From contig CM060732.1 of the NCBI GenBank assembly GCA_030704615.1, positions 5,704,001 through 5,768,000 of the forward strand: DNA of 64,000 bases. Direction: 5' to 3'. Position numbers and translations under genes: made by a program. Source of the stretch: Takakia lepidozioides. Taxonomy: Eukaryota; Plantae; Bryophyta. Positions within the stretch are counted from its first letter, which is position 1, and each line of letters begins with the position of its first letter. This document shows positions 1 through 64,000 of the stretch, one piece after another. The notes beneath the pieces were generated by a model. The model did not search any database. It saw nothing but the letters and a program-made list of their open reading frames with translations, and was not told the origin of the DNA.

Positions 1-399
1 CCATCCGGGCCCCATTAAAGGAAGTCCGGTCGGGTGGTGAGGCCGAAAACTGGACGATATAAAAACCTCCCAGGATGGAAAAACGGCGCCGAATTTCCGT
101 CCGGGGCCGTTCCGATTTCCCTCTAGCAGTCGAGGAGTTCATGAAAAACTTGTCTAAAAATGGACTTCAGCCACAAAACTAACAGTTTACTGTGTTTTTC
201 TAGAGTGTGGGTGCAGATTCACGCCAAGAGGGCCAGACTTCAAGCTCCCCGAGTAACTATGAAGCTACAAAAACCTGCATGGGTGAGATGGTCAACTGGA
301 CAGCAACGGCACAATTGATAAAAATCAGACATTGTTATGAAGGCATCTTCTTCAGCACATTTCACCTGTTTCTCCCTCCCTCTTTTTTTAGAAATCGGT

Positions 400-1090
400 C
401 CAAATTTCCATGTTGAATATGCCAGTGTTCACGGTTGAGTGAATCTAGTTTGGAGTTCCTTTGACATGATAACGGCTATGTGACAACAGGAAAGTATCAA
501 AAAACAAGTATCAGACATGAGGAGAAGCTGTGGAATGAATTCTTTTCTGCCCCCCGTCAATGATGGGGACAACCGAGGCAAAAAAGGTGAATGCCTGCTA
601 CATTTCAGAGAGTAGCATCAGCAATTTAGCATAGGAACTAGTGTGATAAGCTGAGTTGGGTGTTTCATAGAACAAATGTAGGTTGTCATTGTCACTACTA
701 GCAGCAAGGCAAGGATGAATGCATGATTTGTCAGGGGCATGGTAGCTGAGGAGCATGGATAGAGTGGTGGTCCAGATTCATCCTAGAGGGCCAAATTTCA
801 AGCACAAGATTTACTATGATTCCCCGTGGATCAATAACTACAAAGAAACCTCCCATGTGTAGCTGGTCTAATTCCGTGGAACTCGCTGAAGTCTTGCTTA
901 TGAGGATCAGAACTGCTTTGACTTGCACGAGGCCTTGACCCTTAGGCAACCCCAGAGCAGTAGTAGCTTTTGGCTGTCTTTTTTTACTTTTTGTGTTTTT
1001 CATTTTTGTCCCTAAGCTCTTTGAGCTTTCCGCAGATGTAATAAAGTAACATTTTGTTTCATTTCATTCAATTTTCATTTCATTTTGTTT
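400..1090 (+). mobile_element. Degenerate 3' end of a non-LTR retrotransposon (RTE/RTEX-like LINE) with AATAAA and (CATTT)n tail
   Basis: GAGGATCAGAACTGC...TTGACCCTTAGGCAACCC and AAGCTCTTTGAGCTTTCCGCAGATGTAATAAAGTA followed by CATTT repeats (about 900-1090) recur at about 20050-20230. The clade is inferred from the tail and the C-terminal ORF pattern. The 5' boundary is approximate. Confidence 0.5.
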
Positions 1091-3577
1091 CATGGCATGT
1101 CTTTCATCGTTGTGCATTTCTAATGCATGATTAAGTTCTCTTGTATGGCAATACTAGTCGACTCACTACAACACACCAACTCCAAAGCATGAATCACTAT
1201 GAGTGATTTGTTCAAGTAATTTTGAGGCACGTCATGTAAAGTAGTAAAGCAGTGGTTGCGTCCAACATTCCGCAGTCGCCATTTCCCACTCGGCATGTAG
1301 CAACTGCAAAGTTATGTGGTCTACTACCACGTTTGCCCCAGGCCCGTTTGCAACGTGGCAGCAGTGGTGCTCCGTCGTGGCGCCGCCACGTCGGCATCAG
1401 CCACCTCCATCGTCTTCCACTCTCTTCCATGTTTCATCAACGCTCTCTTTCATGAGTCGGTCCACTCATCACGATGTAAAGTCAAAGTCAGCCCAAAAGG
1501 TCAGACACAGCACAAGGCACTGCCCGCCTGGTTACTCCACGTGGTTCTTCAGCATTAATCGCATTAGATCGTTGAGCAAATTGTTCGCCCGTCTGCGTCC
1601 TTTACCACTCCAATCATTGGATGTCCAACCCAACTACCCACGTCTTTTGTAACTTCCCAGTCCGATCCCAGTTTTTTTACTTTACGACTCAAAATGTAGT
1701 CGTTACCACCCCAGTGGTATATGACACGAATGCTTCTAGTGGTTGGACATGTGGAGGACCCCATGTCAAGAAAGATTGCCCAGAAAGTGGCAAAGGGCGG
1801 ACAAGCACAGCTTGCACCGTTGCAGTGTGAGCATTGCGGCAAGTATGGGCATGGAGATGCCCAGTGTTTTATGACTTGCACCTGAGTTGCGGCAAGGGCC
1901 CAGTTCCAAGAACGATAGTGCCCGAGGGGCGAGGTGGACACCTCAGAGAGGACGGGTGATCAGGCACGATGTGTGGGACGAGGGCAAGCACATTATGGCC
2001 AAGTACGTGGAGGTCGGGCGTTGACCAAAGCATGGCCAACCTGCTTCCGCCCAACCTAGAGCAAGGCTTGCTGCCATGGGTGGGGGGGTTGGGTCGCCAT
2101 GCTCCAGGTGTACACCCACCGAAGCGTCCAAGACCTGAGGTCCACCTCCTGTTTCCTCCTCAGTAGCGCATCCTGACGGAGGAGACATGGAGCATTGGAT
2201 TATGTGGGGGCAGCATTACCACTAGTGCAGGTGGAGTCTGCTGCAAGCCGTCACTCGGGAAGCAGCACGAGTTTCCTGAGCCACGAGGTGCGAGGTGGAG
2301 TTTAGATCCACAACGTGGGGAGGCAAGCCATGAGGCTAGGTTTGCCTCAATTATTCATCTTGGGGGAGACAGTGGTCGACGACATCCTGGCACCTAGTTC
2401 TCGTCCGCAGTTAGCACTGGCACCGTCTGCCAATGCTAGTGCAACAGTGTGTGTTGGGAGGCATCCACCTCTGTGTGTCAAGCCCCACTGTTCTCGGCAA
2501 CCATGATCGCGACGCTGGGGGTAGACCGCTGTAGTGTTCAGACTAGCAGCAACACTTCTGCGAGAGTGAGGAGGTCCTTAAATCTTCTGCGGAGTTTTGG
2601 GGAAGGTATAGTGGCAGAGGGATCCCTCGGATTTGAGGTCCAGACTGCCACGGCTGTTCCATGGCAAGCTGCAGCTGCCAGGTTGACAGAGCTGCCAGCT
2701 AGACCAACCTTTGAGCGCGCCATGGGTGACACCTGAATTTTGTCTTGTTAGACAACGCAGGATGACATTTTCTCTTTGAGTGGACTGCAGGCAAGGTACC
2801 GGCCACTGTGGGTCTTGTTTGGACCTCGGGAGCTTAGCCACTGATGTTGGGCAGAGTTGCTTATTGCAGGTTTTGGGGCTCATGGAGGCGAATATGGAGC
2901 CTTGTCCTTTCCAGATACAGACATCTCTGGGAGGATCAAAGCAGGCTCGGTGGTGGCAATGACAACACGCGTGAACCCTCGTTGGCCATTATAACCTACA
3001 AAACCCGAGCTAATCAGTCCCTCTAGATGGCTCAGTGATGCAAGCCAGGCCATTGTGACAGATTCTGTCTCTTACATGTCACTCGTTGGTGGGGCAAGTG
3101 TTATAATCCCATGTGGCTTCAACCCTGGATTTTTTTGGGAGGAGTACATCCTACACAACAAGGCCTGGATGGCAGTCAGGGGATGGTCGTTGTGTACCCT
3201 CCACTTTGACATTCATTGGGGTGTTGCTTGCTGCCCAGCGGGGCAAGATGCCAACACTAGCAATCAGCCTTCACAGCTGCAGTTAGTTTGGCCTGGAAAG
3301 TTGCCTGGAGGACAATGCCCCATGCAAAGGATGTGCCACCCTCCCAGCAGAGCAAGATACAATGCATGGTACGGCGGAGTTGCCTGCCATGGTTGCTCCA
3401 CTCCAAATTGTGGGGTACGAGCAGGATTTGCAGCAGACTGCGGATAGACATGTGCAACAGCCTGGGTAGAGGCCTTCATACCGTCAGGAGGAGGAGGGAG
3501 TGCGGTGATTGCACACCTGTAACCACCTCAGTTGTCGCCATTAGACACCAATACCTCTTGTGTTGCCAGTGCCCCGT

Positions 3578-3960
3578 ATTCAAGGCATATGCCTTCTGGA
3601 CTTGTTTGGCGGATCAGCACTGGATTGGCTGCAGTGCTGGCAGGCGGGTGTACGAGTTCGGACGTTACCCTGTATGTGGAGAGTGATTAGACTACACGAC
3701 CGCATCTCACTGCGCCATGTTGCTCATGGTGCAGCAGTACCCTGATTTGTTGCCCGTGTCTGTAGTTCGTGGATACCACAGCAAGCATTGCTCAGCCAGA
3801 CATCTCTTTTTGCTGGGGTCGCCGTGATTTGGAGCGGGTTGACCCTATTCACAATTGGATGGTAGGTGTTGGCCCCTCCAATGTCGATTCATCATCAGCC
3901 GGGCATGACAATGGGTTTTACACGACTCAAGGTCACTGTCGATGGTTTTATTTTTTACTG
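3578..3960 (+). pseudogene. Decayed C5-cytosine DNA methyltransferase domain (motifs I-V) inside the gypsy polyprotein
   Basis: Reading across 1-nt indels gives GICLLDLFGGISTGLAAVLQAGVRVRRYLYVESD...QQYPDLLP...DIS..GRRDLERVDPIH..V.GWPxQ..SSAG...GLHDSRS. This matches motif I (FxGxxxG), II (YxxVE.D), III (DI), IV (G.PCQ..S.AG) and V (D.R). Parts are visible in ORFs 3560..3745 and 3769..3990. Confidence 0.7.
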
Positions 3961-6900
3961 GTACCAGGACGTCGGTGCCTCTCTCCTTAGTCAATCACTG
4001 TCGTCAGGTATTGTTTTCACTCAATTGTGATCTCATTGTCTTTACCCTGGATTATCGCTTGGCTATGGCTGAGTAGCGCCGAGTACGGAGTACACTTTCC
4101 TTGATGGTCTCCCTGCCTACCGAGAAAGTACAGGCAGCGAGTGGGGGCGAACAGGTGAGGACCACAGAGGTGCAGGCCGCATCCATGGCACACGTGGGAG
4201 GTGCCTCAAGGTTCAAAAGAAGTTGGTAGCCAAGGCGGCGTGATGGATGAGGTTTAGGGATTTTTCTCGGGTTGAGGAGGTCCTCAAGGATGGTATGATG
4301 GGCAGGATGAGACATTGTCACTGACAGAGGAGGCAGTGGTCACTGCTCAAGAGGTTGCAGCATAGCAAACCACGGGACGCATCTTCTACCTCTAAGCCTG
4401 CTGAAACTCAAGGTTGCAGTCACGGAGACCACTGGGAGCCCTGATGTTGGACCTATAGTCACCGGAGGAGAAACACGACGTATAGGCGGTTCTTGAGGGC
4501 TTATAGGAACTGCTTTGCCTTCAGTTTGAAGGACTTAGGAGCACTGATGGGTCAAGAGATTCGCATTGAATTGGCTACTGACACGCCAATCTTCAGAGAC
4601 CCATAGATACAGGGACATGGAGAGGTCCTTGATTTAGATGATAGAACTCATGCACCTTTGGGAGGCTGGTTTGGTGGACCTCTGGGGGAGAGTATGCTTC
4701 AGCCACAGTGATGCCGCCAAGAGGATGTCTATGTCAATTGGACGGAGAGACGTATGTGCGGTGATTACCGGCCTGTAAATCGTCAGACCAAGTCCCTTAG
4801 GGTATGCCATGCCGACACCAGAAGGAGATCTTTGATGCCATTGGGCATGCCAAGGGTTTCCCTTAGCACTTTGGATTTACGATCCGGATATTCACCAGTT
4901 GCCAATCAAGGAGGCGGATAAGCAGAAGACGACATTCTGGGGGATCAATGAGCACGGGGAAGGATTGCCTATACCAGTGGCGGTTCTTACCCATTTGGGC
5001 TTAATAACGCTCCGGCAGAGTTTGAGAAAGTCATGGATAGGATTCTAGCAGGGGTGGAGTTTGCTCGTGCTACATAGATGACATCATCATCTTTAGTGCT
5101 TACGGTGGAGGACATGAACACCTTCAGGTGATATTTGAGCGCTTGAGGGCGCACACGGATTGAAGTTAAGCCGGGGAATGCAAGTTTTTTCCACAACCAA
5201 TTGAGTATCTGGGTTACATGATATATCCTGGAGGATTGGGGGTACAGCAGACTAAGGTAGAGCCATTGCACAGATTCCACGCCCCAACGGATGTGAGCCG
5301 AGTTTGAGCTTTCATGGGGTTAGCAAACTATTATAGACGGTTGGTTTAAGGGATTTAGTGTGCCATTGCAAAGGCTCTAACCAAACTGACAAGGGTGGAC
5401 CAGGAGTGGCAGTGGAAAGATGACAGAACAGCTTTTCATTTCAAGAGCTCCAGGCAAGGTTGACCTCGTCACGCCCATCTTGAGACGATCTATCAGGTGG
5501 CTTCCTTTTCAGCTGCATACAGATTTGAGCATGTTAGGGCTTGGAGCGGTGCTCACACAGGTGGATGATGAGGGAAGAAGTTCGTAGTGGCTTATGCTAG
5601 CCGCTCGAACAACGCTGCAGAGGTCTAAGTATAGCTCATATGAGGGATAATGCTTAGCTGCAGTGTGGGGCCCTGGCACACTTCAGGTGCTATCTATAAC
5701 GGCAATCTCTTCTTCAACCCTTGTCACGGATCACACCATCACTCAAGTGGTTTATGGAGTCAGACAAGCTTACGGGAAGCTTGCACGGTGGGCACTCATC
5801 TTCAAGAGTATGACTTTCAGGTTGTGCATCGACCGGTTTGGTGCAATCGGGATGCAGATGGGTTGAGTCGGCAATCCATGCACGAGCCAGCAGGATGACC
5901 TGGAGCTCGGTGGCATGGGAGACGGACGGAGGAGATGGTGCCCGGATGGCATGCATCTGCATTTCTGTGTATCTTGGCAGCGGAAGGGCGAGGTTGGACC
6001 TCTGCAACAGGGATGACTGTAGATCAAGTGTCTGAGGACCTGAGGCCAGCAATGAGCAAGGTGGCGCCAAAGATATACATGAGGATTCAGCTGTGTTGGA
6101 CTACCCTCCGCACTGGATCACACAGCCACTGTGACTGCAAGGAGAGGGGATCGGATTCCTACACGAGCCAAGAGGTTCAAGTGGGAGGGGACACACCTTG
6201 CTCCAAGTGTGGGAGGATGGTCGGTGAGGATTGTGCCTCACACCCCAACATAGTGGGCACGTTTAGTGGCGGCATGCCCATGAGGAGTTGGGGCATTTTT
6301 GGGGTGCGACGCACCCATAGGCTACTTGCAGGGGCAATATTGGTGGCGTGGTATGCATACAGAGGTGCAACAATTTGTGGCTAGGTGCATGGTGTGTGAA
6401 CAGGGTCGTGCTTCATTCAACGCCCCTACTCCACAATTGCACCCTCTTCCGATCATGGGATTGGGCTACAGGTGGAGTCTTGACTTCGCAGGGCCTTGTA
6501 ACTACCATGCGCCACAACAAGTACGTGTTATGGTGGAGCACTTCTCTAAGTGGATCGAGTTGGTTTCCATTGCCTGATAAGGCTAGTGAGGGAGCTGCGT
6601 ATGCATTCTTGGATTGTGTACTTAGCCGATTCGGTGCTCCAGCTGAGGTACTCACGGACTAAGGGAGAGAGTTCTTGGGGGAGTTTCAGGCTTTATGTGA
6701 CAAGGCCTTGGTAGACCACCGCACCACTTCTCGGGATCATCCTGAGGCTGATGGCTTGACAGAGAGGGTTGTTCAGACAGCAAAGAGGGGTTTGCGCAGT
6801 ACGTCCTTGCAGAAGGGAACACCTAGGAGCCTTGGGACCTTCAGTTACCCTGGTTTCCATGGGCTAAGCAAACAAGCTCACTGCCTCCTTCTCACCATAT

Positions 6901-7364
6901 CTTTCTTCTCTTTGCCGAGAGCCGGATTTGCCTACATCCATTCGTAGAGAGCTGCTACAGTTCTTAAACTTGATGATCCGGACGTGTGGGCACGTGCATG
7001 TGATCAGCGTGCAGAGTTGTTCAAGAAAGTCATGCCCATGGCTTTCGATAATTTTGCCATTACACAACATCGTGATACGTTGAGGTATGCTACCATACGT
7101 GGTGGGGGCTATTGTCCTGGGATCCGGAGATTTAATCCTGGTGACTATGTTTATCTGCAGCACACAGCTCCTACGACCTTGGATGTGACTGCAGGACGTG
7201 TTATTTTGAGGGTTCGAGAGGTATTGCCCTCAGGCGTCTTGATCTTGGAGGGTCGGGATGGCATAACTTGGAAGGACCATGTGCGTAATTCTGCGCCATG
7301 TCACCTTCCGAATGTCGATGGCAGGATTGACCCAAACCTGGCAGTGGTACCTGCAAGTTTGAGG

Positions 7365-7507
7365 TGCATGTTGTGTAGGTCTGCTAGAGGGGCAGCCACC
7401 ATGCTGGTGTTGATCGATGCTCTAGAGGTTGGCATATGGGATGTTTGACTCCACCTCTTGAGATGGTTCCTGATGGGGATTGGTTATGTCCGCATTGCAT
7501 TGGATAG
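7365..7507 (+). pseudogene. PHD finger (C4HC3) at the integrase C-terminus
   Basis: Restoring one base at about 7410 gives CMLCRSARGAATMLV(C)DRCSRGWHMGCLTPPLEMVPDGDWLCPHCIG*, which has canonical PHD spacing including WxCxxC. Confidence 0.9.
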
Positions 7508-7766
7508 TGGGAGTGGATACAACCATGGAAGGTTAACAAGAAATGCAAGGCCAAGCTACTAGGAGACCTTGAACACACGAGATCCTGGCTCAAGTTCACA
7601 GATTGCAAGACGGCGACTAACGATGGGGCTACTCTTGTACCCGGCCTCTTGGTCTATAGAGTTTGAGTACAATAGGGACAGTGATAGAGGACTTAGTACG
7701 GCTGTGGCTATTACATCTTGTAGCTATCTGGAGTTAAAGGGACTAAGCACCAGCTATGGGGGCGAT

Positions 7767-8203
7767 TGTGGCAGACTACTTTATTGTCCATATATATGTA
7801 GTGTAGTTTGGACAGCGATGTAGTTGTGTAGCGATACGTATGCGCACGACAGCTGTCAAGTTAAATAAATACAGTGTGAAACTAACTAGAATAAAGTTAG
7901 TTATTTGTATTTAACACTTGGATTTAGTTCAAGTGTTAAGTCAGGTGTCAAGTTTAGCTTGACACTTGAACCATCTTATCTTCACGAGAGCGTCAGTCGT
8001 GCGGCTCATCTCTCTCGAGTTGAGCCTGCACGACCGAGCTCCTTCACTGCTTAGAATCTGAGTGTGCTTATGAAGGGAGAATAGGATGTTGTGGGGTGGA
8101 GTCCCCATAGCTTGGGGTGCCCCTGGCTCGACTCTTAGTTTAACGAGTGATGGTGTTGTATTTCATGTTCTTGTGTCAACAGTGTGAGTCTAAGTTACTA
8201 TCA
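7767..8203 (+). repeat. Putative 3' LTR (TG...CA)
   Basis: Starts TGTGGCAG right after the PPT and ends TTACTATCA. It contains TATATAT and AATAAA. No 5' LTR is present in the window. Confidence 0.6.
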
Positions 8204-8204
8204 T

Positions 8205-8289
8205 TGTGGCAGACTACTTTATTGTCCATATATATGTGGTGTAGTTTGGACAGCGATGAAGTTGTGTAGCGATACGTATGCGCATGACA
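8205..8289 (+). repeat. 85-bp direct repeat of 7767-7851 (LTR start)
   Basis: TGTGGCAGACTACTTTATTGTCC...GCGCAYGACA occurs twice with 3 mismatches. Confidence 0.95.
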
Positions 8290-9130
8290 TGTGTATTGCC
8301 CTTGCTCAAAGCTGGGAACTCCTTGATGAAGTTTGCACAAGCTCGTGACACTTTTGTGGTTGATTTCATCACAGCAGTGAAAATCTGCCAATCTGACCTC
8401 TATGCTATGTATACAGATGCCTCGACGGCATTTACAGGCCCCGAGTTTGCTGAATTTCGAAGTCTGGCTGAGGTCAATCATTCCACCTTAATATTATTGT
8501 GGGTTTCAGATCCTGCTACTTCAACAGACCATTTAGCAATTGAGTGTCAAGGAAAACATGTTTGGGCCAAGCACATGAATATTCAGACTGGGGAAATGGT
8601 TTGGGTCACTAGGGAGGTTTGGAGGAGGGTGTTGGCTGATGTTCAGACTCAGTGTAAGGATGCAGCAGCACAATTTGTAAGGGAGTTGGAAGGACGTTTT
8701 CCAGCCCAAATCCTCATGGAGGCTATGGGTATTGTATACCCCCAATTCTGGACACGCCATGATGCTGACATGGGGTTTCTTCACCATCTCAATGTCATCT
8801 AGGGGACATATTGCTCTCCTAAGCGGGCTGGTAATATGACTGTTCCAGCTCTTTTGAATGCACAAGATTTGGACTTGACAGCCAAGATCCCCGATTACAT
8901 GAAGATCGCTAAAATAGCTATAGCACAGGTTATAGGCAGTGTGGAAGACGAGCGCACATTTAGCACTCTCACTTTTGTCAAGTCAAAGCTCAGGAATAGG
9001 TTGACAGAGCATTTGCCACTTGTAGTGCGCATGTTTGCACATAAGTTCTTTACCATTGACACTTTCCCTTTCGGGAGAGTGTATTGTGCAGTGGAAAGAT
9101 GCCAAGACTCGCTATGCTTTCAATGCATAG
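8290..9130 (+). pseudogene. hAT-family transposase remnant (ZNF862-like, C-terminal dimerisation domain), interrupted at its 5' side by the gypsy element
   Basis: PDYMKIAKIAIAQVIGSVEDERTFSTLTFVKSKLRNRL fits the hAT dimerisation motif (S...ER.FS.L..IKS..RNRL). Upstream helical region LPLL...NSLMKFAQARD. Confidence 0.8.
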
Positions 9131-10412
9131 GGGCTGCCACAAAGAGTAATAACAATCTGACAGAATGTTTATTTTTGCTCTCATATTTCAATTATGTTCT
9201 CTTTTTCTTTGGGCATGGTCATTCTTGTTCTATTGCAGGTGAAGATCAACATTACTGTTTGGAGTCTAGAAGGCATGAGCTTCATTGCATTTCTGGTTTT
9301 ATGTGTATGTGTAGGCTGGGTTGGGTTGTAGGGTGCGGGTCACTCATGTCGGATTGGTCGAAGTCCTTACGGACTGGGGTTCATTGTTCATGTTATTTGC
9401 TATGCTCTGATTGTATTCTGGTTTCTAACATTGACTTGGACATGTAATGCTTGCATGTGTATTGTTGCTTTGGGTGGGGTTTGCATGATTGATGAATGAA
9501 TGCAATCTGCCCCACACTAGTATAATTTCGCCAGTCTGCTTACAACCATATAACTCACATCGCTAAAACTGCTACAGTAAAAACTGAACAATAGCCAAAA
9601 CTATTCGACACAAGACAATTCACAGTCGCCTTCTTCACTTACACATGAGCAGTAAAAATCGCCTTCATTTTCAATGATCAATCCTGCTTTATAGCCACAA
9701 CTGCCGACTTCACTGCTCAGTTTGTCGCCAGTAGAGCAACATGCATAAGACCAAAAAAAAAACACTGTGATGCAGGTGGAAAACTAGATCAATATATCCA
9801 TGTTTAGGGGTCAATCTGGGCTCTCTGTGGCACATTGTTGAACAGTCTATTGGTACATCTGCTCCCCACATATGGGGGTTGAAGCAGGAGTAAATTGACC
9901 TTACCCAACGCGGGTGGAGAGACTTGTTCTCTCCCTTCCCTGCAAAGGCGGGCAAAGCACAGATTCCATCTGAAGGAGGCAAAATAAACCTTGCTTGCTT
10001 GGCCTCGGAATAGGAGAGTTTGCATTGCCCTCAGCAAGGCACCTGGACAGGCCAACATGAACGTGCCAAATCAAACAAAGATGGTTGACGAAGCCATCTG
10101 CATTTTTTGACCAATGGATATTTCAAACCATCTACCATCAGAAGATCAGAGATGATGGCCTTCCTGATAAGAATTCGAGGCTGAGCTTTAGGTGGGCTGG
10201 TTTTTTATCTCTGCTTCTCTCGCTCTGGAGTGTAGCTTGCCTTGATGCAAGATGAATGAATCTGATAGGATCACAGACAAAGCCGATCAAGCTTGAATCC
10301 AAATGGGACCTCAAATTTGCAGCATGGAATTAGTGCTGGGCAGTAATGCTTTGTGGTGTGCCTCCACGCAATGCAAGACAATGCAGCGAATGGATGCACA
10401 AGCACCACTAGT

Positions 10413-13348
10413 TCACCCCACAAGAGAGGCAGTGTTAGGATGCATGAATGACCCATTACTGACTGTGGCATTGTCTGGCCCAATGCTTCCTTTCAGCCTG
10501 TTCAGGGTAGCAGCAACAGATTTGGCCTCTTCTCTCAAGCGCTCTAGAATCCCCATTAACGCTTCTGATTTCTGCACACATTGCAACCCATCATTATCTA
10601 CATTCATAACCCCCACACACGAGTGCTTCCTACCTACTGGTGCACTCCTGGCCTATGGTCAACATCAAATGAGCTTTTGGGAAGAGCACACAAGATACGC
10701 AGAAACGCAAGAAAGAACGCCATGTATGTGCAAACTAGAAAGGACTGTCACAAAAGAGATGCATCAATACCTGCTTCTGCTCCAGGATCAACCTTTGTTC
10801 ATGTTCGAGCTCTTCTTCCATATCCCATGTGCAAGGCTTCACTGTGGCAAGCCTTCCATGTATATCTGTTGAATGGCAACTCGCTTTTTTGCAGTTCCAA
10901 GTCACCGGTTGCTGGCTCCTACCCGCCTCTCCCAATGTGGCTTTTCCAGAACCAGAGTCCTGCTTGAATGATTGGACTTTCAGCCAGAGAAGTGCACTGG
11001 CACCCTCAATTGGCTCCTGCAACCCCTTGTCAACGGCAATGGTGCTTCCTCTCCGCAAGACCTGGTGTCCTGGATCAGTTGAGTGCTTCCTCTGCTCCCC
11101 AATTCCTGTGTTAGATGCCGGACCGGTCATGGGCATGGTCTGACTAGTTAGATCATTGCTTGAACCTTGCCTCCAGGACAGTGCTGGTGAAGAAACCATG
11201 TTAATCAGGTCATCAAAAACATCTGCACAGGGATGAAACTTTCTGCAACTATCTGCTGACTCAGCCCTCTCAGAATTAAACTTCACCAATTCAAGTGCAC
11301 AGCTTTGTCTACCTGCAGAGAAGGGACCTCTAGCAGCCTCTAGTGAAGATAATTGACTTGGGACTGCAGACTTGAATTCTGTGCAAGAAGGATCAGTTTT
11401 GGTCACTGATTGACACCTTATTACTGAAGGATTCACCTCTGGCAGGGAGCACTCTATGTTCATTGAGGATAAGTTAATCTCTAATAACGGGCTGCCAAAC
11501 TCTTTTTGCAACCATCCAACTTTAGAATCATGGGGTGCTGAACTAGGCCTGGCATTCTTGGATGCACAGTGATCTGCAAGAAACCTATTCTCAAAGCTTT
11601 CGCCCTCAACAGGCATCATGAAATTGTGACCTTCGCGAGTGGGTGCAAATGCAGATACCCTTTCTCTAATCGCAGGAATGTTTCTCTCAACTGGCCCTCC
11701 CTCTGCCTTCAATCTACTCAGCAACTTGTCAAGGCTTTGTCCAACTGTTGACCTTTCTATCCTCAACTCACATGACATGGGATACAGCCTTTGTCCTTGA
11801 GCAGCAAGGACAGTTTTCAAGTTCAAGTCTGTTGGCACATGGTTGTTGATTGTTTTCGCATTCAGTATACCCTCGGCTTCGACCTGGCACACTTGGTAGC
11901 ATGGTGATGAGAATGTGCCATTATCCACAAATGAGCTCTTTGATTTGTAAGTAGTTGAGGAATCAGTCAGACCTCCTCGAAATCTTTCCCGTACACTTGC
12001 GAGCTGTTGGATCCACTTGGAACGCCTACTTCCCCAATCCCCCTCCATAGACATCACTCTTGCTCTCGCTTTTTCTCGAAGAATGTTAAGTCTCTCAGAT
12101 TCTCGTCTCCAAACAGTAGCACTGTCACTACGATAATGTGATCCCTGTGGAGTTTTGACTCTCGGTTGGTGACGAGAGTGCACTCCAGAAACTTGCGCTG
12201 GCGTTGATAGAGCGCATTCATTGCAGAAATTCTTGGATCTTTCTAGATTGAACATGCTGCGCTTATGTTTGTCTGAGAGGCACGCATACGCCTGTGAGAT
12301 GACTGGTCAGTTAACAAACAAAAAGGACAGTTATCAAACCAATGACATCATTGAATCCTGATAATGACAAAAGATACTTCTGGCTTAAACAGAGCCTAAG
12401 CATACAATCAACATTAGAGGATGAATCCCTAACCAAGTCACATGGTTGTCTGAGTGCTTACCTCAGAGACAAGTTTAAATGCTGCCTCTGAATTCACATG
12501 CTTGTTTTTGTCTGGATGCAACAAAAGTGCTGCAAGAAGCCACAACCACATCACAACACTCAAACAAAGCTCCACTTGACCATTGGAGGTCTGCATATAC
12601 ATGCAGAAGTAGGTTGACACAGACATGACACAGACATGACACTGCGAGCATCTGGAATATCAGCATTATCATGCACAGGGGACCTTCACGTCCAAAAGGG
12701 CTGCTTATATAGCCCTGTAATATCACAGAATCAGATCTTAACCACGAGTAAAAGGGAAGTTTACCAAGCTGTCGATATCTCTTTTTAATGGCATCACCGT
12801 CAGCCTTCTCATCGACCTGCTAGAAATGCTCCAGGTTAGAAATACTGAAGGTTTGATGCAAAGAAGTATCTAAAGACTGTACAATCCCTCCCATCATTCT
12901 GCAGGACCTTCTCGCCTGTAGCTGTCTCAGTAAAAGCTCATGAAGTTCGTATCCCAGATATACCAGAGTACTTTTGGTCACATAGGCCAGTGCACAGTCA
13001 TAGGTGCGAGCATCGATGTGGACAAAGCCATTTGTACTACATGGGCATGGAATAACAAAGACTAACCTTCAGAACACGATACCAGTCGGGAAGCCTACAA
13101 GTTTGCCGCTTTGAACATGAACATGGTCGCCAGGTAGCAGCATGGCAGACTTGTGTAACAGCCGTCAGTTCTGGAAGACCCTTGAGTACAGGGAAAACAT
13201 GTTCAGCTTTTGCCAAAAGCGCAAGAGCACTTTCAAACCTGCCCTCCAATACATACATGCCAGCTCGTTCCAAACAACGTTTTCCCTCGATCTCTACCCT
13301 GGCGAATCCTTCTGCAGATCCCGTCTGTGTCTGGGAGGGGCTCCCCAT
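10413..13348 (-). CDS. J-domain (DnaJ, type III/C) protein, 5 coding exons: 13348-13067, 12816-12765, 12529-12462, 12291-10771, 10652-10413
   Basis: Spliced J-domain LPDWYRVLK|VDEKADGDAIKKRYRQL|ALLLHPDKNKHVNSEAAFKLVSE|AYACLSDKHKRSMFN with the HPD motif. All introns are GT-AG and phase-compatible. Long low-complexity C-terminus. ATG inferred at 13348 after a 5'UTR acceptor. Confidence 0.88.
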
Positions 13349-14785
13349 CACCTGCAGCCAGATATATAGTAGACGAATTGGACACAGGCCCTTGATCGGT
13401 GTATACCAAGCAGTTACTTCCACCCTTGCAGACTTCGATGATTCCACCTTTACTGCACTGTTCCTCCAATGATGATGTCTCCACGGCTGAAGTCTACACC
13501 AATAACTTTCAGCAACAGTAGGTGGAATACTACAAGGACCCCTTCATTGGAGAACACCAATGTAGCTTGCCTTGCCTTGCAACGAGGAGGGAGAGAGCCT
13601 TAGGTGTCATACCTCCCGTTCATCGACCTGTTCATTCCCAGTCATTTCGTTACATTGTAGGCCTACGTCTCCGTGCGCCTATTAGATGGGATGTTGTTTG
13701 ACAAGATGAGAAGAACATGGGGGCGAAATGCACTCGAGACTACAATGCAGGGGTCGGAAACCTCAAAGAACGAAAGAATTCCTAATGTGACTGCTTGGAA
13801 ATTCTGGATCGAACAAGGGACACTCACAAACATGCAAGTAAACTCAAAAAGAGGTGGCGATAGTCAGACAGGAGGGAGATCGGAAGCAGGAGAGTTCATC
13901 TTAGAAGCACAATACGTAGAAACAGAGTTACATACATTTGAGCAAGACCCAACTTTCAAAAGAAATACAAGACCCAACTGTTGTATACCTCGCGCAATCT
14001 GGCAGCTGCTACTCCCACTTGTGCGGTGCTCCCATTCCTAGCTCTCTCTTTGTTGCTTAACGAGATGAAAAGGGTTGAGAAGAAGAAGTAGAAGGCAAAG
14101 GCCCATTAAAGTCCAGGACCCAACGGCCCTAAGCAACTATGAGCCAGTGTACAAAGATTGAAATTCCAACGACACAGCAGCACTCAACGCTGCCACAACC
14201 CGTGAGGCAAACCACAAAGAGGGATCAAGAAAGAGAACGGCTGCATGGCACTAGTAGCTCTGTGCTAGGAACCATTCCGAGCTTTCTGTCACCCATCCGC
14301 ACATGGCACATTCTTCAGCTGCTGTGATTGCCCATAGAGCCGTCCTGCCACGGGGATTGACAACATTGGCCAGTCCGTGAGAAGCATAGCAGGACAAAGG
14401 AGATGAAAGCAGTCGAAAACATGTAACACAAAGCTACAACTGATCCAGCAAAAATTAGGAAGCCCCACTTGCAGTTAATAGCCCGCAGCTTTTCCTCACC
14501 GTGACTTTGACTGATGGGCAGAAGCTCATACCGTATCTTCACAGCCCTTCCTCCTACAGCCCTACTTTGCCTTTCCTTCCGTCTTCTTTATTAAAATCTT
14601 TGTCTCCCTCTCCCTTGCCTCTCACTTGGGCTTCTAATTTTCTCTCTTGCCCTAATGAGATGTGAGGCCCCATTGTATGCATTTGGGCATACACTGAGCT
14701 AGTAAACTGTAAGTAATGGGTGCCTAACTGTAAGTGGCTTACGACATCAGGAGGCCTGACGAAAGGAAGAATCGGACAATCGGTA

Positions 14786-17700
14786 AGGTAGTCAAACCTA
14801 TAATGGTTACCATTCAAAATGTGACCCCTATAATTATTTGTTAAATGGCTCAAATGTGAATTCAAAAACGTCCATGCACACGTGCCGATCCTAATTACAT
14901 TTATGACATGGCAGTTCATTATTAGTCTCTGGAAACTACATGCATGGTAAAGATCAGAGGTATTAAAGTGGCGGATGTGTTTGACATTTATAGCTCGTTC
15001 AAAACAAGGAGGGTGACGGTCATATTTGGGTATGCTTTAAATCGTTTTGGCAAATGCATACTGTTAGGAAACTGCAGCAAGTGGAAACTGTAGCAAGTGG
15101 GCCAGGATTCAAACGAGTCGTTGTTTTATAATTGCAACAAAGTGGTTAATTAGTGTGATTAATCATGGACCGATTTGAATCTGCAAACAAACTCTTAAAC
15201 ACAGAATGGCGGGCCATTTCGAGTATGTATGTGGTGAGTTTTGTGCGGCTAAGTTTTGTAGTGTGGAGTACGCTTTCAGATCAATAGGAAATGGGATCGT
15301 CGTTCAGGCCTGCAGATGCATTTCGTTTGCTTCCTGATACGGAATTAGCAGGAGATTATGAGGGAAATCACGTTGAACTTAGTGATAGTGAGAATGAATT
15401 GAGCAGACACGGGCCCACAAATTCACGCTTGAATGAAGACGAAAGCTATGACAGTGGGGGAGATGTGGACCCCTATTACGATTGGGCTCAGGATCCGGAA
15501 GATCATTCCCAAGTACATTTCCAATGCGGTCAAGGAGACAGAGTGTTTGATCAGATCAACGAGCAAAGTCAATCGGCCCCACGAGCTCCAATTAGCAGCA
15601 ATGAAGGGAATGGTTCAGGAGGTGCATCGCCGGCAAGAAACGAGGAACCTATTAATATCAATGATCCTCCACCGCAACGGAAGCAACGGAGTCAAGTAGG
15701 ACCGCAAAGGAAAAATGGGAATTGGACGGATTTCTCACTCCGAGCTGCGATGAGTGCACATGATCATGGAATGCCGATTCGGACTACGGCGTGACAGTTT
15801 GGGGTATCTGTGACATCTTTGCGTAATCATCTATATGGAATCACCACTAGCAGAAAACGTGGAGTCAAAGGGACACTCACCGAGACGAAAGAAACATAAC
15901 TAGTAAATTATATTGAAAAAATGCAGCTGATTGGACATCCTCTTACTCTAACTCAATTAAGATTGAAAGTTGCAGAGATCTGCCAGGAGCGTGTAACACC
16001 ATTCAAAACGGCATCCCTGGCTGGGGCTGGCTCCATTGGTTGAAACTTAGAAATCCTCAATTAGCGTTTCGTGTATCACAAGAATTAGAAACTGGCCGGA
16101 ATCTTGCTAAAATTTATGAGCTGAACAAATACACACCGGATAAAATCTAGAATTGTGACGAGTCAGGGCCCAAGCAGGCCGGAATGGAGGAGTGTTGGTT
16201 CTTGCAACGAAAGGGTCCCGCACTGTACATTCCATAATGCCAAATGAAAGGGAATGGTTGTCGGTGCTATCATGCATGAATGCTGGAGGGACCTACATTC
16301 CGAATTTCTATATTTTCAAGGGGAAGAGATTCAGACGTAACTATATTTTCAAGTGTGAAAGTGGTGCTACAATGGCCATGCAACCGAAGGCCTGGATGAC
16401 GGGTTTTCTCTTCATGAAATGGATCTCCCATTGTATCAAAACAACACAGAAGGTCGGCAATCCAATTACTCCAGAGAACAGACACTTGTTGATTATGGAC
16501 GGTCATAACAGCCATGTTATCATTCAGATCGTTAAACAAGCGAAAGCCATGGGGCTAGATATGATCACGCTCCCCTCGCACACCTCCCATCCACTCCAGC
16601 CTCTTGATGTCTCAGTGTTTAAACCTTTCAAAACAACATTCAGGGCTTACCATGATGTTTGGACGATGGCACACAAGGGAGGCACACCCTTCAAAGAGGA
16701 TCTCGCACATTGGGTTTCACTAGCTTTGAAAAAAGCGATGAGTCCTGAAAATGTAAAAAAAGATTTTGCCGTGACTGGGATCTGGCCTCTCAATCTGGAT
16801 GCCATGCAGATCCGCATGGGGCCAGCGAGGGTTATAGGATGGAGGTCCCGGAGGACGACACCTATCCTGGTCAAGAAGATATAAGGACTGCCACTGTTAA
16901 CTTGCAAGTTGAGGAAATTTTGGAAAATAACATATCCGAGACACATTATGAGGTGTACGCACCACTACTTCGTGGAGGAAGAGGACGAAAATGAGTTGGT
17001 CTCGCCAGGTACTGAGCGATTATCCTCCAGCCAATCTAGCGACACTGGATCCTCACCGGAGCTGGAAATAGTTGCAGAAGCACCCATGAACAACGACACT
17101 CTATCACTCAATTTTTGAGTCTACCACAAATACCAGTAGCACCTCGACGACGATTGAATGGAGATGGCTCGGAGCCAATAATTGACTACAGCAAGTCCAT
17201 TCTCATGACCTCAGATGAGTACTTGCTAGCTTTGGAGCAAAAGAAGCTCTGAAAGTGCAGGAGCAGCGTAAAAAAGAGCGCAAACTGAATAAGCAAAAGC
17301 GTGCTCTCGATAAGGTGGAAAAAGAGGAGCTGAAGCGCAAAAAGGTGGAGCAGCGGGAGGCCAGAAAATAGTTCGATAATCTCTGGTCCGCCAAAAATTG
17401 TTCAGCGATTGGAGAGCGTCTCCATACTGCTTCCGATCTGATGCTTCCATTCCTACCACAACTTACCTAAGGCGGGTCTGGATACATCATGGTTCGTCCT
17501 TATCGAACCTCCATGGGTTTACAGAAGCATAAGCAGAGCCGGTGATCGTTGAGAAGCCGATCAGTTTTGGGATCAAATGGTTCTCATGTTGGACAAGCTG
17601 AAGATTTGTTTATTCTCCACTAGCGATTAGTTTTGCAGATCATGACTGTTCGTTTTCAAGTCCAGGGACACATCTCGTAGTCACCGAGGACGCTTTGATT

Positions 17701-18078
17701 AGCGTAGTCAGATACGTAAAGCTCAGTAAAATAGTCAAGTTCATGAATTGATGAGTAGTTTAACTAAATGACATGGTCCATACTTACTGTGCAGCGTAAT
17801 TAGTAAAGTGAATGATGATGCACACCTTTTGGGCCCCATGGGCTCCTGATTCAATGCACTTGTTGTTCAAAATAGTACCCCCTACTGGTCCATTCAAGGA
17901 TTATTATGTGTTTTCAGCTTGAAAATTCACCAATATTATGTATAACTTCGGATACTTTTTGTTTTTTTTTCAATAAATTTCATTTTCTTGTGCCTACATG
18001 GGAGAAATGTATATAAGGACACTGCACAGCTGAAATTGCCTGCATTTCTTAAAGGAGCCATTATAGGTTTGTCTACCT
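14786..18078 (+). mobile_element. Full-length pogo/Tigger-like (Tc1-mariner, DDE_1) DNA transposon with 21-bp TIRs and TA TSD
   Basis: Left end TA|AGGTAGTCAAACCTATAATGG and right end CCATTATAGGTTTGTCTACCT|TA (20/21 match). Internal transposase pseudogene. Confidence 0.9.
15291..17400 (+). pseudogene. pogo-like transposase (HTH_psq, CENP-B-type HTH, DDE_1) with stops and frameshifts
   Basis: WTDFSLRAAM...IRTTA*QFGVSVTSLRNHL (psq HTH), I*NCDESG, RHLLIMDGHNSH, LPSHTSHPLQPLDVSVFKPFK. Confidence 0.9.
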
Positions 18079-18914
18079 TAGATCACACACTAAAGATGGG
18101 CAACGACTACCAAACTTCATGTCTCCTTCCTTGTCCTCTAGTTGTCCATGTCCTATTGCAATCTAGCAAACACTGGACAATTAAGTCCAACTGGTACTTT
18201 CAAGTGGTCCAATGTATCCTTGACAGTGATTTATAGAGGGGAGGGATGTGCCTTTACTGAGTACCACCTAATACCAAACGTGTTCGTTATGCACAGGCTG
18301 CTTGCAAACAGCCAACCAGCTCAAGTGGGAAACGCCTTAGTCAGGAGGCAGAGCCAAATACTGTGGAGAGAAAAATTGGCTCATGAGCTCCACAGCTTTC
18401 CACCATTGGAAAGCTTAAAGGCTGTTCCTTCACTTGAATGTTATGACCTGGCGCTAGATTTATAGAATGGTACCATCCTTTCTTGCAAAGGATGGAAGAG
18501 ATTCAGCTATTTTCCATGCAGAGGGCATCTTTGAGATAAAGAAACATTGATCTGGTTGTAAATTTTGAGAAGCCTCAACGGACCATATGGTGGTCACCAG
18601 TGCCAAGAGCAAGGTCTTCACTGATCAGGCTGGAGGAATCTATTGTCCTTTTTTATAGACATATCTTGGGGTTTCTACAGTGTTCCTTTCCCCAAATTGT
18701 ATGCAATCTAAGGTAGAGATCTGTCTGGGTCCTGCTTCCTATTTGAACTCAGCTTTTCCAGATAATCCTCTTCTATATGGTTACACTTATGATAACAGTC
18801 AGGAATTTTTAAGTATGCAAACTCCGCTGCTTGCAAAGAGGTAGAATTCTGAGTTGGCGTCTTAGTTTGCAAGCTGAGGTCAAAATTTGTCTGAACTACA
18901 ACCAAGCAGCAGCC

Positions 18915-21900
18915 TCAATTGCCAGAAAAAGCATTGACAAGCAGATTGTGATGGAGAGGGTCAGCCACAAAGTCAAGAAGGTTATCAACAGGGCCTTTGC
19001 CCGTGACAACAGCTTGTGCATAGAAGCCCAGCCAAGCCACCATGGCCAGCCGCCCATTCTTCATCTCCTTCACCTTCAGGTCCTCAAATGCTGCCGGGTC
19101 CTTTGACAGGCCCAACGGGTCAAAGAGGATACCCCCGGGGTAATTAATGTCACCTGGCAAATAGATGCCCAATGGCTCCAGCGCCTCTATGCCACAGTAC
19201 CTTGCATATTCTGGGCCCACCTGCAAAGGACCCACAAAGACAATAACAAATGTTGTTGACTTTGCCTTCTCTCACACAAACCTTAATACGCTGTGGTCAG
19301 TACCTAGCATCTTCAGCCTATCAAAGCTCTTCGCTCTTCTGACCATTCCAACATCATACTGCATTCTGACATGGACCAAGGTCTCATAATCACAAGGCTA
19401 CAGCAAGCATAGCTTACTGCATCTTCCACTGCACCTCTCTCCCTCTAAGTTTTGCCCTTCTCTGTTGACAGTGTAACATCTGCAGCACATGGCGGGTTCC
19501 AGCAACTGTGCAATCAGCATTGGGTTGCACCCATGGTTTGACATAAGTTGCAAACCCTCATAACTAGTAACACCACAACTAGTGCCAGGAGGTTTGATAT
19601 CCCACATGACTATATCCTCAAGTGTGTGAACAGTCACAGGGAGTGATCCATGAGTACACTTGTCCCACTCTGGGGCTCCTGTGGATGTCATAGATTTCTT
19701 CTTCTCCCTCTCTCAGTTTATTTTGTTTAGGGGCAGTGGGGGCCCAAGGAAGAAGGCAAACAACCGAAATCAAACATTGAAAGCAAAACCACAAAAACAA
19801 CCTTGGCAAGCCAAAAAACACCAACTCTGGCAGGACCTGAAGCCAGCATTGTCACTCTTCCCTGTCTCTGTAGTTCTACAGTTTCGCCTTTCTGTAGTTC
19901 TTTATTTTGCCTTTAGGCCGCCTGCAGACATAATAGAATGCTTTCTGTCGTCTATCCTCTTCCATGGACAATATTTCTTGCTGTCTCTCAACTTTAGAAT
20001 TTTCGACTGTCTATTCCAGAGTACCCAATCTCTCATTGAGATCTTCCTTTACGAGGATCAGAAATGCCTGGCAGCTTACCTGCATGAAGCATTGACTCTT
20101 AGACAATCCCTTGAGCTTTAGTTGCTTTTGGGCTGTTTGTGGCCCCTCTCTCTTGTTTTTTTCTTCCTCTGGTCCCAAGCTCTTTGAGCTTCCCGCAGAC
20201 GTTATTAAAGTACCATTTCATTTCATTTGTTTCTTTCCTTCTTCTGGTGTGTGTGCACACATGATTGGGAAACATACCATCAAGAGGACCTGACAAAAAG
20301 CAATTACGAGAACGCCTTGGGCACCAGCAATATGTAAGCCAGGAATACCCAGATAGTCAAGCGTGTCACCCTGCAATAGCCGGCCCAACTTGGCACAGTT
20401 TATCCTTAAAAAGTTCCTAAGCCAGATTCCTCCAACTTAAAACATCTTCTGCTGCTTTGAGGGAGAGCTCCATCCCTTGAAGCAACTCTACTTGACACAA
20501 TCACAGCAATCCTGTAGATAAAAAGATGTGCAAATAATACTATTCACATATTTCAGCATCATGCGAGCCAACCAAGGTGTAACTGGCCCAACTTAACTAG
20601 TTATATGAACAAAGCAGCGCATACAAAGCATGGGAAAGTTTCAAGGAAGAAATGTGAAGGGAGTATTGCCTGCAGCTTTGCATAACCGACACGCCACCAC
20701 ACAGGCTCAGAGAACTGAACCCCACTGAAGTGGTTGAGTAGTTCAGGCACCACAACACCCAGGGCTGCCAACATAGCCCATCGCGCATGTAGCACTTCAA
20801 AGCTGCTCAGATCACCTTGCACATCAGAATACTGCTTACATTGGCTTTGCCAAACCTCTGTAAGGAGTCCATCTGCATGGAAGATAAACGGCATGGGTCG
20901 AGTCCATGACACTCCGTTCATGATCTGTGATAATTGTCACTCTGACTGAGATGCAGCCTCCTAGGAGAGATAAGACATGAAACAACAGAACTATAGATTC
21001 TTGAAAGAAGGATCGAACGGGGACAGACGGACAGTCCCTGTTGACTATCAGGCAGACCAGTAGGGTGGAAGGAGCAGAATGTACTCATAAGATGTTGTTT
21101 GCCGCAGCCTTGTGGCCATTGACAACCCAAGGGACACAGGGCAGTAGAAACCACACTTTGGAAGGAACCATAGAACTAGTATAAACCAGAGTGTGTGTGA
21201 CAATGTAAGCCAAATAAGCAAGAGAATGGCGTAAGTGCCGTCTAAGCTATGCAATAGGAGCAGGGACGTGCTTGAAATATCTGTTGAAGGCAACAGGGTC
21301 GCGTGCCAGTCCCAAAATGTCAAATCCATAGTCACCCGGAGCCTCTCCCTGAAGATGGTCTGGATATTGGTATGGTATAGGTCCAAGCCATTTTGGGCGG
21401 CCTCTCCTGTACCATGGACTGCAGTCAACCAGACAACAGGGAGCCAACAATTTTAATCTTTTCCCTACCGACTTTTTACTCAAGATGGCCTGGTGGTCAT
21501 ACAAGGATGCAATTCTGTAACTGACGCACCACCAAAGATGACACTCCCAGCTCACGAATAAAATATTGGTGAAGAAATGGACAAACAGAGACACTGATCA
21601 ACATCCAAACTAGGGTTCTAAAGTTGTGTGTGCGGGGAAAGAGAAATGAAATGAAATGAGATGGTATTCTTATGGGACGAGAAGAAATGAACAAGAAAGA
21701 CAGAGGGGCCCTCCACAATAGCTATTGATTCCTTCCTATGGATTGGTTATGGCATATCCTTGATTGCATAGCCCTCACCCTCTTGCATCTATCTGTTGGG
21801 TTTTAACCCACAGCGCCATATTGCCATACACCTTACATAACAAAGGCGGACCCCTCGGGTACAGGGGATAGTGTGTTCATCAACAAACAGGCATTGACAT

Positions 21901-22831
21901 CATACCACAAAGCACGCCGATGATTCTGACAGAGAGAAAAAGAGCCATCTAACAAACCTAGCATCTCTAACATTGCTTTGAGCTTCCCGAGCAGCTCCTG
22001 CATCACGTCGGGCAGTAGCTTTGGACTCCTGCATACGCTCCTGAAGGCGCTCTCCAACAGAGCTGTTGGCAATGGCCTTCACTATTGTAAATGGAAATGC
22101 AGAGAATAGTACCACGCCTGCCAGCTACTCCTCACCACCCACAACACTACTAGATCAGCTTTTTCGTGCACCTATACAACAAGCACATACAGAAACGCCC
22201 CCACACCTCTCTCTCTCTCACACACACACACATCTCTGTACAGTCGGAATCAGAATTTGGTCTAGGAATATAAGTAGTCCATATCTCGGCCCCTCAGGAC
22301 TATGGACTCGCTTTCATTACATGTAGAGTCTGTAAGGAACAGTTCAATCTGCATCAGCATTATGCCGTGAATTTCTTAGAAAGCAGCTATGCAGTGCATT
22401 ATCTCTGGAACCTAGATTGGCATACACCCACTAGCATCATAGTCTCATAAACTACCTACCTCTTGCCAAGCTGCTCGACATAGACACACCCGTGTACTCC
22501 GCCCAATCGGATGACTAAATCTCGTAGCACCAATTTTGATCATATCACCCTGGAATAACTTCTGCACGGGCACGCAGAGAAGGTTACAAGACTAGTCATT
22601 ATTAGGATAGAGGAGGAGGAGCTGGAACCAAATTCAAAGTATTTATCGGGTCTCCTCAAGCATCACGACTAAATGGACACATCCACGCCGGCATTCCATC
22701 GCTTTCCTGTGGATGAGACTAATCGGGAATACCCTGAGTTGATACCCCCACTGCTTGAATGTGACACCAGGCACACTTGGCCTTTGCGCTCCAGAGTAGG
22801 ATACAATTGATCCCGAAGCAGAGGCCGTCAT
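18915..22831 (-). CDS. LHCB7: Chlorophyll a/b-binding protein Lhcb7, 7 exons: 22831-22733, 22561-22460, 22124-21958, 21418-21272, 20802-20670, 20370-20278, 19220-18915
   Basis: Spliced product includes [127 protein letters not shown] and [17 protein letters not shown]. These are Lhcb7-specific stretches. Confidence 0.95.
19900..20230 (+). mobile_element. LINE 3' end with (CATTT)n tail inside Lhcb7 intron 6 (antisense to the gene)
   Basis: ORF end [25 protein letters not shown] plus a 3'UTR homologous to 900-1090. Confidence 0.6.
22207..22238. repeat. Compound (CT)n(CA)n microsatellite in Lhcb7 intron 2
   Basis: CTCTCTCTCTCTCACACACACACACATCTCT. Confidence 0.9.
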
Positions 22832-24612
22832 TCTGAGAGCTGTGTGAGAGTGTGTGGAGAAAGAGAACGGGATAGTACAGAAAGAGACACAATTCAAAAC
22901 TCCCTCGAGGCAGAAATGACAGCATAGCGATGAAGTAAGACAGGATCGGCATGCAGCAATAACAATAACAACAATTTGAAGTAATCATGCTCACGCCGAA
23001 ATCGCTCGGGAGGAGAATTGGATAGGAGAGGACAGCTGTGGCACCCTGCGATCCACAGGATTTCAGCTTCGATACAGCCCCCTACTTGCTAGCTTGGGTT
23101 TTCTTTGTCATTTTTGTCACCTATATTCTCTCTCTCTCTCTCCCATCCGAGGGCAAGTGCTTTACTTACACTGCGTGGAAGGCTCATATTTTCTTTTCCG
23201 TCATTTTCATTTGCTTCAGTCTCTTGCCCAGGTCAATAACTAATTGCAAATCCTGTATCGTGGAGGTCATTGTGTAGATTAATGCCCTCAACATAACAGA
23301 GGATAATAATCAGCAGTGGAAGCTCCCAGAAACATCGCTTCCCCATGAAAGATTCAACCAAAACTAGCAGCGTGACAAATCATGCATGTTTCTTGTCTTT
23401 GTTTCATTGCAACAAGCATTTGAACAGGAAGGGGAGGGCCTGTGGTAAGGTATGGTTGAGCTTCTCAGCCAAAGTCCTGCCAAAATTGTTCTTAGAATAC
23501 CTCTGACAAATTCTAGGATCAATACATTCCCATAGAAGACAGAACATGGAAGGTTGGGAAATCCACAGACCCCTTATCTTGTGCACCAAGCCAAGCGAAA
23601 GAAAAATTGAATGTTGCTGTGGTGAACTGTGGACAGAGACATAAACACCTATCCAGTGAGACAACACTGCGCTTTAGAGCACAAGATTTTCAAGCAATTC
23701 CATATTGTTCTTTGATAGCAGAAGGAACGACATCCAGCCCATCACATCCAACCAAGCCAACAGAAACAAAGAGGTGGCCACTGAATCTGACAGTCGTATG
23801 GCATGAATTCCTCATCGATGCAATCTGGACAGCCAAACCAGTTGAACTCTCCTTCTTATTGCAGACTGTGGTCAAGTTACCCATGTCAGATCAACCCCAC
23901 TGGTTTGGCAGAGCTTCTTCTCATCAATATGCCGATGCCCCCTCATGCTTGAGCAACAATGAAGGAGGAAAGTGTAAGGGGTATAGCCCACTATCTTTTT
24001 TCTCAAAGAACTTGGGATACCACAGAGCAGGCCAAAACAAGGCCACATCTAATTCATGTTAGAGAACCTGCTGGAGGAATTTGACAAATCTCCTACAAAT
24101 TGACAGTATGAAGTCAAGGACTAGACGCAGTTGGCCAAGAGCAACTTAATAGTGTTGTCTTCAGATCAAATCAAGGTTAATCTATGTTTGAGCCGAATGA
24201 CTGGACTGCCACTCCCACAAGAGTGTAATAGTGTCCGAAAGTGACCAAAACCATGTGTCAATTCCTTCCAGCCTTTGAAAGTGCTATACTCAAGATCATG
24301 TTTCCTTTGCTCTGAATTTAACAGGATCAGGTCATATGGCATAACAAACTAACAGTTCATAGTTAGTACAGATGGATTAATAAAGCTGTCATCTAGTACC
24401 CTTCCAAAATCTTCAGTTAAGTTGCATATGGTAAATGGTATGGAGGAGTCTAAGCTACAGTGTCAGTGAATGACCTGTGAGACTGCCCTCATTACCACTG
24501 GTATTGAGGAGGGATTTTTAGCCTTATTGACTTAGAATGCAAAACCAAAAATGGAAGTCTCTTAAGAAGTGACCTCGGACCTTTGCATGAGCATGCATTG
24601 CATGCAAACAAA

Positions 24613-26214
24613 TCAGCGGGGGAGCAATGAGTTGAGATTAGCTACGGAGTAAGCCCAGACCGCCAGCGCAGCTGCGCAGTGTTGCAGTTGCTGAGGGGAC
24701 AGCTTGTCCACTGTGTCCGCCGCTGTGTGGTGGTACCTGCACACCCACAAAATGATCTCAGTCTGGTGCTGATTATGTTCTTCGATGTTTGGAGGAAAAA
24801 ATCAATCTGCAGGATGGTCAATATACAATTGTCGGAAGGGAAAGTAGTATTTTGGGCAGTACCAGAAGTAGGCACTCCTGCCAAAATCAAATTCAGGATA
24901 GGGCTCATGGCTGAAGCCTCTGCAGGGATTGTTAGGCTGGTCTCCAATTCTTGGGTCCAATGTGTTAAGATTCCCTCCAGGGACTCCTTGTTCACACATA
25001 TAGGAGATGTCTTCACCAACACCAGCTCCAGAGATATTGCCAGCACCAATGCCTGCCAGCAATTCGTCCCCCATGGACTGGAGGATGGCTCGGGCTGCCT
25101 TGGAGCCTTGGAAGGAAATGCCCATTGGAGTGAATGTGCCTTCGTCCGACTCTATGGCAATACTGGTTGCGTTGAGCTCGTGCTGGTGATCTCGAGCATA
25201 CTGTATCCCCCCCCGACTGCCATTCTCCTCATTCACGAACAACACCGCCCGCACTGTCCGCTTTGGCTTAAGACCCAGCGTGTGCAAGAGGCGCACTGCC
25301 TCCCATGAGACAAAAGCACCACCCCCATCATCCATCGCACCGTCTGCAATGTCCCAGCTATCCATGTGGCCGCCGACGATCACAAACTCCTTGGGCTCCT
25401 CGCTCCCTTCAATCTCCACTAACAAGTTACGGGATTGCTGATCAGGCACCACGTGCGCCTCCATGTAGAGCTCAATAACAACGTCCTGACCGCGGGTCTG
25501 CATTCGAGAGAACATGAGCGCATCTTCCAGCGTTATGGCCGCTGCCGGTATGTCAGAGTCTCCCATTGCTCCCGTGTGCACGGTCTGCATCCCATAAGGA
25601 GCGATGGAGCGCACGAGGGCAGCCACAGCACCATGCTTCTGTGCTCGAGCACCCGCAGAATATCGATAGTCCACTGTTGCAGAATACGACTCAAACTTGG
25701 CATTGAATACCACAATCTTTCCTTTTGCCTCCCCACTGTGTTTCTCCAGATCATCAAACGAAGAAACCACCAGCACTTTCGCAATGATGGGCTTGCCCTC
25801 TGGAGTGGCCACACTGCCCCCAAGGCCGGCCATGCGTACGCTTTTGACGCGGGGAGACAGGAGAGTAGCATACTCATGGCCCCGCACCCAAGACGGAATT
25901 TTCACGGGTTCTTCCCGCACTATGAGCCCATCCTTCTCAGCCTCCTCCTTCACCCAATCCAGGGCCCTCTCGAGTGCAGTGGAGCCACTGATGCGCGGTC
26001 CAAAAGTGTCGGTCAAGAAGGCCAAACGTTCGTATACTATGCTCGTGGAGAAGGCAGTGTTGATGATAAGGTCAGCATCCTCCTTTGCCTTACTAGACTC
26101 CACAGCCACCCATCCCGGGGCTGGCATTTCCAATCCAGAGCTGCATGACCCCACCAGGAATCGCAAGCAGAGCAACAGCACGGCCACCAGCAAATCTCTC
26201 ATCATTTGCAACAT
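24613..26214 (-). CDS. Secreted M28 metallopeptidase, carboxypeptidase Q (PGCP)-like; exons 26214-24863 and 24736-24613
   Basis: Hydrophobic signal peptide. TDTFGPRISGS and PA-like insert. Zinc/catalytic motifs GGHMDSWD, GAMDDGGG, VNEENG, IESDEG. Splicing a 126-nt GT-AG intron gives YFWYHHTAADTVDKL...LLPR*. Confidence 0.92.
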
Positions 26215-27399
26215 TCAAACCACAATGCAAAATCCTGGTTGAGAGAAGCTTTCGGGAATCCAAGATCATCACCCCCTTCAAATTTGAGCACCCAAGGTCA
26301 TTGCACCCACTTGACCCAGGCTGTGGGGATCAGCCTCAACTTTTTGCGCTCCCTTCCTCACCTGAATCTTTGCACGCTGTCCTTTGCAACGACATTCATT
26401 TCATCGTTGCTCAGCCCTTGTGACATGCATCCCATAGCCATCTACTCTCATGTGTCTGAATACTAGAGCTCGGAGTTCGATCGTTTCTCGCTGTCACTGA
26501 TGCAAAGCTTGCCCACACCCAGTCTGCGGGGCGAGGACTGTACATCTAAATCCGAGCAGTCTTGAGGTATAACTGAACTGAAATGACACACTACGACGTT
26601 AGGGTAAGGCCTCTGCCCCAGGGCGTTCAACAAGCAGCCCATAAAAAAGAACTACCCAGTTATAAGGTCCCAATTGACATTTCTATTGAATAGTAGATGG
26701 CAGAAAGACTCTCTCTACAAATATAAACAGTTTAAAGAGTTACAAAAAGCTGCAGCATAGTACAGTATTTGCAAAAATAGAGCATAGGAGTGAAGCACAT
26801 ATCTAAATTACCATACAACAAAGGACAATGATTGTAAAAGTGCAGCTGAACAGCGAAGCACATATCTAAAATGCGGGTTTTGGATTGTAGAGAGAAATTT
26901 CAAGAGTAAGATGAGTGTGTGTTGAACATGTACAATAATAAATCTCTCCGGCCTCACTCACTGCACACCCGAGCCCGAGCCCCAACCATTGCCTAATCCG
27001 AAGTGACTCATTCACAAATCCTAAACGCTGGCTCCCTGCAAACTATCCCACTAGCCCCACTGCGTTTGACATTCACCAGGCTTCACCAACCCCAAACGTT
27101 GCACTATCCCACTGGGCTCCACCTTCAGGAGCCATTTTGCCATCCCACTAGGCTCGACTGTGCAGCCCTGCTTCAGTAGCCCGTGAATTTGTGTTTACAA
27201 TAGTTCTAGAACTAAGGCGCCACCTCAGCATGTGAGGCCCACCGCCTCATCTTGCTTATGGAAAGCTCAAAGACTACAAACGGGGTCCACCCTCCTACTT
27301 CTATGCTAGCTTTTACGTGGCCTCTATTCCTTCTTTCTCGTTTTACTTGACACCTCACAAGTCAAATTACCCCTATCCACACCCCTTTTTGCGCCATCC

Positions 27400-30300
27400 C
27401 ATTCGTTCGACCCTTCATCTCTTACCGAAGACGGGGTCCATCGTTTGAAGTCTCATGACTACCACAATATATTGCAGACATCTTGCCACTTGCAATATGT
27501 GGGACATTGACTACCGAGGTTTGCGAAGCAATCTATAGATTGGGAGCCTTATTCCGGTGGATTTGCTCCAAAGAGATGGGTGAAGCGGATTTTCCACGCA
27601 TGAAGGTGGAGGCAGCGGTGGTAATGTGTATGTTAGAGATGCACCTTTCTCCCTCCTTCTTTGGCACTTAGTGGAAGAGGCTTCAATTGTCAGCCCTATT
27701 CATTCTCAGTGGATATAATTCATTGAGCGTTATATGAAGAAAGTTGAAAGCACATGTAAGACAAATGGCGCACTCAGAGGGTAGCATGGGGGAGGGGGTA
27801 TACATTGTACGAAGCTATGTTCTATTGCATATTGTTCTATTGTTATTACATGGCAAGGGTGGATAAGGAAACACATCGGATATGGAAGGAAGACGAGGAT
27901 GTACAAACCAATGACATCGTTTTATCCAAGAATTTGAAGAGGATAAAACAACAGAGCATGGTGATTGAGCAAGCGCATGAGTTCATACTAAAGAATAGCC
28001 CATCTATACATGAGTGGGAGGCAAGATACAATAACCTTTTGAAGCGACGGGAGAAGAAGATTTCAGCATGGAGGCGCAATCATGCAAGGGAGGCTACAAC
28101 AATATGAGGTAGGGGTCTGAGTGTTTCTTCCAGAGATTTACCCATGGAATTGCAGCCTTTACGGTCATTTCGCCATTGGCTTCGAGATGGAATCGAAGAT
28201 ATAATTGCTCAAGGTGAGGTGGTTCCTGATTTGGTGCAAGACATTGCAAGGGACCCCTCTCAATTTTCTCTCTCATACACTTCAGTTTGCAGGGTCCACG
28301 GTCGTCATTTCCGTATTTGTGCTCTTGACATGAAGCGCAAAACAACCTTTGATTCCGGCTTGTGTGCAACATATTGGCAAGATTCCGTGTCAAGCACGAA
28401 AGACACAAGACTTATGCGGAGCAAACTTAAGTACATTGGAGAGCTTGAGAACATATTTCAACTTCAGTATACAAAGTATCAACCTCTTCTCTTCAAGGGA
28501 AGGTGGTTCCAACCACATCTTGTGGGGCCTTGTGCAACACTAAGGTAGAAACACCTAAAATGGAGGACATCCCAAAACGGACCCCTAGAAAAATACATAA
28601 AACTAACCATATGTCATCTCTAAAAGGTGCTTTGATCACAAGTGGTCCAAATTAGGTCATGTGGTGGGCCACAATGGAACTCCAATGAACCCTTTTAACT
28701 CATACATGATCATGATGACACCACTTAATGTACAAGTTAATAACCACCGGTGTGCACTTTGAGAGCAGTATCAAGTCATGAATGAGTTGAGAACGATCCA
28801 GGATTAAGTTTCATCCAAATGGACCTTGAGCTCAGTTTTCTTTAAGGTGGGAGGTTACTTTAAGGTCAATAAATAGTTATGTTAGTTGATGGTCCATGTT
28901 ACTATGTTGTTTAATCAGTAAAGTGAAAGAGGAGGCACACTCTTTGGGCACCTTTGGCTCCACACAGAGTGCACTTGCTGTTCAAAATAGTACCCTTTAC
29001 TGGTCCATACAAGGTTATTCCATGATTTCACATTGAATATTCACCAATATTACAAGATAATTCGGAAAATATTTATCTTTTTTGCATTAAATTTCATTTA
29101 TTTGTGCCCACATCAGAAAAATATATACGACGACACTGCACACCTGAAACTGCACACATTTCTTAAATGATCCATTTTAGGTGTTTCTACCTTAGTCCAA
29201 GATGAGTGTGGTTTCATGCACGTCAATGCGGACAAGCTCATGTCTACAATTTTGTATGTCTGATGAGCCTTTTGCGTGACCTTCAGACATAGAGCAAGCA
29301 TTTTTTTCCCAAGACAAAACAAGATCAGGAAATTGGAAAGTGGTTGTGCATGCCCAGCCAAGAGGAAGACGTATCTATCATGGTCACGGAGCTACATGGG
29401 GTGAGCCAAATGCGGAAGAGGAAGAGACTGATCATGATGATGAGCCCGATGCCAATGATGATGTTGGAGGATGGTTAGAGGAAATAGATGACAATGATGA
29501 TGCCTCAGCCAATTTTAACCGTAGATATGAAGGGGAGTCTGATGTTGGAGAAGGAGATGAAGACATGGGTGCCACCGACTATGAGATGGAAGATGCAAGT
29601 GATACCCCTCATGGCGGCCCAATAATGAATCAGATTCACATGAACCTTTAATTGCAAACGCGCCCATTAGTGAAGATGACTCTGGTAACCAGCAAGATTT
29701 GCAACTTGATGAGGATGAAGAACCACCGGATGAATGATCATAAATATTTATGCCCTCACAATGTACTTGACATTAATTGTATATCTCTTCTTTGTTATAG
29801 AGAACTCTCAAACTCTATCTCAATTGTTAATGTTTTTGTAAAGTGATTTATCTAGCTCTCCCCCTCCCCCATCCAACTAATATGCCATGTAGTCACTAGC
29901 TATGCCGCTCACGAGGACCTCCCTTTTTTACCTCCCTATCATTTTCCCGGCACCTACATTTCTAGCATCTCTCCCTTTATCCATGTTCATTGATCCCCCC
30001 TACCTTCTTCCATTAGTTTCCCAGTACTCCAGGCCCCAGCCGATCAACTTCAAATCCTCCCTCCCTCCCCCAAAAAAACTGATGCCTCACCTAGCGACCC
30101 CCAGGTGACGCTAAGGGCGGCAGAGCGTCGCAGTTACCAGAGCGACGCCACGGCGTCGTCTAACCCAAAACGCCGTTGGCAGTTTGCGATGCCCAGGCGT
30201 CGCAAGAACCCCAGACATGACTCTGATGTAGTGCAGCTGATGTAGTGTATACTGAGTAAGAGATTATAAATTCAGACAAAAGGAGCAGCAATCATCACAG

Positions 30301-30571
30301 GCAAGGCGATGGCTGGTGCGACGTCCGGACGTCGCGGCAACATTCAAAAAATTTAAAAAAGAAAAATCGCCACATGTTGCGACGTTGTGGCGTCGCATAA
30401 GGCAGCCGGCGGTGCAGGTCGACGTTGCGCCGTCGCAACCGCGACCACTCCAGCCACCCGCACACTTCTTGCGACGGACGGGCGTTGCAGATCATCCCGC
30501 GATGCCTCCGTTGTGGGCTGTTTGGGGCCACGACGGACGGGCGTCGTTAAGGCCCCTCTTTTGCAGTAGTG
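27400..30571 (+). mobile_element. CACTA (En/Spm) transposon right half: transposase remnant, CG-rich subterminal repeats and terminal ...GCAGTAGTG
   Basis: LKSHDYHNIL, LFRWICSKE, MLEMHLSPSFF, IERYMK (DUF4218-like). FDSG, YIGELENIFQLQY...PLLFKGRWF...DECGFMHVN (DUF4216-like). GCGACG/CGTCGC repeats at 30090-30550. The terminus reverse-complements to CACTACTGCAAAAGAGGGGCCTT. Confidence 0.85.
28543..29192 (+). mobile_element. 650-bp MITE, perfect 22-bp TIR, TA TSD, related to the pogo element at 14786-18078
   Basis: TA|AGGTAGAAACACCTAAAATGGA ... TCCATTTTAGGTGTTTCTACCT|TA. Removing it restores the CACTA frame (CATL-VQDECGF). The 3' ~320 bp aligns by eye with 17760-18078. Confidence 0.95.
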
Positions 30572-30880
30572 TCCTCATACATTTCAAGAGTATCCCTACC
30601 ACATCCAAACTTGGACGTATATCCTCCGATCATCGCACCCCATGAGACCACATTTGGTTGAGCCGAAGTGTCAAACACTTCACTTGCATCCTTCATGCTT
30701 CCGCATGTAGCATACATATCAACAAGGGCAGTCTCCACATTCTTACATGATGCAATTCCAGCTTTGATGATGCCAACATAAATGTTTTTGCCTTCTTCAA
30801 GTGCTCCAAGGTTGGCACATGCATTGAAAACAGAAATGAAGGTGATTTTTTCTGGCATCACGCTAGCCCATTGCATTTTC
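30572..30880 (-). pseudogene. PLS-class pentatricopeptide repeat fragment (L-S-P motifs)
   Basis: PEKITFISVFNACANLGALEEGK, NVETALVDMYATCGSMKDASEVFD, PNVVSWGAMIGGY. Both ends abut TEs. Confidence 0.9.
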
Positions 30881-33700
30881 TTTATCAGGGGCTGTCATCG
30901 CTTCTTCACAGGTAGCAGGTTCTGTCAGTAAGGTTTCTCTTATCATGGCTTCAACGGCTATCATTGACGTGGCTTCATCCTCCTCTTCATCTTCAAGAGT
31001 ATGATATACTCCATCTTCAACCATAGGGAGATTTTCACATTCTTCTAATTCAAATTCCATTGAAATCTTGAGCATTAGGTGTTTTATCAGTAGACTGGAA
31101 GCTTGTCTCTTGACAGGATTCTTCTCCCACTCTTGGAAAAGTTGTACTTGTTTCATCAAAGACTACATCCCTACTGCTCTTGTAGGAGTTCTATTTTGAA
31201 GGTAGGTTGTAGTTCCCACTACTTCTGCCCAAAAGTAATTAGGCAGGTTAGCCTACTTGAGCATGCTCCTAGCACACTCTTGTGGAGACATGTTCTTCCG
31301 CTCTAACACCGTTTTATTCAGGTGTGTAGAGGACCGTTAATTGTCTCACTATACCGAAATATTTACAGAATTGATTGAAGGCATTTGAAATATACTCCCC
31401 TCCATTATCTGACCGTAGAGTTTTGAGGGTTTTCGGCCCCGTCTGTTTCTCTGTAAGAACCTCTTACTCTTTAAATTTGTGTAGTACTTGGTTTTTCTGT
31501 TTCAGAAAGTTGACTGTGGTTCTTCTTGAGACATCATCGATGAAGGTGACAAAATAGATGGCTCCCCGGAGCGACTTTGTCTGCATAGGGCCGCACACGG
31601 CTGAGTGCACAACCTCCAATAGACTCTCTACACATTGACCTCCATACTTTTGGAATTGTTGTCCGTGTTGTTTACCAAACTATTTCAGTTTCTAAGTGCT
31701 AACATGTCCTAGCCTTCTATGCTATAGTTTTGTTTCTGTCAACATAGTCCTCTCAGATTCTGTAGTAAGAGATCTCTTAACTGTACAAAAAATCTATAAC
31801 TTATATAGATTATTTTCCAGTATGGCATTTGCCACTACATTTCCTTGCTCATTTGAAATGACACATCGACTGTTCTGGAATAACACCTTATAACCAACTA
31901 CTACGATCCTTCTCACAGAAAGAAGGTTTTAGGTTGGGGGGAAATATGTAAGACATCTTCTATCTCTCTCATCTCATCCTTGTCTATCATGACTGACACA
32001 GTGCCCTCTCCACTAATAGGATGTTTACTGTCGTCACCTAAATATAACACATATGGAGTATGAGAAATAGTTCTGTATGTAAGAAAATTATCCTCGTCTG
32101 GGGTCCTATGTTGTCACGCCCCGGAGTCTATATACCATATGTCACTTTGACTATAAGATGTTAGAAGAGAGACTACATTAAATAACACAACATTATCCTT
32201 CCTAGTCATTTTTCTAATAGCTACTGTTGCTTGTGAATATTTACTGTCTCCATTTTGCTTTTCCTTCACTATTCGTTTTTTGCAGTCCTTGATCATATGA
32301 CCTAGTTTCTTGTAGTAGAAGCACTTTATTTTAGGCTTCATTTTATATCCAGACTCACTAGATTCTCCGAACTCTTGTTTTTTAGAGGACTTCCAAGCCT
32401 TTTTTTTATTACCAAACTTTCCAGAGAATATTGCATTATCTACTCCTGCAGATGTTTGGCATTTCCTTCTTATTTCCTCTTTGAGTAGTAGTCCTACGAT
32501 AGGTTTTTTTGCCCTATTAATGACACTACAAACCCATCATAAGATTCTGGTTATGAACCAAGCGACAAAATTGTTGTATGCTCGTCTGAAATTGAAGTTC
32601 ATATTGTTTCTAGCTGTCTTTTTAAGACATTGAAGGAATTTAAGTGTAATTCTACTTTCTGTTTCACTCATTTTTAGACTATAAAAATGAATAGGTGCAA
32701 ACACATTTGACGTGACGTCTTTGGTCTCAAATATTATGGCCAACTTGTCCCAAATTGCCATTAAGTGGTAGCACCTAGTTACCAAGTGCATTTGATTAAT
32801 TTCTCTTAGACTTGTTATATATGACGTGCTCTAGCTCTTTGATTTTTCATGTACCATGTAGGTGGGTACTAGCAGGATTGGGTGTCTCAAAAGCGGCAGA
32901 TGTTGAGTCCATGGAAAAAAAAACAAAAATCATCTTGTATTTTTATTTTATTTTAAAAACAATAGATAGTAGTATACCTAACATTTTTAGTAAAGAGTCC
33001 CAACCCAAATATTGAAGGCATTGTTTACTAGATATTTTAATATTTAATTTGAAAATATCAAAACTTAGAGTTTACAACCACTTGTCCATATACCACCTGA
33101 CACCTCTAGATTATAGGTTTGTATGTTTTTTTTATTAAAAGATGACATCCCAAAAATCCAAAACATAAAATGTTATGGATAATTTATTTTTTTAGGTATA
33201 AAATAGTCTATAGCTCTCAATACCTAAGGTAACTAGTCCATATAAAAATGGATTTGGATTGGTTTTTAAAATGGCACCCTTAGTATGTTTTCCATTCTGC
33301 CATTATATGAGTGTAGATGATGTTTTTTTAGTCCATAAGATTTCATATGTAACACCTGCAGTCCATATTAATCAATTTAAAAGTCCATAACTCTTTGGTA
33401 CATGATTGTTTTTGTAATCTAACAGTTGGTACACATACCTTTTGTAATTAGAAACCCTACACCATATAAACTTAGATGAAATATTGGGTTGTTGGACAAA
33501 TATGGGTAAAACCATAGAGGGATGTCACTGCAGAAACTACATGTTACGCAAAAACTGAGATACCCAATCCTGCAAATATTCAGGGTGAACATAGGTTGCG
33601 GCTGGCTTACTAGAGTGTCGTCAATTACTGACCGTAAATCTTTGTCTAGGAGGATCATCTGGATATCCGAGATTTCCAAGTATGGTAATTAGTCTCATCA
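30881..33700 (-). mobile_element. Ty1/copia remnant (gag, zinc knuckle, protease, integrase; RT absent)
   Basis: [80 protein letters not shown]. Confidence 0.9.
32873..33572. mobile_element. 700-bp non-coding TIR element inserted in copia gag
   Basis: CAGGATTGGGTGTCTCA ... TGAGATACCCAATCCTG (16/17 match). AT-rich interior. Removing it rejoins the gag frame. Confidence 0.8.
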
Positions 33701-34159
33701 AACCTATCTTCCACTCTAGCATCTAACGTGTTAAAGTTAGATCCTTGGTTGCCTGAACCTGAAGGAGGTGATGATGTCATGAAAGTCTACTCTCACCAAT
33801 TACAGGAGATGGATTCTCTCATTGGATTCTCTCTCCATATTGTAATTATGTAGCTGAATGTTTGTATGGATGAAAGATCCTCAAATATTGAAAGACTTGA
33901 AAATTACAATGTTTCCCCAATGTTTCATGCCAGTGCTGACAAAATTCTTCGCACCTTAGTTTATAAGATGTTGATGTAAACTCAAAACTATCATCAACGA
34001 TTCTATTGCAATAAAAATGAAGAAGCTACCTTCAGCCAAAGTCGGCATAAACAAATATCACTTCATCATTCGGCTACGGCCTTTTATTGCAGATGCGTCA
34101 TCTCAAATCCCCTACAATAAAAGTAGAAATGTCGTTGTCCACTTTTAACGAATACAATG

Positions 34160-36800
34160 TTGTCATATGATCAAAGACTGCAGAAAACGTATAGCGGATG
34201 AAAAGCAAAATGGAGACAGTCAAGATTCACAAGCAACAGTAGCTACTAGAAAAATGACTAGAAAAGACTGTGTTGTGTTATTTGTAGTCTCCCTTTCAGC
34301 TTCTAGTCAAAGTGACATATGGTATGTAGACTCTGGGGCGTCACAGTATATGACCCCAGACAAAGATAATTTCTTACATATAAAACTATTTCTCCTACTC
34401 AATATGTGTTATTAGGTGATGTCAGTACACATCCTATTAGTGTGTCAGTCATGATAGACAAGGGTGAGATGAGAGATAGAAGATGTCTTACATGTTCCCT
34501 CCCTTACCAAAAACCTTCTTTCTGTGAGAAGGATCGTAGTAGCTGGTTATGAGGTGTTATTTTAGAAGAGTCCGCGATGGGTCATTTCAAATGAGCAAAG
34601 AAATGTAGTGGAAAGTGCCATACTGAAAAATGATGATCTACATAACTTATAGATTTTTTGTACACTTAAGAGAGCTCTTACTACAAAATCTGAGAGGATT
34701 ATGTGAGAAACAGAACAATGGCATAGAAGACTAGGACATATTAGCACTGAGAAACTGAAACAGTTGAAAGAGTTACACCTAGTGGAAGGGCTCTCATTAA
34801 AGGAGGTAGAACATACCCGAAATAGAATAACCAAGTACTAGCTAGACAAGTTTAAAGAGTACAAGGTTCTTATACAGAAACAGATGGGGAAAACCCTCAA
34901 AACTCTAAGGTCAGATAATGGAGGGGAGTATATTTCAAATTCCTTCAATCAATACTGTAAACAAAACACTAAACAAAACGGTGTTGTAGAGAGGAAGAAC
35001 AGGTCTTTACAAGAGTGTGCTAGGCGCAGGCTCATGAAGCAGGCTAACCTGCCTAATTACTTTTGGGCAGAAGTAGTGGGAACTGCAACCTACCTTAAAA
35101 AACAACTCCTACAAGAGCAGTCTCAGGAATGACTTCAGAAGAAGTGTGGACAGGTGTGAAGCCAAGTATTTCACACTCTAAGGTATTTGGGTGTCGAGCC
35201 TATGCTCATATCCCAAAAAAAAAAAAAAAAAAAAAAAAAATTGGATTCAAATTTTGAAGCGTGCATTTTCGTAGGCTATACTGAAGGAGTTAAAGGATAT
35301 AAAATGCTTAAGGAGAAAACAAAGAGTATATTTCATAGTAGGGATGTAGTCTTTTATGAAGCAAGTACAGCTTTTCCAAGAGTGGGAGAAGAACCCAGTC
35401 AAGAGATAAGCTTCCAGTCTACTGAATATAAGACACCTAATGAATTTCAATGGAATCTGAAGAAGAACGTGAAAATCTTCTTATGGTATTCTTGAAGTTG
35501 AAGTAGATCATATTCTTGAAGATGAAGAAGAGTATGAAGCTAGTGAGGAACGAGTAAGTCTACTTCTACAAAGATCACAAATGGAGAGAAAAATTGATAA
35601 GAGGCTTATCACGTCAATGACAGTTGTTGAAGCCATGAGAGGAGAAACCTTATTGACACTACCAGCCCCTGATAAGATTATGTGGGAGCAGGCAATAAAC
35701 TCTGAATTCAATTTGCTAATACAAAATGAAACATGGTCACTTACCTGCGCATAGGACGTAAAGTTGTTGGGTGCAAATGGATCTTTAAGATCAAGCTAAA
35801 GTCTGATGGGAGTGTTCACAAGTATAAAGCCCAGCTGGTTGCTGAGGGTTTCTCACAGGTGCAAGGTGTTGACTACAACATACGACACTTTTTCACTTAT
35901 TGTAAAAATCATTTCAATAAGAGTATTTTAATGACATTGGCAGCCAAGCATGATTTTGATGTCCATCAAATGGATATTAAAACAACGTTCCTCAATGGCT
36001 ACCGACAAAAGACCATTTATATGGACCAGCCTCAAGGTTTTATCAAACCAGAGACTAAAGACAAAGTCTGTAAGTTACATAACACTTTATGGGCTCAAAC
36101 AATCTCCGAGAGCATGGTACGAAAGGATTGATACTTTTCTTCTAACATATGGATTTAAGAAGAGTGTTGCAAATACAAACTTGTATATTCTTACACAAGG
36201 AAGTCGATTGGTAATATTGGCTTTATATGTGGATGACGCTATGTTGGTCAGCAATAAGCCCCCAAGTTTGCGTGGGCCCTGTCCATTAGAGGGTGGTCCA
36301 GGAATTAAAAAACGACGGTATAGTAAGCTAAACAAGGTTTTGAATTAATAACCGTCATGCAAGGGGGTAAGAAAAAAGAAGGTAGGAAGGCGACAAGTAT
36401 TAAATGGGGGATGGTTCAGGCGCCAAATTGGGCTAAGCAGGTGTCACGTGCTGGTTTGTAAAAGTGACATGTGTACCAGGGCAGCCTTCTAGAAGGGTCC
36501 CACTGCCTTAAGAGGGTATATAAAGGAAAGGCACCCTCTCTTCCCCTGCATCTTAACTACTTACTAAGTTAGTACTCTGCACAGACAGGGCCCTAAGAAA
36601 AATGTAAACATGAACCCTAGATGTATTAATTAATAGGGACAGTGCGCTCATTAAGGAATAAGGGGTCAAGGATTAATACTGCAGTTCAAGGATAAACTGT
36701 CCAAGGAGTTTTCCATGACTGATATGGGTGGAGCTTTGTCTTGGTCAAACAAGAGACAAACTGCAACAAAGCTTTCATCAACGGAAGCATAATACATGGC
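34160..36800 (+). mobile_element. Ty1/copia remnant (zinc knuckle to RNaseH, internal deletions), same family as 30881-33700 but inverted
   Basis: [53 protein letters not shown]...YKAQLVAEGFSQ, HQMDIKTTFLNG, LYGLKQSPRAWY, LYVDD, LSWSNKRQ. Confidence 0.92.
36259..36668. mobile_element. ~410-bp non-coding insertion interrupting copia RT
   Basis: RT reads LYVDDAMLVSNK, then resumes as ILQFKDKLSKEFSMTDMG after about 36670. Only weak inverted ends (GCCCC...CTGTCC / GGACAG...GGGGTC). Confidence 0.55.
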
Positions 36801-39011
36801 ATGCATTCCCTACATTTTGGAAGAAGGACCCTTTGGAAACTTTGGATAAGATTGGAACTTCCGGGATGGGTTCAGTGCAAATTTGCCAAATAGGATTAGA
36901 GAAGCTATATCAATGTGTGTAAGCTGTGGAACATAGGTGTCCCCATAAATGAGCAACCATGGCACCTGATGTTCAAGTTGTACGGCATGGATACTGCCAA
37001 CAATGGGCGAGGGGTGCTTGCACTCTACGAGAAAGAGGTAGACTCAAGTAGACTCAACCTAATTCGTACCTCACTTTGCAAACAAGTAAATTCTTCAATA
37101 ATGCATTCTCTGAGCTCAGAGATGCATTTTGGAAAAAATGTGTACTCACTGATCGTGAATGTTGGTGCGTCGATCTATCCTTGAGAGCATAGTTTGCAGA
37201 GAATAACACCCATCTTGATGTTGGTTGGCGCGTGAGTACACCTTGGTACATGTGATTGACCAAGATATTGGTAATATCACTCCGGAACCACCTGCTATCA
37301 TCTCATTTAAGGGGTCACTCAAGTGCATGGTTCTAAGATCTGAAATTTCAAATTGTACCGAAACTCACTGTTTATTCTATGGCTACCAAACTTGTGTGGC
37401 CCTCATTATAGTTACAATCGGATTAAACACTATACTAATTAGGTATGTCTATACGTGTATAAGTGAGCTTATCTGGATCATGGGTCCTTTTTCGAGCTAG
37501 AGTGAAGTATATCCACGAAAATTTCAAAGGCTAAGGCACACCTATCTACTTGGGGAAACTCTGCAAGAGCACGCCATAGTCAATCAATGGGTGGAAGTGG
37601 AGGCCCGAAACTTCAATGCTGCAACTGCAGAAATACTGGGGTGGGCTCGAGGGGCTCTTTCATCCCTCATCTTTGCTTGTGGGCTCTTTCAGCATCCTTC
37701 TCTAGGTAAATCCACTACAGTCCAACAATAAACCAAATGTTGGCTTCAAGAAGCGGTTTCTTGAACCACCCGACCAAGCCCGAGCTTCTATCCATCGCAT
37801 CTATCATCAAAGGTATCAATCTCATCAATCTCTCTATTGTATCCATCAATCTATCCTCAGTCCTGAAGCTCAAGCTGGAGTCTTTGCTGCTTCCCTTTAC
37901 ATAGCTAACTAGTTGCCGCGACCTGGGATATATCCAATTGTTGACCACATCATCTCTCCTGTTCACCACTGTGCTTCCTCGACGGTTGGTTATTTGTCAG
38001 AGGTACTCGTGGATTTGAGGCGCCTGTCCAGAGCTTCAACCTCACTTCTTTGCATGAGATTTCCATCCATCAAAAAGAACACGTGCCAAAGAGTTTCATC
38101 AACGAATTTGGTATTCAATTTCATGTCTTAAGACTGTCCTATGGCTTTTATGTTCAATGTCAAGATTCATAGTTCATACGCCTACAACGCTTACACGGCC
38201 ATCTCACGTGAGTATGTCGTGCTCACATGCTCACGTTTGCGCTCATGCAATGGCTTGAGCATTTCTCATCAATAAGACCACCGTACTAATCACTTCTTGT
38301 CAAGACACAGTGTTTCAATACAAATAAGAGGCAATGAAGATGATTGTGAGGTTCAGCCCATGGGGGGTTGGTAGGGCCCTGCAGCCTCCGCATACCTGAC
38401 GAGGCACGGACAAACCCCCGCATGTACATTCAGCAGTAGCATAATTAAATAGGTGACCTCTAAAATTATATGTTACCTCAGATCTACATTTTAACTGCCT
38501 ACATAATCATTTTTTTCACACCAAAATGATATTACCTAATATGAGTAGAATCAGCCTATATACCAAGATTTTTTTTCATAGAAGTGGCAAACTGAGGAAA
38601 AACACAAGTGACGTTCCATGGGTGAAGGTCAAAGGCAGGCAAAATTGACTGCCTGACAAGGCAGTGGATTCGGAAGGTCTTGTGGAAATTTTGCAAGTAC
38701 TCACAGTTTAGTGTAGTATATAAGGTGTTGGGTGGTCACTAAGCTCAACAATCTTGTGCTAGCTTACTCAATAGTGTGGGTTCTATAGAGGTTCCTGGAA
38801 GAGCATTTGCGCTTAAAAGGCACGTCGTCTCTCCTTCATAACGTGCAGGCACGATCGCTGTCAATCTGAAGCTCAAGCAGTGCTTCTCTTAGTTCTTCAC
38901 TGACCATTAATGATCATATGTAAATCTTAGCTCATGTAGTCAATTGAGAACTGCTATGTGGTACTCCTCATCCGCCTGCACTGAGATTTTGGAGGGGTAA
39001 TGTAGTCATCT

Positions 39012-39750
39012 CACTATAGGAAAAGGGGGGCCTTTGCAACGCCCAGGCCACGCCGCGACGTCGGGAAAACGCCCATTTCGGGCACGGGGCAGGCACCGTT
39101 TTTACGACGCCCAGTCGTCCACGGGCGTCGCCAAAAAAACGTTGCAAAAATGCGACGTATGGGGATCGCGAGCCCCCGCCCCAACTCCCGTGACTGCCGG
39201 ACGTCGCTTTTCGGGCTGTCCACGCCGATGGCAGGGGCCTCCTGCGAGCGACGACTCGCCGTCGCTGCCCTCTAGCCGACGGCATTGGTGGGGGCGACGG
39301 CGTGGCGTCGCAACCCCTTTTTTTTCTAACCTGCCCGGGAGTCTCATCCTAAAACCCAAAAACACGTGGCGTAAGCCGGGTGGTACGCCAAGCGACGTCA
39401 GTACGTTGCTGCAAGCGACTATTGGGCGTGGCCAAAAAAAAAAAACAGCAGGAGCTGGAGTCGGGCTCGGCGACGCTAGGGCGTGGGTTCCCGCGACGCT
39501 CTGGTGTCGCTTTCTTTATAATCAATCAAGAAATAAAAACACGTAGCGCAAGCAGGGTGGTGGGATCCACGACGCCAGGGCATCGCGGCTTGCGACCCCC
39601 GGACCAAAAAAACCCGTCGCAGGGGGGGTCAGGCATTGCTACCTGCATTGGTATTTGCGACGCCCGGCCGTCGCGGCTTGCGACCCCGCAAAAAAAACAC
39701 GTCGCCAATACCGACGCCCTGCCGTCGCGAGGCCAGCCTGGTGGGGGAGG
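39012..39750 (+). mobile_element. CACTA-type left terminus with CG-rich subterminal repeat array
   Basis: CACTATAGGAAAAGGGGGGCCTT closely resembles the inverted terminus at 30571. Dozens of GCGACG/CGTCGC-type motifs occur in both orientations. Confidence 0.85.
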
Positions 39751-39759
39751 TTTACTATT

Positions 39760-39820
39760 GCATGAGCAGAAACCATGAGCCATGAGCCATGAGCCATGAG
39801 CCGCATGAGCCGCATGAGTG
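39760..39820 (+). repeat. Tandem (CATGAGC)n repeat; the motif recurs at 41254-41300
   Basis: CATGAGCCATGAGCCATGAGCCATGAGCCGCATGAGCCGCATGAG. Confidence 0.9.
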
Positions 39821-40673
39821 GTGAGCCGAAGTCTAAGACACGCGGATTTCATGAGCAGACTCCTCCAAATTTGGAAATGCAGCAGCTTATACTTCACCGC
39901 ATTACAGGATCTGGAACTTCCAAAAATGGCAAGGTCAAATTAAAAAACTATTATTTTAATACTTGTCCCGAGAAGCCTTTTTTTCTACCAGCCTATGCAG
40001 ACACGGCTGCCAGAGAAGCCATTAGGAGGGAGGATAGGCCTACTCGGTATGTCGTCAGTAACAAGTCCGCTCATGGTTTTTTAGATCCGCTCATGGAAAT
40101 GAGTGACCGTGCAACAAGAAATCCAGTATACCACGGCAAAAGGACGTCGCATACTGGCCTGTATAGAGTATTCCGCGGTTTTACATGCCTTAACATTGGA
40201 ATGAAGCTGACCCTTTTGCCGCGATTGAACCAATAGAGTATGCAATACTTCACAATTTTGTCATCTTCGGGTATTCGGCGGGAAAGATTTGCGACTCAAC
40301 TGGGAAATGCGGTGCCGCATTAGGATTCACACGTGCGAAATTTCTAGGCGGTTTGGTGTTGGCGAAGGCCGCATCTACCAGTACCTACGACGTTACTTGG
40401 AAATGCGGTGCCGCATTTCCTTGCCGGGGGTCGAATGAGGAAATCAAAGTTTGGGAGAGCAGAAAAACAGGAACCCTCCAACACACAAAAATACATGCAC
40501 GTGGAAACACAAGTGAATGACATAGTATTATCTTAGTTCGAGCAAAACAGATTACTGGTAGGCAAGACATAAGTCAGACCTTTCTGTGGCCAGAGTCAGA
40601 GCTACTTGCAGCAGTACAGTTCTACTATCCGAAAAGGATGGGCGTACCATTGTGTTGGGACCGCAAGCCAAGC

Positions 40674-40885
40674 TCACTGATCCCCTGGATCCATATTCAG
40701 AAGAGTGTGCACCTCTTGGGGGCTCAACCCTAGTGCATGTATGAAGTGATGAGTTGTGGAATTACACCGGAGTCTCTTTAGGTACACGTAGTACAGATGC
40801 TCGCAAGGGCAGTATGATGCCCCTTTGTTCGCCATGATCTGGAAGTCGGTGCAATTGCAGGTGGGTAATTCTGAAATGGTGATTC
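40674..40885 (-). pseudogene. SWIM zinc-finger coding remnant (absent from the ORF track)
   Basis: ITISELPTCNCTDFQIMANKGASYCPCEHLYYVYLKRLRCNSTTHHFIHALGLSPQEVHTLLN (CxC...CxH). Paralogous to 62432-62700. Confidence 0.8.
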
Positions 40886-41638
40886 ATCGTCCACATCAAC
40901 AATGATCTCCTTCATTTGCCCCGAAGGGATCTCATCCGCTACACTTTGCATCTTCTCCTGCAGACGATGGCGTTTTGAGCATGGCAGACAGGCTATGTGG
41001 CCCAATTTCTCATCAGAAAACAAGCAGTGTGGGGGCTGAAAATACTGTGCGTTGCCGCACAATGTTTCAGCTTCCAAATAGTGGTGTTTTGAACATGATA
41101 TTTGGCCCTATGTGGCACATTTCCACCAAAAAAACAGGCAGAGAGGGGGCCAAAAAGGGGGCACAAACAGTGTGAGTTGCCGCACACTCTTCGTGCTACC
41201 AACTATGGGTGTTTTGAGCATGCATACTGGCCCTGTTTGGGGGGCTGCTATTTCATGAGCGGCATGAGCATGAGCGGGAAAAAAAAAAAGCATGAGCGGG
41301 CCATTGTGTGTCCACGGAAATAGGGTTAGGAGGCACGGAAATAGGGTCATGTGGACTCGTCATAGCAATGAAATGTAACATTTTATTACAAATTTTGTGG
41401 CAAGCCACGTCTATACAAGTGTGTCCTAACTGACATAGCAGGAATGGGAACTTTTCTCCTACACCTTCCGAGGAACTTGGCCCTCCTTCTTCCTAATCCC
41501 CCTCATCCCCCCCATCCTCCGAGCTCTGTGATGCATCGGTTGCACTATGCCTCTCAAAAATTCCGTCCTCTCCTTGGGGGACTGTCCACCTCACTTCCTG
41601 GGAATCTTCTGCCTCTTCTCCCCCACTTTCCTCCTTCA

Positions 41639-43730
41639 GAGAGTTCAGCAAGGATGCTGGCATCAGTCGAACAAATGAGCTTGACCAGCAAGAGAAAGGA
41701 GAGGAAGCCTGGAAACGATGCCTTTACACGTGCGAAATGGACTGTGCTTCTTTGTTTTGCATAGACACAATCTCCTCCATCCAACCTGTTTTTGGCTGGC
41801 TCATATGAATTTGTGGTGGAGTGTAATGTGTCGCATACTCTTTTAGGGGGTCTTCGTGATGGGGTGGAAAAGCTGGGAGACAATATTTGCATTGCATAAT
41901 AAGGTTGTCTCTGTTCCTGCAGGTACATAAAGTATGTTCTCATGGCAGAGAACTGCTTGGACAAACATCTTGATTTCGTGGACCTTTGGCTTGTCCCTGC
42001 TGGCAACCAGACCATGTTTACTACGGGGATCTTGCATGACTGGGGCCCAGACCATCTTTCTGCTTGTGGTTGGTATTTGGATTGCCCTGCTTCAGAGACC
42101 CCAGCTCAGGAGGTGTCTTTGAGGAGAGAGAATGAGCGTATAGCAGCTACCGCCGCAGCAGCCGACCTCGACATTCATGAGAGAAATTTGAGGACTCTTG
42201 CAGAGAAGGAGCCTCTCGCTCAGGAGACACCGGGTAAAGGTAGAAAGGCAAAGGGAAAGGATGTTGTTGGTGGTGTGGGGAAAGGAAGGGGTAGGGGGAA
42301 GGGGGCACAAGGGCAGGTGGGTGGGCAGGGAAGTGTTGCAGATACTGGCCCTCTGGTGGTTGTTCAGCAGACTCCACCGCATGGTAGGGGATCCGGGAGA
42401 AAGAACAAGGGGGTGGTTGATCCCAAGGACCCGTACTATGCAGTGGAGCATCCCACGAGGGTCATTCGCCCTACCAGGTTGGAGATGGCCAACGTCGGGT
42501 TCCTTGCCATGATGGAGTCCAGGAAATCTGATTACAAGGGCGAACCATCACCAGTGTGGGAGAGGATTGTGGAGTTCCTGGGCATGGTGCGTGTTGTCTT
42601 TTGCTTCTTGTCTGTTGTGTGCATGGATCGTTTCAATCCTCTTGAGCATTCCATTGCATGCTTGTTTGCAGGCTAAAATGACCAAATCCTGGGTGAACGG
42701 GAAGGAGAAGCCATATGCAGCCGAACTCATCATCTTGGACATCCCTGATGGGTTGCCAGTCCCGGATGTCCCTCCATTGGGTGCTTGTCCAGGTTGGAAT
42801 GCTTTTGATGAGCGGTATTGGCGGTGGATTTTCTCCTTTTGCAATTTCTTTCTGTCCGATGCAGGTGTTTTGGTGCTCATCCAGTCCATCGACCTTTGTT
42901 GTCGCCGTGCACTTGCCAGCTATTTGAAAGCCTCCGGTATGAGGGTCGTGAAGACATGGAATTGTGTGAACAGCATGTACCTGACGAAGGGGGATCGTCC
43001 CGGAGAGATGGTAAATCTGCCTTCTTATTCCTCTTCTTGGTGGTTCTCGGATGGAGTTGCATAAGTCGCTCAAATGAATATGTAGGGGCCTGGTTTTCAA
43101 GCGTCTTAGTTCCTTGTGTATGTCCTGTTCGCAGACTCGTTTGTTTGAAGTTTTTTGTCTCGTCCGAGTGCATCCACCTACGACTCCAGCTGTCATTAGG
43201 GAGTTCGCCATCACTCACGGGGGCAAGCTCATAGACGAGAGGACAGATCCTCCCATGGATGACATGCACCACAACTACGTGGACAACAACGTGTGCTTGC
43301 GAAGGGGGAATGGGGTTCCTTGGAGAGGGGCCAGGGAGAGGAGCCCGACTTTCATTCAGACGATTGTGGAGTGCTACACCTACACAGTCGCCAGAGTTCT
43401 GGATTTGTCAATGGGCACAGGTTCGTCTCTTCAACATTCACATTTCGTGAGGTTTGTTTGACCTTGCACTTTCAGCTCTTCCCACAGTTCCAAATGTGTC
43501 TTCAATGTATGTTTCCTTCATTGTATTCCACTGCAGGTGCCTCGTACCACGCTTGCAAGGCCAGTGCGCGACATCTCTTTGGGATTGAAGGGGATGCTGA
43601 GATTTACAAGAACCTCCTGATGGGTTTGGGTGGACACACTTCTCAAGTCCTTCCGAAGCCCCTACCCGCTGATATTGATACAGGGGAGACTTCCGACAAG
43701 GAGCTGGATGATGACTTTGCCTGTGAGTAA
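41639..43730 (+). CDS. Spliced beta-class amino (N4-cytosine/N6-adenine) DNA methyltransferase-like protein; exons ~41639-41729, 41923-42586, 42672-43010, 43135-43420, 43537-43730; 5' end unresolved
   Basis: Four phase-compatible GT-AG introns give a stop-free product. It has motif IV-like AELIILDIPDG, then FLSDAGVLVL, then C-terminal motif X-I-II GARERSPTFIQTIVECYT...RVLDLSMGT|GASYHACKASARHLFGIEGDAEIY. Compare the consensus KP..L...I...T..GD.VLDPF.GSG.T..A....GR...G.E....Y. Confidence 0.78.
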
Positions 43731-44759
43731 GTTCAACCTGTGGATGCTTGCATTGTTGTTTCAATACCCAGAATCACTGTTCTTAAGGCAAAGTGCACAT
43801 GGGAGATATCCTCTTCGTTGGACTTGTGCATTGCGTCAGAATCGCATTCCTCTTGGCAATTGTGCACTGGTGTCGTTTATGTCTCTACATTTTCTTCATG
43901 CACAAACAACCTTGATGCCACTCGCATATTGTTTGCAACTAAACCAGGATTGGTTTCCTCTTCAGGCTGTTGTTGCAAAGAGACGGCAAATTTGCAACTT
44001 GGTCATGGCAGAGCTGGAAGGCCGAGCAGGATATGGCCTCCCCTATGCACGACCACCATATGTCCGGCCTGTGCGGGAGGTTGTGGGAGTGTCTTCCACC
44101 CACCGTTCGCGGCCTAGGACAAGGTCAAAGAACCCCCATCCCAGAAGACTGTGACTGCCGTGGCATTTGTGGACTCATTCACCTTCCTATTTTTATACTC
44201 TTTCCCCTTCAATGTGTACTCTCCTCCCCATTGTTTGGGCATTCCTCGCTTGTAAGTATTCAAAATTGGTTTTTGTCCACTTGTGCAGGAGTCCGCGTGC
44301 TTCCACTGACCCTCCAGGGCTATCACACATTTTTGGACTTCTTTCAAGTCCTCCTCAGTCTTACGTCCTACCTGTCTATGCGGAGGCACTCGCAGCAAGC
44401 ATGTCCATTCATGGCACTCGCAGTCCAACCATCGACGGCCGTGGTAGAAGACGTGGTGTTGGGGCCGGAATCTTTGTGGATGACATAGCACAGGAGGTCG
44501 ATACTGATTCTGATGACTGTAACACTTGATATGAAGTTTTCTTTTGCTTTCATTCGGGGCCAATTTTGAAATGGGATGGTTGTGTGTCCTTGTTGTCATG
44601 TTTGCAATGTGTGCGTGGGATGCAAATTCATGGGAACAAACTGTCGTTGGAGATGGGGGTTGCATGGACTACCCGGATTGTTCCTTCAATCTATTTAGTG
44701 TTTTGCGGAGCTCATAGGCTTGTGTGCATTGCAAAAACAAACAAACGTCTTTGGTTCGG

Positions 44760-45480
44760 GTAGAGCATTCTCGCATCATTTGCTCGTTGGTCTCCAAACC
44801 ATTCGACAGAGTGCTTACCGGACCTGCACCACCCGACACAGGGTTCACGAAGCATTGGTCAAGGTACAAATCAATGTAATGAGTTGTGAAGAGGCCACAT
44901 TCCTATGTGGAGGATTGCTGGGGAATTGGGGGGCACACCCATCGCATAGTTTCGGTGGCCTCCACCCACCTTGGGTCTGGAGGGTGGAATCCTCTTACCA
45001 TAGCCCAGAATCTAGCAAACAATGGCTTCAACCTCTTGTGTTTGTGCATGTTTTTGATGCTATTCAAGTGAAGGTGGCGCATGGGTTCCATTATTACGAC
45101 ACTCCAGTGGGTGCTGCACAATACATGCAGACTTTCAGCATCGTCATATCCACGAAACACACGATTCCAAAATGCGTATGGAAGCGAGACAAAGGGGCAG
45201 GGTGTGCAGAAAACTCACTTAGAAGTAACAGGGACAATGAGCGCTTCCACACCAACACAATTCAGGGTAGGGAATCGTCTGTCCATCCAAGTCTGTATGG
45301 ACTCAACTGTTGTCCCATATGCACTGCAATGGTCCCGAAGACAAATCCAAGTGAAAGTGTCTAGAAATCGCACTTTACTGCGTACAGTGGTAGGGAGGGA
45401 AAGTGTTTTGCAAGAAACCCAAAAGTCCATGAGGCGGTCACTTGTCCAGCCCCTTGCATGTCCCGGGCCTCATTTATCAC
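44760..45480 (-). pseudogene. Ulp1-like SUMO protease (peptidase C48) remnant with intron 45218-45114
   Basis: FLDTFTW...ALIVPVTSN|THWSVVIM...HLNS...PPIPQQSST*ECGLF. The catalytic His, oxyanion Gln and Cys are present. There is one in-frame TAG, and Asn sits at the Asp position. Confidence 0.8.
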
Positions 45481-46719
45481 TTGCCAGAGGGGTATAACGG
45501 CCTCCCACCATCTATACTAAAGGCGGGATGAGGTATGACAGAATTAAATGAGAAAGCTAAATGTGGGGCCAGGAGATAATGCGGCTGTTCTTCTCTATCT
45601 CCCTTAGGAGGCTCGTTCTTGCTATCACTGACTCCGGTGTGTATGCCTCATGGTGTACCCGGGGGGTTTTAACTTTTTACCCCTCAAATAATTTCAATAA
45701 AACTTATCCAGGGAAAAAAAAACAAAAAACATCATAACACTTAACACTTGCTTTGTAAAATCTTCTGGAGTAAAAAGAAAAAGATAACAGCTGAAGAGGG
45801 TTGACAGATATGGAGGGTAGACTGTATGGTGATGGAGTCGGAAGTGTAGAAATTAAAGTCCAGACCTGAACACTCAGTCTCCAGACATGGCTTTCATTCA
45901 TGAGACACAAAAAAAACTTAAGCTTGTTCCTGCTTGCTCGCAGTGGCAGGGATAGTACTAACTGTTTGTCCATCCTGAGAAGGTTCAGGGCACTTTATTT
46001 TCATCTACACCACTTCATCATGGAAGTGATAGCAGTCTCAGTGGTGAAGCTATTTCTTTTGTGATCGTCTTGGCCTTCAAAAAATATAAATCAAATCACA
46101 TAGGACACAACATCTGTTGTGACTTAACTTCAATGCAATTAAAACATGTGCTAAGTCTACCGAATGGGCTGCTCATAAGCCAGTCGGAAGGTAGAAATTG
46201 GATTGGATCAAGCTGAAAGGTTGATCTCTGTTCACAAATGGCTTATGACAAGTAGCAGTGATTCATAAGCTCATACAATCAGCGGGAGAGACGGTAGCCA
46301 GATAGTGACCAAAATGCAGGATAACACACCACGAGGGAGCCCCTCCATCAAAGAAACAAAAGAGGATTCTGACCAGGTAGGATGAGTCACCCCACAATCG
46401 GGAGACGAGAACATGAGACAAGGTGCACCAGTAATTTGATCGACAAGGCATAGCACCTGGGGGCTGTTGGGCCGTGCTAGTAAAATTACATTTTGTACAG
46501 ATGTATGACCACCGCTCTACACTTGGTGATGTAATCCAAGATTACATACTGCATTCTGCAAAATTGGTGACGTCTTTGAATCCAAACCTCTTGGACTTCC
46601 CTCCTCATGTCTATTCACACCTACACAAGAGTACCCTATGCACAAGTGCCAGTAGCACGATGACTTCAGACTGCGAGTAATCCATTCCTTACAACTTTGC
46701 AAACAGGGAAATGTCGCAA

Positions 46720-47733
46720 TCAGAAAAGAGGTGTGCAGGAGAGGGTGGAGGGGTCCCAGAGAGCAGGCAGCAAATACTTGCGGTCGTTGACGCCTTCTGC
46801 GTTATAGCTCGCACCAGAGATCGTCTCAACTAACAGATGCCCTGGATAGCCAGGATACGCCCCCTCTCCATAAATACCAGTGCACGCTGTGGCTGCCTCT
46901 AATGGAAGAGCTGCATCACCCTGGTAGTAACCACTGATGAAGGGGTCTGTGGCTGTGCCAGCTAGCATGCTCGCAATATTGATGATCATGCCATCCACAC
47001 CAACATCCGCATTCGGAGGAATCAGAGCCTTGGCTCCCTGAGGCCCATACTGAGGCAGAGCAAAAGGCCATGCGCATTGACCTGGACATTGCGTGGCCGA
47101 GTTGCCGATCCAGGCATACGGCAGCTGCTGGCCCTTAGTGATGAGTGCTGGTGAGGTGAAAAAATGGGAGGCGCATCTGCTTCTGCAGAATTCATCCACA
47201 TAGACAGCGTCAGATGTGAGGACAACATAGACTGCCTTGGAGTCAGTGGGGAATGTGGCCAGCGACTTGAGCACCAAGGATTCTATGTCACACATTTTGA
47301 GTTTCCTTCCAAGGGAGTAGTCGCTATCAGACACCTCACCACCCAGCTGGACTGTTGTCATTACACCTGAATTTAAAGCATCCTTGTACCCGGCGGTCAA
47401 CTTCCACCAGCTATTCACCGAGGGATGATCCTCGGGCGACTCTTGGAAGGAGGCGAAAAAGTCCCCAATGGTAGAGCGCTGCGCAGAGCTGAAACTCCCA
47501 TACCAGACAACGTATGCTCGGAGGCTGGAGCTGCCAGACAGCAGGGGCCCACTATGGTAAGGCAGAATGAGAGGGGAGCTCACTAGAGTCGACAGCTTAC
47601 GCACTCTATGTGGGGCATCCTCTGAATCGAGAATGGAGAAGAGTGGGGGAGAAGGCCGAGCTTCCACCACGGAAGCAACGCAGCAGAGTAGATGAGTCAA
47701 CATGGCCAGAACCACGAAAGTTTGGAAGGCCAT
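46720..47733 (-). CDS. EXORDIUM / PHI-1 (phosphate-induced 1) family secreted protein, intronless
   Basis: Signal peptide; LPYHSGPLLSG, WYGSFS..QRSTIGDF, PSVNSWWK, VYVVLTSDAV.VDEFC..RCASH, YAWIGNSATQCPGQCAWPF, PPNADVGVDGMIINIA, PLEAATACTGIYG.GAYPGYPG, LLPALWDP. Confidence 0.97.
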   Translation of the reverse strand: MAFQTFVVLAMLTHLLCCVASVVEARPSPPLFSILDSEDAPHRVRKLSTLVSSPLILPYHSGPLLSGSSSLRAYVVWYGSFSSAQRSTIGDFFASFQESPEDHPSVNSWWKLTAGYKDALNSGVMTTVQLGGEVSDSDYSLGRKLKMCDIESLVLKSLATFPTDSKAVYVVLTSDAVYVDEFCRSRCASHFFTSPALITKGQQLPYAWIGNSATQCPGQCAWPFALPQYGPQGAKALIPPNADVGVDGMIINIASMLAGTATDPFISGYYQGDAALPLEAATACTGIYGEGAYPGYPGHLLVETISGASYNAEGVNDRKYLLPALWDPSTLSCTPLF

Positions 47734-48445
47734 AATTCAGTGTGTACCTACCCACTCGGTTACAGCTCGCCTGTGTGAACGCTTCTAAGACGTAGGCGCC
47801 AACGTCGGAACCCTCAGATTGCAGTGCAGTGCAATTGAAGCTCAAAAGATCTTCAAAACCTTCGGATCACCTATACTACTCTCTCAACTCCTTGTACCAG
47901 CAGAGTACCCGTGTATGACTGACTCCTCAACCCCTGTCAAGTTGAGTGAAATTTTTGAAAGAGAGAGATCAGTTCTGCTGTTGGAAGAAGGAGTGAGAGA
48001 GGACCTTCGTATTTCTACCCTGGATTGAGTCCACAGATTTACAGAACAAGTCAGCCGAAAGCACAAGCGAAGAGGGAGTGTTGAAGTTCGGTCTGAGAGA
48101 AAGAGAGTCCAACACACGTGGGCGTGGGAGAGAACACTGGGACACGCTGTGGCTGATAGAGCCAGAGAATAAATAGAAGCGGCGGGGCTTGCAGTGCTCA
48201 ACTGGAAGCGAGCAAATGTACGAAAGCTGGGACCTAGTCCTATGCCCTTTGCACAATCCTCGAGAATCCACAGAAGAGCTCCAGCCTGGCTCGCATGTCA
48301 GGATTGCCGATGTGGCCACATGAGTGCTGTGCATGCGGTGCCATCCCCCAGTCAAAGGGGATGTTATGTATTGCCTGGGTCCCGGCCCTCATCATCTCCA
48401 CTGCACGGATTTCAGACAACCACTTGTTCATCACCCACCGCACTA

Positions 48446-48982
48446 CCGTCCCTGGACAACCGTTTAGGCATTTTTGCGTCTAATATTTATTAAAAACCAA
48501 ACAGACTGCTTAGGCACGTTTCTCAAACCATTTCTCACATTAGGCATCTTCATGCTACATGTCTTTTGAATTAGGCACATGAGAAGAGAAAACATTTATT
48601 TTCTTAAGAATAAAAATAGAAAATAGAAACCCAATGCCCATGGGCCCCTTGTCCCATGCCAACAGGCCCCAGCTCAAATCTCCTCCAAGCTTGCACTTAG
48701 CCGGCTCCGCCTCATGAGTCCATACTCCATGAGGTTTTCGCAAATAGATTGGGATCTGTAGGAAGTTATTTCGCATATATTTGTATTGATTTTTGTTCAA
48801 TTTTCATCTTATTACAAACAACATGAGAAGAGGCTTGAAAGTTTTTTGCTCGAATTTTTAGGCATTAGGCACTTGGTCCCATAGTTTCCGAACAATTAGG
48901 CCAAAATCTGAAAAAAATCCCAAAACGCATTAGGCACTTTCATTTTGAATTAATTATTGCCTAAACGGTTGTCGAGGGACGG
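48446..48982. mobile_element. 537-bp Tc1/mariner-type MITE with 25-bp TIR and TA TSD, upstream of the EXORDIUM gene
   Basis: TA|CCGTCCCTGGACAACCGTTTAGGCA ... TGCCTAAACGGTTGTCGAGGGACGG|TA (24/25 match). Several internal TTAGGCA repeats. Confidence 0.93.
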
Positions 48983-49904
48983 TAATCACAGTAGTAGTAC
49001 ACACACGGGACAATTTTGACACAAAGATTTTCCAACATCACAAGTATATATGCTAGATCAGAGTCGTCCGTGGGCGGATGTCATGCAAAACATCATGGTG
49101 AAAAGCCCTCTGGTTCAGAAACGAGTTCCGAACTTCGAAAATGTGATAATACCCACCGCTACTTTGGGAAAATTTTGAAGGTCAGGGAAATGTTCTACAT
49201 ATGCATCAATTGCACCAACAGTTTGAATGGGTTCTTAGATGACTTCTTCGATATCCCAAAATTTCACTTTACTTTATCGGTAACCTACCGCCTTGCATCA
49301 GGTTTTTCTGTAACACCTGTAAGCCTAATCACAAGACCCCACTGAATTTGAATGGGGGTGTGCCCAGTGTACAGGGAGGGGTGCTTTTGGTACACCTCCA
49401 CGCTCATCATCATCAGGAGCAGTTGCCTAGTGTCAGGGCTCTTGTACTTGTGCATGGCAGCTCAATCAATGTGTGATGATCAACACCTCAACTTGGGTTT
49501 CACCCAACTTGATCCAAGGCTTTAGGCTACAAATACTCAGGCGCCCACCTCACAAAATTCTAGGCCTGATACAAACAAATTTGACTTCCAAGGAATTTCC
49601 AGGTCTGGGACGTAGTAATGGTTTCGTAGGAACAATTTTTATCTCATAATAAGCTACACAGTAGTCTGCCTTAACGGTCACTTGTGGTACTCATCAATCC
49701 GAAGACAGTGTGGGAGACGCAAAACTTCCAGCCCCCTTTTGTCAGGACATACCTGACCTAATGTCCCCTTGATAGGACGCTCATTGCATAGCCTCACGTT
49801 GAACACGATATGTACGATATGTGATATGTACACTGGATAATTCTTATGCCTATAGAGCAGAAAAATTATAACATTTATGTAGATATATTAGATAACAGAA
49901 ATAG

Positions 49905-50620
49905 AGGCCACGCCGCGGAGTCGATAAACCCCCCGTTTCGGGCAGCGGGTTGCGACGCCGATTTTGCGATGTCCGGGTGTCGCACGAGCGTCGCCAAAAA
50001 AACGTCGCAAATATGCGACGTATGGGGGTCGCGGACCCCCCCCCCCGCAACGCACGGACGTCACTTTTTAGGCGGTCCATGGCGATGGCAGGGGCCTCCT
50101 GCTAGCGACGCTCGGCCGTCGTTGCCCTCCAGCCGACAGCATTGGAGGGGGCGACGGCTCGGCGTCGCACCAATTTTTTTTCTAAATTGCCCGTGTGTCG
50201 CATCCTAGAAACAAAAAACACGTGGTGTACGCCGGGTGGTAGAATAAGCGACGCCGCTGCGTCGCGGCTAACGACTCCTGGGCGTGGCAACGAAAAAAAA
50301 CCCGTCACTGCTGGAGTCGGGCGTTGCGACGCTCGGCCGTGGGTTTCCGCGACGTGCTGGCGTCGCTTTCCAGATTTTCAATTTATAAAAATAAATAAAA
50401 CACGTGGTGCAGGCAGGCTGTTGGATCCGCGGCGTCGCTGCTAGCAACCCCCGGACTAAAAAAAAACCCGTTGCTAGGGGGGGGTCGGGCGTTGCTACCG
50501 GCATTGGTATTTGCAACGCCCGATCGTTGTTGCTTGCGACCCCTGCCAAAAAAACCCGTTGCCAATACCGACGCCCTGCCGTCGCAAGGCCGGCCTGGTG
50601 GGGGGGGGGGGGGGGGGGGA
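49905..50620 (+). mobile_element. Second copy of the CACTA left subterminal array (terminal CACTA missing)
   Basis: Colinear with 39045-39747. Shared stretches include GGCCACGCCGCG, TGCGACGTATGGGG, GATGGCAGGGGCCTCCTGC, GCATTGGTATTTGC and GCCAATACCGACGCCCTGCCGTCGC, ending in CCTGGTGGGGG. Confidence 0.88.
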
Positions 50621-50842
50621 TTGGGGGTTGATTTTGGGGTGAATTGGGGGTGTGGTTTGTTTTTCCCCTGGTTTTGTTTTGTGTTCGGAGACCTTACAGC
50701 TTCCATTGCTCTGATTTAGTGTTAGAGGACTGTAGGGGACTTAGACACTTATACGGGATCTGTAGGGTACCCTTAATTTTTGCACAGACTGAGACCAACA
50801 GGAGCCTTAGGGGTGACAGCAGCGCACTGTAGAGGGGGGTTA

Positions 50843-51135
50843 CACAGCCCGTCACAGTCGTCACAGTCGACACAGCCAACACAGCCCGTCACAGTCGTCA
50901 CAGCCGACACAGCCAACACAGCCCGTCACAGTCGTCACAGCCGACACAACCAACACAGCCCGTCACAGTCGTCACAGCAGACACAGCCGACACAGCCACA
51001 CAGCCACACAGCCAGTCACAGCCCGACACAGCCAAACACAGTCGCATAGCCAGTCACAGCCGTCACAGTTTCGCACAGCCAGTCACAGCCCGTCACAGTT
51101 TCACACAGCCAGTCACAGCTTGACACAGCTGTCAC
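50843..51135 (+). repeat. Degenerate tandem array of CACAG(C/T)C units in the putative 5' LTR
   Basis: (CACAGCCCGTCACAGTCGTCACAGCCGACACAGCCAA)-like units. Confidence 0.93.
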
Positions 51136-51656
51136 GATCATAGGGAACGAAGAGTAGGACAGGGAACGACTGTGGGGAACAACACCTGCGAAGGGAACAT
51201 GTTAGTTCACAGACGACGGTTAGTGAGGAAAACGGTTAGAACCGCGGATAGGAAGATAAAGGGGGACTTCGGGGGAAGATGAGGATCATTATCTCGGAGG
51301 AGGACTTCTTAGTCAGGCTGGAGCGGAGATCGGAAGCAAAAGATGGAGAGCACGGTGAAGGAGGAAAGAGGATTAGTAGATGCTTGTTATATGCAAAGCT
51401 GTAGTGATATTGTAGAGCAGATTAGAGACACAATGGCTTCGGCCTGATACCTGATAAATCATAATCTGATACTTATACGATACAATCACACTGTGTAGAG
51501 AGATCTGAGTGAAGCTGTGGATTGAATGGATGAGTGAAGGAAACCGATAGATTGATGAAGCAAACTGATACTTAATTATCAATGGTAAGGTAGTTAAGAT
51601 GAATGCGGAAAGGGAAACAAATAGGAAACACCCCCATGATACACTAGCTGTAGGTC

Positions 51657-52250
51657 ATGACTGATTGTTCTGCGTGGGCTGAGTACTTAGAGATTTCCGA
51701 CTCTTCTATCTTGGAGTTTCCGCCTCGGATAGCGAAGGGATGGGTGAGTAAAAGCCGCGCGACATTTGGCGACCATACTGGGGACCTGGGACATGAACAA
51801 CCAAATGTGACAGGCATCTGGTGGGATCATGGTGGTTGGACCATTAAAGAATTTGAAGTGAATCAAATTCCCTGTGGAACGAAGGAAGAAAGATTGTCCA
51901 AACAATTCTTTCAAAGGTTCTTGGAATTGCCAGACGGTTGTAAAGAAAATATTCTTAAACGAGTGCATGATGCTGATCCAGAATGGGGTCTGGAGAAAGG
52001 AGTGATAAAGATTTATCAGGTAGCCTGTAGAGGAAGAGCACGTTGGTTACCAACATTGGTTTATGTGATAGCATTGCTATCCATTAAACGAGTAGAGTTT
52101 GAAGGCTGGGAAGAAAGAAAGGTGAATGTTTATACTCATATGCATGAAGAGCTTGTACTGGTAAAGAATTGGATTCCAAAGGATATTTTGTGGATCAAAC
52201 TCACACAAGAACAGCTTTTCAGACTTGTTTGCCATATGGTTATATGGTAA
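51657..52250 (+). CDS. Extra ORF upstream of gag, unknown function
   Basis: 197-aa ATG-initiated ORF just after the putative LTR/PBS. No motif recognised. Confidence 0.45.
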   Translation: MTDCSAWAEYLEISDSSILEFPPRIAKGWVSKSRATFGDHTGDLGHEQPNVTGIWWDHGGWTIKEFEVNQIPCGTKEERLSKQFFQRFLELPDGCKENILKRVHDADPEWGLEKGVIKIYQVACRGRARWLPTLVYVIALLSIKRVEFEGWEERKVNVYTHMHEELVLVKNWIPKDILWIKLTQEQLFRLVCHMVIW

Positions 52251-55200
52251 CGGAGACTTCAAGTATAGCCAAGGGAGCATTGAAGCTTGAAAGAAACCCA
52301 GGCATATACGAGAGATATTACAGAAGAGAGTTTTGGTTATTGCCACATTAAAAGAAATGAAAGACATGGGACATGAGTGATGAAAGAGAAGCTAGACGAC
52401 AGAGATATTCAGCAAAAAGAGAAAGCTATCTGAAAGCTAATTATCCATATCTTTGGGAGAGAGGAATAGACATAGGGGAATCATCTGGACCTCTCACACC
52501 ATCAAGATCAAAAAGTGCATCACCTATACCGGAAGAACAAGAGTTGGATGCCACTCCTTCTGTTTCTTTGCAAGAAAGATTAAGGGAATTGGTACAGGAA
52601 GAAGATCAATCACGAGGTGAAAGATCTGAGGTACATCCTTGGATAAAAGACTTGATAGAAATCTTTGATAAGAGTTGGCATGGAACACCAAAAGCAGGAA
52701 CTCCAGTTTCTGAAGCAGAAGATGAAAAGGAGAAGAGATGTGGCAGAGCCAACGGAGAGTTCAGACTCTCCAACACCATTACAGTTGAGTTACATGAGTG
52801 AAGAAGAAACCCAAGGGCAGAACTTGGAGGATGAAAACAGAGAGAAGAAATTAGAAGAGGAAGAATATGAAGAAGTAGACCCAACAGCTGAGGTTGAGAC
52901 TACAACCAGGACATCCCAACCCGTTGGACCTGGATCAAGTGGAGCACTTGGATCACAGGCCAACGAAGGTGTCGGCTCAGGGGGATCAGGTGGGCTGCCT
53001 GGATCTGGCTCTGGGGGGACAGGAGTGTGGGAAGTAGTGCAACTGAAGCTGGGAATACTGTGAATATCGTGGGGCCAGAAGCAAGGAGTGCTCAAGGGCC
53101 ACCACTTGGTGGAAGATCCACCACAAAAACACCAGGTCCAGAAGGACCAGCACCAGCAAGGGTGCCAGCACCTGTCAGTGGGCAGAAGGTAGGGCCACAG
53201 ATGGCGTTACAACCAACACGGGCAAAACCACCCTTTCCAATATATTCAGGAAAAGGGGATCCCGATGTACACATTAGCCAATTTGAGCACATGTATATAG
53301 TGAACAATGAGAATGGCGATGATGCCAAGATGAGACTGTTTCCTTGTTCACTTATCAAGAAAGCAAGTGAATGGTATGCAAGATTCCCTGATAATCATTT
53401 CCTAACCTGGAATGGCTTGAATACAGCATTTCGAAATAGGTTCAGGACAAGTAAAACTGAGGATGAAGTGTATGGAAGTTTACAACAGCTGAAGCAGAAG
53501 AAGCATGAAACTGTTGAAGAGTATATGGAGAAGATGGAATTGATGATGAAAAAGCTGGCTACAGTACCAGCACCCGGGTTACAGAAGACTTGGTTTGTGA
53601 GTGGACTAAGACCAGAGTTGCAAAAGAAAGTGGATATGTTACCCCATAACACAGTGGAGGAGGCATTTGAAACTGCGAACAGAATTGAGCAATTGGGAAT
53701 GCTCAGGAGAGAGAAAAAGAAGATGAGGACTCTGAGGATGAGTCAGATGAAGAAGAAGAGCAAGAACTAAAAAGAAAGAGTAAGAGAAAGGAGAAGTTGA
53801 AGAGGGATAACTATGAAAAAAAAATTGGAAGAAATCTTGAAGAAGTATGCCACAGAGGCTGCAACACATTGGAGGAAGGGTGTATAGTGTGCAAAGGCCA
53901 TACCACCACAGAATGCCACATGAAGGAGAAACACTGTACTATCTGTAAAATGGATAACCATTCTACTGAGAATTGTTACTACAACAGAAGGACAGCTGCA
54001 AGAGAACCTAGGCAAGTAAGGGTGCATCAGGTGCAGCCCCAGCCAGAAATAATGATCAGGACCACTATGGTAGGTCTGGTGGTTATAACAATGGCATGGA
54101 AGGGAGAGGTAATTCAAGAGGGAATTACCAAGGAAATTCCAGAGGCAACTATCAGGGTAATCCAAGGGGGAATTACCAGCCGGGAATCAGGATTATAGAA
54201 ATAATCCAAGAACAGACCAAGGGCGAGGACCCAATGGTGAAGAGCTATGTTACTATTGTAATCAGCCAGGACATCGCAAGGCAGCCTGTTCATTCTGGAT
54301 AAGACACCAGAATGAGATGAGAGCTCCTGTGAATGAGGGCCCAGTGGTGGCAGCTCACATGGTTAGGCATGTGTTTGTACCAGAAGTAAGTACAATGATA
54401 GTAACAAGAAGTAAAGCCAAACTAATACCTCCAGTAGAAGAGGAAGAAGATGAGACTGGAAGTGGCAATGATATGCCTGAAGATGAAGAGACTTGGAAAG
54501 ATGAGAAGGAACTGCACAAGGAAGTGGCAGATACTATAAGGGAAATGCAAAAGAGTACTGATATTCCTGTGGCAGATTCCTCTGATTCGGATGGAGAAAA
54601 AGAAGGGAGTGAGGAAAGAAAAAGGAAAAAAGAAGATGCAGACATGCAAAGTAATGAAGAGACTTTGGCTGCAGTAATATGTCAGACCAAAGCAGAAATT
54701 ACCATTGGACAGCTATTAGCTGTGGCACCTTATTGTAGGCACAGGCTGTATCAAGCAATCAATCGAATTGCCCAAAGAGACAGGAAACACAGACCTGAAC
54801 AGCAAGGTGACCAGTTATAATGTGAAGCCAGAAGGCGAGAACCAGTCATGGACTTTGATGATTCTATGCCAGTAATCCAATTGAGAATTGGAAGCACAGA
54901 ACTAACTGATGTACTGATAGATGGTGGTTCTGGAGTAAATATCATGACAGACCAATTAAGAAAGAAGCTTGGTCTAAGTAACATGAAACCAGCCCCATTT
55001 ACAGTAACAATGGCAGATCAAAGAAGTGTGCAGCCATTGGGATTAATAAGAGGAGTTAAGATACAGATACAGAAAATGATCTTTATGATCACAGTAACTG
55101 TATTAAAAATGGATGAAGTCATGGAGGCTTACTCCTTATTATTGGGACGTCCGTGGCTGAAACAGGCCAGGGTATTCCATGACTGGAATTCTCAGTTACT

Positions 55201-58200
55201 AACCGTGCATAATGGGATACACGAGATACAAATTACCACAAAGAAATCTAGTAGATTACCTGCTACAAAGAAGACCTCGAGGAGTCAGAGAGTATGACTG
55301 GAGAGGAGGACTGGATGAGGAGCAGGAAGCTACCCTATTTGCTGCACACCCAAAGTGGGAGCAGGTTGCAGAGATGCGGCTGGAAAGCCTAAGTTGTTTG
55401 AGAGGTATCTGCTGTGGTGTAGTGACAGCAACACCAACTGAAAGGAAGAGAAAACTAGCATTACCCATCACTTTTATATGAAGAGAAGAGAAGGGAAATA
55501 GAAATCCTAGAAGAACCAGCCACTGTGAGCTTACAAGATGAAGTGGTGACTGGTTGGACAATCACAGCTGATGAGCAGGTGAGAGAATAAAATGTGGGAA
55601 CAGGAGGAACCGAGGATGGTGAAAGTAGGAGCTGATTTGGAGCCGGAATTCTTCGAAGAAAAGAAAAGCTTGTTCATCAAATACAGAGATGTATTTGCTT
55701 GGAGCTATGAGGATCTAAAAGGGATACCACCTGAAGTCTGTCAGCATAAGATTAAAAACTGGAACCACGGGTCAGTACCAATCAAGCAGGCGAGGGTATA
55801 GAATGAATCCCAATACGCACAGAAGGTTGGAGAAGAGAATAAAGAAGTTGGCTGAGGCTAAGTTTATATACCCAATAGAGTATACAACTGGTTGTCACCC
55901 ATTGTTATAGTTCCCAAGAAGAATGGCAAAATAAGAGTATGTGTGAACTATAAGAAGCTGAAGCTTGTAGAAGAAGAAGAAAGATCATTTCCCTTTGCCA
56001 TTCACAGAAGCAGTATTAGACACTGTGGCAGGCCATGAGATGTACTCATTCATGGATGGCTTCAGTGGTTATAATAAGTGCAAGTGGCAGAAGAAAGAGA
56101 CCAAGGGAAAACAGCTTCATCACAGACTGGGGGGCTTCGCATACAAAAGTCATGCCCTTGGACTTTGAATGCACCAGCGACCTTCAGGGAGTGATAAGTG
56201 AAATCTTTTCATGAGTATCGGGATGATTTTATGCAGGTAATTCTTGGATGATTTCAGTGTGTACAGCTCTAAGAGTGAGCACTTTGCATTAAATTGGAGT
56301 TATGTTGGCCAGATGCAGGATGAGAGGTCTGGGTTGAATCCAGAGAAGTGTACTTCTGTGTGAACTCAGGGGTGCTTCTGGGACACATTGTGTGTAAGAA
56401 GGGACTCTTGTGGATCCAGAAAGACAGAGTCCATTAAAGCATCTCCACCACTAGTGAATGTTAAAAGTCTACGGAGATTCCGTGGGCAAACCAGTTATTA
56501 CAGGAGATTTGCAAAATGTATGCACAAATAGCAGCACCATTGAGCAAACTACTGAAGAAAGACACAGTGTTTGCTGGACAGCGGAATGTCACAGGCATTT
56601 GAGGAAACTTACACTGTCAGTAGTAACAACTACACCTGTACTGATTAACCCTCACTGGCATGTAGTATTCCATGTTCATTGCGATGCATCAGGAGAGAGC
56701 GTTGGGAGCAGTGTTAGCCCAGAATATTACAGGAATATAGATTACCCTGTGTACTATGCTAGCCGGTTGATGAACAGTGCTGAGAGGAACCTATAGCACA
56801 ACGGAAAGAGAAGCATTGGCAATGATTATGCAGTCAAGAAATTCAGGCATTACCTATGGGAGAAAGTTTTATGTTTATGTGGATCACCAGGCTCTGATAT
56901 ATCTGGTGAACAAACCTTTGATAAGTGGAATGATAGCGAGGTGGTTAATAATCTTGCATGAGTTTGAGTTCGAGGTTATTTACAAGCCTGGCCGTTGCAT
57001 CTTGTGTGGCAGATCATTGTCACGACTAACAACAGGAGAGGCCGCACAAGGAGTGGACGATCAGTTACCTGATGCGAGTTATTTGTAATGGAGGTGCAAG
57101 GAAGTGCAGATGAATGGTTAGATTGGCAGTGGCCAATCAGATACTACCTTGCTCATTGGTCAGTGCCCACCTAGTTATGGTAAGGAGCAGAGAGGAAGAG
57201 AATTGCTATCAAAGCTTACCTTATACTATGGTAGAAGCAGAATGTATAAGTTAGGACCTGATGTGGAGTACTAAAACGATGCTTGTACCACCATGAGTAA
57301 ATAAAAAGTTTTGGCGGAAGTACATAAAGGAGTAGTGGAGGTCATTTTGGAGGAGAAGAGACTACAGTAGAAAGATACACTCGAGGATAGGATCTGTGGC
57401 CTCCCGACTTGTTCAAAGATGTACACGAGTATGTCAGAAGTGTGATGAATATCAGAGGCTAGGACCTTTGCAGAGATCTGGGAAGGATGGCCTTGCATCC
57501 TACAATGCCTACGGAACCATTTCAGAAATGGGGACTAGACTTGTTGGACCAATTAATCCACCATCCAATAATAAACGAAACAGGTACATAATTACAGCCA
57601 CCTGATTATACTACAAAGTGGGTGGAAGCTAAAGCTTTGAGGGACAACACAGCCAAGTCCACAGCAAGTTTCATGTCCGAGAGAACATACTTACACGATT
57701 TGGATGTCCCTTAGAATTTATCAGTGATCAAGGAAGTCACTTCCTGAATGAGACCATTGAGTTGTTGACTAAAGAGTTTATGATTGTGCATAGAAAGAGT
57801 ACAACATATTACCCACAGGGTAATGGGCAGGCAGAGGCTACCAACAAAAACTATGTACTATCTTGACTAAGATAGTCAATGCAAACAGAACGGATTGGGA
57901 TACGAAGCTGCTGACAGCTTTTGTGGTCATACAGGACTTCATATAAAGTCACCACTAAGTATACACCATTCCAATTAGTTCTATGGTATGGAAGCCTTAC
58001 TTCCAGTGGAATTTCCTGTTACCTACCATGAGAACGGAGTGGGGAAAAAGAATGGAATTGCAAGACTCCATCAAGGTCAGGAAACAGTGAATATACTTTG
58101 TGGAAGAAGTACGTGGCTGCAATGCAGCTGATAATATGACCAGAATTCAGATGAAGAGAAAGGAACAGTTTGAGAAGGCAAGTTAAAGACTTTTAAGACG

Positions 58201-58517
58201 GGGGATTTGGTTCTATGGTTACAAAGAAGGAAAGATTAAGCTTCTAAGCTTAAAATCACCATGGAAAGGACCTTATGTTCATACAAAAAGATGTATGATA
58301 ACAACACCGCCATGTTACAAACATTAACAAAGAAATGCTTGGGAAGAGTCAATGCAAATAAGTTGAAGGGTACAGTGGTATCCATACAAACCCCTGCAGC
58401 ATGATTTGCATATAGAACCGCCAAAGAGCAGTCAAGGGCTGCACAAGTGTTACAACGGAGTATGGAACACTTGTCGCTAGGCCCCAGCATATATGACCAG
58501 GGGGGGCAAAACAAACG

Positions 58518-58940
58518 TGACACAGCCTATCACAGCCCATCAAGGCCAAAGCACAGCCATCACAGCCATTCAAGGCAAAGCACAGCCTATCACAGGCCAT
58601 CAAGGCGCAAACACAGCCTATCACAGCCCATCACGACGTGACACCAACCTTATCACAGCCATCAAGGCAAAGCACAGCCGCTCACAGCCCATCAAGGCGC
58701 AAACAAGCCTATCAAGCCCATCAGACGTGAAACAGCCTATCACAGCCCATCACGACGTGACACAACCTATCACAAGCCCAGCAAGGCGCAACCAGCCTAC
58801 ACAGCCCAGCACGGCGCAACACAGCCTATCACAAACTACCACAGCGTGTCACAGCCTATCAAGATAACCAACTGCATCACAGCCTATCACAGCGTAACCA
58901 CAGTATGACACAGTCTGTCAAACAGCTCAACACAGCCTAC
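58518..58940 (+). repeat. Tandem array (CACAGCCTATCACAGCCCATCAAGGC-like) between integrase and the 3' ORF
   Basis: About ten degenerate 30-40-bp units sharing the CACAGCC core. Confidence 0.92.
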
Positions 58941-60188
58941 TAAAGTTACACCCATCCATAGAATCAGGACAAGTGGACAAATAAAACTTCAGGAAAATAG
59001 AGACGGAAGAGGAGGGAAGGAGGGGAACGGGAATTACTTTAAAAATAGACTCGTGGAGGTCAGGGCGCGACAACAGCAGACAATGAAGTGCAAGGACAGG
59101 TGTCACCAAAGAAAGAAGACAAGAACGGCCGTCAAAAGGGATGAAAAGCCAGGCCCATTAATGAGTATGGAAAAAGGGAAACGGAACGAACGGCAAGTAC
59201 GAAAAGCCGAATTCTTGTCATGTGTGATCCTAGTGGACTATCCAAGAGGGAAAGTCCACTATAAGAAGATAAAATCTAAAAATCCAGTACAGCGGATACA
59301 GCCAATAGAAAACCAGAGAAGAGGAAATGATCAAGAAAATGGAGGGAAAATTGAGCGCAAGAGGCGGCGGTCGTTCTGAGTAACGGGCGTCTCGACAGGA
59401 CAGGGCCAAAAATGCTATAACTTGGAAACTATGGAGGAACTAACAGACTATACGCTGCAATTATTACTTACGCAGTGGCATAGACACGAAAGGACAGAGC
59501 AGAGCTTTTCTCTTGAGCAATGCTGCAAGCCCCGCGGGCTTACAAGAAATTACCATAGCTTTCTGCTGGCAACACTACGTTTAGTTTGTGCACTACAGGC
59601 ATTCCTGCAGTTGTTAAGCCAAAGAGTTCTGTGAGTTTAAAATGAAGAGAGTGAGAGGAATGGAGGAAATCAGGGTTGAAGAGCACCACGATTCTGCAGA
59701 AGCAAACACAATTGCTACCCCATAGGCGATACAGATACTGGAGGAGCTGAGATTGCAAGGATTGCAAAGCCTAGATTGGACACTAACCAAAGACAGTATG
59801 TTACAATTTTTGCAGAACTTTGAGCCAAGGACAGGAACAACAACGGTGAAGGGAGCTGAATTAATGAGTACTCCCTATTATACCTCCAGCAAGTGTTTCG
59901 ATTGCCAGCAGGTCAGGTGCATGTGGAGCAACACAGGGCAAGACCTGCAAATAGAGGACTTATTCCCAAGAAGGGAGTTTCTTTAAACTCAGGGTATGCT
60001 TGTACCAAGGCTGTGTTACCAGTGGTGTGAAAGAGGTAGGCCAGGTGGTATTGAACGTTCTGATTGCCAGAAACAGAACCAACAGTATTTGAGCAGATCC
60101 TTCACGGAGGAAATACTCAAAGGCCATGAAGGGAGGAGAGGTACAATGGCGGACATAATGTACAACGCACTGGTAGAGGAGATGAAAA

Positions 60189-60688
60189 NNNNNNNNNNNN
60201 NNNNNNNNNNNNNNNNNNNNNNNNNNNNNNNNNNNNNNNNNNNNNNNNNNNNNNNNNNNNNNNNNNNNNNNNNNNNNNNNNNNNNNNNNNNNNNNNNNNN
60301 NNNNNNNNNNNNNNNNNNNNNNNNNNNNNNNNNNNNNNNNNNNNNNNNNNNNNNNNNNNNNNNNNNNNNNNNNNNNNNNNNNNNNNNNNNNNNNNNNNNN
60401 NNNNNNNNNNNNNNNNNNNNNNNNNNNNNNNNNNNNNNNNNNNNNNNNNNNNNNNNNNNNNNNNNNNNNNNNNNNNNNNNNNNNNNNNNNNNNNNNNNNN
60501 NNNNNNNNNNNNNNNNNNNNNNNNNNNNNNNNNNNNNNNNNNNNNNNNNNNNNNNNNNNNNNNNNNNNNNNNNNNNNNNNNNNNNNNNNNNNNNNNNNNN
60601 NNNNNNNNNNNNNNNNNNNNNNNNNNNNNNNNNNNNNNNNNNNNNNNNNNNNNNNNNNNNNNNNNNNNNNNNNNNNNNNNNNNNNNNN
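60189..60688. other. Assembly gap (500 N)
   Basis: Run of N. Confidence 1.
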
Positions 60689-62431
60689 CAATTTCCGCCC
60701 CACCATCTCCATCACCTTTTGTCACTCCCAATTGTGCCCGGAAACCGGCGGTCTAACTCATGGGCATATGCCCGCTTCATGCCAAGTGCTGATCAGCCCA
60801 CTCAATGTACCAAGGGAACCACCGCGCTGCGAGTTCGAGGCGGCTTCTTCATAGGCGCCAGAACGCACCACCAGGGTCACCATGGAGATTGACCTACCAC
60901 CGGTGGCCACCACAATCTTTGCCAATCCACGTCTCTATCCCCAAGGATTTTTCCTTCTTCCCACCTCTCCCTTCTTTGTAGCCTCCTCCCTTGCTCATTG
61001 TTAACCCACATACCCTCCCCCGCATGAACACTCACCCCTTCGTCTCCAGGGATTTCTTCTTTTCTTCTTCTTTTCCTTCTCCTTCCCCGCTACCTCCTCT
61101 CTCTCCTTCTCCTTCTCCCTTCTCTCTCTCCGCAGCAGCCCCTTCATTGATGGTAAAAGGGACCTCGGGAGGTCGAGGCCTCTTCTTCTTACCTTTGGTG
61201 TTCGGGTCCTTCATGACACCACGTGCTCTCCCTCATTGGCAAACCGCACCGGACTGCGGCCCAATGAGGCCAAGAAATGTTGCTGCCTCCTGAAGACAAA
61301 ATCAACCCCCCAAATTCAACAAAAAACAACAAACAACAAAGAAGATCATGCATGCAAAGGAAAGGACAAACATAGAACAAGGTGCGACAGTTGTACCTTG
61401 CAAGCTTGGCCGACTCGCCCCCGGTGTCACCGATGTGGCAGGAGTCCCGTTGCCGGGATGTGCCGCGCTATCCCTCCCGAGCACCACTGGAGTAGATTCC
61501 AGATGTGGAGCATTAGCGGCAGCGGCGCCCCGTAGTCCAGGCCCGTCTTTGCTGACCGCTCAGGCTGAGGGGGCGGCATTGCTGACTGGCTAGGCTCTCC
61601 ACCGGCCCGTAGCTCCTCTCCCCCCATGCTCCACAAGATCAAGGCCCTCACCCGGTTGACTAATTCGAGGTGCTTCCTCAACTCAGCCACCTCATTGGCC
61701 CTCCTCATCTCCTCTTCCCTCATCCTCAACATTGGGCTAGGAACGACCACTTCCAAAGGCCCTTGAAACTGACCTTGGGCCTTGGCAAGTGCAGCCTTCG
61801 TTGTGGAGAAGGGTCGCTATAGGCGTGACATCCAAAAGTTCCCCATACCGGGGCCCCGACGGTGATGCGCTTGCCAAGGTACATTTCACCCGTCTTGGTG
61901 GCCAAGGGTGTACTCAACTGAGCATCCGGCTCAGCAACAACCTCCCGAATAGGAGAGCTGGCTGAGCCGGCCCCTGGTGCATCCAAAACGGGGACAAGAG
62001 GGGGGGTTGCTGGCCTCGGGGGGCGGACGACTCCTCCGGCTACAGCGTAGCTACGGCGTGAGCCCAGCCCCGTGAGCCTGGGAGCTGAGCTCACATTGTA
62101 GTTGCAAAGCATGAGTGGCACAAATCTGCTGGAGAAGCAGGTCCTATAGGCGAGGATTGTAGGAAGAGGGCCTATTACCGTGGACAAACAAAGGGGCCAC
62201 CATGCACCATGTCTGCAATGCCTGCACAAAAAGAGGAATATGAAAATATAGCAGATTTGAGCTCAGAATGATTGACACACTTTATTTCAATTCACAGATA
62301 GACGCTTACAATGAATGGCATGTGCATTTGCCCTGGTTCCGTGAATGATATGTATGTGTTTGTCCTAAATGCAAAGTCTTTACACGGTAACCTGGAAACC
62401 AGCATGGGAAGCGGCCATGGCTCGTATGTGT

Positions 62432-63700
62432 TCAAAGAGAATTTGGCGGAGCCCTACGTGAGGTGTCCCGCTGCAGAAGGGTGATTACTTCTCCGTAGCC
62501 TAGTGTGGCTTGGTGAATGAATTGGTCTCTCTTACCGTCGCAGCACATAATTACAAGGTATATGTAATATTGATGCTTGCAGGGGACCCACTTCCCTCTC
62601 ATGCCGAGAGCGCCCTCACGCATCGTTACAAAATCCGGACAAGTGCACGTAGGAAAATTCCCCACGGTAACTTGATATTCTTTGCCATGAAGAACTGAGC
62701 CAATAGACAGCACTGTGTAAATCCGTCCATACCCCGGGGCAGGGACTTCGGTGGTACGAGTCACCCGAACCTGCAAAATTCTAGCCGATTCCATCTTGCA
62801 TTCGTGATCTGCACCCGAAGTGACACGGCGCACTGTTTTCCATCTCTTTTTGTTGGGTGGGAGTTGGCACCGGGTGGAGGCATTGCCGGAGCATGTGGCA
62901 CATCCGTGGCGACAGTGCATGAGGGCACCACCCAGACCATGCAAGACAGAACCCTCCCTCCTCCAGCATGCTTATCTCAGTTGATGACAGCGACGTCCCA
63001 AGTTTCACAGGCCAAATTGCGGGGGGAGGAGGCTTCATTATCACCGAAGGACGAACTGTTCCCTTGACGCATCATGCCATATCGTCTGGGCAGAACCAGA
63101 ACTTGTGGTCCTTTGACTCCCCACTATGATAAGGTCGGAAATGTGAATGTTGGAGCTGGAGTCCCCCTGGAGCCTCTGCATATTTTTTATTTGCATTTCT
63201 TGAAAGAGGGGGTCCGAATTGCCATGCAAGCCACTCTAGATCCTGGTGGGGTGCGTTCTATATGCCACTCACTATCAATGCAATCAGATTCATGCACCAT
63301 GGCCACCACCTCCTCCAATGGGATTCCTGCTGTTGTGCTTGCATGATCTGCACCTGCTCCACTGGAGGAGGACCCATCTGGGAAGGGGCGGGCACACAAC
63401 TTAGTCTGCACTGGAGACACCCTTAGTACACAGAAATTGACCCTGTCCGGCCGATGGGAATCTCCATCCGACCCTGGAGGAGTTTTCAATTTCCTTTTGC
63501 ATGATCCAAATTTTTCCTCGTCTTCCAAATGGGGGAGCCTGGATTGCAAAGGGGAGCCTTCAGTGCACTTGTTCAGAGCTCTGGCCATCTTCAATGGGTC
63601 TCCAGACCTACTCGCAGCCCTTAGCATCAACAAAGTTGTATCAGGGCCCTTGCCTCCGATGTGCCATGGAAGAGGCCCCAGAGTAATATGAGATCAACCG
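62432..63700 (-). pseudogene. Transposon-associated SWIM zinc-finger protein, C-terminal part (frame breaks or introns)
   Basis: YQVTVGNFPTCTCPDF...WVPCKHQYYIYL...FIHQATLGYGEVITLL. Upstream Cys/His-containing block WHIERTPPGSRVAC...KKC, and GGKGPD..LMLRAA.RSGDP. Confidence 0.75.
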
Positions 63701-64000
63701 AAATTCGTTCAATGGGCCGACGGATGGTTGCCCATCCAAATGATTTTCGTTCGCTTTGAGACTTGGCCAATGTGTTCAATGTAACCTCTGATAGGTCCCA
63801 CTGTAATATGAGATCAATCGAAATTCGTTCAATGGGCCAATGAGGCGTTCAGTTGTCATCTGGTTTTTGTTCATTGCGAAAAAGAAATCTTGCAATGCGT
63901 GCACGGCTATTGCACCCATTGAACGGATGTGGTTGAAGCCCCTCTTTTGCCCGCATGTGCTTGAACATGTGTGCGACACATGTGCGGAGACACAACACAC

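Follow-up and report, generated by a model that had tools for sequence, protein, structure and literature searches.

The window analysed here is a stretch of 64,000 nucleotides from Takakia lepidozioides. According to Iyer et al. (2016), amino-methyltransferases (amino-MTases) are few in land plants; the known functional case among them is Marchantia DN4MT1. A reading made from the sequence alone had described, within this window, a split gene with the motifs of a bacterial-type, beta-class amino-MTase in a DNA-transposon context. It had proposed that the product could mark its own element or antagonise silencing by 5-methylcytosine (5mC). The questions raised by the locus are whether the gene is real, whether its product would be a methylase, and whether it belongs to a transposon. 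The same reading had regarded horizontally acquired amino-MTases as known in only a few eukaryotes, namely bdelloid rotifers and Marchantia. This picture is out of date: at least six acquisitions of amino-MTases by eukaryotes have been recognised (Iyer et al. 2016), and such genes were described in 2025 from algal Plavaka and Sola transposons.

The locus contains a five-exon gene of an unnamed family

The gene consists of five exons and four introns (Table 1). A script check of the reading frames confirmed that a single frame is open over 523 codons across the exons. The introns measure 193, 85, 124 and 116 nt in order; all four have GT at the 5' edge and a pyrimidine tract followed by CAG at the 3' edge, none has a length divisible by three, and read-through meets an in-frame stop in each. 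Their phases are 2, 0, 0 and 1. The last intron divides the Gly codon of M-G-T-G-A-S, so that the SAM motif is indeed interrupted, as had been noticed from the sequence alone.

Table 1. Positions of the features discussed in the text, numbered from the first nucleotide of the window.
Feature	Position	Strand	Remarks
CACTA-type TIR terminus CACTACTGCAAAAGAGGGGCCTT	30549-30571	-	Same type as the left terminus; faces away from the gene
CACTA-type left terminus CACTATAGGAAAAGGGGGGCCTT with CpG-rich subterminal module (740 nt)	39012-39750	+	Packed with GCGACG/CGTCGC inverted pairs
Upstream ATG-ORF	39796-40236
MTase-like gene	41640-43730	+	Exons 1 to 5
Exon 1 (partial 5' exon, frame 1)	41640-41729	+	Ends AWKRCLY plus 2 bases; AG acceptor before it
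Exon 2	41923-42586	+	Conserved N-terminal block (FT..HL..CGWYLDCP), basic G/K-rich linker, start of MTase-like domain
Exon 3	42672-43010	+	Strand 4 with motif IV, P-x-W-N motif, strands 5 to 7 of catalytic half
LIILDIPD	42726-42749	+	In exon 3
D-I-P-D (motif IV)	42738-42749	+	In exon 3
Exon 4	43135-43420	+	Variable (target-recognition-like) stretch, PWRGARE block (aligned with HPTQKP of CcrM), start of motif I
D-L-S-M-G-T (start of motif I)	43402-43419	+	In exon 4
Exon 5	43537-43730	+	Remainder of motif I (G-A-S), motif II F-G-I-E-G-D, acidic tail, stop codon 43728-43730
EXORDIUM-type host gene	46720-47733		Intact
Second, direct copy of subterminal module	49905-50607	+	78.5% identical, minus the outermost 33 nt

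The window was searched exon by exon. An exhaustive phmmer search with exon 3 returned 86 proteins at E <= 1e-3 among 1.84 billion representatives, the best at 1.9e-21. These 86 representatives at 50% identity make up a family that has no Pfam name and whose members are labeled only as hypothetical proteins. In Ceratodon purpureus two members are annotated as genes, again as hypothetical proteins (KAG0605740 and KAG0624017). For comparison with the single exons, we used a family HMM from which the window sequence had been left out (E-values at Z = 1e6). Exon 3 matched HMM positions 31-128 (E 1.2e-18), exon 4 positions 137-228 (E 2.9e-8) and exon 5 positions 232-275 (E 1.6e-5), and the three exons thus cover adjacent stretches of the model. 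Pfam and PDB sequence searches with single window exons gave no match, which indicates that the family profile is needed to bring out the signal. Exon 2 matched the relatives P0090, P0054 and P0109 by tblastn with E-values of 3e-9 to 2e-5, and it is collinear with relatives in two family alignments (A1 and A5). Exon 1 aligns with residues 72-99 of P0109, immediately ahead of the block matched by exon 2. Moreover, the long relatives P0082 (596 aa), P0054 (494 aa), P0040 (430 aa), P0008 (424 aa), P0009 (399 aa) and P0034 (367 aa), together with the two Ceratodon proteins, are collinear with window exons 1 to 5. Word-index protein searches with exon 2, residues 310-596 of P0082 and alignment A1 added P0109 only.

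The introns occupy conserved positions in many lineages. At the exon 3/4 junction, 52 of 78 family rows run into Val, where the GTN donor has been translated, and go on in unrelated sequence, whereas ten uninterrupted members run on into a homologous T-x-L-F block; this intron position is therefore common to the family. The phase-1 intron in motif I falls at the identical codon position in the related locus L001, and P0009 reads through it. Lone exons that match nothing in Pfam or PDB would be in keeping with a chance open frame or a wrongly joined set of ORFs, but three exons each match the family significantly, independently and in the correct order, and this explanation, already refuted, retains practically no credence. 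The predicted gene model stands far above chance, and the split, stop-free structure with GT-AG introns that had been proposed is upheld by both the frame check and the exon matches to the HMM. The locus carries a copy, incomplete at the 5' end but otherwise free of stops, of an unnamed multi-copy family found in moss-type plants.

The C-terminal domain is of bacterial beta-class ancestry

A profile of the family domain matched M1.HpyAVI (PDB 5hek; 4.5e-8) and CcrM (PDB 6pbd; 9.4e-6), the CcrM match spanning the whole MTase domain, collinear with CcrM residues 15-250. In the profile alignment, the family sequence D-l-i-i-a-D-i-P-e-g-L is placed on DLIFADPPYNL of CcrM, and V-V-D-x-x-A-x-T-G-A ... 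A-L-E-x-D on VILDPFFGVGTT ... IGIE. Pfam PF01555 (N6_N4_Mtase) was matched below threshold by P0082 (4.1e-4, 20.8 bits) and P0059 (0.015, 15.7 bits), the gathering cut-off being 26.7 bits. Pfam gave no PF01555 match for the eight other members of the ten tested, nor for the window exons.

For structural comparison we used an AlphaFold (AF2) model of residues 300-596 of the relative P0082, not of the window's own protein, calculated from a 93-row alignment (pLDDT 77.4, pTM 0.75). Foldseek gave 2.2e-10 with this model, and its top 40 matches were all beta-class DNA amino-MTases. VIA-align gave a Z-score of 17.0 to CcrM over 206 residues (3.6 A), with M.BceJIV at 16.6, bdelloid N4CMT at 16.2, M.MboIIA at 16.1 and M.PvuII at 15.6, while the eukaryotic MT-A70 clade reached only 10-12. 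Furthermore, the ten nearest clusters in the ESM Atlas were all PF01555. These profile and model matches show that the beta-class amino-MTase fold and the permuted motif order are real, and both are established for the family and extend to the window copy through its membership. The beta permutation can be seen in the window as D-I-P-D in exon 3, N-terminal of the M-G-T-G-A-S that is assembled across exons 4 and 5. The claim that motif IV precedes motif I thus stands, with LIILDIPD about 180 residues N-terminal of VLDLSMGT and not about 170 as given earlier. The expectation of a beta-class fold was likewise borne out, by Foldseek and AlphaFold on P0082 in place of the spliced window protein. 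The C-terminal domain is homologous to bacterial beta-class DNA amino-MTases of the CcrM, M.MboIIA and M.PvuII type.

Compared with bacterial beta-class enzymes (CcrM, M1.HpyAVI, M.BceJIV, M.MboIIA, M.RsrI and M.PvuII; PF01555), the family shares the fold and the permuted order, with Z-scores of 14-17 over about 180-206 residues for the P0082 model, and keeps the motif I Gly, the motif II acidic residue and the motif IV Asp. Unlike them, it has D-[IVL]-P-[E/D] as motif IV where they have (D/S/N)-P-P-(Y/F/W), carries PWRG-x-R-E-K-D in place of HPTQKP, and falls below the Pfam gathering cut-off. The family also differs in that its genes are eukaryotic and interrupted by introns, and in its long N-terminal region and basic linker.

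Motif IV is altered throughout the family

All but one of 19 family rows keep the second Gly of motif I, and the window has the full G-T-G. The acidic residue that follows strand 2 in motif II is found in every family row reaching that site, as it is in the window. The SAM-binding half is conserved in the family, with D-x-x-x-G/S-T-G, the motif II acidic residue and a PWRG-x-R-E-K-D block. The P-x-W-N downstream of motif IV is almost invariant, and the PWRG-x-R-E-K-D block lies where CcrM has HPTQKP.

Motif IV itself has the consensus D-[IVL]-P-[E/D]-[G/N]-L-P-V-P among 92 aligned members. The first position is D in 73 and E in 10 of them; the second is I, V or L, which replaces the first Pro of the canonical motif; the third is P in 78; and the fourth is E in 51, D in 28 and Y, F or W in none. 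The tetrad is followed by G (61/92) or N (24/92) and then by L-P-V-P. The D-I-P-D of the window therefore fits neither the canonical (D/N/S)-P-P-(Y/F/W) motif nor the serine-first SPPY type. The sequence-only reading had pointed out that DIPD is one base away from DIPY and that this copy might be damaged. Since the acidic residue is the state of the whole family, the window motif is not a one-base lesion of DIPY. In the literature we found no paper describing a D-x-P-[E/D] family.

In the established mechanism, motif IV keeps the target amino group in place through a polar residue and the Pro-Pro peptide bond, and its aromatic residue provides stacking against the flipped base; disruptions of the METTL14 type were treated as inactive (Iyer et al. 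2016). On this basis, a motif IV that has no aromatic residue suggests that members of the family are no ordinary N6-adenine or N4-cytosine DNA methylases; methylation of DNA bases in the usual manner is improbable, and either a non-catalytic subunit or an enzyme with a changed substrate would be expected. The conserved acidic residue could support catalysis on some substrate, so that a non-catalytic state is something we infer from the motif. An active 6mA/4mC amino-MTase carried by the transposon, which would mark the element's own DNA or counter 5mC silencing with D-x-P-[E/D] as a workable variant, would agree with the retention of the fold and the SAM-binding motifs, with a motif IV that is strongly conserved and not decayed (an acidic residue in 79 of 92 members at the fourth position), and with the proposal that MTase genes of algal transposons modify their own element. 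We nevertheless consider such an enzyme unlikely, because not one of the members is aromatic at the base-stacking position and another residue stands in for the first Pro, the catalytic set described by Iyer et al. (2016) being the polar residue, the Pro-Pro bond and the aromatic; moreover, DN4MT1 keeps TSPPY.

Two eukaryotic enzymes with demonstrated 4mC activity, Marchantia DN4MT1a/b and the bdelloid rotifer N4CMT, the latter carrying a chromodomain, are host genes and not transposon cargo. Like them, the family consists of eukaryotic, intron-containing beta-class amino-MTase-like genes of bacterial ancestry, and the P0082 model aligns well with N4CMT (Z 16.2, as above). It differs from them in having D-x-P-[E/D], or D-I-P-D in the window, where N4CMT as well as DN4MT1 has an SPPY-type motif IV. 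METTL14 and the ciliate protein MTA9 keep the MTase fold with a disrupted strand-4 motif, as the family does, and thereby offer an analogy for a non-catalytic, substrate-binding subunit, although they belong to a separate clade (MT-A70) to which the structural similarity is only the Z of 10-12 noted above.

The window copy is incomplete at its 5' end

Relatives carry two further conserved blocks upstream, a domain of about 110 residues (in Ceratodon and in L009) and a Q-Y-V-E-K-W-R-V ... L-L-Y-R-Y block. The window keeps only the tail of the latter block, in exon 1. No in-frame ATG was found upstream of exon 1, and the AG acceptor that precedes this exon leads us to expect at least one further exon upstream. 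A search of positions 36000-41700 in six frames with an HMM of the family N-terminus found nothing, and neither did tblastn. The sole ATG-ORF upstream (Table 1) was considered as a source of the N-terminus; it was weakly collinear with the Ceratodon N-terminus (E 8-13) but reached an hhalign probability of only 0.6% against the N-terminal profile, and was rejected.

The window copy thus looks 5'-truncated, as had been suspected, and lacks the first 150-200 residues or so of the family protein together with the start codon. Because of this loss the full protein is probably no longer made, and the copy is probably a truncated relic. The good acceptor ahead of exon 1, and a run of stop-free codons that would be unexpected in an old dead copy, would be accounted for if the copy were complete, its first exons and start codon lying farther upstream or being too diverged for recognition, and a full-length protein were expressed. 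Against this, the N-terminal HMM was blank in all frames of the region searched, the upstream ORF hardly resembled the N-terminal profile, and the CACTA end at 39012 restricts the space available, and we hold a complete copy to be distinctly improbable.

The N-terminal region of the family itself gave a poor AF2 model (pLDDT 65.8) with no fold match, and an atlas feature search with it was blank. A ParB-like domain had been named as an example of what to look for in this region; with ten members of the family and their N-terminal parts as queries, Pfam detected neither a ParB nor a SET domain. A ParB-like reading of one Ceratodon ORF (L002:8226-9239) was also dropped, having no support from Pfam or PDB.

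The gene lies beside a CACTA terminus and its Ceratodon relatives lie in repeated DNA

The left CACTA terminus lies 2.6 kb upstream of the gene. Its subterminal module has a CpG observed/expected ratio of 1.14, compared with 0.4-0.6 in the gene, and repeated subterminal motifs of the kind seen in CACTA/EnSpm (Plavaka-like) elements are present. Specifically, 36 of the 45 GCGACG/CGTCGC hexamers of the window fall within three terminal modules. Termini of this TIR type were matched twice, against 0.01 matches expected. Since the leftmost terminus faces away from the gene, it belongs to another element copy on the left.

No right CACTA end was found between the gene (43.7 kb) and 49.9 kb, and no right TIR was found in the window, so that a 3-bp target-site duplication cannot be read. 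Among the tested window ORFs there was no CACTA transposase domain, and Pfam detected no SWIM or Ulp1 domain. Given that neither a right TIR nor a transposase was found and that the EXORDIUM-type host gene is 3 kb downstream, the gene could merely adjoin a solo terminal fragment. The transposon context that had been proposed is thus partly supported: there is a left terminus with its subterminal repeats, but no right end, target-site duplication or transposase was found in the window; we regard the status of the gene as transposon cargo in this window as probable. A Ulp1-like pattern was noticed in the window by eye only.

The copies in other genomes bear on the same question. The two annotated Ceratodon members sit on two chromosomes (loci L002 and L003) within a shared stretch of more than 15 kb that is 97.6-99.8% identical, and this repeat has a sharp right edge, which does not end in TAGTG. 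Many near-identical copies occur in metagenome and environmental assemblies and in Logan data, the cluster of P0040 having 15 members. Loci L005 and L006 are 98.6% identical, flanks included; their dN/dS of 0.79, which would indicate no constraint between the two copies, comes from few differences, too few to weigh. The contigs of three relatives (L007, L008 and L009) contained no transposase, only retrotransposon gag. We also considered that the family might consist of ordinary host genes, or of domesticated ones, with the nearby CACTA end a coincidence. The gene annotations in Ceratodon, intron positions conserved in many lineages, a window with neither transposase nor right end, and a host gene of the EXORDIUM type nearby would all be compatible with this. 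Against it stand the Ceratodon copies, embedded on different chromosomes in over 15 kb of DNA that is 98-99.8% identical, and the many near-identical copies elsewhere, L005 and L006 with their flanks among them, and we rate this explanation as quite improbable.

A candidate accessory gene of moss transposons

Giant algal transposons have been described with amino-MTase accessory genes, whose products are proposed to bind and modify the element that carries them (Petroll et al. 2025; Dinatale et al. 2025). In this 2025 work, the Plavaka gene PAG2 of Bostrychia combines an N6-adenine methylase with a SET domain, and a protein of Ectocarpus Sola1-1 combines ParB with an N4C/N6A MTase. The family described here resembles these genes in that an amino-MTase-type domain lies beside repeated inverted-repeat sites as candidate cargo of DNA transposons, those of the CACTA/EnSpm superfamily or other large elements. 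It differs, in a comparison made by description only, in having neither SET nor ParB and in its host, a moss-type land plant.

Our preferred reading, which we hold with somewhat better than even confidence, is that the window carries a 5'-incomplete copy of a family of transposon accessory genes, whose products have the beta-class MTase fold and would bind SAM and DNA but not act as ordinary methylases. The family gene would travel with DNA transposons as accessory cargo, in the manner of the algal amino-MTase genes of Plavaka and Sola elements. Its product may bind both SAM and DNA, and, lacking the base-stacking aromatic residue, would not be an ordinary N6-adenine or N4-cytosine methylase. 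It would more likely be a subunit that is non-catalytic or re-targeted, with a role like that of METTL14 and MTA9 beside their partner proteins, and such a subunit could recognise the DNA of the element, perhaps at the GCGACG/CGTCGC subterminal sites. More tentatively, and with a likelihood that we put as low as that of an active base methylase, the product could be one of two more specific things. It could be a SAM-sensing, sequence-specific DNA-binding subunit that resembles TnpA and acts on its own GCGACG/CGTCGC palindromes, or it could be a methylase of something other than nucleobases, in which the acidic residue of D-x-P-[E/D] replaces base stacking.

If the accessory-gene reading is correct, the idea that transposon accessory proteins bind or modify their own element would extend from algae to land plants. 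The value of the finding lies with the family and less with the window locus: an unannotated, widespread family clearly descends from bacterial beta-class enzymes, has conserved introns, shows an altered catalytic motif throughout and is linked to large repeated DNA. The two Ceratodon genes represent testable proteins, and moss models offer routine knock-outs and long-read methylation calls.

CACTA termini and subterminal modules

Besides the CACTA-type left terminus at 39012, which lies 2.6 kb upstream of the MTase-like gene, the window contains a second terminus with terminal inverted repeats (TIRs) of the same type (see table). The element to which this second terminus belongs extends leftward, and it is therefore not the partner of the 39012 end. 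The subterminal module at 39045-39750 was also found as a direct copy, which lacks the outermost 33 nt and is followed by a poly-G run and a 9/28-nt tandem array at 50805-51026.

Termini, module copy and host-type gene located in the window
Feature	Position	Strand	Remarks
Second CACTA terminus, TIR type as at 39012	30060-30571	-	own GCGACG/CGTCGC-rich subterminal stretch
Direct copy of subterminal module 39045-39750	49905-50607		78.5% identity
Phi_1/EXORDIUM-like gene	46720-47733	-	intact, single-exon; Pfam E 8.9e-109

Relatives of the MTase-like gene

On the metagenome contig L009, positions 4918-5235 encode a homologue of residues 1-109 of the Ceratodon family protein (31% identity, E 1.8e-14), located upstream of the contig's MTase-like domain. 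The Ceratodon repeat bearing the family gene (locus L002) additionally contains a tandem array with steps of about 138 nt (7033-7482) and, on the minus strand at 14957-15433, an ORF encoding the Cauli_VI domain, the N-terminal domain of RNase H1 (9e-17).

Other features of the window

Read by eye, the minus strand at 44672-45214 shows an Ulp1/C48 protease-like pattern (HW ... NS ... QQ ... ECG). Its core is interrupted by one in-frame stop, and Pfam searches of both pieces gave no support for the Ulp1/C48 reading. A host-like Peptidase_M28 ORF is present at 24802-26214 (minus strand). The Phi_1/EXORDIUM-like gene listed in the table identifies the window as DNA of a land plant or streptophyte. 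Mobile-element sequences include a DDE_1 transposase fragment (16192-16884) and a Ty3-type gag (53027-53770). Eight long inverted-repeat pairs, with arms of 60-122 nt that are 87-96% complementary, are nested within 31087-35425, and this nest looks like a foldback-like element.
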